Numbered from the stretch's first letter, positions 1 through 64,000 are shown. The stretch: 64,000 nt of DNA from Rebecca billardiae RCC1528 (GCA_965240325.2 OZ251229.1:1302001-1366000); one strand, 5' to 3'. Notes: generated from the letters alone by a model not told the origin. Program-made: numbers and translations.

Positions 1-1379
1 CGGTCAGCTCGCTCGGAGATCGACCCCGCTCCTCAAATGCGTTGATTGCTTCCTCGTACAGTATCCGTACCGCGCGCTGAAACTTATAATTACAACATCG
101 TAACCGGAAGCCTGAACATTTCATATACATATGGTATCGTACCAGTACCCCCGGCCACTCATCAAGTCATCGGGAGCCTGAAATTCCCTAGAGATGATAT
201 CGTACTTATTCTATGATTTAACGACGCAGGTAGGACGACGCGGGTCTCCTGCCGATTCGTCGGCGGCGGCAGTGCCCGATCATCAGTACCAATTCTATGA
301 TTTAAAGATACAGGCACGAGGGCGGCAGACGCGCCGTTTATGAGTAATAAATCATGCTTTGAGGTGCGCTTTCTTAACTTTTTGCGACGACGATTTCCCG
401 CCCGTCCCGTTCTGCGATCGTGCTCACAACCCGGGGTCGAGGCGCATGACGGGCTTTGCCGTGCACGTCGCGCCCGTGCTCGCGGCTCATGCACGCCTCA
501 CGACCGAGACGCATGTCTTGCGCGCCCTCCTTTGGCTCGCACTGCGCTCTCCTCGCCGACAGCCTTGTGATCACGCGCGCCGCCATTTCAACCGGTTGCT
601 GGCCTGCCAGCTGTCGAGCGTGTGTGCGCGGTCTGATCGATGTCGGCATGGCTGCCGGCGAAGCAGTAATGTTGAGTACACCCATACCCATCTCGCAGAA
701 GCGAAAAAGCCGACCTTCGAATGCCCCAGGGGCGCACGCGTGCCCATCACGCTCGTCGGACAGGCCTTCTCCAGAACTGCGCTTGCCATCCGGCAGGTCT
801 CTGCGCGCGGAGAGGGCGGCGAGGGCGTCGACGAGGCGGCACGATTGCTGCCTACGGGTCTTCGAGCCCCCACAAAGTGCCCGCGCACGGCTGTCACGCC
901 CGCATGCGGCCTTGGGAGCGCTGCGCAGGCGGGCCCTCGCGTCGCCCAGTGCTCGCCATCCCGTTTTGGGCCGGGCTTGTTTTGCAAGCCGGAAGCCGGA
1001 AGCCCGCGGGCCCACACTGCCCGCACCGACTCGGCAAGGGAGGTCCCTTGGACTCGCGGTCGCGTCCGTGTTACCAGCTGGACAGTGTTCATCACTGACG
1101 AGGATGAGAGTCTGACGATTCGCAGTCCGGCGCCCGGACACGGGCGGCGCCACGGCGGAGCCGCGGGCGGCGCGCCGCGGCCGCCGCGCGGCCGCGCGCC
1201 CCCGCCCGGGTCCCGGGGCGCCGAGACTTCTGTCGGCTGTCCGCTGCTGTCTGAGTAGTGAGTAGTGAGTGACTCGCATTTAGAATTAGATTTATACTTA
1301 CAGGAGTAATGACGAGTGTTCCCGAACACGTATGAGACTGGTCATCTGCGCTCGAGTGAGTCTTGTCCCGTGGGCGGCG

Positions 1380-2267
1380 TCATCCATCGCCGCCTTGCTT
1401 GAGCTTGTCGTGCTGCGCCTTCCAGTGCGTCGCGGCCTTTCGCAGCTTGGCGACCATCTCGTTGGCCTTCGCCAGCTCCGCCTCGAGCGTGGCGACCCGC
1501 TCGGCGCCCGGCGGCGGGGCGGCCGCCGTGCCCGGCGCGGCGGCGGCGGCGGCGGTCGCGGCTGCGGCGGTGGGCGCGACTGCCGCGCGCGTGGCGGCCG
1601 CAGGCGCGGCGGCGGGCGGCGGCTGCTGCGGCCGCCGCCGCTGCTGCTCAGCCTCTTGCTGCAGCGCCTGCAGCCTCTGCTGCAGCTTGCGCGAGATCTC
1701 GAGCGACTTTGCGAGGCGCGCGCGCTCGGCGCTGAGCTCGGCCGCCGCCGCGACCGCTCGCTCCGTGCTCGCGCGCGCGCGCTCCTCCGCGTCCGCCGCG
1801 CGCCGCTCGGGGTCGGCGAGCTCGGCTGCCGGCGGCGCGTCCGCGTCGGCGGCCACGGCGGCGGTATTGGCGAGGTCCGCCGCCTCGCGTGCCGCCTCCG
1901 CCTCGGCCTCGGCCACGCCCAGCTCGGTCGAGAGCGTGCTCGTGAGCGCGGCGCCGACCGCCTCCAGCGCCGCGCGCGCCTCGGCGAGCTGCGCCTCGGC
2001 CTGCTGCGCGGCCGTCTCGGCCAGTCCCTCCATCTCGGTCGCCTCTCGGAGCGCAGGGCCCAGCCGGGACACCGCGGCCTGCGAGTCGGCGAGCTCGCGC
2101 TCGAGCGCGTCCGCGCGCGCGCGCAGGGCGCTCAGCTCGGCGCGCAGCGCGTCCGCGTCGGCGCGCGCGGCCGCGGCCGCCGCCTCCGCCGCCGCGCGCG
2201 CCGCCGCCGCCTCCGCGCCGGCTGCCGCCGCGTCGGCAGCCGGCGCGGCGGCTGCGGCGGCGCGCGC

Positions 2268-2302
<35 letters not shown>

Positions 2303-2878
2303 CGGCGCTCGCGGCCGCGCGCGCGGCGAGCGCCGCCTCCGCGTGCGCCTTGAGGGCGTCGTGCCGCTTCTTCCAGTGCGCGGCGGCGTTGCGCATCTTG
2401 CCCAGCTGCGCGCTCAGCTCGGCGTTGGCGGCGCTCAGCGCCTGCAGCTGCTGCGGCTGCGGCGGCGGCTGCGGCGGCAACGCTGCGGCGGGCGCTGAGG
2501 CGGGCGCGGTGGCGGGCGCGGTGGCGGCGGCGGCGGCGGTGGGTGCCGGCTCGCTCGCGCGCGCGGCGGCGTCGGCGGCGGCGGCGTCGCGCGCGCGCGC
2601 GAGCTCTACGCTCGCCGCCTCGGCCTCGCGGCTCAGCCCCTCGACACGCGCGCGCAACGCCGCCACCTCCGCCGCGAGGCCGTCCGCGCGCTTGGCGTCC
2701 GCGCTCGCGTGCTGCTCCAAGGCGGTGGCCGCCGCCTTCGCCTGCGCGGCCAATGCGTCCGCGCCGTCGGCGCGCGCCGCGGCGTCGTCGCGCGCCTTGA
2801 GGGCCGCGTCGCGCTCGCGCTGCGCGGCCTGCGCGGCGCGCTCGGCCACGAGCGCGCGCGCCTTCGCCCTCTTCAGCT

Positions 2879-2921
<43 letters not shown>

Positions 2922-5632
2922 GTCCGCGTCCGCGTGCGCAGCGGGCCGGTGGGTGGTGGCGCCGGCTGCGGCCGCGTCGCCAGCCGCGCCGCCGGCGGGG
3001 GCGGGCGGCGCGGCCGCCGGCCCGGCGTCAGCGGCCTGCTCCGGCGCGTCCTCGCGCGCGCTGCCCGCGCCGCTACCCGCCGCGCTGCCCGCCGCCTCCG
3101 CCAGCTCCGCTCGCGCCCCATCCGCCTGGGTGTGCGCTGCGTCCGCGTGCGCGCGCCGCGCGTCCGCGTCCGCGCGCGCGGCCTTGAGCTCCGCGCGCGC
3201 GGCCGCGAGCGCCTCCTGCACGGAGGCGAGCGTGGCGGCGGTCGCCTCCGCCTCCTCGGCCACGGCCGCGCCGCTGGCCGTCGGCGCCGCGCGCGCCGCC
3301 GCCGTCGCCTCCGCCGCCCTCGCCTCCGCCGCCGTCGCCGCGTCGCGCGCGCTCGCCGCGTCCGCGCGCGCCGCCTGCAGCTCAGTGCGCGCACTGCTCG
3401 CTTCCTGCTGTGCACCCAGCAGCGCGGCCTTGGCCTTGTCGAACTGGGCCTTCCAGTGGGACGCCGCCTTGCGCATCTTCTCCAGCCGCGCGTCCACCGC
3501 GCCGCCCTCCGCCGCGCCCGCGCCCGCCTCCGCCTGCGCGGGCGCGCCCGACCCGCCGGCTCCGGGAGGGTGCGCACTGCGCGCGCGCTCGGCTGCGGCT
3601 GCGCGGGCGGTGCGTGTGCGTGCGAGCGCGCGCGGCGGCGGCGGGCGGCGCGTGAGGCGGGCGTGGGCGGGCGCGCGCGATGCGGCGCGGCGCGGCGCGG
3701 CGCGGCGCGCGGACCTGCTGCCTGCGCCGTCTGCGCCTCTGCTGCGCCGGCGGTCGGCGTGGCGAGGGCGGGCGGCTGCGGCTGCGGCGGCTGCGGCTGC
3801 GGCGGCTGCGGCTGCGGCGGCTGCGGCGGCTGCGGCGGCTGCGGCGGCTGCGGCGGCTGCGGTGGCTGCGGCTGCTGCTGCAGCAGCGTGTTCTGCGCGC
3901 GCACGAGCGACAGCGCCTCGCGCAGCGCGGCGGCGAGCGCGTCGGGCGCGAGGGAGCCCGCCGGGCCGCTCGCGCCGCCCGCGTCCGCCGTCGCGCCGCT
4001 GCCGCCGCCGCCGCGCTCGCCGCGCCGCCCGCGGCCACCTCGCGCGCCCGGCGCCGCCGCGCCGCGCGCACCGCCGCGCGCAGGCGCGGCCGCCGACGCG
4101 GCCGCACCGGCGGCGGCGCCGAGCTCGCGCGCGCGCGCGCGCGCCTCCGCGCCGTTCGCGCGAGCCTCCGCCGCCGCGAGCGCCTCGCGCAGCCGCGCCG
4201 CCTCCGCCTCGCCCTCGGCGCGCGCGCGCGTGAGCTCATCCTCCAGCGCTGCGAGCGCGGCCGCGCCGCCGCGCGTCGCGCCGAGCGCCGCGCGCGCGCC
4301 GTCGGCGGCGGCGGGCGGCGGCGGCGGGGCGGCGAGCGCGGCGGAGGGCTCGAGCTCAGAGACCAGGCCGCGCAGCGCGCACCCCGCCGTCGCCGCGTTG
4401 AACAGCGCGCGGTACAGCGCCTCGGCGGCGCGCGCGCGCTCCGCGTCCGCGCGCGCGCGCTCCGCGGCGCCGCGCGCGCGCGCGGCCGCCTCGCGCGCCT
4501 CGTCGCGCTCGGCGCGCGCGTTGGCCGCGCGCGCGTCGGCCGCGGCGGCGTCGGCTGCGCGGAGCGCCTCGGCCGACGCCTCGACCGACGCGGCGCGCGC
4601 CTCCGCGCGCGCGCACCGCTCGGCGAGGCCCGACGCATCGGCGGGCGCGCGCGCGCCGGCCGCGGCCGCGCCGGCCGCCGCCTCGGCCGCGGCCGCGCGC
4701 GCCTCGGCGTCGGCGCGCGCGAGCAGCGCGGCGGAGAGCCTGTCGGCCAGGCTCTCGGCGCGCGCGCGCGCCTCGCCCAGCTGCGCGCCGCGCGCCGCCA
4801 TCCGCGACGCCTCCGCCTCCACCCGCCCCACGAGCGAGTGCAGCTGCGCCTCGGCCGCCTCCGCGCGCGACAGCGCGCGCGCGCGCCCGCTCTCGGCCGC
4901 GTGGCAGCGCGCGGTGAGCTCGGCGAAGGTGAGCTCGCCCACGCGCTCGAGCGAGAGCCGCCGACGCTTCGCGCTCGGGCCGGGCGAGCCCGACGCCTCG
5001 TCGTCCGCCGCGGCGGCACCGGCCGGTCCGGTCGGTCCGGATGGTCCGGAGGGTCGGGAGGAGGGACCGGGGGACTCGGCGGCGCGCTCGCGAGCGGCGC
5101 TCGGCGGCGCGGGCGAGGGCGGCGCGCGGGGCGGCGGGGCGGCGGCGAGGCCGAAGAGCGGCGTGGACACCGCCGCGCCGCCCGCCGCCGCGCCGCCCGC
5201 CGCCGCCGCCGAGCGCCGCGCGCTCTCGTGCTGCTGCTCCTGCAGCCGCAGCTTGGTCGAGCGCAGCTCTTCGCGAGCGGACTGCGCGGCCGCCTTCTCC
5301 TGGCGGAGCGCCGCCTGGGCCTTCTCGAGGAGGCAGCGGAGCGCGCTCACCTCCGCGCGCATAGACGCGCCCTCGCGGCGCGAGGCCGACGCCTCGCCCG
5401 CGTGGCGCGCGGCCGCGGCGTCGCATGCGCTCAGCTCGGCGCCCAGCGCCGCCGCCGCGACGGCGGAGGACGCGGCGGCGGTGAGGTCGTCGGCCACGGG
5501 CGGCGGCGGGGCATGCGCGCTGCGCGCGCCGCTGCCCGCACCGCCGGCGCTGGGCAGCGCGCTGAGCGCGCGCTTCACCTCCGCCTCGAGCCGCTGGTTG
5601 AGCGAGCCGAGCTCGGCGAGGCTCGACGCCAT
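1380..5632 (-). CDS. Large Ala-rich coiled-coil protein of unknown function, 2 exons (5632-3715, 3598-1380)
   Basis: ORF 2873..5632 ([20 protein letters not shown]...) reads as heptad-like protein to 3715. A phase-1 intron (GT at 3714, AG at 3599-3600) joins it in frame to ORF 1380..3497. The protein has three copies of an xxK[ML]RxAAxHWK motif. Confidence 0.7.
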
Positions 5633-5857
5633 GCCGACCGACGAGCGTCGCCGGGATGGTTGGTCCGGCCGCGTCCAAGCCCGGACCGGTCACCCACAAC
5701 GACCGGGCCACCTAGACACCCTTGGTCAACGGCAATCTCGACCGATCCCGAAGTTCCAGACATCGACGGGCAAAAGTCGCCGCGACGGCAGCTGCATTGC
5801 TCACAGCAGACCACCCAGCCCGTCTCCAGCGCGCACTCCACACACCCGCACCTCTCG

Positions 5858-6476
5858 ATGGGGAAGGACGACAAGAAGGTTGAGGGCGCCGCGGTCGGCA
5901 TCGACCTCGGCACCACGTACTCGTGCGTCGGCATCTGGCAGAACGACCGCGTCGAGATCATCGCCAACGACCAGGGCAACCGCACGACGCCGTCGTACGT
6001 CGCGTTCACCGACTCGGAGCGGATGATCGGCGACGCGGCGAAGAACCAGGCGGCGATGAACCCGCGCAACACGGTGTTCGACGCAAAGCGCCTCATCGGC
6101 CGCCGCTTCGCCGACGCCGCCGTGCAGTCCGACATCAAGCACTGGCCGTTCAAGGTGGTGCCGAAGGAGGGCGACAAGCCGTACATCCAGGTGGAGTACA
6201 AGGGCGAGACGAAGGACTTTGCGCCGGAGGAGATCTCGTCGATGGTGCTCGTCAAGATGAAGGAGGTCGCGGAGGCGTACCTCGGCTCCGACGTGCCCAA
6301 CGCGGTGATCACCGTGCCCGCCTACTTCAACGACTCGCAGCGCGCGTCGACCAAGGACGCGGGCTCGATCGCCGGCCTCAACGTGCTGCGCATCATCAAC
6401 GAGCCCACCGCCGCCGCGATCGCGTACGGCCTGGACAAGAAGACGACGCAGGAGCGCAACGTGCTCATCTTCGACC

Positions 6477-6508
<32 letters not shown>

Positions 6509-7828
6509 ACGATCGAGGAGGGCATCTTCGAGGTGAAGGCGACCGCGGGCGACACGCACCTCGGCGGCGAGGACTTTGACAACCGGCTGGTCAACCACTT
6601 CGTGCAGGAGTTCAAGCGCAAGCACAAGCAGGACATCACGGGGAACGCGCGCGCGATGCGCCGGCTGCGCACGGCGTGCGAGCGCGCGAAGCGCACGCTC
6701 TCCGCCTCGACGCAGACCTCGATCGAGATCGACTCGCTCTTCGACGGCATCGACTTCTTCTCCTCGATCACGCGCGCGCGCTTCGAGGAGCTCTGCATGG
6801 ATTTGTTCCGCGGCACGCTCGAGCCCGTCGAGAAGGTGCTGCGCGACTCGAAGGTGGACAAGCGCTCGGTGCACGACGTCGTGCTCGTCGGCGGCTCGAC
6901 GCGCATCCCCAAGGTGCAGTCGCTGCTCTCGGACTACTTCAACGGCAAGGAGCCCAGCCGCTCGATCAACCCGGACGAGGCGGTCGCGTACGGCGCGGCC
7001 GTGCAGGCGGCGATCCTCGCGGGCACCGGCTCGGAGAAGACCTCCGAGCTGCTGCTCCTCGACGTGACGCCGCTCTCGCTCGGCATCGAGACGGCGGGTG
7101 AGGTCATGTCCGTGCTCATCCCGCGCAACACCACCGTGCCGACGAAGAAGTCGCAGACGTTCTCGACGTACTCGGACAACCAGCCGGCGGTCACGATCCA
7201 GGTGTTCGAGGGCGAGCGCTCGCGCACCAAGGACAACAACAAGCTCGGCGAGTTCAACCTCACGGGCATCCCGCCGATGCCGCGCGGCGTGCCGCAGATC
7301 GACGTCACCTTCGACATCGACGCGAACGGCATCCTCAACGTCTCGGCGGTCGAGAAGTCGACGGGCTCGGAGAAGAAGATCACGATCGCGAACGACAAGT
7401 CGCGGCTGTCCAAGGAGGACGTGGAGAAGATGACCGCCGAGGCGGAGAAGTACAAGCGCGAGGACGAGGAGTTCAAGGCGCGCGTCGAGTCGAAGAACGG
7501 CCTCGAGAACTACTGCTACCAGATGAAGGGCGCGGTCGAGGACGACAAGGTGAAGGACAAGATCGACCCCGCCGACAAGGAGAAGGCGGTCGGCGCGATC
7601 AAGGAGGCGCTCGACTGGCTCGAGAAGAACCAGATGGCCGAGAAGGAGGAGTTCGAGCACAAGCAGAAGGAGGTCGAGGGCGTGTGCTCGCCCATCATCC
7701 AAAAGATGTACGCCGCCGGCGGCGGCGCGGGCGGCATGCCGGGGATGGGCGGCATGCCGGGGGGCATGCCGGGCGGCGGCGCGCCGCCCCCGGGCGGCAA
7801 CGCGCCCAACATCGAGGAGGTCGACTGA
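5858..7828 (+). CDS. HSP70: Cytosolic heat-shock protein 70 (656 aa, intronless)
   Basis: [66 protein letters not shown] repeats and C-terminal EEVD. ATG at 5858 ([10 protein letters not shown]). Confidence 0.98.
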
Positions 7829-8021
7829 GCGTAGAACACAACGGTGAGCGACGTCCCTGAACATCTGCTACGTCATCAGCATCCTTGCACGAAGACACGC
7901 CGACTGACGGTGATGACGGTCGCCGGCTCGAATCACGGCGCGCGCGCCGGGTACGCAGGCAGTCCCGCGCGGCCGGGTCGGGTCACACCAAGGGCTGGTG
8001 TGACGTGATCCGCGTCGTCAT

Positions 8022-8103
8022 CACACACACACAGAGAGAGAGACAGACAGACACACACACACACACGCGCGCGCGCACAGTATAATGATGTAGTCGTATA
8101 CGG

Positions 8104-8158
<55 letters not shown>
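8022..8158. repeat. Compound (CA)n/(GA)n microsatellites
   Basis: CA/GA tracts at about 8022-8066 and a pure (AG)n run at 8107-8158. Confidence 0.95.
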
Positions 8159-8161
<3 letters not shown>

Positions 8162-8708
8162 ACTATAGCAGTCGCCGGGATCAGACTAACGGTTAGTACC
8201 TGCGTCTTGGTACTGTTACTGAGTTTAGTCGGTAGTAGCCTGCTTCTGCGACCTGTCGTGGCCTCGACGCCGCGCTGCAACGCGCTGATGACGTCCGAGG
8301 CCGAAGTAACTAGACGACGTGCGCCTGCCGGCAGTGCTGCTGTCAGACATATCAGGAACGGCGCCGGCCTTATTCGACTGGCCCTGCTGGCGATCACAGC
8401 TCGTCATCAGATCACTGCTGCTTGTCTGCTGTCAGAAATTGTGTCATCCTATGACGGGCCGTAGTATACTGCTGCAAGCTTCGACCAGTACCACTACAGA
8501 CGAATCAGGAGAGCTGCGCCCTCGTGCCTGTGTCTTTAAATCATAGAATTCGTATGATCATTTAATTATTAATGGCGCAGCAGGACAGGAGGAAATTGTG
8601 CCGCCTGATGGCTTATAATAGGCGAGGTCCGACCGTCACAACGTACGCCCGGTGAGCAGCGGTCGTCGCTACGCTCAACGCTGTCGCTGGCGTCTGCTCT
8701 GCACGGAG

Positions 8709-10148
8709 TCAATCTGAGAGTGTCACCGGACGAAGGGCGGCGGCGGCGTCATCGTCACGACACCTAGATAGCTCGGCCACGTTGAGCGGCTGGCAGCTCT
8801 GCGCGGCCAACGTGGCGAGCACGAGCACGACCGCCTCGCGCGGCACCCCGGCTCGCCCCGCGGCGAGCGCGAACGCGCGCGCGCGCGCGCGGAACGGCGT
8901 CGGGAAGAGCGCGTGCACGTGCGCGAGTGGCGCCCACTCCACGCCCACCCACGGCGCGACCGCGCGCAGCGCGCGCACCGAGCGCACGTGGATGTGCGTG
9001 GCGGCGTGCGGCTGGCGCGAGGCGTACGCGCGGTAGAGGAGCGCGTGCGCGTTCTCGAGCTTCAGCGCCTCCGGCCGGTGCGCCCCGTCCACGGCGGCCG
9101 CGCCCAGGCACGAGTTGTGCACTCGCACCGGGCGGCGGGCGCGCATGCGCTCGGCGACGTCGACGGCCGGCGCGCGCCGCCCGCCCGAGCGCTGCAGCCA
9201 CTCGGCCCACTGCGCGACGACGCGGTCGCACAGGTGGTGGTCGTTGGGCGCCCCGCTGATCGGCGCGCCTCGGCCGAGCAGCGCGAGCGCCAGGTCGACG
9301 CGCCGCACGTCCAGCGCTGCCTTCACGCACTCAAAGCTCAGCCCGACGGCGGAAGACGGCTCGCTGTCGTCGCTCGGGCCGTCGCTCGCCGCACCTCCGA
9401 AGCACAGCGCGTCTGCGAGCGCGGGCCGGCGCGAGCGGATGGCGTGGCACACGTGCCGAGCGCTCACGGGCAGCCCCGCATCGACCCATGTGCGCGCCGC
9501 CGGGCCCACGCCCTTCAGGATTGCCCACTCGAGCAGCACCACGGGCGGCCTCGAGGCGCGCGCACAGGCGGCGCTCAGGGCGGCGCGCAGCGCGTGTCTG
9601 TGCGCCGGGCTGGCAGCGCCCGCGAGGACGGAGCCAAACTGGCGCATGTCGATGACGTCGACGCCGCACGTGGTGACGAGGAGCGAGATCATGGGCACGT
9701 TGAAGCCACGCAGGGCCGCGATCAGCAGCTCGGTCCCCGCGCCGCGCTCCGAGAGGTCGATTGCCGGCCGTCCCGGGCGCGCGCGCCCCACGTCGAACGC
9801 GGCCTCGAACGGCACGGCGCTCACGCGCGACCAGAGCCGCTCGACGTCCGCGTCGAAGGCCTCGCATGCGGGTGCATCTACGAGTGCACGCAGGACGTTG
9901 AGCTCCTTCGTGCTCGGCGCGCGGAAGAGGTGCTTCGCCCACGCGTCGAGCGCGTTCGCCAGCGATCGCTTGAGACGGCGGCGCGCCCGGAACCGCGACC
10001 ACTCCAGGGCAGAGCGTCGGACGGCGTAGAGCTCGCGCATGGTCTGCACGTCGGCTTTCGAAGCCGCGCGCTGCAGGAGGCGCGCGCTGGACTCGTCGTC
10101 GATCATCAGCGCGAGCGCCTCCGACGTCGGCGTGCTCGGCTCGATCAT
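8709..10148 (-). CDS. Hypothetical protein with degenerate ankyrin-like repeats (479 aa)
   Basis: Single ORF with helix-loop segments (LLIAALRGFNVPMISLLVTTCGVDV; AALDVRRVDLALALLGRGAPI). The C-terminal WxPxxHxLFPxxFRxxxxxF motif is typical of algal ankyrin-repeat proteins. Confidence 0.65.
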   Translation of the reverse strand: MIEPSTPTSEALALMIDDESSARLLQRAASKADVQTMRELYAVRRSALEWSRFRARRRLKRSLANALDAWAKHLFRAPSTKELNVLRALVDAPACEAFDADVERLWSRVSAVPFEAAFDVGRARPGRPAIDLSERGAGTELLIAALRGFNVPMISLLVTTCGVDVIDMRQFGSVLAGAASPAHRHALRAALSAACARASRPPVVLLEWAILKGVGPAARTWVDAGLPVSARHVCHAIRSRRPALADALCFGGAASDGPSDDSEPSSAVGLSFECVKAALDVRRVDLALALLGRGAPISGAPNDHHLCDRVVAQWAEWLQRSGGRRAPAVDVAERMRARRPVRVHNSCLGAAAVDGAHRPEALKLENAHALLYRAYASRQPHAATHIHVRSVRALRAVAPWVGVEWAPLAHVHALFPTPFRARARAFALAAGRAGVPREAVVLVLATLAAQSCQPLNVAELSRCRDDDAAAALRPVTLSD

Positions 10149-10649
10149 GCTCGCGCCGTCCGTGCGGGTCTTGGACGTGCGGACCGGTCTACGGTCTCGA
10201 ACGGCTGCCGTTTGTCCACGTATGGATACTACACTCTGACAGTATGGATACTACTACACTCTGACAGTACTGACTACTGGTACTTAGAATACTACGGTAT
10301 CGGAACGTACAGTACGCCTGCTTGCGCTGGTAAGGACGTGCGCAGCACGGGCAGCTGGCAGGTCGACACTGTCAACATTTGTTGCACCATGCCACCATCG
10401 CCGGTTCGGCCCGCGTCCGCGACCACCCTGAGACTGTTACCAGGGCTGAAGGCACCAGCAGCGAGCGTGAGCGTAGCGGTCGGCCGGCGCCGCGCCAACG
10501 AAGCGAACCCGCGTGCGTCAGCTGGCGCGCAGATTGCACTGACGGTCTGATAGACTGGTGCCCCAGAGCCCAGAAGAAAGGGGGACGTTGACGGTCCGAG
10601 GCGGCAGGCGGGATCAGCCGCCTCGACGAGCAGGCGGCGCGGGCGCAGC

Positions 10650-11195
10650 TCATGCCGCGTCCTTCTTCTGCTTCTTCTCATCGCGGCGCTTGCGCTTCGC
10701 GGCTTCGCGCCTGTCCGTCCGGTTGCCGCCGGGCCCGCTGCTCGCGCTCGCCGTCTCCGCCTGCGCCTCGGAGCGCCTCTGCGCCGCGTTCGCCAGCTCC
10801 TCCCACACAGGCTTTGGCTTGTTTGCGTCGAGCTCCTGCGCCATCTGCGCGCGCTCCGCCTCGAGGATCTGCGCCTCGCGCTCCATGCCCTGCGCGCGCA
10901 GCTTCTCCGCCATGTCGGCTCTCGCGTCGATGGCCTCCTTCTTGCGCTGCCCCGCCTGCATGTCCTGGAAGACGAGCCAGCCGATGCCGCCGAGCAGGAG
11001 CGCCAGCAGCGCCACGTACGCGCCCACAAACGCGGTGGCGTCCGAGCCGCCGGAGGAGCCGGCGATGTCGGCGCCGGCGCCGTCAACGGAGAGATCGGCG
11101 AGGGCCCAGGCGCTCGGGAAGTCCGCGCGGCCGAGCACGGGGCGCTGCAGCAGCGCGCTCGCGCCCGGCACGCCCGCGACGCGAGGCAGCAGCAT
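10650..11195 (-). CDS. Small single-pass membrane protein with charged C-terminal tail (about 181 aa; start uncertain)
   Basis: 3' part of ORF 10650..11816 has a hydrophobic helix (AFVGAYVALLALLLGGIGWLVF) followed by a charged helical tail ending NRxxRR...KKQKK. Codon usage looks coding. ATG at 11195 assumed. Confidence 0.6.
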   Translation of the reverse strand: MLLPRVAGVPGASALLQRPVLGRADFPSAWALADLSVDGAGADIAGSSGGSDATAFVGAYVALLALLLGGIGWLVFQDMQAGQRKKEAIDARADMAEKLRAQGMEREAQILEAERAQMAQELDANKPKPVWEELANAAQRRSEAQAETASASSGPGGNRTDRREAAKRKRRDEKKQKKDAA

Positions 11196-11412
11196 CGTGC
11201 GCGGCGCGAATCCGAGGCTGCACGCAGGCGAGACGACAGTCGTCGTGCACTGCACGCTCGCTCGGCAGCGGAGCGCCTCCCCGGACGCACGCCAGCCGCC
11301 ATTCCCGCTTGCTTCGGATGCTTCCAGTAGTGGCAGGCTTCGTCTCGCTGATTGGATGAGCCGATGCCGCCGCGCATCATCCGGCCACGCGGGGCACTGG
11401 CGGAGGCGCATT

Positions 11413-13147
11413 ATGATGCCCCGCGTCGCGACGGCTGCGCTCGTCGCGGCGGTGGCTCTGGGCTGCCTCTCGCCCGGAGGCGCCGGGCGCGGGGCCAGGA
11501 GCGCCAGAGGTGGCGCCTTCGGCGCGAGCCGCGCGCGCGGCCCCGTAGCCCGCCGCGCGGCCAAGGGCGCGGCGACCGCGGTCGACGACGTGCGTGCGTT
11601 CCGCAGACTGCTCGACGAGGAGCAGGTGGAGCTCTCCAGCCTGGACGTGCGCGGCGACACGGAGGTGCTGCGCGGGGGGTCAAAGATCCACCCGGTCCTC
11701 GCAGCCCTGCGCGAGCGCGCGGCCTCGCGCTCCAGACCCGGCCACCGCACAGACGGCATGCGCATCGGCCTTGCGATCGAGGGCGGCGGCATGCGCGGCG
11801 CGGTCGGCGCGGGCATGGTGGCGGCGCTGTTCGAGCTCGGGTACGCCGACGCGTTCGACGGCGTGTACGGCTCGAGCGCGGGCGCGCTCGTCGGCGCGTA
11901 CTTCGTCTCGCGCCAGCTCCCGCGCTTCGGCCCGTCGATCTACTACGAGTGCCTTGGAGACTCCGGGCGCAACTTCATCGACCCGGTGAAGCTCGTGCGC
12001 AGCGTGGGGCTGGGCGCGCTGCTGCTGCGGCAGTGGCTTAAGGACCGCAGGGGGCTGGGTGAGCCGGTGCTCGACCTGGACTACCTGCTCATCGACGTGA
12101 TGGAGCACGAGCGCCCGCTCGACTGGGCGGCGTTCACCGAGCACGACGTGCACACACCGCTGCGCGTGCTCGCGAGCGCGCTGGAGTCGCAGCGCGCGGT
12201 GGCGCTCGGCAGCCGAGAGGGCTGCTTCGGCTCGGTGTCGGAGCTGGGCCGCTGCCTGCGCGCGTCGATGCTGCTCCCGGGCATCACCGGCCCGCCCGTG
12301 CGCATCCCCGGCAGCCCCCTCGACGAGCCCCTCGCCGACGCTGTGCTGACGGAGCCCGTCCCGTTCCGCGCGGCCGTCGCGGAGGGCTGCACGCACGTGC
12401 TCGTGCTGCGCACCAAGCCCGACGGCGCGCGCGTGAGCAAGAAGCTCTCGATCGGCGAGGCGATGATCGCGCGGTGCGCGCGCGCGCGCCGTCCCGCCTG
12501 CGCGCCGCGCCGCGCACGCCCATGCCGACCGCGCCATGCCGACCGGCGCGGCGCCGCCGCTCACGCCGCCGCGCCTCGGCTCCGCGCCCGGCGCCCCGCG
12601 CCAGCCGCTACTTCGGGCGCAAGTTTAAGTTCCCAAAGATGCTGGAGCACATGCTCAACTCGCAGCACAAGCGCACGTACGCCGAGGACATCCTGCTCCT
12701 CAACGAGGGCGCGCGCGGCTCGCGCGTCACCGTGCCCATCCCTTCGCACGAGCACATGAGCGGCAAGCGCGAGGCCGCGGCCTTCTTAATGCCCGTAGCG
12801 CTGCCGGCCGGCTCGGAGGAGATGGGGAGGCTCGAGGTGCGCTCGATGCCCATCCTGCAGGTGCGGGCTGGCGCGCGCGCCGGCGCGCCATCCGCCGCCG
12901 CACGCGCCGCACGCCCGCGACACGCGCCGTCGACGAGCGCCGCCCGAGCGCCGCGCCGCTGACCCGGCCCGCCGCGCGCCGCGCTCGGCGCGCGCGCGCG
13001 CCACCTGCGCGCCACCCGCAGGCGATCCAGCGCGGCTTTGTCGCGACGTACGACGTGCTCGCGCCCGAGACGGTCGGCACGCCGAAGGGCGGCGCCAGCG
13101 TTGTCACGAGCGTCTTCCCAGACGCCCTGGTCGAGCCAGCCATATAG
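11413..13147 (+). CDS. Patatin-like phospholipase with signal-like N-terminus, 3 exons (11413-12473, 12605-12860, 13022-13147)
   Basis: Oxyanion motif EGGGMRG, nucleophile GSSAG, CLRASMLLPG and catalytic-Asp motif LADAVL. Both GT-AG introns restore frame (IARRYFGRK; PILQAIQRGF). Confidence 0.88.
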
Positions 13148-13772
13148 CGCGATGACTTGTGCGCGCGCTCGGCATCACCATCGTCGCCACCAGCTCTGGC
13201 GCTGCACACTGGCAGCGGGCGACGCTGTCGTGATATGGCGCATGCGCGCGGCGTGCAATGTGTGACCGTGCCTTCGTTGGCCTGACGCAGCGCTGGCGTC
13301 ATGCATTCGTCGAGCTGCGCAGTCCGTGCGCGCGCGCGCGGGGATGATGTCGCCGTCGGTCTCGGCGCGGATGACGACGGAGCGTCATGTCTCATGACGG
13401 TGATTGCGCTGATGCGGATGATGCTGCCTGCCGGCCGGCACTGCCTGCAGGCGTGTTCGCAGTGTTGGCTGCCAGTGTAGTGAGTGATCCGGACAGTGAG
13501 TATTCGATCGATTATGACTACGTACGATTGTTAATAGTAGAATATATATTACTAATACTGCTATAATATATATATATATATATATATATTGACGACGTGG
13601 TATGCAACGGGCAGTCGCGTAATTAATGTAGTACGACACGGCGGATGCGTCATGATTATTATTGATTGGCGCCGTACTCACAACTATATATAACGACTAC
13701 TCGACAGCAGTACTAGTAGTCGTAGTCCGGCAGGATCGTCTGATTCGTCGGTCATCGGCGGATTCGTGGCGT

Positions 13773-14594
13773 CTACGAGCAAGGCCAGAGCGGGTAGTTG
13801 CCCGTCGTGCCGCCGCCAGCACCGTCGTCGCCTGTTATTGAGCCCGCGAGCTCAGCCTCTGCCAGCGCCAGCGCACGCTTGCATTCGGTCCGGATGAAGC
13901 TGGAGAAGTCGCGCTCGCTCAGCGAGCCCGGCTCCGAGCTCTGCGCCAGCCGGAAGTACTCGACCGCCTTGGCGTACTCGCCGCGCCTGTAGAAGGCGAC
14001 AGCGACATAGTAGGCGTTGCGCTGCGTGCACGCCACGCCCAGCGCAGCCTGCAGCTGCCTCACCCCCTCGTCGAGGTTGCGGTACGGCCACGGCGCGGCG
14101 GTGAAGAAGCAGCCGAGCATCGCGTACCCCAGCCCGGACTCGTGATCCGGGTCGAGGCGGATCAGCCGCTCGGCGTTCGCCCTGTGAACGTTGGCCGCGC
14201 CGGCGAGCGCCTGCTCGATGATGCCCTTCGACGCACCGGCGTACATGTACGCGTCCGCGTACACCGCGGCGGCGCGCGCGTCGTCGGGGCGCGCACGGTG
14301 CGCGCGCGCAGCGAGCTCGAGCGCGCGCGGGCCCATCTGCGCCCAGACCGCCTTGTGCTCCGGCGTGTCGAGCAGCCCGTCGATCGTGATGGCGTTTGAG
14401 TGCGTCCTCACGCGCATCACGCCGTTCATCGCGTCTGCGAGCTTGAGCTGAAGCTCGAGGTTCTCGGGCTCGTGCGCGAGGGCGCTGCCGTACAGCTCCA
14501 CCGCGCGCTCGAGCTGAGGCAGCTCGCGGTGCTGCATCAGGGCGTCCGCGCGCAGCGTGGCGTCTGACACGTCGGTCGGATCGGCTGAGGGCAT
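13773..14594 (-). CDS. TPR-repeat protein (273 aa)
   Basis: TPR-like helices AVELYGSALAHEPEN, AERLIRLDPD...GYAMLG and YYVAVAFYRRGEYAKAVEYFRLA. Confidence 0.8.
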   Translation of the reverse strand: MPSADPTDVSDATLRADALMQHRELPQLERAVELYGSALAHEPENLELQLKLADAMNGVMRVRTHSNAITIDGLLDTPEHKAVWAQMGPRALELAARAHRARPDDARAAAVYADAYMYAGASKGIIEQALAGAANVHRANAERLIRLDPDHESGLGYAMLGCFFTAAPWPYRNLDEGVRQLQAALGVACTQRNAYYVAVAFYRRGEYAKAVEYFRLAQSSEPGSLSERDFSSFIRTECKRALALAEAELAGSITGDDGAGGGTTGNYPLWPCS

Positions 14595-14926
14595 TGCCGG
14601 GGGATCGGCGTGAGCTGGTCTGCGGCGGGGCGGCCGGCCGGTCGCTCGGCCGTCGGCGGAGGATCGGCGCGCCGGCGGCGGGCGCGACGACAGTTGAGCC
14701 TTGAGACGAATCGAAAGATCCCCGCCGCTTGTACAGTTTATTTGTTTTAACGTGCGTAAGGCTCACGGTGGCAGGTTGCCGCGCCATCTACTATTTTGTA
14801 TGGATCATACTGTACACACGGCCCTTGCTGTACAGTCGTACCGTGCGTACAGTGCTTGAAATCCCAGGATGATCTGGTCTTCAGACACAACCCGAGCACT
14901 GACGCGCGGACGGGCGCGCCGGTGCG

Positions 14927-17256
14927 TCAGCCGTCCTCCTGCGGCTCGGGCGGCAGGCGGCCGTACAGCCGCTCGTAGCGGCTGAGCTGGTGCACGCCCT
15001 GCGCGTGCCGGTACTTGAGCTCCTCCACCTCGTCGAAGAACTCGGGCGAGAGTGCGGCGAGCTCGGCCTGCGCCGCGTCGTGCGCGGCGCGCAGCTCGCG
15101 CAGCTCGGCCTCGGCGCGCTCGTGCGCGCCGCGCAGCTCGGCGAGCTCGCGCTCGGCGGCGGCGGCGCGCGCGCGCGTCTGGTCGGCCTCGGTGCGCGCT
15201 GCGCCCAGCTCGGTCGCGTGCGCCCGCGCCTCCCCGCCGTGGCCGTCCGCGCCGCCGAGCGCCTCGAGCCGTTCCTCTGCCGCGTCCGCGCGCTCCGACT
15301 CTGCGCCCAGCTGCGCGCCCAGCTGCACGAGCATCGACGCCTTGCGGGAGAGCTCCGCCTCTTTCTGCGAGAGCGCCGCGCGCAGAGCCTCGAACGCGGC
15401 CGCGTCCGCGCCCTCGCGCGCGCCGCCGGCCGCGCCGCCGCCGCCGCTCGGCGCGGCGGCGGCGGCGCGGCCGGGCGCGGCGCGCGCGGCCTGCGCCTGC
15501 GCCGTCGCGAGCTGCGAGCGCATCGCTGCCAGCTCCTCGCCCAGCCGCTGCCGCTCCGCCTCCGCCTCCGCCGCCGCCTTGCGCGCCGCCTTGCGTTGCT
15601 GCGGGGCGCGGCGGCGCGGCGCGGCGCGGCGGGCACGGGCGGCGCGGAGCGCGCGGCCGTGAGCGCGTGTGTGAGCGCGCGCGCGGCCGCGTGCCGCCTT
15701 CAGCTCGGCGCAAGCGCGCGCGCGCGCGCTCTCGCGCGCTGCTGCGCTGCCGCGCCGCTGCGCCGCTGCGCGTGTGCTGCGCGCGCGCACGCACCTCAGC
15801 GAGCTGCTTGGAGTGGGAGTCGCGCGCGGCGGCCAGCCTGGCGCGCGCATCCGTCAGCGCCACCTGCAGCTCAGCACCGCCCGCGCCCTCGCCGCCGCGA
15901 GCCGCGGCGCCGGCCGCGGCGCCGCCTGCGCGCGGCGCGCGGCGCGCGCGGCGCTCGCGCGCGGCGTGGCGTGTCACGCGGCGCGGCGCGAGGCGCGCTC
16001 GGCCGCGCGCGCGCGGGCGCATGCGCAGGCGCGCGCGAGGCGGCGCGTGCCGGCCGCACCTCCCTGCCGATGCTCCGAGCCCGCTGGCCTCTGCGTCTGC
16101 GGCCCCTTGGCGGCCGCCTCCGCGCGCGCCACTCGCTTGCGCAGGCTCTCGTTCTCCGCGCGCAGCGTGTCCGCCACGCGCCGCAGCGACTCCATCGCCA
16201 CCTTGGTCTCTGACAGCTGCTGGCGCGCGCCCGCGGCGCTGGCGGACGGGGCGCCGCCCTGCGCAGGCTGCGGCGCCCGCGCGCCCGCGCTTGCCGGCCG
16301 CCGCGCGGCGCCCGCCGGCGGCGGCGGCGGCTGCTGCTGCCCGCCCCGGCTCGCTGCCCGTGCCTCGCCGCCCGCGCCGCCGCCTGCCGCGAGCACCGCC
16401 TGCCGGTAGATCTCGAGGTCGCGCACGCGCGCCTGCCGGGCGGACGGTCGCGCGGGGAAAGGCGGCGCGCACCGCGGCGCCGCGTGCCACGTGCGCGCGC
16501 GCGCCATGCGGCGGGGACCGAGTCAGGCCGTGGCGCGGCGCGCGTGCGAGGACGGCGCGACGGCTTGCGAGGGCGCGTGCGCACCTCGAGCTGGGAGTTG
16601 CGCACGCGCAGCGTCTCTGCGTCCAGCGCCGCCTCGAGCGCGCTCGAAGCGTCGGCGCCGCCGGCCGCGCCGGGCCGTGCCGCCGCGCCGCGCGCGCCCG
16701 AGCTCTGCAGCTGCCGACTGAGTGCGGCCGCTTCGGCGTGCGCCGCCTCGAGCTGCGCGGCGAGCTGCTCGCGCGGCGCGAGCGAGCGCAGCGCCTCCGC
16801 CGCGCTGCTGTCGATCCCGGCGCGCGCCTCCTCCAGCTGCAAGCGCGGCCGCAGCGCGCAGCGCGGGCGGGCGGGCCGGGCGCGCGGCGCGGCTCAGCGC
16901 GGCGGGCGCGCGGCGCGCGGCGCGCGGCGCGGCGCGTGCGGCGCGTGCTGCGAGGTCGGCGCGGCGGGTCGGTCGGTCGGGCGGGCGCGCGTGCCTGCTT
17001 GCGCAGCGCGGCCGCGTCGGCGAGCGCGGCGTCGCGCTCCGCCACGAGCCGCTCCGCCCTCTGCGCCGCGCCCTCCGCCCGCTCCTCTGCGCGGCCGAGC
17101 GCGGCCTCTCGTTCCTCCAGCCGCGCTCGGAGCGCGTCCAATCGGCGCTGGGCGCGCTTCTCCGCCTCCCACCGCGAGACGGCGGCGGCGGAGGCGGCGG
17201 CGGCCTCGGCGGAGCGGACGGTGGCGGCGTTGGCGGCGCGCGCGGGCGAGCCCTCC

Positions 17257-17291
<35 letters not shown>

Positions 17292-20200
17292 CGGCTGCGC
17301 GGCCGCGGCGGCGGCGGCGGCGGCGGCGGCCTTGGCGGCGGCGGCGCGCTCGGCCGCGCGGCCGGCGTCGCGCAGCTGGGCCCTCAGCGCCTCCGCCTCG
17401 CGCTTCGCGGCGTCGCGCGCGGCCTCGGCGGTGGAGAGGCGCTGGGCGAGCACCGCCGCGCGCGCCGCCTCCTCCGCGACCGCCTCCGCGCCCGTCGCCG
17501 CCGCCGCGCTCGCCTGCCGCCGCGCGTCCGCCGCGCGCGCCGCCTCGCGCTCGCGCGCCGCGCGTTCGCGCTCGAGCGCGCGCACCGCGCCCGCGTGCGC
17601 GGCGGCGGGCGAGCCAAAGTCCTCGGCGGGCGCGCGGCGCGCGTGCGCGGTGGTGGGCGGGTGCGCCCCGAGCGGCGCGTCGCGCTCCGGCGTGCGCGCG
17701 CGCGCCCGGCCCTCCGCGTCCGCGAGCCGCGCGCGCAGCTCGGCCGCGCCCGCCTCCGCGCGCTCGGCGCGCTGCCGCTGCGCGCCCTCTGTCGCGCGCA
17801 GCTCCGCGGCGCGCTTGGCCTCGGTGTGCCGCTCGACGGTGAGGCGGTGCGCGGCGGCCTCGAGCCGGGCGACCTCGGCGCGCAGCGAGCGCGCCTCCTC
17901 GCGCGCCGCCGCCTCGCGCTTGCGCAGCGGCGCCACCTCCTCCGTCAGGCGGCGCAGCCGGCTCTGCAGCTCGGCCGCGCGGCGCGCGCCGCCCGCGCCG
18001 CCGCCGCCGCCGTCCGCGTGCGCGCTGGCGGCGGCCGCCTCGCGCGCCGCGTCGCGCTCGGCGATGGCGGCGTCGGCGCGCGCCTGCGCCTCGGCGGCCT
18101 GCGCGGTGAGCTTGAGCAGCTCGTCCCGCACCGAGCCCAGCGCCGCCTTCATGTCGCCCAGCTTCGAGTCGCGCGCCTTGAGCTGCGAGCGCAGCTGCGC
18201 GGCCACCTTCCCGCTCGCGGCGGCGGCCGCGGCCGCGTCGGCTGGGGTGGCGGCGGCGGCGGCGGTCGCGGCGGCGGCGGCGGCGGTGGCGTCGGCGTGC
18301 GCGCGCGCGTACGCGGTGGCGTGCTCGCCCGGCCGCGCCGCCGCCGCCGCCGCCTCCGCCGCCGCCGCCGCTGCCGCCGCGCGCGCCGCCTCCTCCTCTG
18401 CGGCGCGCTCGGCCGCGGCCGCCGCCGCCTCGGCGCTCGCTTGCGCCGCGCGCGCGTCCGCGAGCTGCTCGCGCAGCGCCATCGCGTCCGCGGCGCTCTC
18501 GTGCAGCCGCTCGCGCGTGGCGCCGAGCTCGTGCGCCGCGGCGCGCGCGCGCGTGGACAGCTCGGCGATCGCCGCGTCCTTCTCCGCCAGCACCTCGTCC
18601 AGCTGCGCCGCCGCGAGGCCGGCGACGCCGCCCGCCGCGCCGCCGCCCGCGCCGCCCGCGGCCGCGGCCGCGTCAATGCGCTCGAGCCCGTGGCGCAGCG
18701 CGTTGGCGTCGGCCTCGCGCGCGGCGTGCAGCTGGTCGGTGAGCTGCGCGACGCGCTCGGCGTGCCCCGCCTGCGCGCGCTCCAGCGCGCGCCGCGCGTC
18801 CGCCAGCTGCGCGCCGAGCGCGTCCACCTCAGCCTGCTTTGCGTCGAGTTGCTGCCGCGCCGCGTGCGCGGACAGCTGCGCGAGCGCGGCGATGCGCGCC
18901 GCGCGGCCGTCGCCGTCGCGCGCGGCGCCGCGCGCCTCGTCGAGCGCGGCGGCGGTGTCCGCCGCGGCGGTGGCCGCGCCGCCCAGCCGCGACACCTCCG
19001 CGCGCAGCCGCGCGCCCTCCGCCTCCGCCGCGCGCCGCGCCTCCTCCGCCTCCGCCTCCGCCTCTCGCGCGCGCGCGCGCTCGGCCGTGGCCTGGTCGAG
19101 CGCGCGCTCGGCGGCGGACAGCCGCGCGGCCAGCGCGGCGCCGTGCTCGCGCGCCGCGTCGAGCTTGTCGACGAGGGAGCGCGCGCGCGCGCCCTCCGTC
19201 TGCGCGGGCGGCGGCGGCGCGGCGCCCTCATGACCGCCGCCGCCGCCGCCGCGCGCCGCCGCGCCCGCCGCGCCCGCCGCGCCCGCCGCGAGCGGGTCGG
19301 CGGCCGCCGCGCCGCCGCGCGAGGGCGAGGGCGAAGGCGAAGGCGAGGGCGGGAGGGCTGACGCCTCGGAGGCGGCGAGCGCGAGCTCGCGCGCGCGCCG
19401 CCGCGCGATCCGCGTGCGACGCGCCGCCTCGCCCGCCTCGCCGCCCGCGCCGCCGCCCGCGCCGCCGCCGTCGGCGTCGTCGGCGTTTGCCTGCTCATCC
19501 GAAGAGGAGGCGGCGGCGCCGTCGGCGCGCGCGGCGCTGGGCTCGTGCGCGCGCGCGGCGTCGGCGGCGCCCTGGCTCTCGCGCAGCAGCTCGCGCAGCG
19601 ACGCCTTGTCCAGCGCCGCCTGCCGCGCCGCGTGCGCCGCCCGCTCCTCCGCGCGCACCAAGCCCTCCTCCGCCCGGTCGCGCTCGGCAGCGGCCGCTGC
19701 AGCTGTCGCCTGCTCACGCGCGAGAGCGTGCTTCGCACCCTCTGCCTCGCGCGTGGCGCGGAGGAGGGCGACGCGGAGGCGCGCGGTCTCCTCCGCGAGC
19801 TGCGCGAGCGAGAGCAGCCGCTCCGTCGCCTGCGGCCCCTTCTTCAGCGCGTGCACCAGCCGCTCCGCCTCCGCCGCGCGCTGCTCGGCCGCGGCAGCGT
19901 CCGTGCGAGCTCTTAGCAGCTCGGCGCCGCGCGCCGCCGCGTCGGCCGCGGCCGCGTCGGCGCGGCGCGAGGCGTGGGCGAGGGAGGCGGAGACGCGCGT
20001 GAGCTCGGCGAGCGAGACCGCGCCCACGCACCTCAGCTCCGCCTCCGCGAGCTGCGCCTGCACCGCCGCCGCCTCGGCGCGCGCCGCCTCGCGCGCGGCC
20101 GCGCCCGCCTCCTGCGCTGTGTTCAGCTCAGCGCGCGCCGCGCGCGCGGCCGCGCGCTCCGCCTCGGCGCGCTCGCGCTGCGCGGCCTCACGCCGGCGCG

Positions 20201-20782
20201 CGTCGGCCTCGGAGAGGCGCAGCTGCATGAGCTCCCACGCGCCGCGCGCCGCCGCCGCCTCCTCCTCGTCCGCGCTCGCCGCGCCCGCCTGCAGCGCCTC
20301 GGCGCGCGCCGCGAGCTGCGCGCCGAGCGCATGCAGCTTGGCTTCGAGCTGGGCGCCGCGCCGCGCCGCCGCCGCCTCACGTGCCTCCGCGCGCTCCGCG
20401 GCGGCGCGCTGCGCGGCGGCCTCGCGCTCCGCGCCCTCCGCGCGCGCGCGCAGCGCCTCCGCCGCCTCGCCCACCACCGCGCCCGCCAGCTCGGCGCGCG
20501 CGCGCGCCTCGGCCGCCCTCGCGTCGTCGAGCGCGCGCGCCAACGCCGCGTGCCGCTCGGCGGCTGAGGACAGCCGCGCGCGCAGCTCAGTGCGGTCGGC
20601 GGCGGCGTCTGCGAGCTGGCGCTCGGCGACCTCGGCGCGCTTCGACGCGGTCGCCTCCGACACCTCCAGCTCGTACAGCCGCGCGCGCGGCGGCGGCGCG
20701 TCCGACGGCAGCGGCCGCTCGGCGGCGGCGGCGCCGCCGGCGCCGCCGCTCGGCGCCGCCGCGGCCGCGGCCGCGAGCGGGT

Positions 20783-20818
<36 letters not shown>

Positions 20819-21847
20819 GCGCGCCGTGCCGCGCGCGCGCGGGCGCGGGCGCGGCCGAGTCGGCGGCGCGCGCGAGCTGCAGCACGTGCCGCCGCGCCAC
20901 CTCCTCCGCCGCGCCCGCCGCCTCCGCGCGCGACACCGCCGCGTCGCGCTCGGCGGCGACGGCGGCGAGCTGCGCGCGCACCGCGGCCGCGTCCGCCGCC
21001 TCGGCCGCGAGTGCGGCCTCGCGCGACGCGAGGTCGGCGGCGGTGGCGCCGAGGCGGGCGGCGTCGGCGCGCGCGGCGCGGAGCGAGGCGGCGGGCACGC
21101 TGAGCGCCAGCTTCGCCTCCGCCACCGCCGCGCGCACCTCCGCCGCGCGCGCCGCGCGGCGCAGATCGGCGCTCGCGCCGTCCGCGTCCGCCGCGGCCGA
21201 CGCCGCCTCGGCCGCCGCGGCCGCGCGCTCGGCGCGCAGCGTGCGCACCTCAGCGTTGAGCGAGTCGAGGCGGCGCGAGGCCTCGAGCCGCTCGGCGCGG
21301 AGCAGCGTGAGCTGCCGCCCGAGCAGCGCCGCGTGCCGCTGCCCCTCGTCGCCCTTCGCGCCGATCGCGTCGACCGTCTCCGAGAGCGTGCGCAGCCGCA
21401 CCGCGTCCGCGTCCCGGCGCGCGGCCGCGTGCACGGCCGCGCGCCGCGCCTCCGCCGCCTCCGCCTTGGCGCCGCGCAGCTCGCGCGTGGCCGAGGCGTA
21501 CAGCTGGCGCTGCGTCTCGTGCAGCTCGTCCAGCGCGGCGCGGTACACGCCCAGCTCGCCCTCGAGCGCGCCGAGCTCGTCGTCGCGCGCCGAGAGCGCC
21601 GCCATCGCCTCGACGAGCTGGGCGTGGAGCGCCGCCGCCACCGACAGCGGCACCGCCGCCGCGCCCGCGCCGGGCGGCGGCGGCGCCGGCCGCGCGGGCG
21701 GCGGCGCGGAGGCGGCGTGCTCGCTCGACGACGCCGGGCGCGAAGCCGAGTGCCACGAGGCGCCCTCCGCCGCGCCTGGGTGCGACGGCAGCTGCGCGGG
21801 CGCCAGCCTGTCCCCAGGCCTGCGCGCCGGCTGCCGCGGCCCGCCGC

Positions 21848-21880
<33 letters not shown>

Positions 21881-23151
21881 TGTTGCCGCCGCCGCCGCCA
21901 TGCGGCAGCAGCAGGCCCTGGCGCTCCATCTCGAGATCGTCGTGCTCGGGCTGCGCCGAGAGCGCCGAGTGCGCGCGCGCGCCGCCCGGCGCACCCGCGT
22001 CCGGCTGCGGGTAGAGCGCGCTGCTGCCGCCGCCGGATGCGGCCGTGCTGGGCCGAGTCGACATCAGGCCGCCGCCTGCGCCGCCTCCGCCGCCTCCGCC
22101 GCTGCCGCCGCCGCCGCCGCCGCCGCCGCTGCCGCTGCCGAGCAGCAGCTGCGGAGGGAACGCGGCGGCGTCGGCGAGGCCGGCGGTGGCGGAGATGCCC
22201 GCGGCCTGCCGCGCGTACCGCAGCTCGCGGCGCAGCGAGCTCACCTCCTCCTCCGCCTTCATCTGGCCGCGCCGCGCCGCCTCGAGGTCTGACGAGCGCA
22301 CAGCCAGCTCGGCGGTCAAAGCCTGCAGCCGCTCGCGGACGCGCCGCCCGCCCGCGCCGCCCGCGCCCGCGCCCGCGTACGCGCCGGCGGCGGCGGCGTG
22401 TGCCGGCGGCGGTGGCGCGGGCTCGGCGGCGGCCGAGCCGGGCGTGCCGACGCAGCTGCTTCGCGAGGCGCCGTGCGCCGCGCCGCCCGCCGCCGCCGGC
22501 GCGCGCGGCGTCGCGGCCCACGGCGCGCCGTCGCCGCCGCCGGCGATCGGCGGCGCGGCGGCAGCGTCCGCCCAGCCGGGGCCGGCCGAGCCGTCGGCCA
22601 CGTCCCTCAGCAGCGCCTCCTCCGCGTCGATCGCCTCGAGCCGCGCGTCCAGCCGCGCGAGCACCGCGGACATGGCGCCCGCCGTGTGCGCCGTGGGCGG
22701 CGGCGCGGCGCGCGGTGCCGCGGCGGCGGTGGGCGCGGGCGAGGCGGCGGAGCAGCTGTGGCCGCCGCCGCCCGGCGCGGCCGGCGGCGGCGCGGCCGCC
22801 GCGCCGCCGCCGCCGCCCGCGAGCGCGAGCAGCGGGTCGGCCGAGGCGGCGGCGCCACGCTCGGCGCCCACCGCCGCGCCGCCGCCGCCGGTCGCGAGCG
22901 CAAGCAGCGGGTCTGGCGCGCCGCCGGCCGGCGGCGGCGGCGGCGTCGCGGGCGGCGCGCCCGGCGTGGGCGCGGCGGCGGCGGGGTGCGTCGGCTGCGC
23001 GTCGGCGCCTGTCGCGAGCGCGAGGAGCGGGTCCGACGCGCGCGCGGGCGGCGGCTCGGCGGCGCTCGGCGGCGCGCCCGCGCGCACGTCGAGCGCGGCG
23101 GCCGCGAGCGGGTCGGCGGGCGCTGCGCGGCGCGAAGGCGGCGGCGGCGGC

Positions 23152-23192
<41 letters not shown>

Positions 23193-25598
23193 CTCCGGTC
23201 GGCGCTGCTGCTCGGCGTGCGTGGGCGCGGGGGGGCCGAGCGCGGCGCCGGCGAGCGCGGCGCGCGTCTCTCTCAGCAGCAAGCGCAGCTGGTCGTTCTG
23301 CAGCGCGAGCTCGCGCGCGGCCACCTCGTGCTCGGTCGCGCGCGCGCGCTGCCTCGCCAGCTCGACGCCGAGCGCGTCCGCGCGCGCTCGCGCCTCCTGG
23401 CCGGCCTCGCGCTCTCGGCGACCCTCGCGGCGGCGCGCGACGAGCACGTCGTGCGCGAGCTCGGGCGGCGCGCCCTTGAGCTCGTCCAGCTCCGCCTCGA
23501 GCTCCTCGAGCTCCGCCACCGCCTCGATCTCGAGCCCGAGCTGCGCGGCGCGCTCGCCCCGCTGCAGCGCGCGCGCCCGCAGCGCCCTCTTGAGGCGGAG
23601 GCGCTCGGCCTCGAGCGCGGCCAGCTCGTCCTCCAGCTGCAAGTTGGTGGCGCGCAGCCCCTCGAGCGCGACCTGGCTGCGCAGCCGCAGCGCGGAGAGG
23701 TCGTACCCCTCCCCCGGCCCGACGCCCAGCCTGTCGCGCAGCCCCTCCACCTCTTCCTTGAGCAGCTCGAGCTGGTCTTCGCGCGCGTTGCGCTCGCGCA
23801 CGAGCGCGCGGATGTCTGCATCGCGTACGGCGACGAGCGCCTGCAGCTCGTCGATCTCGGAGACCGCCTCGCGCAGCCCGTACACGCCGTGCTCGTACGC
23901 GCTCATCCGCGCGCGCAGCGCCTCCTTCTCGCCCTCCAGCCCCGCCACCGAGCCTTCCAGCTCCGCCGCGCGCGCCCGCTCCTCGACCAGTCTCGCGCTG
24001 GCGCGCCGCTCGGCGCCCGCCGCATCGCGCAGCTGCTTGGCCTGTGAAGCGCGCACCTCCGCCACGCGCCTGTCGGCGTCCTCCTGCTCGGCGAGGAGCT
24101 GCGCCTCGAGGTGCTCGATGCGCGCGTGCGCCTCGCGCGCCGCCGCCTCCGCCTCCGCCGAGCGCACGCCCGCCTCCGCCGCCGCGCCGCCCGCGCGCGC
24201 CTCGGCCAGCTCCGCGCGCGCCGCGCGCACCTCCTCCTCCAGCGCCTCCGCCGCGTGCTCGCGCTCGTCCAGCTCGTCGCCGCGCCTGCGCACCTCGGCC
24301 TGCAGCTGCTCGATCGACTCCTCGAGCTTGTCCGCCGCGGCGAGCAGGTCGTCGTGCTCGTCCTGCAGCGCGGTGTAGCTCTCCTGCACCGCCTCGAGCC
24401 GCGCCTCCGCCTCCGAGCGGTCAGACTCGGCGGCGCTCTGCTCGGCGCGCGCCGAGCGCAGCTGTTCGCGCAGAGAGTCGAGCTCGGCCGCGCGCTCGGC
24501 CGCCTCCGCCAGCACCTCGTCCAGGTCGGCGCGCAGCTCGTCGCGCTCCTTGTGCGCGCGGTCGACCGCGTCGTGCAGCAGCGAGAGCTCCGAGTCCTTC
24601 TCGCGGATCGTCCGCTTCCGCGCGCGCTCACCCTCGCGCTCTGCAACCGCCGAGTCGGCCAGCGCCTTGAGCCGCTCTTCTTTGTGCGCGAGCTTGTCCG
24701 TGAGCTGCTCGACCTCCTCCTCCAGCCCCTCGTACGCCTTGCGCGCCTCGCGCGTCTCGCGGCGCGACTTCTCGAGCGCCTCCTTCCCCGCCTCGAGCTG
24801 CTCTTCGAGCGAGGCGAGCTTCGCGGCGGTGCGCTTCTTTTCGCTCTGCGCGCGGCGGCGCGCCGGGCGAGCGCGCGCGGCGGGGGCGGCGCGCGTGGGC
24901 CGAGCGCGCACGGGCGGCGCGCGCGCGGGCCAGCAGCCCGCCGCCCCGCGCCCACCCAGCACGCCGCGCGTGCCCGGACGCGCCCGCTCGGCGCGGGCTT
25001 GGCGCCGCCCGCGCGCGCGCGCGCGGCCGCACACCTGGCTGGTGCGCTGCTCCTCCTCGAGCTGGGAGATGCGCGCGCGCAGCTGGTCGGCCGCGCGGCC
25101 GCCGCCGCCGCCGGTGGCGACCGTCGCCTCGCCGCTCTTCTTCAGGATGTCGCCCATGTCCTCCACCTCCTCGCTCTTCTCGCGCAGCTCCTCCTTCAGC
25201 TGCGCCACCTGCTCCTCGAGAGCGCGCAGCTCGGCGCGCGCCTTCTTGCGCGCCTCCTTCTCCTCCGCGAGCTCCTCGCGCGCATCGGCGAGCTCGCGCG
25301 CGGCGGCGCCCGCCGCGGCGTCGTGGTCGAGCTTCGCCTTGTCCTGTGACTCCTCGCTCGACTCGGCGCGCGCGACCTCCGCCTCCATGCACAGCTGCAT
25401 CACGCGCAGCGCCTTGGCGAGATCGGCGGCCGGCGCGCTCGCGTCGACTTTGAGGCCGCCGAGGCGGGGCGCGAGCTTGCGCAGCAGCTCGAGCTGCGAC
25501 TCGGAGCCGCTCAGCGCCTCGTCCACGTCCACCGCGCGCAGGTCCGGGTCGGCCAGCACCTCCTCCAGCTCGCGCGTCTTCTGCGCGAACGCCACCAT
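14927..25598 (-). CDS. CEP290: Centrosomal/transition-zone protein CEP290 homolog, about 3280 aa, 6 exons (25598-25035, 24845-16995, 16836-16585, 16432-16060, 15925-15795, 15598-14927)
   Basis: CEP290-diagnostic blocks RMSAYEHGVYGLREAVSEI...RDADI...LRDRLG...LEAERLRLK...RGERAAQLGL, RWEAEKRAQRRLDALRARL and C-terminal LSPEFFDEVEELKY. Five introns (one GC-AG) give an in-frame 9843-nt CDS. Confidence 0.88.
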
Positions 25599-26265
25599 CG
25601 CGGTGGCGTTCGAAATAGGGGGCGCCCGCCAAGGCCAACCGTCCGGAGAAGTGCCCTGGCAGCATGGCGCCCGCGATCTCAGGCTGCGCAAGGCCATGCA
25701 GGGGCTTTGGGAGGGCAGCCCGCTCGCGGAGAGACGTTGCGCCGGACCGCTAGTCGCCCTGCATCCCGCGAGCCGACGACTGGAAGCAGCGCCATGCGCC
25801 CTCGTCCGAGTGGCTGCAGATGAGTCCGACGGCTGGCCGAACACCTCCCGCCCCGGTGCGGCTGCGCGGCGACCGGGGTCGGCCGCGGCGGGTGCGCCCG
25901 GCGGCCCGCGGGTCGGCAAACCCGCACGAGTAGCCTGCGTCGTAGACTAGCGCTAACGGTGACGGTCGGGTACGACTGGCGTGGGTGATACTCACGGACC
26001 GACGGGGCCCACGGCCGACTGTCTGTCGCACGCGGCCGACTCTGTCTGTCGTCGGCCGCGCGGACCGGGACTGGCGGCGGACTGCTAAGACTGAGTCGAG
26101 TCTGACGGCGCCGGCACTTCTAAACAGCGCAATAACTTTTATCTGCTAGTCTGCTTATTTGAGGTAACAACTAGTTATGCCCAGCTTGGCTATGCAGTAT
26201 ACATGTGTCATCAACGTTGCTGCTGCTGCTTTGAACTTGAAGTTGAAGTGATGCGGGGCTGACCG

Positions 26266-26644
26266 TCACACACGCCGAATCTTGGCGTCCCTCACGGCGC
26301 CCATCATCGAGGGCAGCCCAGCGCCGCCGGCGCGCCCGCCCCCGTGTCCCTGCTGTCCCTGCTGCTGTCCGACGCTGCTCGGCCCGGCCCCGCCAGCCGG
26401 CCCGGCCTGCTGCTGAGACTGCGGACCCCGCTGGAACATCTGGCCAAACGTCGCGCCGGCCGCGGTCGACGCCTGCCCGGCGGCGGCGCGTGGGTCCCTC
26501 GAGGCGTACGCCGCGGTGAGCGCCGCCAGCTCGGCCGGGTGCGTGCGGCCGAGCGTCGCCGGGTCGTCCGCTGCGGCCGAGCGCGCGCGTCGACGGCCGC
26601 GCGGAGCCGGCGGGTCGTGAGCGCGCGCGGCGCGAAGCGCGCGC

Positions 26645-26677
<33 letters not shown>

Positions 26678-29164
26678 GCCGCGCGCACGCACCGTAGCTC
26701 ACGAAGATGGTCGCGGTCGCGCTCTCCACCATGTCTGTCACCTGCTGCGTGACAGTGAAGCCCGTCCAGAAGCCGAGCATGCCGATGGCCAGCAGCGTGT
26801 TCAGCGAGGCGCCGAGCCCGAGCCCGAGAAAAAGGGCGAGCACGCCGGAGAGGCAGCCGCCGAGCACGCAGCCGAAGAGGAGCACGTTGCCGATCAGGTC
26901 GTCGTTCACGAGGCTCTCCATCCCCTTCGCCTTGAGCATGCGCCACGTGTCGCTCGCCGCCTGCAGCGCACGCCGCCCGCCGGCCGCGCCGCGCGCGCGA
27001 GTCAGCTCTGCGCGCGCGGCGGGGGCGGCGCGCGCGCGGCGCGGCGCGCGCGCGGCGCGGCGCGGTGCGGCGAGCGGCGCGGCGAGCCGCCGCCGCGCAC
27101 CTGCGTGAACGACACGCCGTACAGCGCGACGCGCACGTAAGCGTAGTGGTTGAAGTACTCGACGAGCCAGTCGAGCGCGCCCAGGCAGCAGAGCAGACAG
27201 GAGCGGCAGCACGCCTCAACGCACAGCCCGCCCTCGCCGCAGCAGCCGCCGCCGCCGTCGGCAGACGCGTTCATGTTGTGCACGAGCGTGCGCAGCGTGC
27301 GCAGCACGGCGGTGAGCAGCGCGCCCTGGCAGATCGAGCCGAACGACGTGGTGCACGCGCGGCGCAGCGCGCCCTCCACCGCGTCCGCCGGCGCCGCGCC
27401 CCCCTGGAAGTACCACGCGCCGACCGCGCCCGCGCACGCGACGTGCGCGACACCTTTGAGCACCTGCGATGTCCAGAAGAACATGAGGATGAGGAAGAGC
27501 GCGACGAGGCCGCTGCCGCCGGTCGCGAGCATCGTCGCGCCGTACGTCCACACCCACAGCCCGATCCACGCGAGCTCCGCCGCCATCGCGCCGTACGGCA
27601 GCGCCGTGCGCGCGCGCGGGAACGCGCGCAGCGCCGTGAGCGAGACGCGCAGCACCGCGACTGCAAACGGGATGTGCCTGCGCACGACGTACGTGTAGAA
27701 GGCCATGAGCAGGAAGAGGAGGAGGTAGAGCACGCAGCCCTGGCTGATCAGCACGCACGAGACCACCGCGAGCACCAGCGCCGCGCCCAGCGCCGCGTAC
27801 ATCGTGAACGGCACGAGCTGCTCCGCGTGACTAAACATGAGGCCGAGGTAGGCGGCGCCGAAGAGTGCCGCGGCCGCGCTGCACGCCAGCAGCACGCCGA
27901 CGAGCAACGAGGCGGAGAGCGCGTCGGCGGGCGCGCCGACGGCCAGGGGCGCGGTCGCCGAGCCGCCGATCGTCGCGATGAGCACGCCCAGCATGCACAG
28001 CGCCCACACCAGCGCCCAGTTCCGGTCCCGCCACTGCGAGTCAGCATGGCCGCCCTCTTGCTCGGCACCGCCGCCCGGCTGCTCGGGCGGACGGCCCGCC
28101 TCCACGCCCGTTGGCTGCGCGTACGGCGGCTGCTGCTGCGCGTGCGGCTGCTGCTGCTGCGCGTACGGCTGCTGCTGCTGCGCGTACGCCTGCGCGTACG
28201 CCTGCGGCTGCGGCTGCGGCTGCGCGCTCGAGCTCGGCTGCGCGGACGCACGCGTGCGCTCCACAGCCTGAGTCACGAGCCCGGTGGCGCGCGAGAGTAG
28301 TCCGCTGGCACCGCCGCCTGACGCACCGGCGGGCGTCGCGCTCGCCGAGCTGGCCGCGGCGGCCGCGCCCGCGGGCGGCGGCGCCGGCGGCGCAGCCCCG
28401 GACGGGGCCGCCTGCGCACCGCCATGCTGAGCGGGCGGCGCCCCCCGAGGCTGCTGCCGCCACAACGGCACGTCCGTGAAGGCGGCCCCGGCCGCGCCGC
28501 CCGGTGCGGGCTGCGGCTGCGCGGGCGTGGGCTGGGCCTGCGACCAGCTCGGCGCGGCGGCCGCCACCTGCGCCCCAGGATAGCCTCCCACGCCCACGGG
28601 CGGCGCGGGCGCCGGCTCTGTCGGTGGCTCGAACTGCGGCGCCGGCTGAGCCACGTGGCCGGGCGGCGCGACCGGCGCGTACGACGGTGGCGGCGGCACG
28701 GCATCCGGGCGGCTCTCGGCAGCGGCGGCGTCCGCACCGCCGCCAGCCTGCTCGGCAGCGCGCCTCTCGGCGTCCTTCCGCTCCTGCTCCTGCCGCCACG
28801 CCTCCACCTTTGTGGCCGCGCTCTGCGAGGCCGTGGCCGTCGCCTGCGCCGCCTTCTGCGCCGCGGAGGCCGCGACGGTGCTCGCCTGCTTCGCCGCGGC
28901 GCCGGCCTTCTCGCCAAAGGTCGACATGCGCGACGAGCTCCCACCGCCGCCCGGGGCCACCGACGAGGCCGCCGGCGGCGGCGCGGCCGGTCGCGCGTCC
29001 ACCGGCTCTCCATGCACCACGCCACCGACCGCGGCGGGCGGGGGCGGGCCCTGGGCCGAGTACGCGGGCTGCGCGTCGTCGAAGGGGTTGGTTGACGCGC
29101 TGGGCGGGGCTGGCGTTGCGCACACCACCGGAAGCTGCGACTGCGGCCGCTGCTGCTCGCTCAT
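26266..29164 (-). CDS. Choline transporter-like (CTL/SLC44/PNS1 family) protein, 3 exons (29164-27101, 26960-26693, 26570-26266)
   Basis: Pro/Gln-rich N-terminus, then WRD, multiple TM helices, RRHIPFA, FFWTSQV, GAVGAWYF, TTSFGSICQGAL, EYFNHYAYVRVALYGVSFTQA, LVNDDL and FVSYADDP (spliced). Confidence 0.9.
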
Positions 29165-29525
29165 GGCCGACGGCACCGCCGCCCGGGCCGCCGGCAATGA
29201 TGGCAGTCGAGACGCGAAAACTCGCGCGCGAGAAAAGCGCAGCAGCTGTGCATGCTGCATCCGCGCTGCTGTCTCGACAAATAAAAAAGCAGGCTGCGCG
29301 CGTGGGTGCGCAGTGGCGCTCGCCAGCGCAAGCCGCCCGGTGATTCGCTGCGGCAGCCGCACGCACGCGCACGGGGGCACGGGCACGGCACGGCACGGTT
29401 GGCCACTCGCCACTCGAAGCGACCGTGACCCAGACGAAACTTCGAGTGTAACCCCGCCCTTTTTTGAGCTGGTCCAGGAAAGTGGAGGCTGCGCCACCCA
29501 TCCGCCGCCTCGCGCGCGCATCCAG

Positions 29526-31028
29526 ATGCGGCTGGCGGTGGCGTGGCTGTTCATCGGCAGCGTCGCCGGGGGCGGGGGATGGCTCCGCGGCGCTGCCGAA
29601 TCGCACGCACGCGGCGCAGCCCGCGCGCTGCGTGCGCTCAGCGGCCGTCTCTCCTCGCTGGCGCCCGCGGAGGCGGAGGACCGGACCGGCCTGCAGCAGC
29701 GGATGATGCACCAGCTCATGACGCAGCAGCAGCAGCCGCGAGCGCTGATCTCGTACCCGCCCACGGCGGCCGATGCGGCCGTACACGACGTGCCGTACAC
29801 CGGCGGCGCGTTCGCGATGCCGCCGAGCCCGAGCTGGCTCCCGCGCCGGCTGCGGCTGCTGCTGACGCCTCGGCACTGCCCGCAGCTGATCCAAGGGGCG
29901 CTGCTGCTCAGCCTCGCGCCGTACAACCTCAACGCCACGCGCGAGTCGGTCGTCGTGGGCGCGCCGTGCGTGCGCCAGCAGTGGCTCGTCGACCGCGCCC
30001 TCCGCCCCGCGCGCCCGCGCTGGAGCCCCGCGCTCGGCGCCGTGCTGCCGGCCGGTCCGAGCGGCCGAGGCGGCTCGGGCGTGCACGTCACCCAGACGAT
30101 CCGCTCGCCGCGCGTGTGCTGCGTGATCTCGTGGCGCGCGCGGCCGACGCGCTCAGACGCCGCCGGGCCCGCCGCCGACCGCCTCGTCACCGTCGCCTTC
30201 CGCGGCACCAAGGAGCTGTGCGACGTCCTCACCGACATTGACATGCTGCCCGCGCGGTATCGCGCGCGCGGCGGCGCGGCCGGCGGCGGCGGCGGGGCGG
30301 GCGGCTCGTTCGCGAGCGGCGGAGGGGAGGGCGCGCGCGCGGCGCGCGCGCCGACGGACGAGCGCGCGCACTGCCACCGCGGCATCGTGCGCGCCTTCGA
30401 GTCCGTCTCCGCCGAGCTCGACGCCGTGCTCGCGCACGCGCTGCCGGAGGGCGGGCGGGTGCTGTACACAGGGCACTCGCTCGGCGGCGCGCTCGCGCAG
30501 CTCGGCGCGGTGCACGCGTCGCGCTGCAGCACGGCGCGGCGGCCGCTGCGCCCGACGCTGGTCACCTTCGCCGCGCCCGCGATCGGCAACCGCCAGTTCG
30601 TCTCCGAGCTCAACGCGGCGGTGGAGCCGCACGGCGGGCTGCGCGTGCACAACCAAGGGGACCCTGTCCCATCGCTCAGCCGAGCGCTCGGGTACAGGCA
30701 CGGCGGCGTCTCGCTGCAGCTGCCGCTCGCGGAGAACGCGCGGCGCGCGTACGCGAGCGCGTCGGCGGAGCACCCGGCGTTCGGCGCGATCGCGCCGCAC
30801 GTGCTCTACCACATCGGGCACACGGTGTACGGCGTGTGGACGCCGACGCCACGCGCGCCGGGAGCGGGCCAGCCAGCGGCGGCCGCCGCCACCTCGCCCG
30901 CAGGCGGCCTCTCGCGGACCGGCGCGAGGGTGACGCGCGCCCTCAGGGGTGCGGCGTGGGGTGCGTCCGGGGTGGCGCGCCGGCTGGCCATCGCGAAGGC
31001 AGCCTCGAGTGTGCGCAACTTCGGCTGA
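29526..31028 (+). CDS. Class-3 (fungal-type) lipase with hydrophobic N-terminus (500 aa)
   Basis: VAFRGT, HRG, YTGHSLGGALA, VTFAAPAIGN, GDPVP and a C-terminal His. Confidence 0.9.
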   Translation: MRLAVAWLFIGSVAGGGGWLRGAAESHARGAARALRALSGRLSSLAPAEAEDRTGLQQRMMHQLMTQQQQPRALISYPPTAADAAVHDVPYTGGAFAMPPSPSWLPRRLRLLLTPRHCPQLIQGALLLSLAPYNLNATRESVVVGAPCVRQQWLVDRALRPARPRWSPALGAVLPAGPSGRGGSGVHVTQTIRSPRVCCVISWRARPTRSDAAGPAADRLVTVAFRGTKELCDVLTDIDMLPARYRARGGAAGGGGGAGGSFASGGGEGARAARAPTDERAHCHRGIVRAFESVSAELDAVLAHALPEGGRVLYTGHSLGGALAQLGAVHASRCSTARRPLRPTLVTFAAPAIGNRQFVSELNAAVEPHGGLRVHNQGDPVPSLSRALGYRHGGVSLQLPLAENARRAYASASAEHPAFGAIAPHVLYHIGHTVYGVWTPTPRAPGAGQPAAAAATSPAGGLSRTGARVTRALRGAAWGASGVARRLAIAKAASSVRNFG

Positions 31029-31208
31029 AGTCGTGCGTGCTGCAGTTCGGTGACTACTGGGTCGGGCGGACATCATGTGTGACAGTGCGACCGAGTGTTC
31101 ACTCGGTGACCGCGTTGAGTGATCGGCTGGCACTGAGACTGAGTGGCCGAGCCTGAGCCGGCATGCGCACCGCGCAGCGTTGAGCGTGCTCGGTGCTGAG
31201 CAGATGAC

Positions 31209-31212
<4 letters not shown>

Positions 31213-31299
<87 letters not shown>
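31213..31299. repeat. (TA)n microsatellite between convergent lipase and myosin 3' ends
   Basis: Uninterrupted TA run of about 87 bp. Confidence 0.97.
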
Positions 31300-31303
<4 letters not shown>

Positions 31304-31479
31304 AGCAGCTACTGCTTAGTAAGCTAGACTGCTACGCTACGACCGCTGCCGACGACTCAGTCGTACTCATGAGTCATGTCTCATGCTCAGTCTCAGTCAT
31401 CGCGTCACGATTCGACACTCATCGACATCGTCATCATCGTCGATCAACGGTGCAGATCTGTCTGACGCGCAAGGGGTGG

Positions 31480-34400
31480 TCACGACGACGCGGCACTCTT
31501 GGACGCTTTGGGCGCCTTCGCCTCCCACATTTTGATCTTGGCGTCATCGCCTGCGCTGTAGAGCGTCTTTGAGGTCGTGTCGTACACCACGCACCTCAAG
31601 AACTTGGTGTGTCCTGAGGCGCGGCGGCGGGACGAGGGCGGCGCGGCCGAGCGTGAGCGTGCGCGACGCGGCGCGCGGCGCGCGAGGCGTGGGAGAGGCA
31701 GGAGCGGGGCGCCACCGCCGCGCCGCACCGAACAGCGTGGTGCACTCGCCCGACTTGAGGTTCCACACCTTCACCTTGCGGTCCTCCGCGCCCGAGTAGA
31801 GCGTGCCAGAGTCGTTGTGCAGGTAGAGCGCGCGCACCACGCCCTCGTGCCTGCGGCAGCCGGCGGGAGGCAGCGGCGCGGAAGGGCGGGGCGGTGGGCA
31901 CGCGGCGCGGCGCGCTGGGCCCCGGGGCGTGTCGTCGCGCGAGCGGCGAGCCGGGCCGCTGCACGCGCCCGACGGAGCGGCGCGCGGGGCGCGGCCCCGC
32001 GGCCCCGCGGCCCGCGCGGCGCCCGCCATCCCCGGGGCGCGGCCCACGCCTTGCGGTGACGCGAGCGCGCCCGCCGCCTCCGCGGCCGGCGCGGCGCGCG
32101 CAGCAAGCGCGCGCGAGGCCCGCGCGGGCCCGCTGCTCGCTCGCTCGCGCGCGCGCGCGCACCCGAGCAGCACGTGCGACTTCTGCATGGTGTGCAGGTT
32201 CCACACGCGCACCTTGAAGTCGGAGCAGCCTCCGTACACGTTCTCGCTGCCCACCGCCACCGAGTACACGTCCGCGGCCGCCTGGAAAGTGGCGAGCAGC
32301 ATCATGTTGCTCATGTTCCAAACCTGCGCCGGGCGCGCGCGGCGCGCGGCGCGCGGCGCGCGGCACGCACGAGCGTGCCCGCGGCGGGTGCGCGGCCGAG
32401 ACGGCGAGAGCGGCGCGCGGCGAGCGGCGCGTGAGCGCGCGCGCGCGCGGCGCGCGAAGCGCAGACCGGTGGCTGGTCGCGCGCGCGCGGCGCGCCGCCC
32501 TGCCTTCGGCGCGGTGCGCGGTGCCCGCGGTGCGCCGCGCGGGCGGTGCGCCGCGCGGGCGGTGCGCCGCGCGCGCGCACCTTGACCGTCTTGTCCCGCG
32601 AGCCCGACACGAGGTGCGTGCCGTTGTGGATCGCGAGCGCGCGCACCCAGCCGTCGTGGCCGTGCTTGCCCTCCAGTGTGTGCACCGGCGTGAACGTGTC
32701 GAGCGACCACACGCGGATCGACTTGTCGTTGCCGCCGGAGACGAGGACGGAGCCGTGCATCGCGAGGGCGCGCACGCGCTGCTTGTGCCCCTTGAGCGTC
32801 GCGCGCTTGCGCAGCGTGTTCAGGTCCCACACGATGATCATCTTGTCGTCCGACGCGGAGACGAGCACGCGCTCGGTGATGACGAGCGCGCACACCGCGG
32901 CGGTGTGCCCCTTGAGCGAGTCAAAGCCGGGCTTGGAGCCCGAGGGCAGGTTGATGTACCGGTCCATGTGCCACACCTGGATGTCGCCGCCGTACAGTCC
33001 GGAGAAGACCTTGTGCCCCTGCACGGCGAGCGCGTACACCGCGTCGCCCAGCCCCTCGAGCGTCGCCGTGTTCACGATCGGCAGCTTCTTGTGCGACGCG
33101 GCGCCGTCGACCGGCCCGCCGCCCGCGAGCGTGGTGGTGGTGGTGGTGGTGGTGGGCGCCGCTTCCTCGTCCGACTTGGGCGGGATGTCGAGCGCGGCGG
33201 TGATCGGGTTGTGCACGATCGAGACGAGGAAGTTGAACGCCTGGAACGCGCTCAGCGGGTGGCAGTACGCCATCCCCCAGTGCCCGTCGTTGTACTTGCG
33301 CGCGCGCAGGATCACGTGCCCGCGCTGCGGCGGCACGTCGTGGTAGAGCTCGATCACGCCGCCAGGCGCGACGACGAGCTGGCCGCGCAGGATGAACATG
33401 TGGTCGGTGCGGCCGGCCTTGTACAGCTGAAGCATCGCCTCCTCGGGCGCGGAGGGGCGGAACTGCGCGCACGCGCCGTCCTTGCGCACGCGCGGGATCA
33501 CCAGCTCCACCTGCAGCGGGCCCACCATCTTCTTCTTGTACACGATCAGCCCGAGCTCGCGCCGCGGCTGTCCCGTCTTGAGCCCGTACGGGTCGTTGGA
33601 GTCATCGTGCATCACCCACTCCTGCGACTTGGTGTTGGTGCGCAGCCGGCCGGCGAAGGCGGGCTTGCCGCCCGGCGCGGACGGCGCGTCGCCCTCCTGG
33701 TCGAGCGACACCATGAACTCGATGCGCTGCGCGTTCGCCCGCTTGGACGCGGAGAAGGCGAACGCGCGGTAGTTCTCGGAAAGTACCAGGTAGAGCGCGT
33801 GCTTTGGGAAGAGAGAGGAGCCGCCCTCCTTCAGGAAGTGCGTCTCGTTCATCAGCGGCGTGGGCTCGGCCCAGCGCGCGGGGTTGATCAGCAGCGCGCG
33901 CACGTCCGTGTCCGCCTTCGTGATCCCGAACCGCTCGTGCAGCGCCTTCGTCGAGCGCGGCGTCGAGAGCGAGAGAGCGGCGGAGACGGAGGTGGTGCCG
34001 CCGCCGCCGCCGTCCGCGCCGCCGCCGCCGCCGCCCGCGCCGCCCGACGACAGCTCGCCCGCCATCGCCTCGCGCCGCTTGGCGAGGTCGGCGGTGGTGA
34101 GCGCGGCGTTGTCGACGTGCGGCTGCCCCTGCGGCGCGTGCGCGCGCTGCAGCTTCATCTTCAGGTACAGGTTCTGGTAGTGCTCGTCGAGCGGGTGCTG
34201 GCGCGACGACTGTCCCGTTGTCTCGTTGTAGAAGTAGAGCAGCCCGTGCGGGTCGAGCATCTCGACCCAGCCCGGCGGGTCTGGCGCCATCAGCGCCTCC
34301 TCCGCGATCCAGAGCAGGTCCTGGTCGACGTTGGGGTCCATCCCGAGGTACACGGCGTACTCGAGGATATCCTCGGGCAGCGCCTTGAACTCCGCCTTGT

Positions 34401-34521
34401 ACCGCGCCGACTCCTTGGGCGCGTCCTTTGGGCGCGCGCGCGGCGTCCAGTTCTTGGCGGCCTCGTCCTTCTCCGCCGCCTTGTGCGCCGCGTCCGACAC
34501 CTTGCCCATGTCCAGCCTGAA

Positions 34522-34569
<48 letters not shown>

Positions 34570-37505
34570 CGGCGGCGTCGCCGCCGCCGCGGCCTCCGCG
34601 AGCTGCCGCTCCTCCTCCTCCTTCCGCCGGCGCGCCTCCTCCGCCTCGCGCTCCGCCTCCTGCGCCGCCAGCCGCTCCTCCTCCATCGCACGCTCTCGCT
34701 CGAGCTTGCTCATCCGCGCCAGCTCCTCCTCACGCCGGATGCGCTCGGCCTCCTCCTCCGCGCGGCGGCGCGCCTCCTCCTCCTCGCGCGCCTTGCGCTC
34801 GAGGTGTTCTTGCCAGATCGCCTTCCACGCCTTGCGCTGCACCATCCCGCGCACGCGCGCCTGGATGTAGCTCGACTTGAGCGAGATCTGTCGCTCGCGC
34901 AGCAGCCGCAGCTTGGCGAGCACGCCCGACTTGAGGAACGCCTTCGTGCGGCCGAGCGCGAACTCCTTCGGGCCGACGAGCTTGGCGAGCACCTGCTCGC
35001 ACGCCGCCTTCTCGGAGGCCGACGCGTCGGGCCGCTCGGCCGGCAGCAGGCAGCAGTAGAAGCGCGAGATCACCTCGCCGTGCGGCACGCGGTCGGGGTA
35101 GCCCATGCCGTACACGCGCACGACCTCGAGCACGCCCGAGCACGACAGCTGGCGCATCAGCGTCTCGTGGTCCCACTCGGACGCGCGCTTGCGCATGTTG
35201 GGCTTGATGCAGCGCACAAAGTGCATGTCGCTCGCGTCGAGGATCGCGGTGAGCTCGTCGAGCTGCCGCATGAACTTTGCCACCACGCCCTGGAACATGG
35301 CGCCGCGCTTGCGCGCGAGCTGCCCCTGCGTCGCCTGGTCGACGCTGAACATGTCTCGCACGATCGGGTCTTCCGACGCCTGCATCAGCACGAGCATGTC
35401 CTCGGAGACGGTGTCCTTGTTCTTGCCGAGCATGCCGGTGGCGGAGTACTGCACGCGCCCCGCGTAGTGCACGACCTCGAACGCGTCGCGCGCGCGCAGC
35501 ACCTTCTTGAAGCGGCGGTTGCCCGCGTGCGCGCGCACGAGCTTCTCGTGGAAGGTCACGTCCGAGCCCTGCGGCACCACGCACTCCTCGTTCAGCATCG
35601 GCAGGATGCCGAGGGGCTGCGCCTCGATGAGTTCGAGGACCTCTGCGTTGTCGAAGTCGGCGAGGTCGGCGTCCTCCACCTGCACGCCCTCGATCGCGTT
35701 CTCCTCCTGCGCGCTCATGAACACCGACTCGTTGAAGCGGTTCTGCAGCTTCTCGTTCGTGAAGTTGATGCACAGCTGCTCGAGCGAGTTGTGCTCAAAG
35801 TGCTCAAACCCGAAGATGTCGAGGATGCCGATGAAGAAGCGCGCCTCGGCCGCGGGCCCGGCGCCGTCGGGCCGCGCGCCCGCGAGCGAGAGCGACTGGT
35901 TCACGCGCTTCACGATCCAGTCGAACAGCTTCGAGTACATCGCCTTGGCCATGCCCTCGCGCATGTACCCCGCCTGCGTGACCGTGCTGCTCGTGTCGAT
36001 GAACTCGCGGCCCGCGCGGATCTTGCGCTTCGTCAGCGCGAAGCGCAGGCCGGCCGGGTCGATCTTGGCGAGCGAGGCGACGGAGGTGAGCAGCCCCTCC
36101 TCCTGCACCGACGACTCCGCCTCGGGGTCGCCCCCGAACGTCACGTTGCCCATGTGCAGGATCGCGCCGAGCAGCTGCCACGCAGACGCCCGGTCGTCCG
36201 CGCTGAACCCCACGTCCACCAGCGCCGCCTCCGTCTGCGCAAACAGCTCGGGGTCGTCGTGCAGCGCCTCGCCCTTGCCCAGCAGCCGGTACGCGTCGGC
36301 GCGCTCGACGCCGGCGGCCGACGCCGTCCTGCCCCCCGCGCACAGCTGGTAGAACGAGTGGTAGTTCCGCTCGCCCGGCGTGTGCGAGATCACGCGAGAT
36401 TTCTCGAGGAGATACGTCGAGATGGTCGCGCCGATGATCTTGCCGCTCACGTCGAACTGCGCGGCGTGAGCGGCGGCGAGGGGGCGCGCGGCGGAGAGCG
36501 TGGTGCAGCGGCGCGGGCGTGGGGCGGAGGGGCGCGCGCGCGGGCGGGCAGGGCGTCAGGGCGCGCGCGAGGCGCGCGCGCGTGACGCCGCGAGGACGGC
36601 CGGGTGGGCCGGGCAGGGTGGCGGGTGGCAGTGCCAGCGCGGTGGCAGCCGCCGCACACGGCGCGCGCGCATGGCCGCGCGGACGGCCGCCCGGCCGCGC
36701 CGCCGCGCTCACGCGCGCCCGAGCGGGGCGCCAGGCGAGCGCACACGCCAGCTGCCCCCCCCCCCACCGCGCACCGCGCGCGCGCGCGCCGCCCGCCCGC
36801 CCGGCGCACAGCGCGTCGCACCTGCAGCATCAGGAACTTGCCGTACCGGGACGAGTTGTCGTTCATGTGCGTCTGCGCGTTGCCGAACGCCTCGAGGACG
36901 GGCGTGGACGCGATGATGCGCCCCTCGAGGCCCGAGCCGCCGCTGCTCGTCGCCGCGTGCGCGAGGTACTGCAGGATGATCTTCGACGTCTCCGTCTTGC
37001 CTGCGGAGCGCGCGGCGCGGCCGTGCATCGGAGCGGCAGTGCGGCCGCCGCGGGGGCGCGGGCGCATGCATCCGGCTCAGCGCGACGCGCGGCGAGCGAG
37101 CGCGGACGAGGAGACTGCGGCCCGAAGGGCGCCGTGCGCGGCAGCGCGCCGCGCACCTGCGCCCGACTCGCCCGAGATGATGAGGGACTGGCTGCGCGAC
37201 TCGAGCAGCCCGCGGTACGCGTCCGCGGCGACCGCGTACACGTGCGGCTTCTCGGGCATGCTGGCGTACTGCGTGTACTCCTCGAGGCGCTGCTGGGAGT
37301 AGATCCCGTCGATCTTCTTGTACGGATTCATCGCGACGAGCAGCGCGTTGATGTTGGAGTAAATCTCGTCCTTGTTGAAGCGGATCTTGAGCGCCTCCTC
37401 GATCGACTCCGGGTCGAGATTGCGCAGCTTGGTGAGGTCATCTGGCACGAGCTGCCCATCGGCCCCGCCGAGGACGGACTGCCGGCGGCTGCCCGACCGC
37501 AGCAT
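31480..37505 (-). CDS. Unconventional myosin (about 1606 aa): motor, IQ, ER/K helix, CEP164-like WW, Tubby-like domain, WD40 repeats; 6 exons (37505-37157, 37000-36822, 36456-32581, 32323-32163, 31850-31729, 31613-31480)
   Basis: Motor motifs [19 protein letters not shown] (spliced), [50 protein letters not shown] follows. Tail domains are described in findings. Five GT-AG introns give an in-frame 4821-nt CDS. Confidence 0.93.
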
Positions 37506-37851
37506 GCTTCGCGGAGAACGCCCGCCGCGCGCCCGCCCGCCGGAGAACGCCGCGTGGAGCTAGCAGCGGTCGCTGCTGGTCCCGCCGAGCGGCCGCTTGT
37601 GCCGACTGGCCGCTGGCCAAAAATTCGATTTTAGTACGACGCGCGCCGACGCCATCGTACTATGTAGGGGTCGACGCTCGCTGCCAATCTCGAGCTGAAA
37701 CGGCCGACAAGCCGGCTTGCAGGGCTGTCGTCGGCCTGTCGCGGCTGATTCGCGAACGCGACCGGAGATTCGTCTGTTGCGAAATGGGAAGGAGCTGCTG
37801 CGGAACTCTCGGCAGCAAATCACGACCGACTCGGACTCGCGGCCGCCCGAC

Positions 37852-38679
37852 ATGAGCATTCGTGTGTTGAGCGTCCTGGCGGCGCTGTGCGCCACGGCTG
37901 GGGCCGTCAAGAACGAGACGAGCTCGCCGCCGGTGAGCCCCCCGCACCAACACAAGCACGTGCACTTCTCTCCGCCGCCGTCCGTGAGTGCACCACCCCC
38001 ACCGTCGCCGTCGCCCAAGCCCAAGGCGACGCTCTCGCTCGACGCGATGGGCGTGGCGCGCGCGCGCGACGGGCTGGTGAGCTGGCTCGAGCTCAAGATC
38101 ACGCACATGAACGCGACGTCGCGTGAAGACGCTCGTGACATGGTGATCGAACTGGTCGGCGCGATGCAGAACTCCACGGAGGTGACCATCAAGATGCCCC
38201 CGCCCAAGAAGAATGCTGAGCCCGTCGTGCTCGATCCGATCGCGGTGGCCAAGTCGCAGGGTGCGCTCGTGTCCGTCCTCAACGAGGTCGTCGGGCACAT
38301 GAACGCGACGAGCACGATCTCCGCGACCACGCTCGTGAGCGATCTGATTGACTCGATGGCCGACTTCACCGGGATCCATGCCGCGGACGCCGAGCTGCTG
38401 CCGGGCTACCCGCCGAGCTACCGCGACGCGCTCCCCCTCCTGGCCCTCGACGAACCGGCCGAGCAGCACTCGTCCGCCGGCGGGCTCCTCACGGCTCCGA
38501 TCGTGCTGGCCTTCGTCATGGGCGTGGCCAGCGCGGCTCTCGCGGCTGCGGGCGTCACGTACGCGCGGCACCGTGTCGAGTCCAACCAGTCGGACCGCAT
38601 CCCGCTCGCGGTGCGCCTCGGCGCCTACCAGAGTCAGGCGGCCACCGAGAGCCGCTCCGCGCTGCTCCAGCGCCTCTGA
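37852..38679 (+). CDS. Putative type-I membrane protein (signal peptide, Pro-rich linker, C-terminal TM; 275 aa)
   Basis: MSIRVLSVLAALCATAGA signal-like start, PPPPSPSP linker and TM segment LLTAPIVLAFVMGVASAALAAAGVTY. Confidence 0.75.
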   Translation: MSIRVLSVLAALCATAGAVKNETSSPPVSPPHQHKHVHFSPPPSVSAPPPPSPSPKPKATLSLDAMGVARARDGLVSWLELKITHMNATSREDARDMVIELVGAMQNSTEVTIKMPPPKKNAEPVVLDPIAVAKSQGALVSVLNEVVGHMNATSTISATTLVSDLIDSMADFTGIHAADAELLPGYPPSYRDALPLLALDEPAEQHSSAGGLLTAPIVLAFVMGVASAALAAAGVTYARHRVESNQSDRIPLAVRLGAYQSQAATESRSALLQRL

Positions 38680-39517
38680 GAGTCCAAGGCCGTGGCTGCC
38701 GTGATATGCCCAGTGCGCCAAGGCGCACGTGCGCGCCGATGCGATGGTCCTACGGGGTGACGTGCAGTCATCAAATCAACCAGCCTCCTCTGAGACTTGA
38801 GTCCTGGCTTGCTTGCGCCCGCTCACGGTTCGCTGCGGCGGCGGCCGGACTCCGAGACCGAGTACGTGACTGTTACCGAGTTCTCCCCTGACTGACACGT
38901 GTCGAGTCCGTGACGGGTGACGATATATCGGATATATATATATCAGCAGTGAACGATTTAAGACTGCCTCAAGCGAGGACGATGATCGAGGAGTGCCCTA
39001 CCGGATTCTAGGACGATGCGCGTCACACTCACACCGATCGACCTCACTGCAGAGTCACTGCTCACAGTCTCACAGCAGTGCGACAGCTAGTGCCGGATTA
39101 TGGCGCCGCGGCGCCGGATGACCCGGATGACCGCCACAGCCGTGGCAGTAGTGAGTAGATAGAGTGGCAATGTGCTCCGATTCACGACTGGTAAATAAAT
39201 TGGCGCGGATACCGGCCGTGGCAGTAGTGGCTAATAACTCCGATTCACTGATAATGCATGTAATAAATGACGATTTTAAAAATGAATTGGCGGCGAACTT
39301 GTCGTTAGAATTTTATTGACTTATTGTCATTGTGCCACGGCTCGGGCTGACTCATTGACACGGCGTTCCGGTCGGTCGGACGTTCACGTTATAATATCAC
39401 TGCCACCGTGGACGACGCCCACGGCGTTCACTGGCCAAAACTACTGCTTGGTTGGCTAACTAACCGCTGAGTCGCCATACGTAGTTAGCGCCGAGTTACC
39501 GTTGACCAGGACAGTTA

Positions 39518-41912
39518 GGGGGTCCATGACAGCAGCCCACTGATTTGTGATTTTCGACAACTATGCGATTTAGGTGTCTGACGAGCGAGGCGCTTGCGAA
39601 GGCACCCACAAATATGTCCCGGAACCCAGCCCAGCCGTCAGAAGCACGCAAAACCGACTCCGCGTGCCGTCACGCGGTCGTGCGCGCGCGCCAGCTGCGC
39701 CACTGTGTCACATACAGATTCAGCCAAACGTCAACGACTTGTTATGGCGGCTAAATGACGGTATATCGTCGAACATACTTATTCATAACCGTTGCAACCC
39801 GCCCAAATACAATTACGGTGGAATTGCTGATTTTTAGAAGGCACGATGAGTGCGCGTAGAGGGCGAGGAAAAACTACTCCAAGATCGAGCATGTTACCCA
39901 TTTGATTAGAGACACGTACCCGTATATATGCGCATATCTACCCGTTTATTATATAACGCGGGTGCGTTTTAAATATATATTCAGGGTGCTGTCAATATGG
40001 GGGTACCTTGTTCACTATTCGTGCCGGGTCATCCGAATAGGCCGCGCCGCCGCGCGGAGACCGCGGGCTCATGCCACTCGAACCGTGCCGCAGCAGGCCC
40101 GGACGGACCTGATGCGGGCGGCGGGCTGCGTGCCGAAGCACACTACCAAGCCCACCTCTGAGCATGCCACCATCCCCATAGTCGTGAGAGAGTCCTCCGC
40201 CATCGAGGCTTGCGTGCGCAGACTAGCAGTCGCCGCCGCCGAGCTTGCCGCGGTCCGTTCGGCGACATCCGTGCCCGTGCTCTGTGTCACCGGCGTCGTC
40301 GCCGTTCGTCGTACCCTAGCCCACGCGAGGGCGTCACCGGTCCACCAGTACTGCGGCGGACTGCGCGCGCTTCGCCGCGCGCTCGCCCTCGAGCTCCGGC
40401 GCTCTCCTCTCGCGCTCGAACTCGGCGCAGTCGGCAGCCATGGCAGCCCGCTCGGCCGCAGCTCGATCTGTGCCCCCGCGCGCGCTGCGCTCGGTTGCGT
40501 TGGCGCGCAAGCTGGCGCGCGCAGCGTCGGCGACGGCGCGCGCGATCGCCTTGCGCGACGAGTTCAGCTCCACCTGCTGCTCCGTCAGGCGCACCTGCTG
40601 CTCCAAGATGATCGCGTGCTCAGCAGGAGTCACGCGCTGCTCGTGCAGCTGCACCTGCACGCGGCCTGCTGCGGACGCGCGCGGCGCGCTGGCGTCGGGG
40701 GGCGAGTAGAGGTCGCGGAAGGGGCAGCTGTCGTCGCCGGCGCCCAGCGACGTGTCATCAACATCCAGCTCCGCCTTCCTCTCCGCCGCCGACGCGCCCT
40801 GCTTCCGGCTCAGGATGCGCTCCATGTCCTCGTGCTTGCCCTTCCACCACCTGTGCACGGTCATCAGCCAGATGCCGATCACCTCGAGCCGCGGCGAGTC
40901 GTGGCGCAACGAGATGCCGAGCGCATCCACGCAGACGAGCGTGAGCGCCTTGGGCTTCTTCGTCCGACCGTCGCGCGCGGTCTGGGCGCACGCAGGGGTG
41001 AACACTCTGACCAACTGCTTGTGCTTCTTCAAGTTCTCAAGCATGAGCTCCACGAGACCACGAGCGTGCGGAGGAGGTCGAGGAGCATGAAGTCGAGCAC
41101 CGATGCGTACCGCGGGCGAGTGCCGGCCACGCGCCAGCTGGTCGAAGGCTGTAGCACGTGGATGGCGCGCGCCGCCACCGCCGTCTCCTCGAGCTGCTGC
41201 GCGCTGACGTTGACGTCAGGCCGTAGCTCGGGCCTGCACGGTTGCTCACAGTCGAGGCCGTCCGCGGAGGAGGCGAGCCCCTCGGCGGTGCCGGCAGGGA
41301 CCTCGGGCGGGTCGCACACACCCATGGGCACGCGTGCATCATCATCTGCCGCGCCCTGGACCTCGTCATGCCCGGCACAGCGGTCCGCAAGTTGGTCGGC
41401 GGCAGCTGGCCCTTGCGGCAGAGGCGTCGCGGGCACGTCCGAGGGCGAGATGGCAGCGACGGGTGGGGAAGGAGACAGTGTCCAGTCGTTGTCGATGCCC
41501 ATCCCACCATATTGCGCATGTTCGTCTCCGTATTGCTCTCCTGCACGTGCTCCCAGGACGCGCTCCTTGGTCGCGAGCAGCACACGTCGAGCACGCAGAT
41601 TCAAATGATGAAGCACGAGCGTCGTTTGGCCAGCGACTCCCAGCGAGAGCCCGGTCCACACGAACCGTGGCTACGTGTCCGTGTCCACCGAGTCGCTCGG
41701 CGAGGCGCCTGCGCCGATGTGGGCGCGCCCAATGGCGAGCGGACGGCCGTCGACGAGGGCCATCAGCCTTGCCGACCCCGTTCAGAGCTCCGCTCCCGCG
41801 CCGGGCCGAGCCGAGCGCGGATTTGGAATCTGCCGATCGCGAAAACACGCCGAACAAGTTCTGAAAAGGAAAAGAAAAGAAATCAAAACTCGATTTAATC
41901 AGATGGACCCCC
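39518..41912. mobile_element. Putative non-autonomous DNA transposon (2.4 kb) with 10-bp TIRs and TA flanks
   Basis: TA|GGGGGTCCAT at 39516-39527 and ATGGACCCCC|TA at 41903-41914. Subterminal regions are AT-rich. The interior holds broken ORFs and no recognisable transposase. Confidence 0.5.
40334..41661 (-). pseudogene. Probable frameshifted or decayed gene fragment inside the TIR element
   Basis: Overlapping ORFs 41029..41661 and 40334..41053 lie in different frames and both read protein-like, with a coiled-coil C-terminal part. No family recognised. Confidence 0.35.
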
Positions 41913-42045
41913 TATAATGACCAGTGACCATCACTCATCAGTGTCCTCCACAGTCCACTGTCTCACACTGTCTGTCAGGCCGTCCACACATGCAGACAGT
42001 GTCAGACTCAGACCGGGTAGTTATTCAATGATGATGGCACTGTCA

Positions 42046-42076
<31 letters not shown>

Positions 42077-42129
42077 CCGCCATTATACGACCGGTCTAGT
42101 GACCGCGCAGTACCGGCTCTGGTCACTGT

Positions 42130-43043
42130 CCGGGACGTCCAGCAGGGGTGCATTTAACCATTTGGGGGGGTCTGGGGGGGGCTCCCCCCAGCCCATCGAA
42201 GGACCAAATACGCCTCAATAGGGGCCCAACTCGCCAGATTTGCATGGGCGCAGACTGCCGCAAATGCTGCGCTGAGCCTGAGGGCCGGAGCCGTGCAGCG
42301 GCGTCGATTGACAGCGTCAGCTGTGCGCCGCCTCGCGACGACCATGCGACGCCTCGCACAAAGCCCTGATCTCGGCGTCTCCCTCGCTAGTCAAGACGTA
42401 GCGTAGTGCTGGATCGAGCGACGCATTCAACCGCCGCCGCGGCCGCCGCACCTCGGCGCGCTCGCGAACTCGCTGAGCCGTCAGCCAAGCGCGAGCTCGT
42501 GCGCACGCCCGCGCCTCCGCGAGCTGACGGCACGGCCCGGGGCGCGAGCAGCTCGACGCCGACAGCGCGCAGCTCGCTCGAGTTGACGCGCAGCTTCTCG
42601 CCCGGCGGCGACTCCCAGTGCACGAAGGGCAAGCCAGGGTCACCGTGTACCTGCGCTCGTTGGGAGATGCGCGCGCATTGTCCCAACCACGCGAGCGCGT
42701 CAGCGAGCCCGTCGTCATCGGATGGTCCTCTATCTGCTTGGCCAGCTGACGTCTCCACGCGCCGGGCGCGGCTGCGACACCCGACATCGGACAATCATGG
42801 CCGCAGCTCACCGTTGGAGTCCGGGAACTTGAAAAAAAAAGTTCAGCACGATGGAGTCCTCCGTGTTCGACGTGACGACGCCTTCGAACACGTCGAGGCG
42901 TGAGAAGACGTCGATTACTTCGATGAGGACTACGTTACTTCGTCCGCCGCCCCGGAGATCTTTCGATTGGTACCCTCATCGCTCCCTGGCTCCCAGGGGT
43001 TCGACTAAATGCACCCCCCCCATAGGGTCAGTGGACGTCCCTG
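42130..43043. mobile_element. hAT-like MITE (914 bp) with 5-bp TSD ACTGT
   Basis: TIR C(C/A)GGGACGTCCA at 42130-42141 and 43032-43043. Second inverted block GGGGTGCATTTA at 42145-42156 and 43006-43017. ACTGT lies directly on both flanks (42125-42129, 43044-43048). A subterminal GGGGGTCTGGGGG..CCCCCCAG hairpin is present. Confidence 0.75.
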
Positions 43044-43312
43044 ACTGTGGCTGGAGCCTACCGTGCCGCGACTCGACTGGCACTGAGGATCATGCTGCTG
43101 CACGAGTGGCATCAGCAGTGAGTGCACAGTTATTCGGTAAAATAAACTATTGCGGCAGTTACAAACTAGCATCAGCTTCATCCCGATTTAAAACATAATC
43201 CTCGATCATCATCTGGCTGTACATTTATTGACATGCCGAATTTGAAAATTTAAGAAAGTGTCCGAGCAAGTCGACTGTCGAGCAACACCTGCCTACGGCT
43301 ACGACCATTTCG

Positions 43313-44620
43313 CTAGCCTGTCAGCAACACACTCAGGTCGTCGAAGCCGGTGAAGCTCCGATAGCGCACAGAGTTGGCGTTGCACCAGCGCTCGAGGTCC
43401 GAGCCGGGCACGACGAGGAGGGTGTCGATCAGCTGGGGCTCGGCGCGCAGCAGGCACGCCTCGCTCACCTGCGCGCCCACGTAGATGACATGCGGCGAGC
43501 CTCCGTCGGCACGACGGAGTGTGCGCGTGTCGAGCCACGCGCGCAGCGCGCGGATGCGATCGGTTGGTTCCCAGCTCGTGCACTCCCACCGGTGCGTGGC
43601 AGCGCGGCAGATGCCGTCCGCGGCCATCGTCGGCACGTGCGACAGCCCAGCCTCGCGCAGCAGGTGGCGCACGAACGGCTTGATCCCACTCGTGAGCACG
43701 CACAGCTCCCACTGGCGCACGCACGCGTCCTCACAGAATGTGATGAAATCGTCGCGCAGCCGCCCACCCAGCTTGTCGTGCACGAGCTGCGCCACATCGA
43801 CCACGCTGCACTGGACGTCGGCCGTCACGCGTTCGCGGCTCGAGCGCGCGGCCGCCTCGGCGTGTGCTGGCCAGGATGTGGCGGCGGCGTCGCCCACGGC
43901 CGGCACGACGGCGGTGTCGGGGGCTGAGGTGGCGACGCCACACGCCTCGAGGATCGCCTCCGTCGACGAGCGTGCCGACATCTCGAACAGGACGTGGTCG
44001 AACTCGCAGCACAGCACCGCGGTGCCGCCGACCGGCGCCGCTGCGCCCGGCGCGCGCGCGTCTGGCCCCAGCCCGAGGTCTCTCGAGCTCGTCGGGACGC
44101 CGGTCGCGAGCGCGTGCTCCAGGCGATCGACCCAGCGGTCGACCCCATCGATGAGCTCCTGCATCTTGGGCTCCAGCTCGAGCTGAAGCCGCGCGAGCGA
44201 CGACTCAATGGCCGCCTTGTCCGACACCTCGTCGAGTCCGCTGTACGGCGCGACGACCTCGGTGGCCTCGACGAGCACGCCCTGCGCGTCGGCAGGCTCC
44301 GCGGCCGGAGCGTGCGCACCCGGCGTCGCGGAATGCGCGGCGGCCTGGGCATGCTTCTGCAGCTTGGCGCGCAGCTTTAGCGCGCGGGCATTCTCAGGCT
44401 CGTCCGCGAGGGCGGTGCTCACCAGCCGCTCCGCCTCCGCGTGGTCGCCGAGCCTGAGGCGGCTGAGGGCGAGGTTCACGCGCAGGTCCGTCCGGGCGTG
44501 AGTGTCGTCGGCGGATGCCAACGACGACACCTCCTGCAACGCCAGCGTGTACGCGACACTCGCCTCGTCGTAGCGGCCTGCCGCGAAGTGAGCGTTGCCG
44601 GCGGACCGGTAGTGCGCCAT
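43313..44620 (-). CDS. TPR domain fused to a degenerate HAD phosphatase (MtnX/PHOSPHO-like) domain (435 aa)
   Basis: N-terminal co-chaperone-type TPR (AGNAHFAAGRYDEA...NLALSRLRLGDHAEA...EPENARAL). C-terminal HAD-like elements CCEFDHVL, CVLTSGIKPFV, IYVGAQVSE and LERWCNANSVRYRSFTGFDDL. Confidence 0.72.
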   Translation of the reverse strand: MAHYRSAGNAHFAAGRYDEASVAYTLALQEVSSLASADDTHARTDLRVNLALSRLRLGDHAEAERLVSTALADEPENARALKLRAKLQKHAQAAAHSATPGAHAPAAEPADAQGVLVEATEVVAPYSGLDEVSDKAAIESSLARLQLELEPKMQELIDGVDRWVDRLEHALATGVPTSSRDLGLGPDARAPGAAAPVGGTAVLCCEFDHVLFEMSARSSTEAILEACGVATSAPDTAVVPAVGDAAATSWPAHAEAAARSSRERVTADVQCSVVDVAQLVHDKLGGRLRDDFITFCEDACVRQWELCVLTSGIKPFVRHLLREAGLSHVPTMAADGICRAATHRWECTSWEPTDRIRALRAWLDTRTLRRADGGSPHVIYVGAQVSEACLLRAEPQLIDTLLVVPGSDLERWCNANSVRYRSFTGFDDLSVLLTG

Positions 44621-44732
44621 GCTGAACCCCGCAGGCGGGGTCAACGGCGCGCGAGCGTCCGCGGTCCGGCCGTTCCGGGCATCACTTGGGCGAGGTCGCC
44701 ATCGCAACTCACGCCGCGCCCGTGCATGACCC

Positions 44733-45983
44733 ATGGCGGGCCGCGCCCGCGCTGCGGCGGCAGAACGTGGCCTGCGCCCGGTGATCATCGTCCCAGGTGA
44801 CGCCTCGAACCAGCTCGAGGCGCGCGTGCGCAAGCCGCGCGTCGTGCGTCCGTGGTGCACGCGAGACTCAGGTGGCAAGTGGTTCCGCCTGTGGCTCAAC
44901 CTGGCGAGCCTGCTCGCGCCGCCCGAGCTCCCATGCTGGGCGGACAACATGCGCCTCGAGTTCGATCCCAGCACGCAGCGCTCGCACAACGCGGCCGGCG
45001 TCGAGACTCGCATCGTGGGCTGGGGCGACACCGCCTCGCTCGAATCGCTCGACCCGGCACTCCCCTTCCCCTCGGCGGCGACGTGGCGCCCGCTCGTGCA
45101 GGCCCTCGTGGATGATCTGGGCTACGAGCGGAACGTGAGCGTGCGCGCCGCGCCGTATGACTTCCGGTACTCGCCGCTCTCCGACGGCGCCCGTTACTTC
45201 CGCGCGCTCGAGGCGCTCGTCAACGCGACCTCGGACGCTCACGGCGGCGCGCGCGTGGTGTTGGTCGCGCACTCGCTCGGCTGCAAGCTCGCGCAGCGCT
45301 TCCTCGGCACACGCTCGCGCGAGTGGCGGCGCGCGCGGATCGAGCACTTCGTCGCGATCGCGGGCGCGTTCGGCGGGAGCGCCAAGCTGCTCCGGCTGCA
45401 CGGCAGCGGCGACGCGGAGGGGCTCCCGTTGCCGCCGCTGCAGCTGCGCGCCGAGCAGCGCTCGTCCGAGAGCAACGTGTGGATGCTCCCGCACGCCGAG
45501 GTGTTCGGCGATGCGCCACTCGCGCGCACACCGGCGCGCAACTACACTGCCGCCCAGGCGGCCGACTTCCTGCGCGCGGTCGGGTACGCGGACGGCGCCC
45601 TGCTCCTCGCCGAGCTCGCGCCGCTGCGGAGGGCATTCGCCGAGCCGCCTGGCGTGCGCACGAGCTGCCTCTCGTCGCGCGGCGTCCCGACCCCGGCGGC
45701 GTTCACGTGGCACGCCGGGCCGCGGGCTTTCGACGCGCCGCCCGCAGTCGCGCTCGGTGACGGTGACGGCGCGGTGAACGCGCAGAGCCTCGGCGTCTGT
45801 GAGACATGGGCGGGAGCCCAGCCAGAGCCGGTGCACTCTGCGCGGTTCGAGGGCGTGGCGCACGCAGACATGATCACAGACAAGGCCGTCATCAAGCACG
45901 TGGCGTCCATCCTCGCGCCCACCGGCAGCCGGGCGGCTGCGCGCGGCCGTCGGGAATGGCCGCGGGCGAGCGGTCCATATTGA
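44733..45983 (+). CDS. LCAT / group XV phospholipase A2-like acyltransferase (416 aa)
   Basis: PVIIVPG..SNQLEAR, WFRLWLN, CWADNMRL, GVETR, LGY...AAPYDFR, VVLVAHSLG, GDGDGAVN and catalytic His in AHADMI. Confidence 0.92.
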   Translation: MAGRARAAAAERGLRPVIIVPGDASNQLEARVRKPRVVRPWCTRDSGGKWFRLWLNLASLLAPPELPCWADNMRLEFDPSTQRSHNAAGVETRIVGWGDTASLESLDPALPFPSAATWRPLVQALVDDLGYERNVSVRAAPYDFRYSPLSDGARYFRALEALVNATSDAHGGARVVLVAHSLGCKLAQRFLGTRSREWRRARIEHFVAIAGAFGGSAKLLRLHGSGDAEGLPLPPLQLRAEQRSSESNVWMLPHAEVFGDAPLARTPARNYTAAQAADFLRAVGYADGALLLAELAPLRRAFAEPPGVRTSCLSSRGVPTPAAFTWHAGPRAFDAPPAVALGDGDGAVNAQSLGVCETWAGAQPEPVHSARFEGVAHADMITDKAVIKHVASILAPTGSRAAARGRREWPRASGPY

Positions 45984-46226
45984 TGATGGAGGATGAGCCG
46001 GCGCCCGGCGATGTGGTTCCTGAGCAGCGGGAGATCTCGTCATCAGATCTCTAGATCTTTACATATCGCGCGGGATGAAACCAATACTACTAATTGCAAC
46101 CGCGGCCACGCGAGCTCGCGCCCGACTCGCGCTGCCGAGGGGTCTCGATCGGGTTGGTCTCGGGTCCCTGACGACGCTGCGCGCTGCACGTGCGAGGCTG
46201 CGAGCCGGTCTGCCGTTGGTGAGTGG

Positions 46227-46967
46227 ATGCGCAGCAGGATCGTGCCCCGTGCCCTCCTTCTCGTGACGATCGCTGCCTCGATGGCGGCTGGCAGCGCAGC
46301 TCCGCGCAAGCGCATCCTCGCGCTGCACGGCAAGGGCGGTGACGCGGTAACATTTGCGCGCCGCCTGGCGCCGCTGAGCGAGCGCCTCAGCTCCGCAGCG
46401 GAGCTAATCTTCATCGACGCGCCGTTCCCGTCGGATGGCAACGGCCGCCAGTGGTGGAAGCTGCCTCCCGGCGTGCGCAGCTATGAAGCTGACTCGTACG
46501 AGGGCGTGGAGGAGTCGATCGCCGCGATCGATGCGGCGTTTGGCGAGCACGGCGAGCTCGACGGTATGCTGGGCTTCAGCCAAGGGGCGATGCTGATGGC
46601 GTTTTACATCGCGCAGAACCTGCAGAAGCGCCTCAAAGGCGAGTCAGCGAACCTGCCGCGCAAGGCTGCCATCGTCGGCGCCGCTTGGCCAAAGCCGTTT
46701 GGCGGCGACCTGGAGGCCCTGAGCGACGTGGAGGGCATCGCGCTCCTGGGCTGCGACACGCTTCACGTGATCGGCGACGCTGACGATATGAACCCGCCCG
46801 AGCAGGCGACTGCCGTGTGGAAGTGTTTCGGCGCGGCGGGCACCGTGATGCGCCACCCAGGCGGGCACGTCGTGCCGGTGGACGACGAGTCGCTTGACGT
46901 GCTGTCCGGCTTCCTCGCTCTCGACGACTGCGAGTCCGAGGAGGAGTGCGAGGTGGCTGGGGCGTGA
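46227..46967 (+). CDS. FSH1/OVCA2-family serine hydrolase with signal-like N-terminus (246 aa)
   Basis: RILALHG, FIDAP, WW, DGMLGFSQGA, TLHVIGDAD and HPGGHVVP. Confidence 0.92.
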   Translation: MRSRIVPRALLLVTIAASMAAGSAAPRKRILALHGKGGDAVTFARRLAPLSERLSSAAELIFIDAPFPSDGNGRQWWKLPPGVRSYEADSYEGVEESIAAIDAAFGEHGELDGMLGFSQGAMLMAFYIAQNLQKRLKGESANLPRKAAIVGAAWPKPFGGDLEALSDVEGIALLGCDTLHVIGDADDMNPPEQATAVWKCFGAAGTVMRHPGGHVVPVDDESLDVLSGFLALDDCESEEECEVAGA

Positions 46968-47922
46968 GAGCCTGGTGGTGCGAACAGGCGCCACCTCGCC
47001 CGCCACGCCCGATCAAGAGCATAGCCTGGGCGTCGACGCCAGCACTCGACGCCTCGACGACGCCCACTCCGCGCCGGCGGGCCCTTGAACCATGTCCATG
47101 AACTGAACGGTCCGCGAAGCGCGCGGGCGCTGCCACGTGTACTTCGTTCGTCGCAGCTAGGGTTTTATTCGAATATGACGCAACAGGCTCCGGTCGAAGG
47201 AGTACGCGAGTTGCTAGTGCGCGTGCTGTTCGGTGGTATCAGCCCGCGCCGTCGGAGCGGAGTCCGCCCCAACGCCGTACCTGCGGCCCTGGGCCTCGGG
47301 CGGCCCGAGATCGGCCAGGCTGCGCCCTCGGGCCCTCGGGGGGGGCGCCGGGCCTAGTCGCCCGAAGTCGGCGTCTACTACTTAGTGCCGTGCTGCGGAG
47401 CCCGGCACCGTGCGGAGGGCCCTGCGGAGGCCCTCTGCCTTTGGCAGACAGGGCGTTCTGGTTGGTGGCTAGTGCGCAGCCTGTCAGCCCGCCTGGCGCT
47501 GGGCGGTGCGGTAGCGCCGCCGCAGGGCCTGACTAAGGCCACTAAGGGCGGGACGAAGCCGGCAGGGCCGAGCGCGGCGGGCTCCGGCTCGCCGCGCAAT
47601 CAGAAATAATAACTTCGACGACGGACGTACTACACCCACTACTGTACATGCATAGCTTACAGCCTACAGTATACAGGTCTATCTACACGACTTACCGTAC
47701 AGATCGCGGTGCAGGAGCCTATGCTCTGCCACCAACGCCGACTTCGTGAGTCGCCGACGATCGCGGGCACGCACTGACTGACTGCCGCCGCCGACGAATC
47801 AGGAGATCTGCGTCGTCCTAAGCAATATATACCTGTGTCGCGTTATAAATAGGATACTGCTCAGAATCGAGAATGAGTTCGATACATTAGTCTGCGCTAG
47901 CTTCGCCACCGTCACTATTCGT

Positions 47923-49229
47923 ATTATGGCCCGCGGTGCAGGGCGGAGCGCGCAGCGTGGAGCCCGCACCAGCGGGCCCGAACCACGTTTCAAAAAGATC
48001 TTTGATCAAGAAAAAAGGGACGGGGGGCGGCGGAAAAAAAGGGACGGGGGGCGATTTTTAGGGCTGGCGGAGACCGAGTTTCGAGTTTTTGAGATCGCAT
48101 TGAGAGGTCTATCAGGCCAAAAAAAAGCGCGCCCAGCTGATTCCCTTAAGTAAAGTGCGATCTGGACGTCAGCTGGACGTGACATTAGTGTAACGGTTCG
48201 TTACGAGCGAATCGTACTCGTCTTCCCGGATCGCGTGACGTCCGGACTGGGCCACATCCGGATCGTCGGAAGTGACGTGCCCCGGCACGATGGGCGATGG
48301 CGGATATGCGGGACGGCGCCTGCACGTGCCTCCGGACCCGCCTCCCGCTTGCTGCTCACGCAGTCAGCTGCGACCGTGGCGCATGATCGCAGAAGCAGTG
48401 CCGGCAGTACGGCCTGCATCAGCTAGTGCCGCGCCGTCGTGGCGCGCGCGGTACGGTTGCGCGTTTGCACTAATTGCAGCGCTCGCCGCTCGGCTGCAGA
48501 CGGCACGCGCGTGCGGCTCAGGTGTGTCAAATGCGGTCTCGTCGGCGCGCTTTCGCCTGCCACCTCGTGCACCCGTGCCGCCAGTTTCATCGTCTTCATG
48601 AGGACTGCTGCTGCTGTCGCCATCCGCTCTCCATCACCCCGAGTCGCCGGTCCGGCGCGGCGCGCGCGGTAGGCACTAGGCAGGGCGTACGGTCACTCAC
48701 CCGTGCAACGGGTCAAGTGGCCAGAGTACGTCTGGTCGTTGGCTGGCACGGGCCGCAGCGCTAAAGCACCCTGCTGTCACACCCGACTCCTTCAGTACTC
48801 CGAGCTCCGCGGCACGACTCACTCGGCACGATCGCGGACGGGTCGGATCCGAGCTGATCAGCCAGAGTTTGGACACAGTTTGGCAGCTACTAGCTAGTAG
48901 TAATTCCGATGCCGATGGCACGATCGCGGACGGGTCGGATCCGAGCTGATCAGCCAGTTGGACATTTGGCAGCTAGTTGTCAGACGGACGTCCGATTTGA
49001 CGACCGGTGCCGGGTGCGGTCTCAGGTCCGCTGCTGTGATTGTGTGAAGTGTGAATGAGTCTCGCGGTCGCGCAGGCAGGGCGACGGTCGGACTAATATA
49101 GCTTCAGTCATCTCAGAACCGACTTCAACTGGCGAACTGCCACTACGGCGGAGAGCCGCGATTGCACGGCCACCGCGGGCCCCCAACTGCGTTGATTCTA
49201 TGCAGAAAAGGACCGCGGAACGCGGTCAT
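47923..49229 (+). mobile_element. Non-autonomous Helentron/Helitron2-like element, copy A
   Basis: 5' end ATTATGGCCCGCGGTG. Its inverted copy CACCGCGGGCC is subterminal at 49171-49181. A terminal hairpin GACCGCG-GAA-CGCGGTC lies at 49211-49227. Both ends are shared with copy B. There are internal direct duplications (48825/48917; 48011/48035). Confidence 0.7.
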
Positions 49230-49748
49230 TACTATTTAACTAATCAGCACCGACGAGGAGCCCAATAAGTGGCAGCGCGGACGAGCTAGTGACCGGCCAC
49301 CCGACTCGGACTGGCGATCGACCCGCAATGATACAGTCGTTTAGCTATAGTTACTAGTAGTCAACGACTTATTGACTACGCGCTAGATTTACAGCTATAG
49401 CGCTATTAATACGCGGTGCAGCCATCTGCCCATCAGCGCGCCGTCCCCGGGCCGCCGGAAATGCGGGAAACGGGACCGTGGCGGCGGATGGGCCGCGGCC
49501 ACCTTTGATGGAGCGCCAGTGGTGGGCGCGGGACCCCCCGGGTGCAGCTGGTTTGCCCCCCCGGGGCGGGGGGGTCGCGACCGGGCGGTATCAGCGGCGG
49601 CCGTATGCTGCGCACGCGCGGCGCCGGCGCCACCGGACACTACTCACTCAGTCCACGGGCGGGCACTGCTGTTGAATTGACGCGGTGCGCCGCATAGAAC
49701 GATTGACCTGTGCCGAGCAGCCAGCCGTCCTACGTGTGTGACAGGCGA

Positions 49749-50369
49749 CTAGATGTCCCAGCCAAAGCCGGTATCGTCGTCAAAGGCGAGCTCGGCGAGT
49801 GGTGCAGGCGCATGCACCTCAGTAATTGTGACCGCATCTCGTGCCACATGCACAGTTGCGTCCAGTTGTGTGCTCATGTGCATTGCGAGATGCGCCTCCA
49901 TGCATGACCACGTGCAGCACAGCCGCATTTGGAAACCGTCGGGGCCAATTGACATACAGTGCACAGAGAGCTGCACTCCCGCGATCCGAATGTCTGCCCG
50001 CGGGATGAAGTGCTCCCGCCGGAGCAGCTCGGCCATCACGCTCTTGGCCACAAGTGGCGGGTCGCACTCGCCGCGCGCGTAGAGGCGCAAGCACTCACCG
50101 AGGTGCTCGTGCACGTCAACGATGCGTTTCTGGTTCCAAATCACGGGTGGGGCATGGCTCTCCATCAGTGCTTTGCACAGCCCAAGCATTGTCAATGAGC
50201 TGGGCACGCACGGCAGTATAGCCGCACGCTCACGCAGCAGCTGGCCGGCGGTGGAGCGCCAAGCTCGCCCGACACAGCCAGCCGCGAGGACGTCCCGAGG
50301 CGAGCACAGCCATGAGAGAACATGATGAACGAGGTCCGCCGGGAGATGGATCGTCATCGGCGGCGTCAT
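49749..50369 (-). CDS. F-box protein (about 206 aa)
   Basis: LPADLVHHVLSWLCSPRDVLAAGCVGRAWR fits the F-box consensus. The C-terminal part is unrecognised. Confidence 0.65.
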   Translation of the reverse strand: MTPPMTIHLPADLVHHVLSWLCSPRDVLAAGCVGRAWRSTAGQLLRERAAILPCVPSSLTMLGLCKALMESHAPPVIWNQKRIVDVHEHLGECLRLYARGECDPPLVAKSVMAELLRREHFIPRADIRIAGVQLSVHCMSIGPDGFQMRLCCTWSCMEAHLAMHMSTQLDATVHVARDAVTITEVHAPAPLAELAFDDDTGFGWDI

Positions 50370-50587
50370 TGTCGCGCGGGACACGGCTATCCCTTGGCGG
50401 GACGCGGCCGCCGTTCTCTTCACGGTCGGCCGAGGCCGCCGAGCAAGCCGGACTTCAGGCTCCGGCTACTGTACTGTACTGTGACTGAGTTCACGTCCGC
50501 AAGCCGGTTGCCGCGCGCGCCCGGCGAGTTCTTCAGCGTCGTCGGCGAGAATCATCGAAGGGAGGCCGTCGTCTGCGCACGCGCGGC

Positions 50588-52177
50588 ATGCTGTCATCAA
50601 CGCGATTCGCGGCGCTGTGCGCGCTCGCGCTCGCTGCGCAGCCGTCATCCGCGTGGCAGGCGAGCGCAGCGCGCCCACATGTCCAAACGCGTGCGCACGC
50701 ACACGGCTCGTCGGCGCCCAGGTTCAGCGCGGTGCGCCGCGTCGCCGCTGCCCCGCGATCGGCTCCGGCGGCGCTGACAAACGCAGACATCGTGGCGGCG
50801 TTCAGTGCCGCCACGTTCTGGCCGCAGCCTTTCTGGCTGCTCATGATCATCGCCCCGCGTTGGCCGGGCACTAAGGCGGTCATGCGCCCGCTTGCCCCGA
50901 TCGTGCTGTTCTCCCTCGTCCACCTCTTCATCGTCGTCGCGAGCATCGGGCAGGAGGGCGGCACGGCGCCGATGCTCGAGTTCCAAGGCGTGTTCGACGC
51001 GAGCCCCACGGCGGATCCGCAGGGCGCCATGGTGGGCATGATGCGCTACCCCAACTTCGTCACGGAGGAGTGGTCGCACGTGCTCACGTGGGACATCTTT
51101 GTGGGCCGCTTCATCTGGGCGGACGGGCTGCGCCGAGGGGTGCCCATCCGCGCATCCGTGCTGCTCACCAACCTGATCGGCCCGCCAGGCCTGCTGCTGC
51201 ACCTGGCCACGTGCGTGCTGACGGGCAAGGGCTTGCCGCCCGACCCCGCACTCGCGTCACCACCGCCGCTCGAGCCGCTCGGCGCCGCGGCCGAACGGCT
51301 GCCCGCGCGCGCGGACGAGCTCGCCCGGCTGCTCTTCGCCGGGTCCCTGGACGAGAGCTGGCTGCGGCAGCTCGGTGGTGCGCTTGCGGACGGCGTCGTC
51401 TGGGACGACTTGTCGATGGCGGGCGAGGCGTGCGTCGGGCGCGAGGCCGTGCTGCAGATGCTGGCCGAGCGCGAGGCCTCGACCCCAGCCACGGCACGGC
51501 TGCGCGTCGAGCGCGTCGCGGACGGCGCGAGCTCCACAGGCATCGCGTGGACGCGCGTGGACGATGGCGCGCCCGGCCTCGACGGGCTGCGCGGCACGAC
51601 GTACATCGAGCTCGACCCGACCACGCGCAAGATTGCGTACGTGCAGGAGGTGGCCGAGCCGCTGGTCAAGCCCGGCGACGTGACGGCCAAGCTGCTCAAG
51701 GCCATCGCTAAGCCAGACGGCGGGCGCGCGCCTGTGAGCTACCGGCAGCGCACGCCCAAGGCAGCCTCCGACCTGGTCAAGTACCTGTGGGCGGAGGTGC
51801 AGGGCTCCGACGCGTCCGAGTCGCTGCGCCTCTTCGACGAGGCCATTCTGTACGAGGACTACAACTTCCCGCAGCCGTTTGTGGGCATCGATGCCGCGAG
51901 GGCGTTCATCGAGGAGTTCGACATCCCCGGCATCCAGTTCGAGGTCGATCGGATCTCGGAGGGCGAGCGCGCGTGCTGCTTCACGTGGCGCATCGCGATC
52001 GCGGGCGTCGAGGGCCGCAAGATTCGGGGCATCTCATTCTACGAGCTCAACCCAAAGAGCCGAAAGGTAGCGTACGTGCGCGACATACCCGAGCCTGCTT
52101 TCCGGCCGGCGCCTCTGCTCGCGCTCGCTGGAGCGGTCCGCCCGGGGCTCCGCGTCCTGCAGCCGCAGCAGCAGTGA
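50588..52177 (+). CDS. Predicted plastid-targeted ABA4-like (DUF4281) membrane domain fused to two SnoaL/NTF2-like domains (529 aa)
   Basis: Signal peptide ending SSA-W plus an Arg/Ala/Ser transit region. ABA4-like motifs PFWLLMIIAPRW..TK, WSHVLTWDIFVGRFI and LIGPPGLLLH. Two NTF2 repeats ending RGTTYIEL...EVAEPLVKPG and RGISFYEL...RDIPEP. Confidence 0.85.
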   Translation: MLSSTRFAALCALALAAQPSSAWQASAARPHVQTRAHAHGSSAPRFSAVRRVAAAPRSAPAALTNADIVAAFSAATFWPQPFWLLMIIAPRWPGTKAVMRPLAPIVLFSLVHLFIVVASIGQEGGTAPMLEFQGVFDASPTADPQGAMVGMMRYPNFVTEEWSHVLTWDIFVGRFIWADGLRRGVPIRASVLLTNLIGPPGLLLHLATCVLTGKGLPPDPALASPPPLEPLGAAAERLPARADELARLLFAGSLDESWLRQLGGALADGVVWDDLSMAGEACVGREAVLQMLAEREASTPATARLRVERVADGASSTGIAWTRVDDGAPGLDGLRGTTYIELDPTTRKIAYVQEVAEPLVKPGDVTAKLLKAIAKPDGGRAPVSYRQRTPKAASDLVKYLWAEVQGSDASESLRLFDEAILYEDYNFPQPFVGIDAARAFIEEFDIPGIQFEVDRISEGERACCFTWRIAIAGVEGRKIRGISFYELNPKSRKVAYVRDIPEPAFRPAPLLALAGAVRPGLRVLQPQQQ

Positions 52178-53263
52178 GCAGGCGTCATCGGCATCGCAGG
52201 AGCAAGCTAGAAGCATTTGCTAGCATCACTAGTACGTAGTCGTAGCGAACTGGCAGGCACTGCGCGCTGGCGGGTCGTATAATAATATATTACTTAAATT
52301 ATTGCATATATTATATATATATGATCGAAATATCGTCAGTAACTAGTGATGATGCGGCGACGCTCAGTCTCAAGTCTGGCGGTGCGTGGCAGGCTGCTGA
52401 TATGAGAGATATATATGATTATGACACGCGCACAATGATGCGTGGGACTGCTGCGAGTTATACTGCATATATCCGCGACGATTGTCATGCGCGCGCGCGA
52501 CGACTCGTAGGACTCAATAAGCGGCCTGGCATGAATCGTATCATCATCGACATCGTCATTATGATCGATGATGTTTATTGCTATGACTCCGATGGTGCTG
52601 CTGATGCTGATGATGATGATGATTCCGCGTGTGACATATATATGATTATGACGATGCATACGCAGCATCATACAATGATACATGATAGCCTGCGACCGAG
52701 CGCGCGCATATCGGTACGATATCGCGACTACTGAATAAAGCTGAGCACAGACTCATGTCACAGAGCAGCAGCTGGTATCATTATAATCATATTTGAATAA
52801 TCAACGATGACGACGCGGCGTCGCTCACAGCGCAGGCAGGTGTTTGGCGGCTGCACTCTCGAGGTGGCTGAGATACAAAATCCAGGTGCAGCACCCTCCC
52901 AGTGTGGTGTCACTGAGCGCGCTCTCGAGCGCGTGCCTCCGAGCGCGGGGCGGCAGTTCTTGCTGCAATGGCCGCCTCGATGAGGTGCGGCAACGCGCCC
53001 CTCGCCTGCCTGCGCCGGTCTCTTTTGTGGCGGTGTCTTTGTGCAGAGTTGGACTCTGGCGTCACTCACGCCTTAGCCAAGTGTGCACGTTGACGAATCA
53101 TCTCATAGTAAACTGCATGTACATTACTGCGTACTCTCTCTCTTTATATATATAAGCGTAGCGCAACAGTTGCGCCGGAGTCGCGTGCGCAGCAGATGAC
53201 AAGTTGATCCGTGCTACATGTACTGGACGAGCCTGGAGTGATGCGCGAGAATTTTATGACGGG

Positions 53264-54878
53264 CTACCCGTTGGTGGTGTGGCGGCGCTGCCGCCTCTCC
53301 CGCGGATAGGCCTGCATCCTGGCCCTGACCAGGTCGGGCGTCAGAGCTGAGGGGTGGCTGCTCGCATCATCATCATCCCCAGAGCTGCAGCTGCCCATTG
53401 ACTTCTTGCTGAGCCCGTCCAGCCCGTCCATCGCCGTCTTGATGTACTCGAATGACCCGCGCCGGCCTGCTCGCGTCGCCAGCGAGGCTGGGTCATTGTT
53501 GCGCTTGTCTTTGATGCACGGGTCCGCGCCATGCGCAAGCCTGATGACGCAGGGGTGCGCGGGTGGAGGCGCAGTGCCGGAGCGCACGGCAGTGGTGTTG
53601 CATGCTGTGAGTGTGGCGTATAGGCGGGCTGGATACAGCGGACGGGGTGCGCCGCCGCCCTCTCCCCTGCCAGCTCGGCTGAAGCACTGGCGCGCGCCCC
53701 GCCCACCCCGCTCGCACGCCCGCTTTGTGCTGCGCCGTGCGCGCACAGCAACTTAAGGACATCCTCGTCCGCGCGGTACGACGCGACGTGCAGTGGCGTG
53801 CGGTAGTGCAGATCGCGCTGGTTGATGAGCTTCGCGCCGGTGGGGTGGCGCAGTAGCGCGCGCGTGCACTCGGGGCTCGGCGCGAACACCGCCGCGTGCA
53901 GGGGGGTCCACCCCTCGAGCGTCAGCATGCTGGGGTCTGCGCCGGCCTCAGTCAGCAGCCACTCGCACATCGCCTGCCGTCCGTACTCGGCCGCCACGTG
54001 GAGCGCGGTCTTGCCCTGCTTGTTCGGGTAGTCTGCCTCAGCGCCGCGCGAAAAGAGAGCCTTGGCAAAGACGAGCGCGCCTGGCTCGGCCGAGCGCGCA
54101 AGCTTGTGCAGCATTGTCTGCCCGGCACGCGCAATGGGCGAGCGTCGCGTAAGTCGCAGGGCATGGGGCATGTGGTGCGCTGTGTGTGCTCATGGCAGGG
54201 CGACACTCATGTGCGCACCTCGCCCTTGTCGTCACAGACGAGCACATTCAGCTGGTCGTCCCCAAGGCTGTCCTTCACGAGCTTCCAGTCGCCGATGGCG
54301 CACGCCTCGAGCAGGTTCGACTCGGTGCTGGTGGCACTGTACTTGGTCTCGAGCTCGTGGCGGGTTGGGAGGATCGCACCGACGGGCAGGGTGCATGAGA
54401 GCCGGCGGCGTGTCTCGCTGCGCTGGAGATACGATTCGGCCGAGAGCAAGCGCGAGAGCTCCGCCTCCTCCTCCGCCTTGCGCTGCATCAACTCCATCTG
54501 CGCCTTGCGGTCGCGAGTGCTCTTCTCGGCAGCATGCGCGGCTTCGAGATCGTTCGCGATCGTCTCGAGCTGCATCACGGTGAAGAGCTGCTCGTCCACC
54601 ATCTCGGTTGCGTCCGCAAGGTCGATGAGCTTGCCCGTCGCGTCGAAGCGAAAGCCGACGTGCACTGCGAGCTCGTTGAGCGTGATGGTCCCGGAGCCGT
54701 CCGTGTCGATGCGCTTGAACGTCTCGTGAACCGTCTGCTCGTCGCTAAGCGGCTGGAGGCGGGCAATGGCGCGGCGGAACTCCTCAAAGTCGATCTTGCC
54801 GTTGCCGTCCGTGTCGATCGCGAGCACGCTGTTGACCAGTGTCTCGTACAGGCGCGAGTGCTCCTCGGAAGGTTGCAT
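53264..54878 (-). CDS. EF-hand plus ankyrin-repeat protein (435 aa), 3 exons (54878-54219, 54117-53747, 53540-53264)
   Basis: EF-hands DTDGNGKIDFEE and DTDGSGTITLNE. Ankyrin motifs GETMLH (spliced), GKTALHVAA, GWTPLHAA, RTPLHVAS and LLLAHGADP (spliced). Confidence 0.85.
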
Positions 54879-55231
54879 CTGGGCGCCGCGTGTGCGCGGC
54901 TGGGTAAGGGCGGAGGTTTGTGGGCGAGGTCGCTCGGGGGAGACCGAGGCCGTGCGGGTGGGTGTTCCCTGGGAACTCGTGAGTAATGTACAGCCAGTAC
55001 CCACCAAGCACAACCCGTATCTCTGACGGTTCAACTTTCATACTAGTATTCGTATACGGTTAATGACTTAAGTCAAACCGCGTATTCATCGGGCAAGGTT
55101 TAACAACCTCGCAGTCCTCGCTCGGCCCACTATCATACTGGTTCCGATCCGGTAGAAATCTGTGCGTTGACGAAAAAGTCGACGAAATGCTGACAACCAA
55201 AGGGCGACTCGACACTTAATTCCACTCCGCC

Positions 55232-55957
55232 ATGTCCACGCCCGCGGAGGGTCGTGCAGATCGTGACCTGTCACCATCCCAGCTCGGTGATGCAGCGGCG
55301 CGCGTCGTGCTCGCTCGCGAGGAAAACCTGGCGCCAACCCGCATCGCCCAGGCGCAGGCGCAAGTGGAAGCCGCCAAGGACAGGAGCACGGCCGACACGA
55401 TGTCAGAGGTGAGCGAGGCTGTGGATGCCCTAGACTCGATCAGCAAGTCCAGCATCAAAGAGGTAGCGGCGATGTCGAACCCGCCGCAAGCGGTGCGAGC
55501 CGTGATGGAGGCCGTCTGCATCATCTTTGGGTGCCAGCCGACTGTGACCAATGTGCGTGGTGGCGTCTCCGTGCAGCGGAGAGTGGACTACTGGCCCGCA
55601 GCCCAGAAGCTGATGAAGGATATGCACTTCCTCAATCGCCTCCGCACCTTCGACCGGTCGAGCGTCTCACCTCAGCAGCTGAGTCGTGCCGAAGCTCACA
55701 TGGCGCAGGCAAACTTGTCGCGCGAGCGCGTGGCTGCGTCCTCTATGGCCGCCTTTGTGCTCTACCGCTGGGCCATGGCCATCATCGCGATGGCGCGCGC
55801 AGAGGCCGTGCTGCGTGGCACGGCACCTGATGCAGCAAGTGTCGCCTCGGCGCAGGCCGAGCTTGACGCCATCCCCGCTCGCTTGGAGAACCTGCGCCTT
55901 GCTGTCGGCGCTGAGAACAGCAAGTCTGATCAAGGCTCAAGCTCGGCCGATCAATAA
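55232..55957 (+). CDS. Stand-alone dynein heavy-chain stalk/microtubule-binding-domain-like protein (241 aa, intronless)
   Basis: AVDALDSISKSSIKEVAAMSNPPQAVRAVMEAVCIIF...DYWPAAQKLMKDMHFLNRLRTFD...VAASSMAAFVLYRWAMAI matches the dynein MTBD consensus. It has its own ATG and stop, with AT-rich non-coding flanks. Confidence 0.8.
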   Translation: MSTPAEGRADRDLSPSQLGDAAARVVLAREENLAPTRIAQAQAQVEAAKDRSTADTMSEVSEAVDALDSISKSSIKEVAAMSNPPQAVRAVMEAVCIIFGCQPTVTNVRGGVSVQRRVDYWPAAQKLMKDMHFLNRLRTFDRSSVSPQQLSRAEAHMAQANLSRERVAASSMAAFVLYRWAMAIIAMARAEAVLRGTAPDAASVASAQAELDAIPARLENLRLAVGAENSKSDQGSSSADQ

Positions 55958-55979
55958 GTAGCGGTTAGAGAGAGATATC

Positions 55980-55986
<7 letters not shown>

Positions 55987-56024
<38 letters not shown>
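55987..56024. repeat. (GA)n microsatellite
   Basis: Direct read. Confidence 0.95.
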
Positions 56025-56027
<3 letters not shown>

Positions 56028-58010
56028 AATTAATAGCAGTAAACTGTCACGTATAAAGTTATTCATTACATTTATTAGTGATTTAATACAGGCGAACACT
56101 GCCACGAACAGCACCGGAACAGGTGTCCTGTTCCGTCCGGTGCTGTTCGTGGCACCATCCCTCAGGCCAGTTTGCCGTTTCGGCGCAATTACAGATGAAT
56201 AAGTGTCATACTACGTGCGGGGCACGACTCGGCAGCCAGATGATTGGCGGCAGATGCCGATCTGATGACGTGATTCCGTACGTGACTGTGACCGTTATTT
56301 ATTATCATCCGTGATCGGCGCCATCACCGCCTGTCGGCACACTGTCGCGGCGCCGTCGCGGCCGCGGAGTCACCGACGTGGCCTGCCCGACCGAGTCAGA
56401 GTGATGACATCCGGTCTGATTCTTCATTCATATCCGCTCTGCGCGGCCTGGAGGCTGGACCTGAGTCGACCAGTCGTGCGACGTGCCGCGCGACCGAGTG
56501 CCGCGGCACTGCAGCCGCCGAAGCCCGAGGGCGAGAGTGCCGCTGACTGTAGCCTGCCAGCACTCAGCAGTGCTGTCTGTGCCTGGAGGCTGGATTCTGG
56601 ACTGTCTGGATGGTTCCAACACTCAGCACGATTCCGAGCTTGATGAACCTTGACCCGCCTGACCGCACGGCGAATATCTGAATGAAGTAGGCCGCCCGAG
56701 GCCGCGTTAGCTCCGGGACGCCGTGTGCCGACAGCGGCCGCAGCCGCGCAGGCAGCGGGCCGGCGCGGGCCGCGTCGGCCAGCCGGCGACCGATGGGCGG
56801 CCGGCGTCCATCTTATTCTTAAAGTCGTGACGGTGCCTTCTAATTATAAGTGACGACCCCGATAATCCGAATCGGGCTGATTATGTCACTACGTGTGCGG
56901 TCACGCATCAGTCGCGGATCTATCACTGATTCTGTCACAGACACAGGTTATTACAACTCGGAATCATCACAGTCAGCACCGTGCAGGCGTGCTGTCCGGG
57001 CCAGCGGCCCGCCTCGTATGAATATGAGGCCCCGGCGGGGTGACTCATGCTTAGACTGCGCGGTCCGCGCCAGATTATTGTGTATTTGTGAGATAGTACG
57101 ACATGATGCTTGGCGGAGTGGCGACTCGTGGATATGGGAGACGGATCCGAGGAGAGTGCCGCATATATCTCTTCACCTATCGGCTGACGCCACACTGCGA
57201 CCGTCGCCGACTGCACCGCGTCCGCCGCGCGCACAGGCACAGGCCGCAGGCGGAACTTAATTAACGGTGGACTTACAAGCCGTCCCAAGCGTGGGCGCCG
57301 GCCGGCGGGCGCGCGTTCAAAGGTGCGATCCCACGTTCCGCCGATGAAAGCTGCGCCATCACTGGGCGGCACCTGTGGTTTGCGCCGGGCGCACGCGCAT
57401 CGTCGGTTTGGGATCGCGACTTGCTGTGAGGGTGGTGCCAGCAACGTGCGCGAATGGGCAGATCTGTGGTGCCCGGTCGTGCTCTGGAGAAGCGCTCTCA
57501 GACAGCATTCGCCTTGCAATCGTCATTTCAGCGATAGATTGCGATGTTATCCTCACAGAGCCAACTTGAGTGTGACTCACGCAATTGCCCTCCCATGCCC
57601 ACCGCCCAGCTTTGGGTGCGTGCATGGCAACGCACCAGACACATGCGCACAGGGTCCCGAGAGAAAGGCATGTGACGATGATCGACACGGAGCTTATGTC
57701 GAAGCTTGGACTCACCTCCGCCGACGGTAGATCCACCCGCACAGCACCGCGCGAGAGCGCATGCAGCGCGCGTCAAGTAGTAACGCAGCAGGGAGAGGGG
57801 AGCGAGACGCCGACACCGTTTCGCGCGGCTGCATGACCTGCGCATGCGGCCGCTACCAGTACGTACAGGCGTCCGTCAATCTACTTTGGTTTCTAGAAGG
57901 TACAGTCGTACACTACAATACCACATTGAACATACAGTGGTACAAGTCTGAGAATCTGAAGACGGTCGTCTCCTACGTATCGGTGCACGCCGCTCGGTGC
58001 ATTGATCCAG

Positions 58011-60210
58011 ATGCGTCGTGTGGTGGCGGTCGTGACGTTGGTCGCGTGCGCCCTCTCACGAGCGCGCGCGCAGCTGCCGGGTAGGCTGCCGGCCAGGCCG
58101 GGTTGGCCCCCTGGAGCGCAGCCGATGCCCACTCGCGGCGTCGCTGGCCAGCAGATGCCGCCGTGGCTGCGCGGCGGCGGCGGGGCGGTGCCCAAGCCAG
58201 GCATTGCGAGCAAGGGAAAGCCACCATGGCTGCGCAGCGGAGCGGGCGGCCCTGGCCCCGGCCCCGCACCAGGCGTCGCGAGCAAGGGCATGCCGCCATG
58301 GCTGCGAGGCGGCGGTACCGCCCCCGAGACCGCAGCAGGCGCCGCGAGCAAGGGCATGCCGCCTTGGCTGCGGGGCGGCGGCGCGGCAGCCACCGCTCGC
58401 GCGCCCGATGGCCGCTGGCCCACGCAGCAGACGATGGCATCGGGCAAGCTGGGGCGCCTCAGCGCCGCACAGCGGTTACCCGCCGCGGCTGCGCTGTTCA
58501 AAAAGGTGATGCGCGGCTCGTCGGGCAACCCGCTCGTCGACGCGATCCAGCTGAGCTCGAGCGAGCGCAAGACGGACCTCGTGCAGCGGCGCAAGCCGTT
58601 CCCCGGGATCAACGTCTCGAGCGTCGCGGCGATCATGTGCATGGGCGACTCGTGGATGACGGGTATCAACATGGGTGCGCGCTCCGCGCACGCGCGCGCC
58701 GCCGCGCGTCCGCATGCCGCCGCGCGGTGGCGGGCGCTTGGCTCGTCTCGTGGCTCACGCCTGGGCGCGCGCGACACCGCCGCGCTGGGCGCGACCGCCG
58801 CGCGCGCGCACGGTCACCAGCCAACTTCAGGCACATCTACGAGGTGACGCAGGTGCACACGGACTACAGGGGCGGCTCGTGGGCGTGCGGCAACGGCCAC
58901 GTGCTCGACCGCCCCAAGCTGACCACGCTGGGCACGATCCTGCAGGCGTACAAGCCGTCTATCTACGGCCTCTCGTCCGGCACGACCGAGTTCATGGTGC
59001 CGTGCGAGGAGCACAACAACCGCGCGGCGTGCGGGCTCAACGCCGCGTCGGACGGGAGCTCGCTGCTCGAGGGCTCGCTCTCGCTCTCCGCCGCGGAGAC
59101 GGTCGCGCGCAACAACACGATCATGGAGCAGGCGGATGACCTGATCCGCTGGGTGCGCACGGACGCGCCCCACCTTCTCAAGCAGTGGAAGGTTCTCACC
59201 TTCATGCCCTCGTGGGGGGACCAGGTGCGCGGGGCTGCACGGCGCGACCAGCGCGCGCGCGCGCCAGCCGAGGACGGCCGGCGCGGAGCGCGCGGTGGCG
59301 CTCGCGCGCGCGGTTGCGCGCGGGACGAGCGGACCGGGCGCAGCCGCCATGCCGCGAGCGGCGCGGCGCGCGAGGGCGCCAGCGGACCCACGGGCCTCGC
59401 CCCCCAGCGGCTGTGGCGCTCGGCGGAGCGCGGCCCGGGCACGCGAGGGTGGCAGCTTGCGTGGCTGGCGGCCACGCGAGGGTGGCAGCTTGCGTGGCTG
59501 GCGGCCTGGCTGGCGGCCAGGCGGTGGCGCCGCCGCCGCGCACGCGTAGCCACCTTGGCGGCCCCGCCCCGCCCGCCCCGGAGCCTGGCTCACGCGCGCG
59601 CCGCGTGCGCCGCCCCTCGCCTGCCCGTGTGCGGCGCGCGCGTGCGTGCGCACAGTGGTGGTCCGAGCGCTCGATCCCACGCATGCGCGAGGCGCTGCGC
59701 GGCCTGCTCGCGCACCTGCAGGCCGAGCTGCCGTACACGTATGTCAACCTGATGGGGCTGGCCGACCGCCCCTCCTCGCTGCAGACCGTGCAGGACACCA
59801 GCTTGTGGTGCGGCACCGGCGTCGGCCTCTGGAAGAAGCTCGTCAAGCACCGCTCCGGCACCGAGTTCAACCCGGCAGAGGGCGCGGACGAGTACGCGTG
59901 GCAGCTCAACAAGGAGGTGCTCGCGGCCGCGGAGGCATACGACGACGGCAAGCGCTTCATCGTGCGCTACCGCCCATTCCTCCGCGGCTTCACCTTCCAG
60001 CTGCGCCTCGCGGACGAGTTCACGTGCTTCCACCCGGGCCCGCAGCTCGTGCCCGACCTCGCGTACGGCATGCTGCAGAACATGATCACGCGCACCTCGA
60101 CCGACCAGCTCACCAAGCTGCCCATCTACTCGCCGATCGGCTACACGAGCCGCGCGTTCGAGGGGATCAAGGAGGTGGTCGAAAAACGGCAGCCGCTGGT
60201 CTTCTACTGA
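58011..60210 (+). CDS. Secreted phospholipase B1-like SGNH/GDSL hydrolase with N-terminal PPWLR repeats, 3 exons (58011-58674, 58821-59224, 59656-60210)
   Basis: Signal peptide, then MGDSWMTG (block I), YRGGSWACG, TTLGTILQAYKPSIYGLS, LNAASDG, QADDLI, WKVLT, LPYTYVNL and CFHP, in PLB1 order. Confidence 0.8.
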
Positions 60211-60573
60211 GAGAATGTGTTATTGTTCATTGTAGTCGTCAGGTCTTTTTCGAGAGGGTGCCGCAGCCAGGTTGTCGGCGAGGTGCGGCCGCCTCGCGCA
60301 CGCCAGCCCCCAGGCTGAAGAGTGCTGGCGGCGGGCTGTGTCTGACTAGTGACTGACGCGGTGTGTCGGCGCCGCGCCGGGCCGCCCGGCCGACAGATCG
60401 ATACCAGTTACCACCGCCAACCACAGGCACAGCCAACCGGGCTTATTCTGGCAATGAGGCTGGTACTTGGTAGCAGGCGCGGCAGGCCCGGCCAGCAGGA
60501 ATCTGCTGCAGTGCCTAGCTCATCGTGCCGTATTGCAAGGGCTCGTCTGGCTAAGTGATGAGCGGCCTGTCAC

Positions 60574-60885
60574 TATGACCGCGTTCCGCGGTCCTTCCAT
60601 AGAACCAACGTAGTTAGGGGCCCGCGGTGCACCCTCCGTCGGCATATGCTGTCCGTCCAACGCGCGGCCGTAGCGGCAGCAGCAGCAGCGGAGCGCCGTC
60701 GAGCACGCGCGGCAAACGAATAATGGAATATGACCGCGTTCCGCGGCCCTTCCATAGAACCAACGTAGTTAGGGGCCCGCGGTGCACCCTCCGTCGGCAT
60801 ATGCTGTCCGTCCAACGCGCGGCCGTAGCGGCAGCAGCAGCAGCGGAGCGCCGTCGAGCACGCGCGGCAAACGAATAATGGAATA
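60574..60885. repeat. 155-bp near-perfect tandem duplication of the element's 3' terminus
   Basis: Units start TATGACCGCG at 60574 and 60729. Confidence 0.95.
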
Positions 60886-62913
60886 TTATGCAGCGCGGGC
60901 GAGTCGACGGTCTGGAAAATGCGCGATCACGCCACAGCAGGCTGGCAGAGCCCGCCCGAGCTGCAGCATGCGCCGTAGGTGCTGCCCCAAGCTCTCGACT
61001 GCCCGTAAGCAGCGGCATGTGCGGCGGCGCCGGCGGCGGCCATGCTGCCCGGCCGTTGGTTGCGCGCCGCGGGGCGCTGCCGGCACCTCCGTGGTGAAGC
61101 GCACAGCGCTCGAGCCCACAGGGGCTGGCGACCGTCAAACCGACACCCCATGACGCGGGGCTGCGTGTGCCAGCTGCGCGCACCCCCTGGGCCCACCTGG
61201 CCCGCTCGAGCAGCTCGCGCCTTGGGTGCGCACAGCGGCTCGAGCATACCGTGGTATGGGACGCCTGCTGCGGTGCCGCCGAGCACGTGCGGCCGAGGGT
61301 CACGCAGCACGGGCGACTCGACGGCGGCGAGCAGGCGCGACGGCCTCGCCGCGCCGCGGTAGAGCCTGCCCGGGCTGCAGCACGCCGTAGGAGCAGCCCA
61401 GCGCCCTCCTCCGCCCTCCAGCTTCGGCGCGCGTAGCAGGCCCGGCGGCGGCCATGCTGGCGTGCCCAAGCAAGCAGGCAGATGGGCGCGGCCGGCCGCG
61501 CCGTCGCAAAGCGCGCAGAACTCGAGCTCGGGGGGGCGGACGGCCGCCAAACTGGCGCCGCAGGACGTGGCACTGCGTGCGCCAGCTGCGCGCACCCGCT
61601 GCGCCCGCGTAGCCCGTGCGAGCGCCGCGCCTCGAGCACACGCCGCAGCAGCTCGACACAGCCACTGCAGCGCGCACGCAGCCTGCACGCCGTGGCCCGT
61701 CCGGGCATCTTGGAAGCCGCCGAGAGCGTGTGCTTTCCCCGCACGACGGCGGTAGCTGCCGCGATGTATACGAGCGTGCTGCCGCGCCGGCCGCCGCTGC
61801 CCGGCCGCCGCGCCGGCCTCCACTCCGCGCCCGCTGCGCGTCCGCAGCTGGCAGCTGCGCTGCTGCGCCCGCCGTCAGCCGGCGGCGGTGGCTGCCCGCG
61901 CTCGCTGGGCGACCACTCGATGATGCGCGCAGCGTAAAGTGCGCGCTGGGCACCTCCTCGTCGCGTGCAATTTCGAGGTAGTCCTGCATCTGCTCCTGCA
62001 TCAGCCCCTCCCACCCTGCGCGCGGGCGCGGACGGAGTCGCACGCACGCGGTCCGATCGACGATCGATCGAGGGCGCGGGCCGCGGCAGGACGGGCGTCG
62101 ACGCGCAGGTTAGTTAGGTATGGTGCCGGCGCTTCCCGCAGGCGTTGCGCGCTTGGGGCGAGTGGGGCGCGTGGGCGAGACCAGCAGCCAGCCAGCCCAC
62201 GCCACCGGCGCGAGGGCACCGGCGCGGCGCGCACGCCTTTGCACGGGGTCCTCGCCCGCTGCCTCGGGCGTGTCGCGCCTCCCGCAAACGCTGGCGGGCG
62301 GGTAACCTGTTTTCACAAGCGCCTCTCTTTCATTATGGGCTTATGGCACAGGAGTACAGGACGAGGTTCATCCATCGAGGCAAGCGGGTAACTGGCTTTA
62401 AATAGCGCTATTCAAAAGAATCTCTTTCAATATTATGAGGAGGTTCATCCATCGAGGCAGGCGGGTAACTTGGTTGGACAAGCGCTATTGAAAAGAATCT
62501 CTTTTAATATGACGAGGCGGTTCATCCATCGAGACAGACGGGTAACGTATTTGAACAAGGACTATTCAAAAGAATCTGGCTTCATAGCTGTTTTCGACCC
62601 AAAACAATCAAACGTCGCTCGGCAAACTCGTACTTCAGCATACAAGAGGGATAGGAATACTCACTTGTTTCACCCCCGGGGTATCTGATCCCACGTCCGT
62701 CCATAGTAGATACAAGAATTGCAGCGGGCGCGGCCTTTTAAGCTGTGATGGACAGCATACCCCCCCTCAAAAAGTCGAAAACTCACCCTCCAACAGCCCT
62801 CAAAATCGTCCCCCATCCCCTTTTCTTTGATCAAAAGATCTTTTTGACAACGTAGTGAGGGCCCCCGGCGGGGCTCCACGCTACGCGCTCCGCCCTGCAC
62901 CGCGGGCCATAAT
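60575..62913 (-). mobile_element. Non-autonomous Helentron/Helitron2-like element, copy B (inverted relative to A)
   Basis: About 62765-62913 is the reverse complement of about 47923-48093. The subterminal IR GGCCCGCGGTGCA (60619-60631) pairs with 62896-62908. Terminal hairpin at 60577-60593. The 3' end matches 49171-49229. Confidence 0.72.
62297..62580. repeat. 77-bp degenerate minisatellite (3 copies plus a partial) inside element B
   Basis: GGTTCATCCATCGAG at 62365, 62442 and 62519, each followed by CGGGTAAC...CTATTSAAAAGAATCT. Confidence 0.9.
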
Positions 62914-62915
62914 CT

Positions 62916-62917
<2 letters not shown>

Positions 62918-63005
<88 letters not shown>
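62918..63005. repeat. (CT)n microsatellite abutting the 5' end of element B
   Basis: Direct read. Confidence 0.97.
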
Positions 63006-63008
<3 letters not shown>

Positions 63009-64000
63009 CTATCAGGCGGCGCGGGTCCGACGCGGTCCGGCGCTGCATGTCAGCTGAGCGCGCCGCAGCACTAGTACTACTCGGCGCGGCAGTATACTCA
63101 CTACTCCGGCGGCGGGCAAAGTATTAACTGCGCGCTGACGATGTAGAGTCGTATTTACTGTCATCGTACGACAGTCGTGTTACTGTTAGCAGTGAGGCGT
63201 GAGGCGTACTGTCATCGTACGACAGTCGTGTTAATGTTAGTGAGGCGTGAGGCGGCAGTGTACTCGGCGCGCGTCATTCAAAAAGCCGTCGCACTGCTGC
63301 CGCTGAGCTAAGTAGGCTTAAGAATAATTGTGCCTCAGGTGGCTAGCGCTGCTTACACTAAATAGCTGCTATATATAAGCAGCTGTCGTTATTACACAGC
63401 TGTATTGTAAGGCCTTAATCAGCAGTAGTTCACGAATATAGTCATGCGTATACTAGCAGTCGGCCGCGCCCCTCAGTAATCTGTAGTGATTCGCGCGCCC
63501 GACCGGGTCGTCCCTGACTTTAGTATTATTACCGTGATCATCAGTGATCTAGATTCTAGTATAGAAGTAGTAGAGGCTCACTTATAGAGCAGTCATCAGT
63601 GCTGCTATAGTAGTAGTACTTGATCTAGTCCGAGTTAGTAACTTGATAAGCAGGACTGCGCGCGCTGCCGCCGTAGGTCTGCGGCCAGATAGCGTAAGTG
63701 AGAGATCGAGGGAGTCGGAAGACGACGAGTCGGTCAGAGAAATCGAGCGCAAGCAGCGAGAGAGAGAGAGTAGCGAGAGAGAGTGAGAGAGAGCTAGACT
63801 ATAGCTTAGATCAGAGAGCGATAGCTAAGCAGAGGAGACTGGATATATAGAGAGAGAGAGAGACACACACGCACGCACAATGGCCAGCAGCACGCAAGAC
63901 CAGCGGTCCATCACAGGCTCAGGCGCGCCCACGCTGTAGTGCGTCTCGCGCGTACTGGTGGACGCCCCACATTCAGGTCCTTTGCCACCCTCTACCGTAC

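What the first reader, a model, noticed from the sequence alone, without database searches (positions are those of the whole stretch)
31480..37505. Myosin with a CEP164-like WW, Tubby and WD40 tail: candidate actin motor for ciliary-base trafficking
Seen: an intact motor (P-loop GESGAGKT, switch I NSSRYGK, switch II DIFGFE, Glu at the TEDS position), one IQ and an ER/K single-alpha-helix. At about 34155-34390 follows [36 protein letters not shown]...[21 protein letters not shown]. At about 33210-33895 follows FPKHALYL...SASKR...FMVSLD...GRLRTN...MHD...RRELGLIVY...GP...VIP...FRP...[15 protein letters not shown]40 repeats complete the tail. Motor, WW, Tubby and the first WD repeats share one exon (36456-32581), so the fusion is not a gene-model artefact. 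Knowledge: the first block matches the N-terminal helical+WW module of distal-appendage protein CEP164 (the TTBK2-binding region). The second matches the Tubby/TULP C-terminal domain, a PI(4,5)P2-binding ciliary cargo adaptor. Inference: two cilium-associated modules on one myosin suggest a motor coupling actin to membrane or cargo delivery at the flagellar (or haptonemal) base. I do not recognise this architecture from named myosin classes but cannot confirm it is new.
Basis: partly seen in the sequence, partly recalled or inferred. Interest (0 to 1): 0.88.

Follow-up and report, generated by a model that had tools for sequence, protein, structure and literature searches.

The report
Haptophyte myosin with WW-Tubby-WD40 tail
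A real six-exon gene of a GC-rich haptophyte alga encodes an actin motor whose tail joins a CEP164-like WW unit, a lipid-binding Tubby barrel and a WD40 propeller; the design is conserved across haptophytes, but nothing ties it to cilia and WW/Tubby-tailed myosins were already listed in 2014.

Summary
A six-exon minus-strand gene (37505-31480, all GT-AG) encodes a 1606-aa myosin. It has an intact motor, one IQ, about 72 residues of ER/K helix, a WW module, a Tubby domain and a seven-bladed WD40 propeller. Motor, WW, Tubby and the first four WD blades lie in one exon.

The WW module matches the CEP164 N-terminal domain (PDB 7NWJ, E 1e-15) across helices, WW and the following helix. The Tubby call passes Pfam and Foldseek.

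Full-length orthologues with the same architecture occur in Pavlovales, Prymnesium parvum and Chrysochromulina tobinii, some as complete transcripts.

The ciliary reading is not supported:
- The Trp that CEP164 needs to bind TTBK2 is an invariant Arg here.
- No match to the N-terminal half of TULP3, the IFT-A-binding part, was found.
- The same WW module sits in a whole haptophyte myosin clade with PDZ, Tubby-only or no extra tail domains.
- Neighbouring genes are lipid-metabolism genes.

Sebé-Pedrós et al. 2014 already list WW and Tub tails for heterokont and haptophyte class XXI myosins. I found no description of the added WD40 propeller or of the CEP164-type WW.

This scan had already noted paralogous CEP164-WW myosins elsewhere in this genome (s1-352987 and others).

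Most likely it is a monomeric membrane-tethering or cargo myosin. No RNA run was listed.

The parts
37157..37505 (-). CDS exon 1 (Met to first base of the Gly codon in GESGAG|KT); start of the motor
   Evidence: Pfam Myosin_head E 9.5e-28 on this piece
36822..37000 (-). CDS exon 2 (KTETSK...[14 protein letters not shown]; P-loop end and switch I)
32581..36456 (-). CDS exon 3, one open frame of 1292 aa: rest of motor, IQ, ER/K helix, WW module, Tubby domain, WD blades 1-4
32163..32323 (-). CDS exon 4 (WD blade 5)
   Evidence: colinear with transcript orthologues P0085 and P0089
31729..31850 (-). CDS exon 5 (WD blade 6)
31480..31613 (-). CDS exon 6 (WD blade 7, stop TGA)
   Evidence: Pfam WD40 on this piece
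34885..37442 (-). Myosin motor domain (spliced aa about 22-700, two introns inside). P-loop 37172..36993, switch I 36863-36834, switch II 35820-35803, TEDS-site Glu at 36006-36004.
34813..34869 (-). Single IQ motif ([19 protein letters not shown])
   Evidence: read from the sequence
34594..34809 (-). ER/K-rich helix, 72 aa, 69% E/R/K/D/Q and only 8 hydrophobic residues: probable single alpha-helix lever extension. A Gly16 run follows at 34569-34522.
   Evidence: SAH assignment is inference from composition
34135..34383 (-). CEP164-NTD-type WW module: two helices, WW (core 34275-34192), third helix. The second signature Trp is replaced by Arg.
33205..33843 (-). Tubby C-terminal-type beta-barrel with central helix. 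The canonical PI(4,5)P2 motif GRLRTN is at 33651-33634.
31501..33090 (-). Seven-bladed WD40 propeller (three introns inside)
   Evidence: The AF2 model of orthologue P0085:1293-1590 has pLDDT 92.6 and pTM 0.90. Foldseek finds LIS1, RACK1 and beta-TrCP at TM 0.84-0.90.

Best explanation
This is an expressed-type, intact gene for an unconventional myosin of a haptophyte-specific clade. The shared tail element of that clade is a CEP164-NTD-like WW module, a WW domain inserted in a three-helix bundle.

Shown:
- A catalytically complete motor with a constitutively acidic TEDS site.
- One IQ, then an ER/K helix and no recognisable coiled coil.
- The WW module.
- A Tubby barrel that keeps both basic residues of the canonical PI(4,5)P2 pocket (R-L-R for K330-L-R332).
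- A closed seven-bladed WD40 propeller.

Inferred mechanism: a single-headed motor with a long, partly SAH lever. The Tubby barrel holds it on a PI(4,5)P2-rich membrane, most likely the plasma membrane. The WD40 propeller and the retooled WW module bind protein partners. The motor therefore tethers or moves a membrane-bound protein complex along cortical actin by coincidence detection of lipid and protein.

The WW module is the slowest-evolving part of the protein. It probably carries the key conserved interaction, but not a CEP164/TTBK2-style polyproline contact, because the groove Trp is an invariant Arg.
For: Gene and domains.

CEP164-type module:
- E 9.6e-16, 77 aligned residues. A56, P57, P59, W62, Y73, N76, G80, Q81, S82, H86, P87, D89, E90, H91 and Y92 are conserved.
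- helix-helix-WW-helix topology.
- 7o06, probability 1.0, 36-38% identity.

Tubby. K/R-x-R is retained in the query's group. The role of K330/R332 comes from PMC10445746 and PMC6366083.

WD40.

Family conservation, with full-length proteins of the same architecture:
- A complete MMETSP transcript ORF, P0085
- A transcript ORF, P0089, whose cluster holds Pavlovales sp. CCMP2436 fragments
- P. parvum KAL1495652.1 and KAL1521949.1
- C. tobinii KOO23561.1

Identity by domain: the WW module is 60-94% identical, against 47-68% for the motor.

Clade: the haptophyte CEP164-WW myosins are monophyletic, SH-aLRT 100.

ER/K helix composition.
Against: - No experiment or expression data exist for this gene. 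No RNA run could be listed.
- Lipid binding is inferred from two conserved residues. The second cooperative basic patch of tubby (301-305, RKRKK) is only K-R here (SKRAN).
- The paralogous group B has lost the R332 equivalent (K-L-S), so lipid binding is not universal in the family.
- The AF2 model of the WW-Tubby part is only moderate (mean pLDDT 60; Tubby region mostly 67-86, with low-confidence loops).
- Monomer status rests on composition alone.
- The WD40 propeller has no specific nearest relative, so its ligand is unknown.
Confidence: 0.6

Rival explanations
1. One reading: the myosin works at the flagellar or haptonemal base. There it would couple actin to ciliary membrane or cargo delivery through a CEP164-like docking module and a TULP-like PI(4,5)P2 cargo adaptor.
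For: The WW module really is CEP164-NTD-like. The Tubby pocket residues are kept. All haptophytes with the gene have flagellate stages (my knowledge). Another first-stage note (s1-336809, unchecked) places a paralogous WW-Tubby myosin near PKD2-like channels.
Against: - W84 to R is invariant and F77 is E, in the two grooves that hold TTBK2 (PMC8752127).
- There is no similarity to the TULP3 N-terminal half.
- The Tubby domain is not cilium-specific; plant TLPs have it (PMC6366083).
- The same WW module occurs on myosins with PDZ or no extra tails.
- The kinase fused to a related Tubby domain (P0015) is TAK1/CTR1-like, not CK1/TTBK.
- The neighbours are non-ciliary genes.
Confidence: 0.12
2. 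An endomembrane or organelle-positioning motor in the manner of apicomplexan MyoF. In this reading the WD40 propeller is the main cargo-binding element, and the Tubby barrel binds an internal phosphoinositide pool or a protein rather than the plasma membrane.
For: A C-terminal seven-bladed WD40 on an unconventional myosin is the MyoF design. [quoted passage not shown] Paralogue group B has lost the R332 equivalent but keeps the WD40. This suggests that the propeller, not lipid binding, is the constant function.
Against: This protein has one IQ, an ER/K helix and no coiled coil, whereas MyoF has several IQs and a coiled coil (my knowledge). The motor lies in a haptophyte-specific clade. The query's own group keeps the PI(4,5)P2 pocket residues.
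Confidence: 0.2
3. Artefact: two or more neighbouring genes (a myosin and a WW/Tubby/WD40 protein) read together, or a decaying pseudogene.
For: No RNA reads of this species could be obtained. In this GC-rich DNA, long spurious ORFs occur in every frame.
Against: - Motor, IQ, WW, Tubby and four WD blades are one uninterrupted 1292-codon exon.
- All junctions are canonical and restore the frame.
- Exons 4-6 align without gaps to transcript-derived orthologues of the same length.
- All catalytic motifs are intact.
- The same architecture appears in complete MMETSP transcript ORFs and in annotated genomes.
Confidence: 0.02

Closest known systems
Class XXI myosins sensu Sebé-Pedrós et al. 2014 (heterokonts + haptophytes; PMC3942036)
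   Same: An unconventional myosin of a haptophyte with IQ, WW and Tub in the tail. These are exactly the domains that paper lists for the class.
   Different: - The paper's text does not mention a WD40 propeller.
- In my trees the haptophyte CEP164-WW clade does not join the stramenopile IQ/PX/Tub clade (Chrysoparadoxa, oomycetes). The join is not rejected, however (AU p 0.13).
- Kollmar & Mühlhausen 2017 leave the haptophyte myosins as unclassified 'orphans'.
CEP164 N-terminal domain (PDB 7NWJ, 7O06, 7O3B; PMC8752127)
   Same: A WW domain inserted in a three-helix bundle. Identity is 36-38% over about 77 residues. The linker residues P59, W62, H86 and P87, the helix-3 motif D-E-H-Y and Y73 are conserved.
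   Different: - It is not a CEP164 orthologue; it sits in a myosin tail.
- W84 is R, F77 is E and R93 is Q.
- The N-terminal D10/Q11 segment that contacts TTBK2 has no counterpart in the alignment.
- TTBK2-type polyproline binding should therefore not be assumed.
Tubby/TULP C-terminal domain (PDB 1S31, 1I7E, 3C5N; Pfam PF01167)
   Same: A beta-barrel around a C-terminal helix (TM 0.63-0.73). The K330/R332-equivalent basic pair is kept as R/R.
   Different: Identity is only about 18%. The second basic patch is reduced from RKRKK to SKRAN. No TULP-type N-terminal region is present. The domain is fused to a motor instead of an F-box or an IFT-A-binding segment.
Sister haptophyte myosins with a CEP164-type WW plus Tubby but no WD40 (e.g. 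Haptolina brevifila P0107, Isochrysis galbana P0336; this genome's s1-352987)
   Same: The same motor clade (support 100), the same helix-WW-helix module and a Tubby domain.
   Different: They keep the canonical second Trp (…VLWQHP…) and lack the propeller. The window's subfamily has Arg at that position and adds seven WD blades.
Apicomplexan myosin F (WD40-tailed myosin; PMC5477499)
   Same: A WD40 propeller at the C-terminus of an unconventional myosin.
   Different: No WW or Tubby domain. The neck differs, and the motor class very probably differs too, although MyoF itself was not in my tree (not tested).

Membership tests
Myosin superfamily | Myosin_head domain with P-loop, switch I and switch II | tested here: met
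   Pfam E 1.8e-137 and 9.5e-28. [18 protein letters not shown] and DIFGFE are present. PDB myosins match at E about 1e-94.
CEP164 N-terminal-domain-type WW module | WW domain inserted between helices of a three-helix bundle, with conserved linker residues (P59, W62, H86, P87) | tested here: met
   The phmmer alignment spans CEP164 24-100 in native numbering (chain 29-105), E 9.6e-16. The model shows helices at model residues 12-20, 29-40 and 74-89 around strands 47-61. Foldseek finds 7o06 at probability 1.0.
CEP164 N-terminal-domain-type WW module | XP groove Y73 + W84 and XP2 groove F75 + F77 that hold the TTBK2 proline-rich peptide | tested here: not met
   Y73 is kept and F75 is Y, but W84 is R (in every family member) and F77 is E. 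W84A and F77A strongly reduce TTBK2 binding (PMC8752127).
CEP164 orthologue (distal-appendage protein) | NTD at the N-terminus of a long coiled-coil centriolar protein | tested here: not met
   The module lies at spliced aa 868-950 of a myosin heavy chain.
Tubby/TULP domain (PF01167) | Profile match above the gathering score and a barrel-around-helix fold | tested here: met
   Tub scores 53.5 bits against 27. 1s31 matches at E 8e-13, TMt 0.67; 3c5n at TMt 0.73.
Tubby/TULP domain (PF01167) | Canonical PI(4,5)P2 pocket residues K330 and R332 | tested here: met
   GKLRSN aligns with GRLRTN. K/R-L-R is kept in the Pavlovales and Prymnesiales group A sequences but is K-L-S in group B. Binding itself was not tested.
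Tubby/TULP domain (PF01167) | Second cooperative basic patch (tubby 301-305) | tested here: inconclusive
   RKRKK aligns with SKRAN, so only K-R is kept.
TULP3-type ciliary adaptor | N-terminal IFT-A-binding region ahead of the Tubby domain | tested here: not met
   The match to full-length TULP3 chain 8fh3_I (442 aa) covers only residues 216-357. No other part of the tail matches it.
Class XXI myosins (Sebé-Pedrós 2014) | Tail with IQ/WW/PX/Tub domains in a heterokont or haptophyte | tested here: met
   Haptophyte origin follows from the orthologues.
Class XXI myosins (Sebé-Pedrós 2014) | Motor domain monophyletic with the stramenopile members | tested here: inconclusive
   The two clades are not together in the best FastTree or IQ-TREE trees. 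The constrained tree is 30.8 lnL units worse, p-AU 0.13. The paper's reference sequences could not be loaded.
MyoF-type WD40 myosins | C-terminal WD40 propeller | tested here: met
   Seven blades.
MyoF-type WD40 myosins | Motor in the alveolate/stramenopile MyoF class | not tested
   No named MyoF sequence was in the set. The query sits in a haptophyte-only clade.

The most novel reading that the evidence does not exclude
The CEP164-type 'WW in a helical bundle' would be an old, portable docking unit that haptophytes placed on a whole radiation of myosins. In the WD40-bearing subfamily its proline groove would have been rebuilt (an invariant Trp-to-Arg change) into a new, very strongly conserved binding site. 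Together with a PI(4,5)P2-binding Tubby barrel and a propeller, that site would target the motor to the membrane at the flagellar or haptonemal base. The result would be an actin-based counterpart of the CEP164/TULP docking logic of animal cilia.
Probability: 0.08. Interest if true: 0.65.

Novelty: new variant of a known kind. Interest (0 to 1): 0.36.

Why it matters
Protist myosins carry most of the unexplored diversity of actin motors, and haptophytes are ecologically dominant algae with almost no cytoskeletal cell biology.

This gene defines a conserved subfamily dating at least to the split of Pavlovophyceae and Prymnesiophyceae. The subfamily stacks three separable targeting modules on one probably single-headed motor.

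Two points are useful beyond cataloguing:

1. The CEP164 N-terminal fold is not confined to CEP164. It is the common tail element of a haptophyte myosin clade. That gives a natural series of variants (Trp, Arg, Asn or Leu at the groove position) for asking what this fold binds.
2. The WW module is more conserved than the motor itself, which marks it as the place to look for the partner.

None of this changes a textbook view. The ciliary idea remains a guess.

Tried and rejected
- RNA evidence: the look-up of sequencing runs (kind rna) listed no run. Junction support comes only from canonical splice sites and colinearity with transcript-derived orthologues.
- WW-module-only search of the large protein database: it collected 35 candidates and returned only the near family. 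It gave no information on CEP164 relatives elsewhere.
- ESM Atlas look-alikes of the WW module: generic WW clusters only.
- Class assignment from solved structures: myosin II and XI score alike, so it is uninformative.
- Class assignment from the Sebé-Pedrós supplement: the sequences carry no class labels and the trees are images. Kollmar 2017 supplements: haptophyte myosins are 'orphans', and the domain key lists WD40 and WW but not Tub.
- Skeffington 2023: Supplementary Fig. 16 draws all E. huxleyi myosins but is an image, so I could not check whether this architecture is shown.
- Idea that a Tubby-linked kinase (P0015) might be a TTBK2 analogue: rejected, because it is TAK1/CTR1-like.
- Idea that the haptophyte clade is sister to class II myosins (FastTree support 89): not upheld by IQ-TREE (support 63, deep nodes unresolved).

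Full report
**Observation.**

The minus strand between 37505 and 31480 holds one gene. Translation of 36456-32311 gives an unbroken frame. It runs from FDVSGKI (mid-motor) through IQ, an ER/K stretch, [14 protein letters not shown]…GW…[29 protein letters not shown]…GRLRTN…HPLSAFQAF and several WD repeats.

I located the junctions on the sequence and assembled the CDS.
- There are six exons: 37505-37157, 37000-36822, 36456-32581, 32323-32163, 31850-31729 and 31613-31480.
- Every intron is GT..AG, with donors GTGCG[C/A/G].
- The CDS is 4821 nt, 1606 aa, with one terminal stop.
- The P-loop GESGAG|KT is rebuilt across intron 1, which itself contains an in-frame stop.

**Domain calls.**

Pfam on that single exon gives:
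- Myosin_head, E 1.8e-137
- WW, 30.7 bits against a cut-off of 26.9
- Tub, 53.5 bits against 27
- WD40, 64.8 bits

The catalytic motifs are intact. The residue 16 positions before the DALAK-equivalent is Glu (counted). There is one IQ ([13 protein letters not shown]). It is followed by 72 residues that are 69% E/R/K/D/Q with only eight hydrophobic residues. I read this as a single alpha-helix lever extension, which is an inference. A Gly16 run follows.

The WD region contains seven blades. An AlphaFold model of the orthologous propeller (P0085:1293-1590, about 71% identical) is confident (pLDDT 92.6, pTM 0.90). It resembles generic seven-bladed propellers such as LIS1, RACK1 and beta-TrCP (TM 0.84-0.90). 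That gives no clue to its ligand.

**The CEP164 resemblance is real.**

A phmmer search of the 111-aa WW region against all PDB sequences puts CEP164(1-109) first, at E 9.6e-16. The alignment runs over 77 residues: both helices before the WW, the WW itself and the helix after it. The next hit is ITCH at 5e-9.

The AF2 model of the WW-Tubby segment has the helix-helix-WW-helix order. Foldseek recovers 7O06, 7NWJ and 7O3B with probability 1.0 and 36-38% identity.

I mapped the alignment onto the residue numbering of Rosa e Silva et al. (PMC8752127).
- Conserved: the structural residues A56, P59, W62, H86 and P87, the D-E-H-Y start of helix 3, and Y73.
- Not conserved: W84 is Arg, F77 is Glu and R93 is Gln.

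In CEP164, Y73/W84 form the XP groove and F75/F77 the XP2 groove that hold the TTBK2 peptide. W84A and F77A strongly reduce binding.

The Arg is present in every member of the WD40-bearing family I aligned, in both paralogue groups. The fold is therefore CEP164-like, but the ligand-binding mode cannot be carried over.

**The Tubby domain.**

By sequence, tubby, TULP3 and TULP1 match at E 1.6e-7 to 1e-6. By fold, 1S31, 1I7E, 1C8Z, 2FIM and 3C5N match at E about 1e-12, with target TM 0.63-0.73 over about 250 columns.

The canonical PI(4,5)P2 residues K330/R332 (PMC10445746, PMC6366083) fall in GKLRSN. I checked this by counting in the 1S31 alignment. The window has GRLRTN. K/R-L-R is kept in the Pavlovales and Prymnesiales group A orthologues. 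Paralogue group B has K-L-S.

The second cooperative patch (301-305, RKRKK) is SKRAN here.

The match to full-length TULP3 (8FH3 chain I) is confined to its Tubby domain. By my knowledge, the unmatched N-terminal part is the one that makes TULP3 a ciliary adaptor by binding IFT-A.

**Relatives.**

Searching the tail against 5.8 billion proteins returns 30 proteins. Many carry Myosin_head + WW + Tub + WD40 at full length, 1538-1881 aa.

Cluster look-ups name the following, and I re-scanned three of them with Pfam:
- Prymnesium parvum KAL1495652.1 (group A, about 55% tail identity)
- P. parvum KAL1521949.1 and Chrysochromulina tobinii KOO23561.1, annotated 'myosin' (group B, about 40%)
- Fragments from Pavlovales sp. 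CCMP2436, in the cluster of one of the query's closest relatives (P0089)

Several relatives are MMETSP transcript ORFs marked complete (P0085, P0089, P0022), so the whole architecture is transcribed as one mRNA in relatives. Exons 4-6 of my model align to P0085 and P0089 without gaps across each junction and end at the same place.

The window therefore comes from a Pavlovophyceae-like haptophyte. The family predates the Pavlovophyceae/Prymnesiophyceae split. No RNA run of the species itself could be listed.

**Where the motor belongs.**

I searched the motor against 1.84 billion representatives and built trees: FastTree on 172 motors and IQ-TREE on 74.

All haptophyte myosins with a CEP164-type WW form one clade (support 100). 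Its subclades are:
1. WW(Arg)+Tubby+WD40, which includes the window's gene.
2. WW only (P. parvum P0095 and others).
3. WW+PDZ.
4. WW(Trp)+Tubby without WD40 (Haptolina).

Isochrysis P0336 has the same WW+Tubby architecture by Pfam, but I did not place it in a tree.

Classical, bundle-less WW domains occur in the MyoIV-like WW+MyTH4 proteins, which lie elsewhere.

A stramenopile clade fits the published description of class XXI. Its tails are IQ (oomycetes: Achlya, Lagenidium, Pythium), PX (an unnamed metagenomic member, P0329) and Tub (Chrysoparadoxa). It is separate from the haptophyte clade in my best trees. Forcing the two together costs 30.8 lnL units and is not rejected (p-AU 0.13). Deep nodes are unresolved, and a FastTree link to class II (support 89) drops to 63 with IQ-TREE.

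**What is already known.**

- Sebé-Pedrós et al. [quoted passage not shown] WD40 does not occur in that text.
- Kollmar & Mühlhausen 2017 leave E. huxleyi and P. parvum myosins as orphans. Their domain key lists WD40 and WW but not Tub.
- Skeffington et al. 2023 draw all E. huxleyi myosins in a supplementary figure that I could not read.
- No paper in the searchable library links CEP164 to a myosin WW domain.
- This scan had already met the theme in the same genome. It noted a Myosin-WW-Tubby gene that a follow-up agent judged real but already catalogued (s1-352987). First-reader notes record CEP164-type WW myosins with SH3/prenyl, PDZ, PH/ankyrin and EF-hand tails. These notes fit my tree but are not independent evidence.

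**Function.**

Four things argue against the ciliary reading:
1. The altered WW grooves.
2. The absence of a match to the TULP3 N-terminal half.
3. The fact that the WW module is the common element of a whole myosin radiation rather than a marker added to this one gene.
4. The neighbouring genes, which are choline-transporter-like, class-3 lipase, LCAT, FSH1 hydrolase and TPR.

A kinase fused to a related Tubby domain (P0015) is TAK1/CTR1-like, not TTBK-like.

What the anatomy does support is a probably single-headed motor with a long lever and three independent targeting modules. The Tubby barrel of this gene keeps the lipid-pocket pair. The WW module is the most conserved part of the protein, 60-94% identical against 47-68% for the motor.

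My best reading (0.6) is a membrane-anchored tether or short-range transporter that recognises PI(4,5)P2 plus protein partners. A MyoF-like endomembrane role (0.2) and the ciliary-base role (0.12) remain open. An annotation artefact is excluded for practical purposes.

**Verdict.**

The domain interpretation is confirmed. The ciliary inference is unsupported.

The kind, a haptophyte myosin with WW and Tubby in the tail, is already catalogued. The WD40-bearing subfamily with the Arg-substituted CEP164-type WW is a conserved variant that I could not find described.

Interest is moderate.

Noticed in passing
window 31209-31299: A perfect (TA)45 microsatellite lies about 180 bp downstream of the myosin stop codon, in otherwise 70% GC DNA.
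   Followed up: no
window 14805-25919 (minus strand): A 3704-codon open frame lies in a block of 76-85% GC and has no Pfam match. It may be a low-complexity giant gene or simply stop-free GC-rich DNA.
   Followed up: partly
window 27002-31028: Overlapping long ORFs on opposite strands both carry real domains. Choline_transpo (E 9e-40) is on the minus strand at 27002-30652, and Lipase_3 (E 4e-20) is on the plus strand at 28812-31028. The true exon structures were not resolved.
   Followed up: no
window 43313-46967: A run of TPR (minus strand), LCAT-like acyltransferase (44733-45983, +) and FSH1 serine hydrolase (45993-46967, +) genes. Together with the lipase and choline transporter, this makes a lipid-metabolism-rich neighbourhood.
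   Followed up: no
P0015 (JGI metagenome protein, 932 aa): A TAK1/CTR1-like protein kinase is fused to a Tubby domain 45% identical to this myosin's. The subfamily's Tubby barrel has therefore also been attached to a kinase.
   Followed up: partly
Paralogue group B (P0064 C. tobinii, P0046 P. parvum, P0023 and others): Group B keeps the WW(Arg), Tubby and WD40 domains but has Ser at the R332-equivalent of the PI(4,5)P2 pocket. Its WW no longer reaches the Pfam threshold. Lipid binding may have been lost in one paralogue.
   Followed up: partly
P0278 (Chrysoparadoxa australica CAM9203280.1): This stramenopile myosin has a strong Tub domain (E 6e-50) but no WW. It sits in a different motor clade with oomycete IQ and PX myosins. 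Tubby may have been recruited to myosins more than once.
   Followed up: partly
L001-L005 (Tara Oceans and other marine metagenome contigs): An identical 1407-aa group A protein is encoded on contigs from at least five ocean samples. A separate upstream gene call there carries the N-terminal part of the motor. The family belongs to an abundant, cosmopolitan haptophyte.
   Followed up: no
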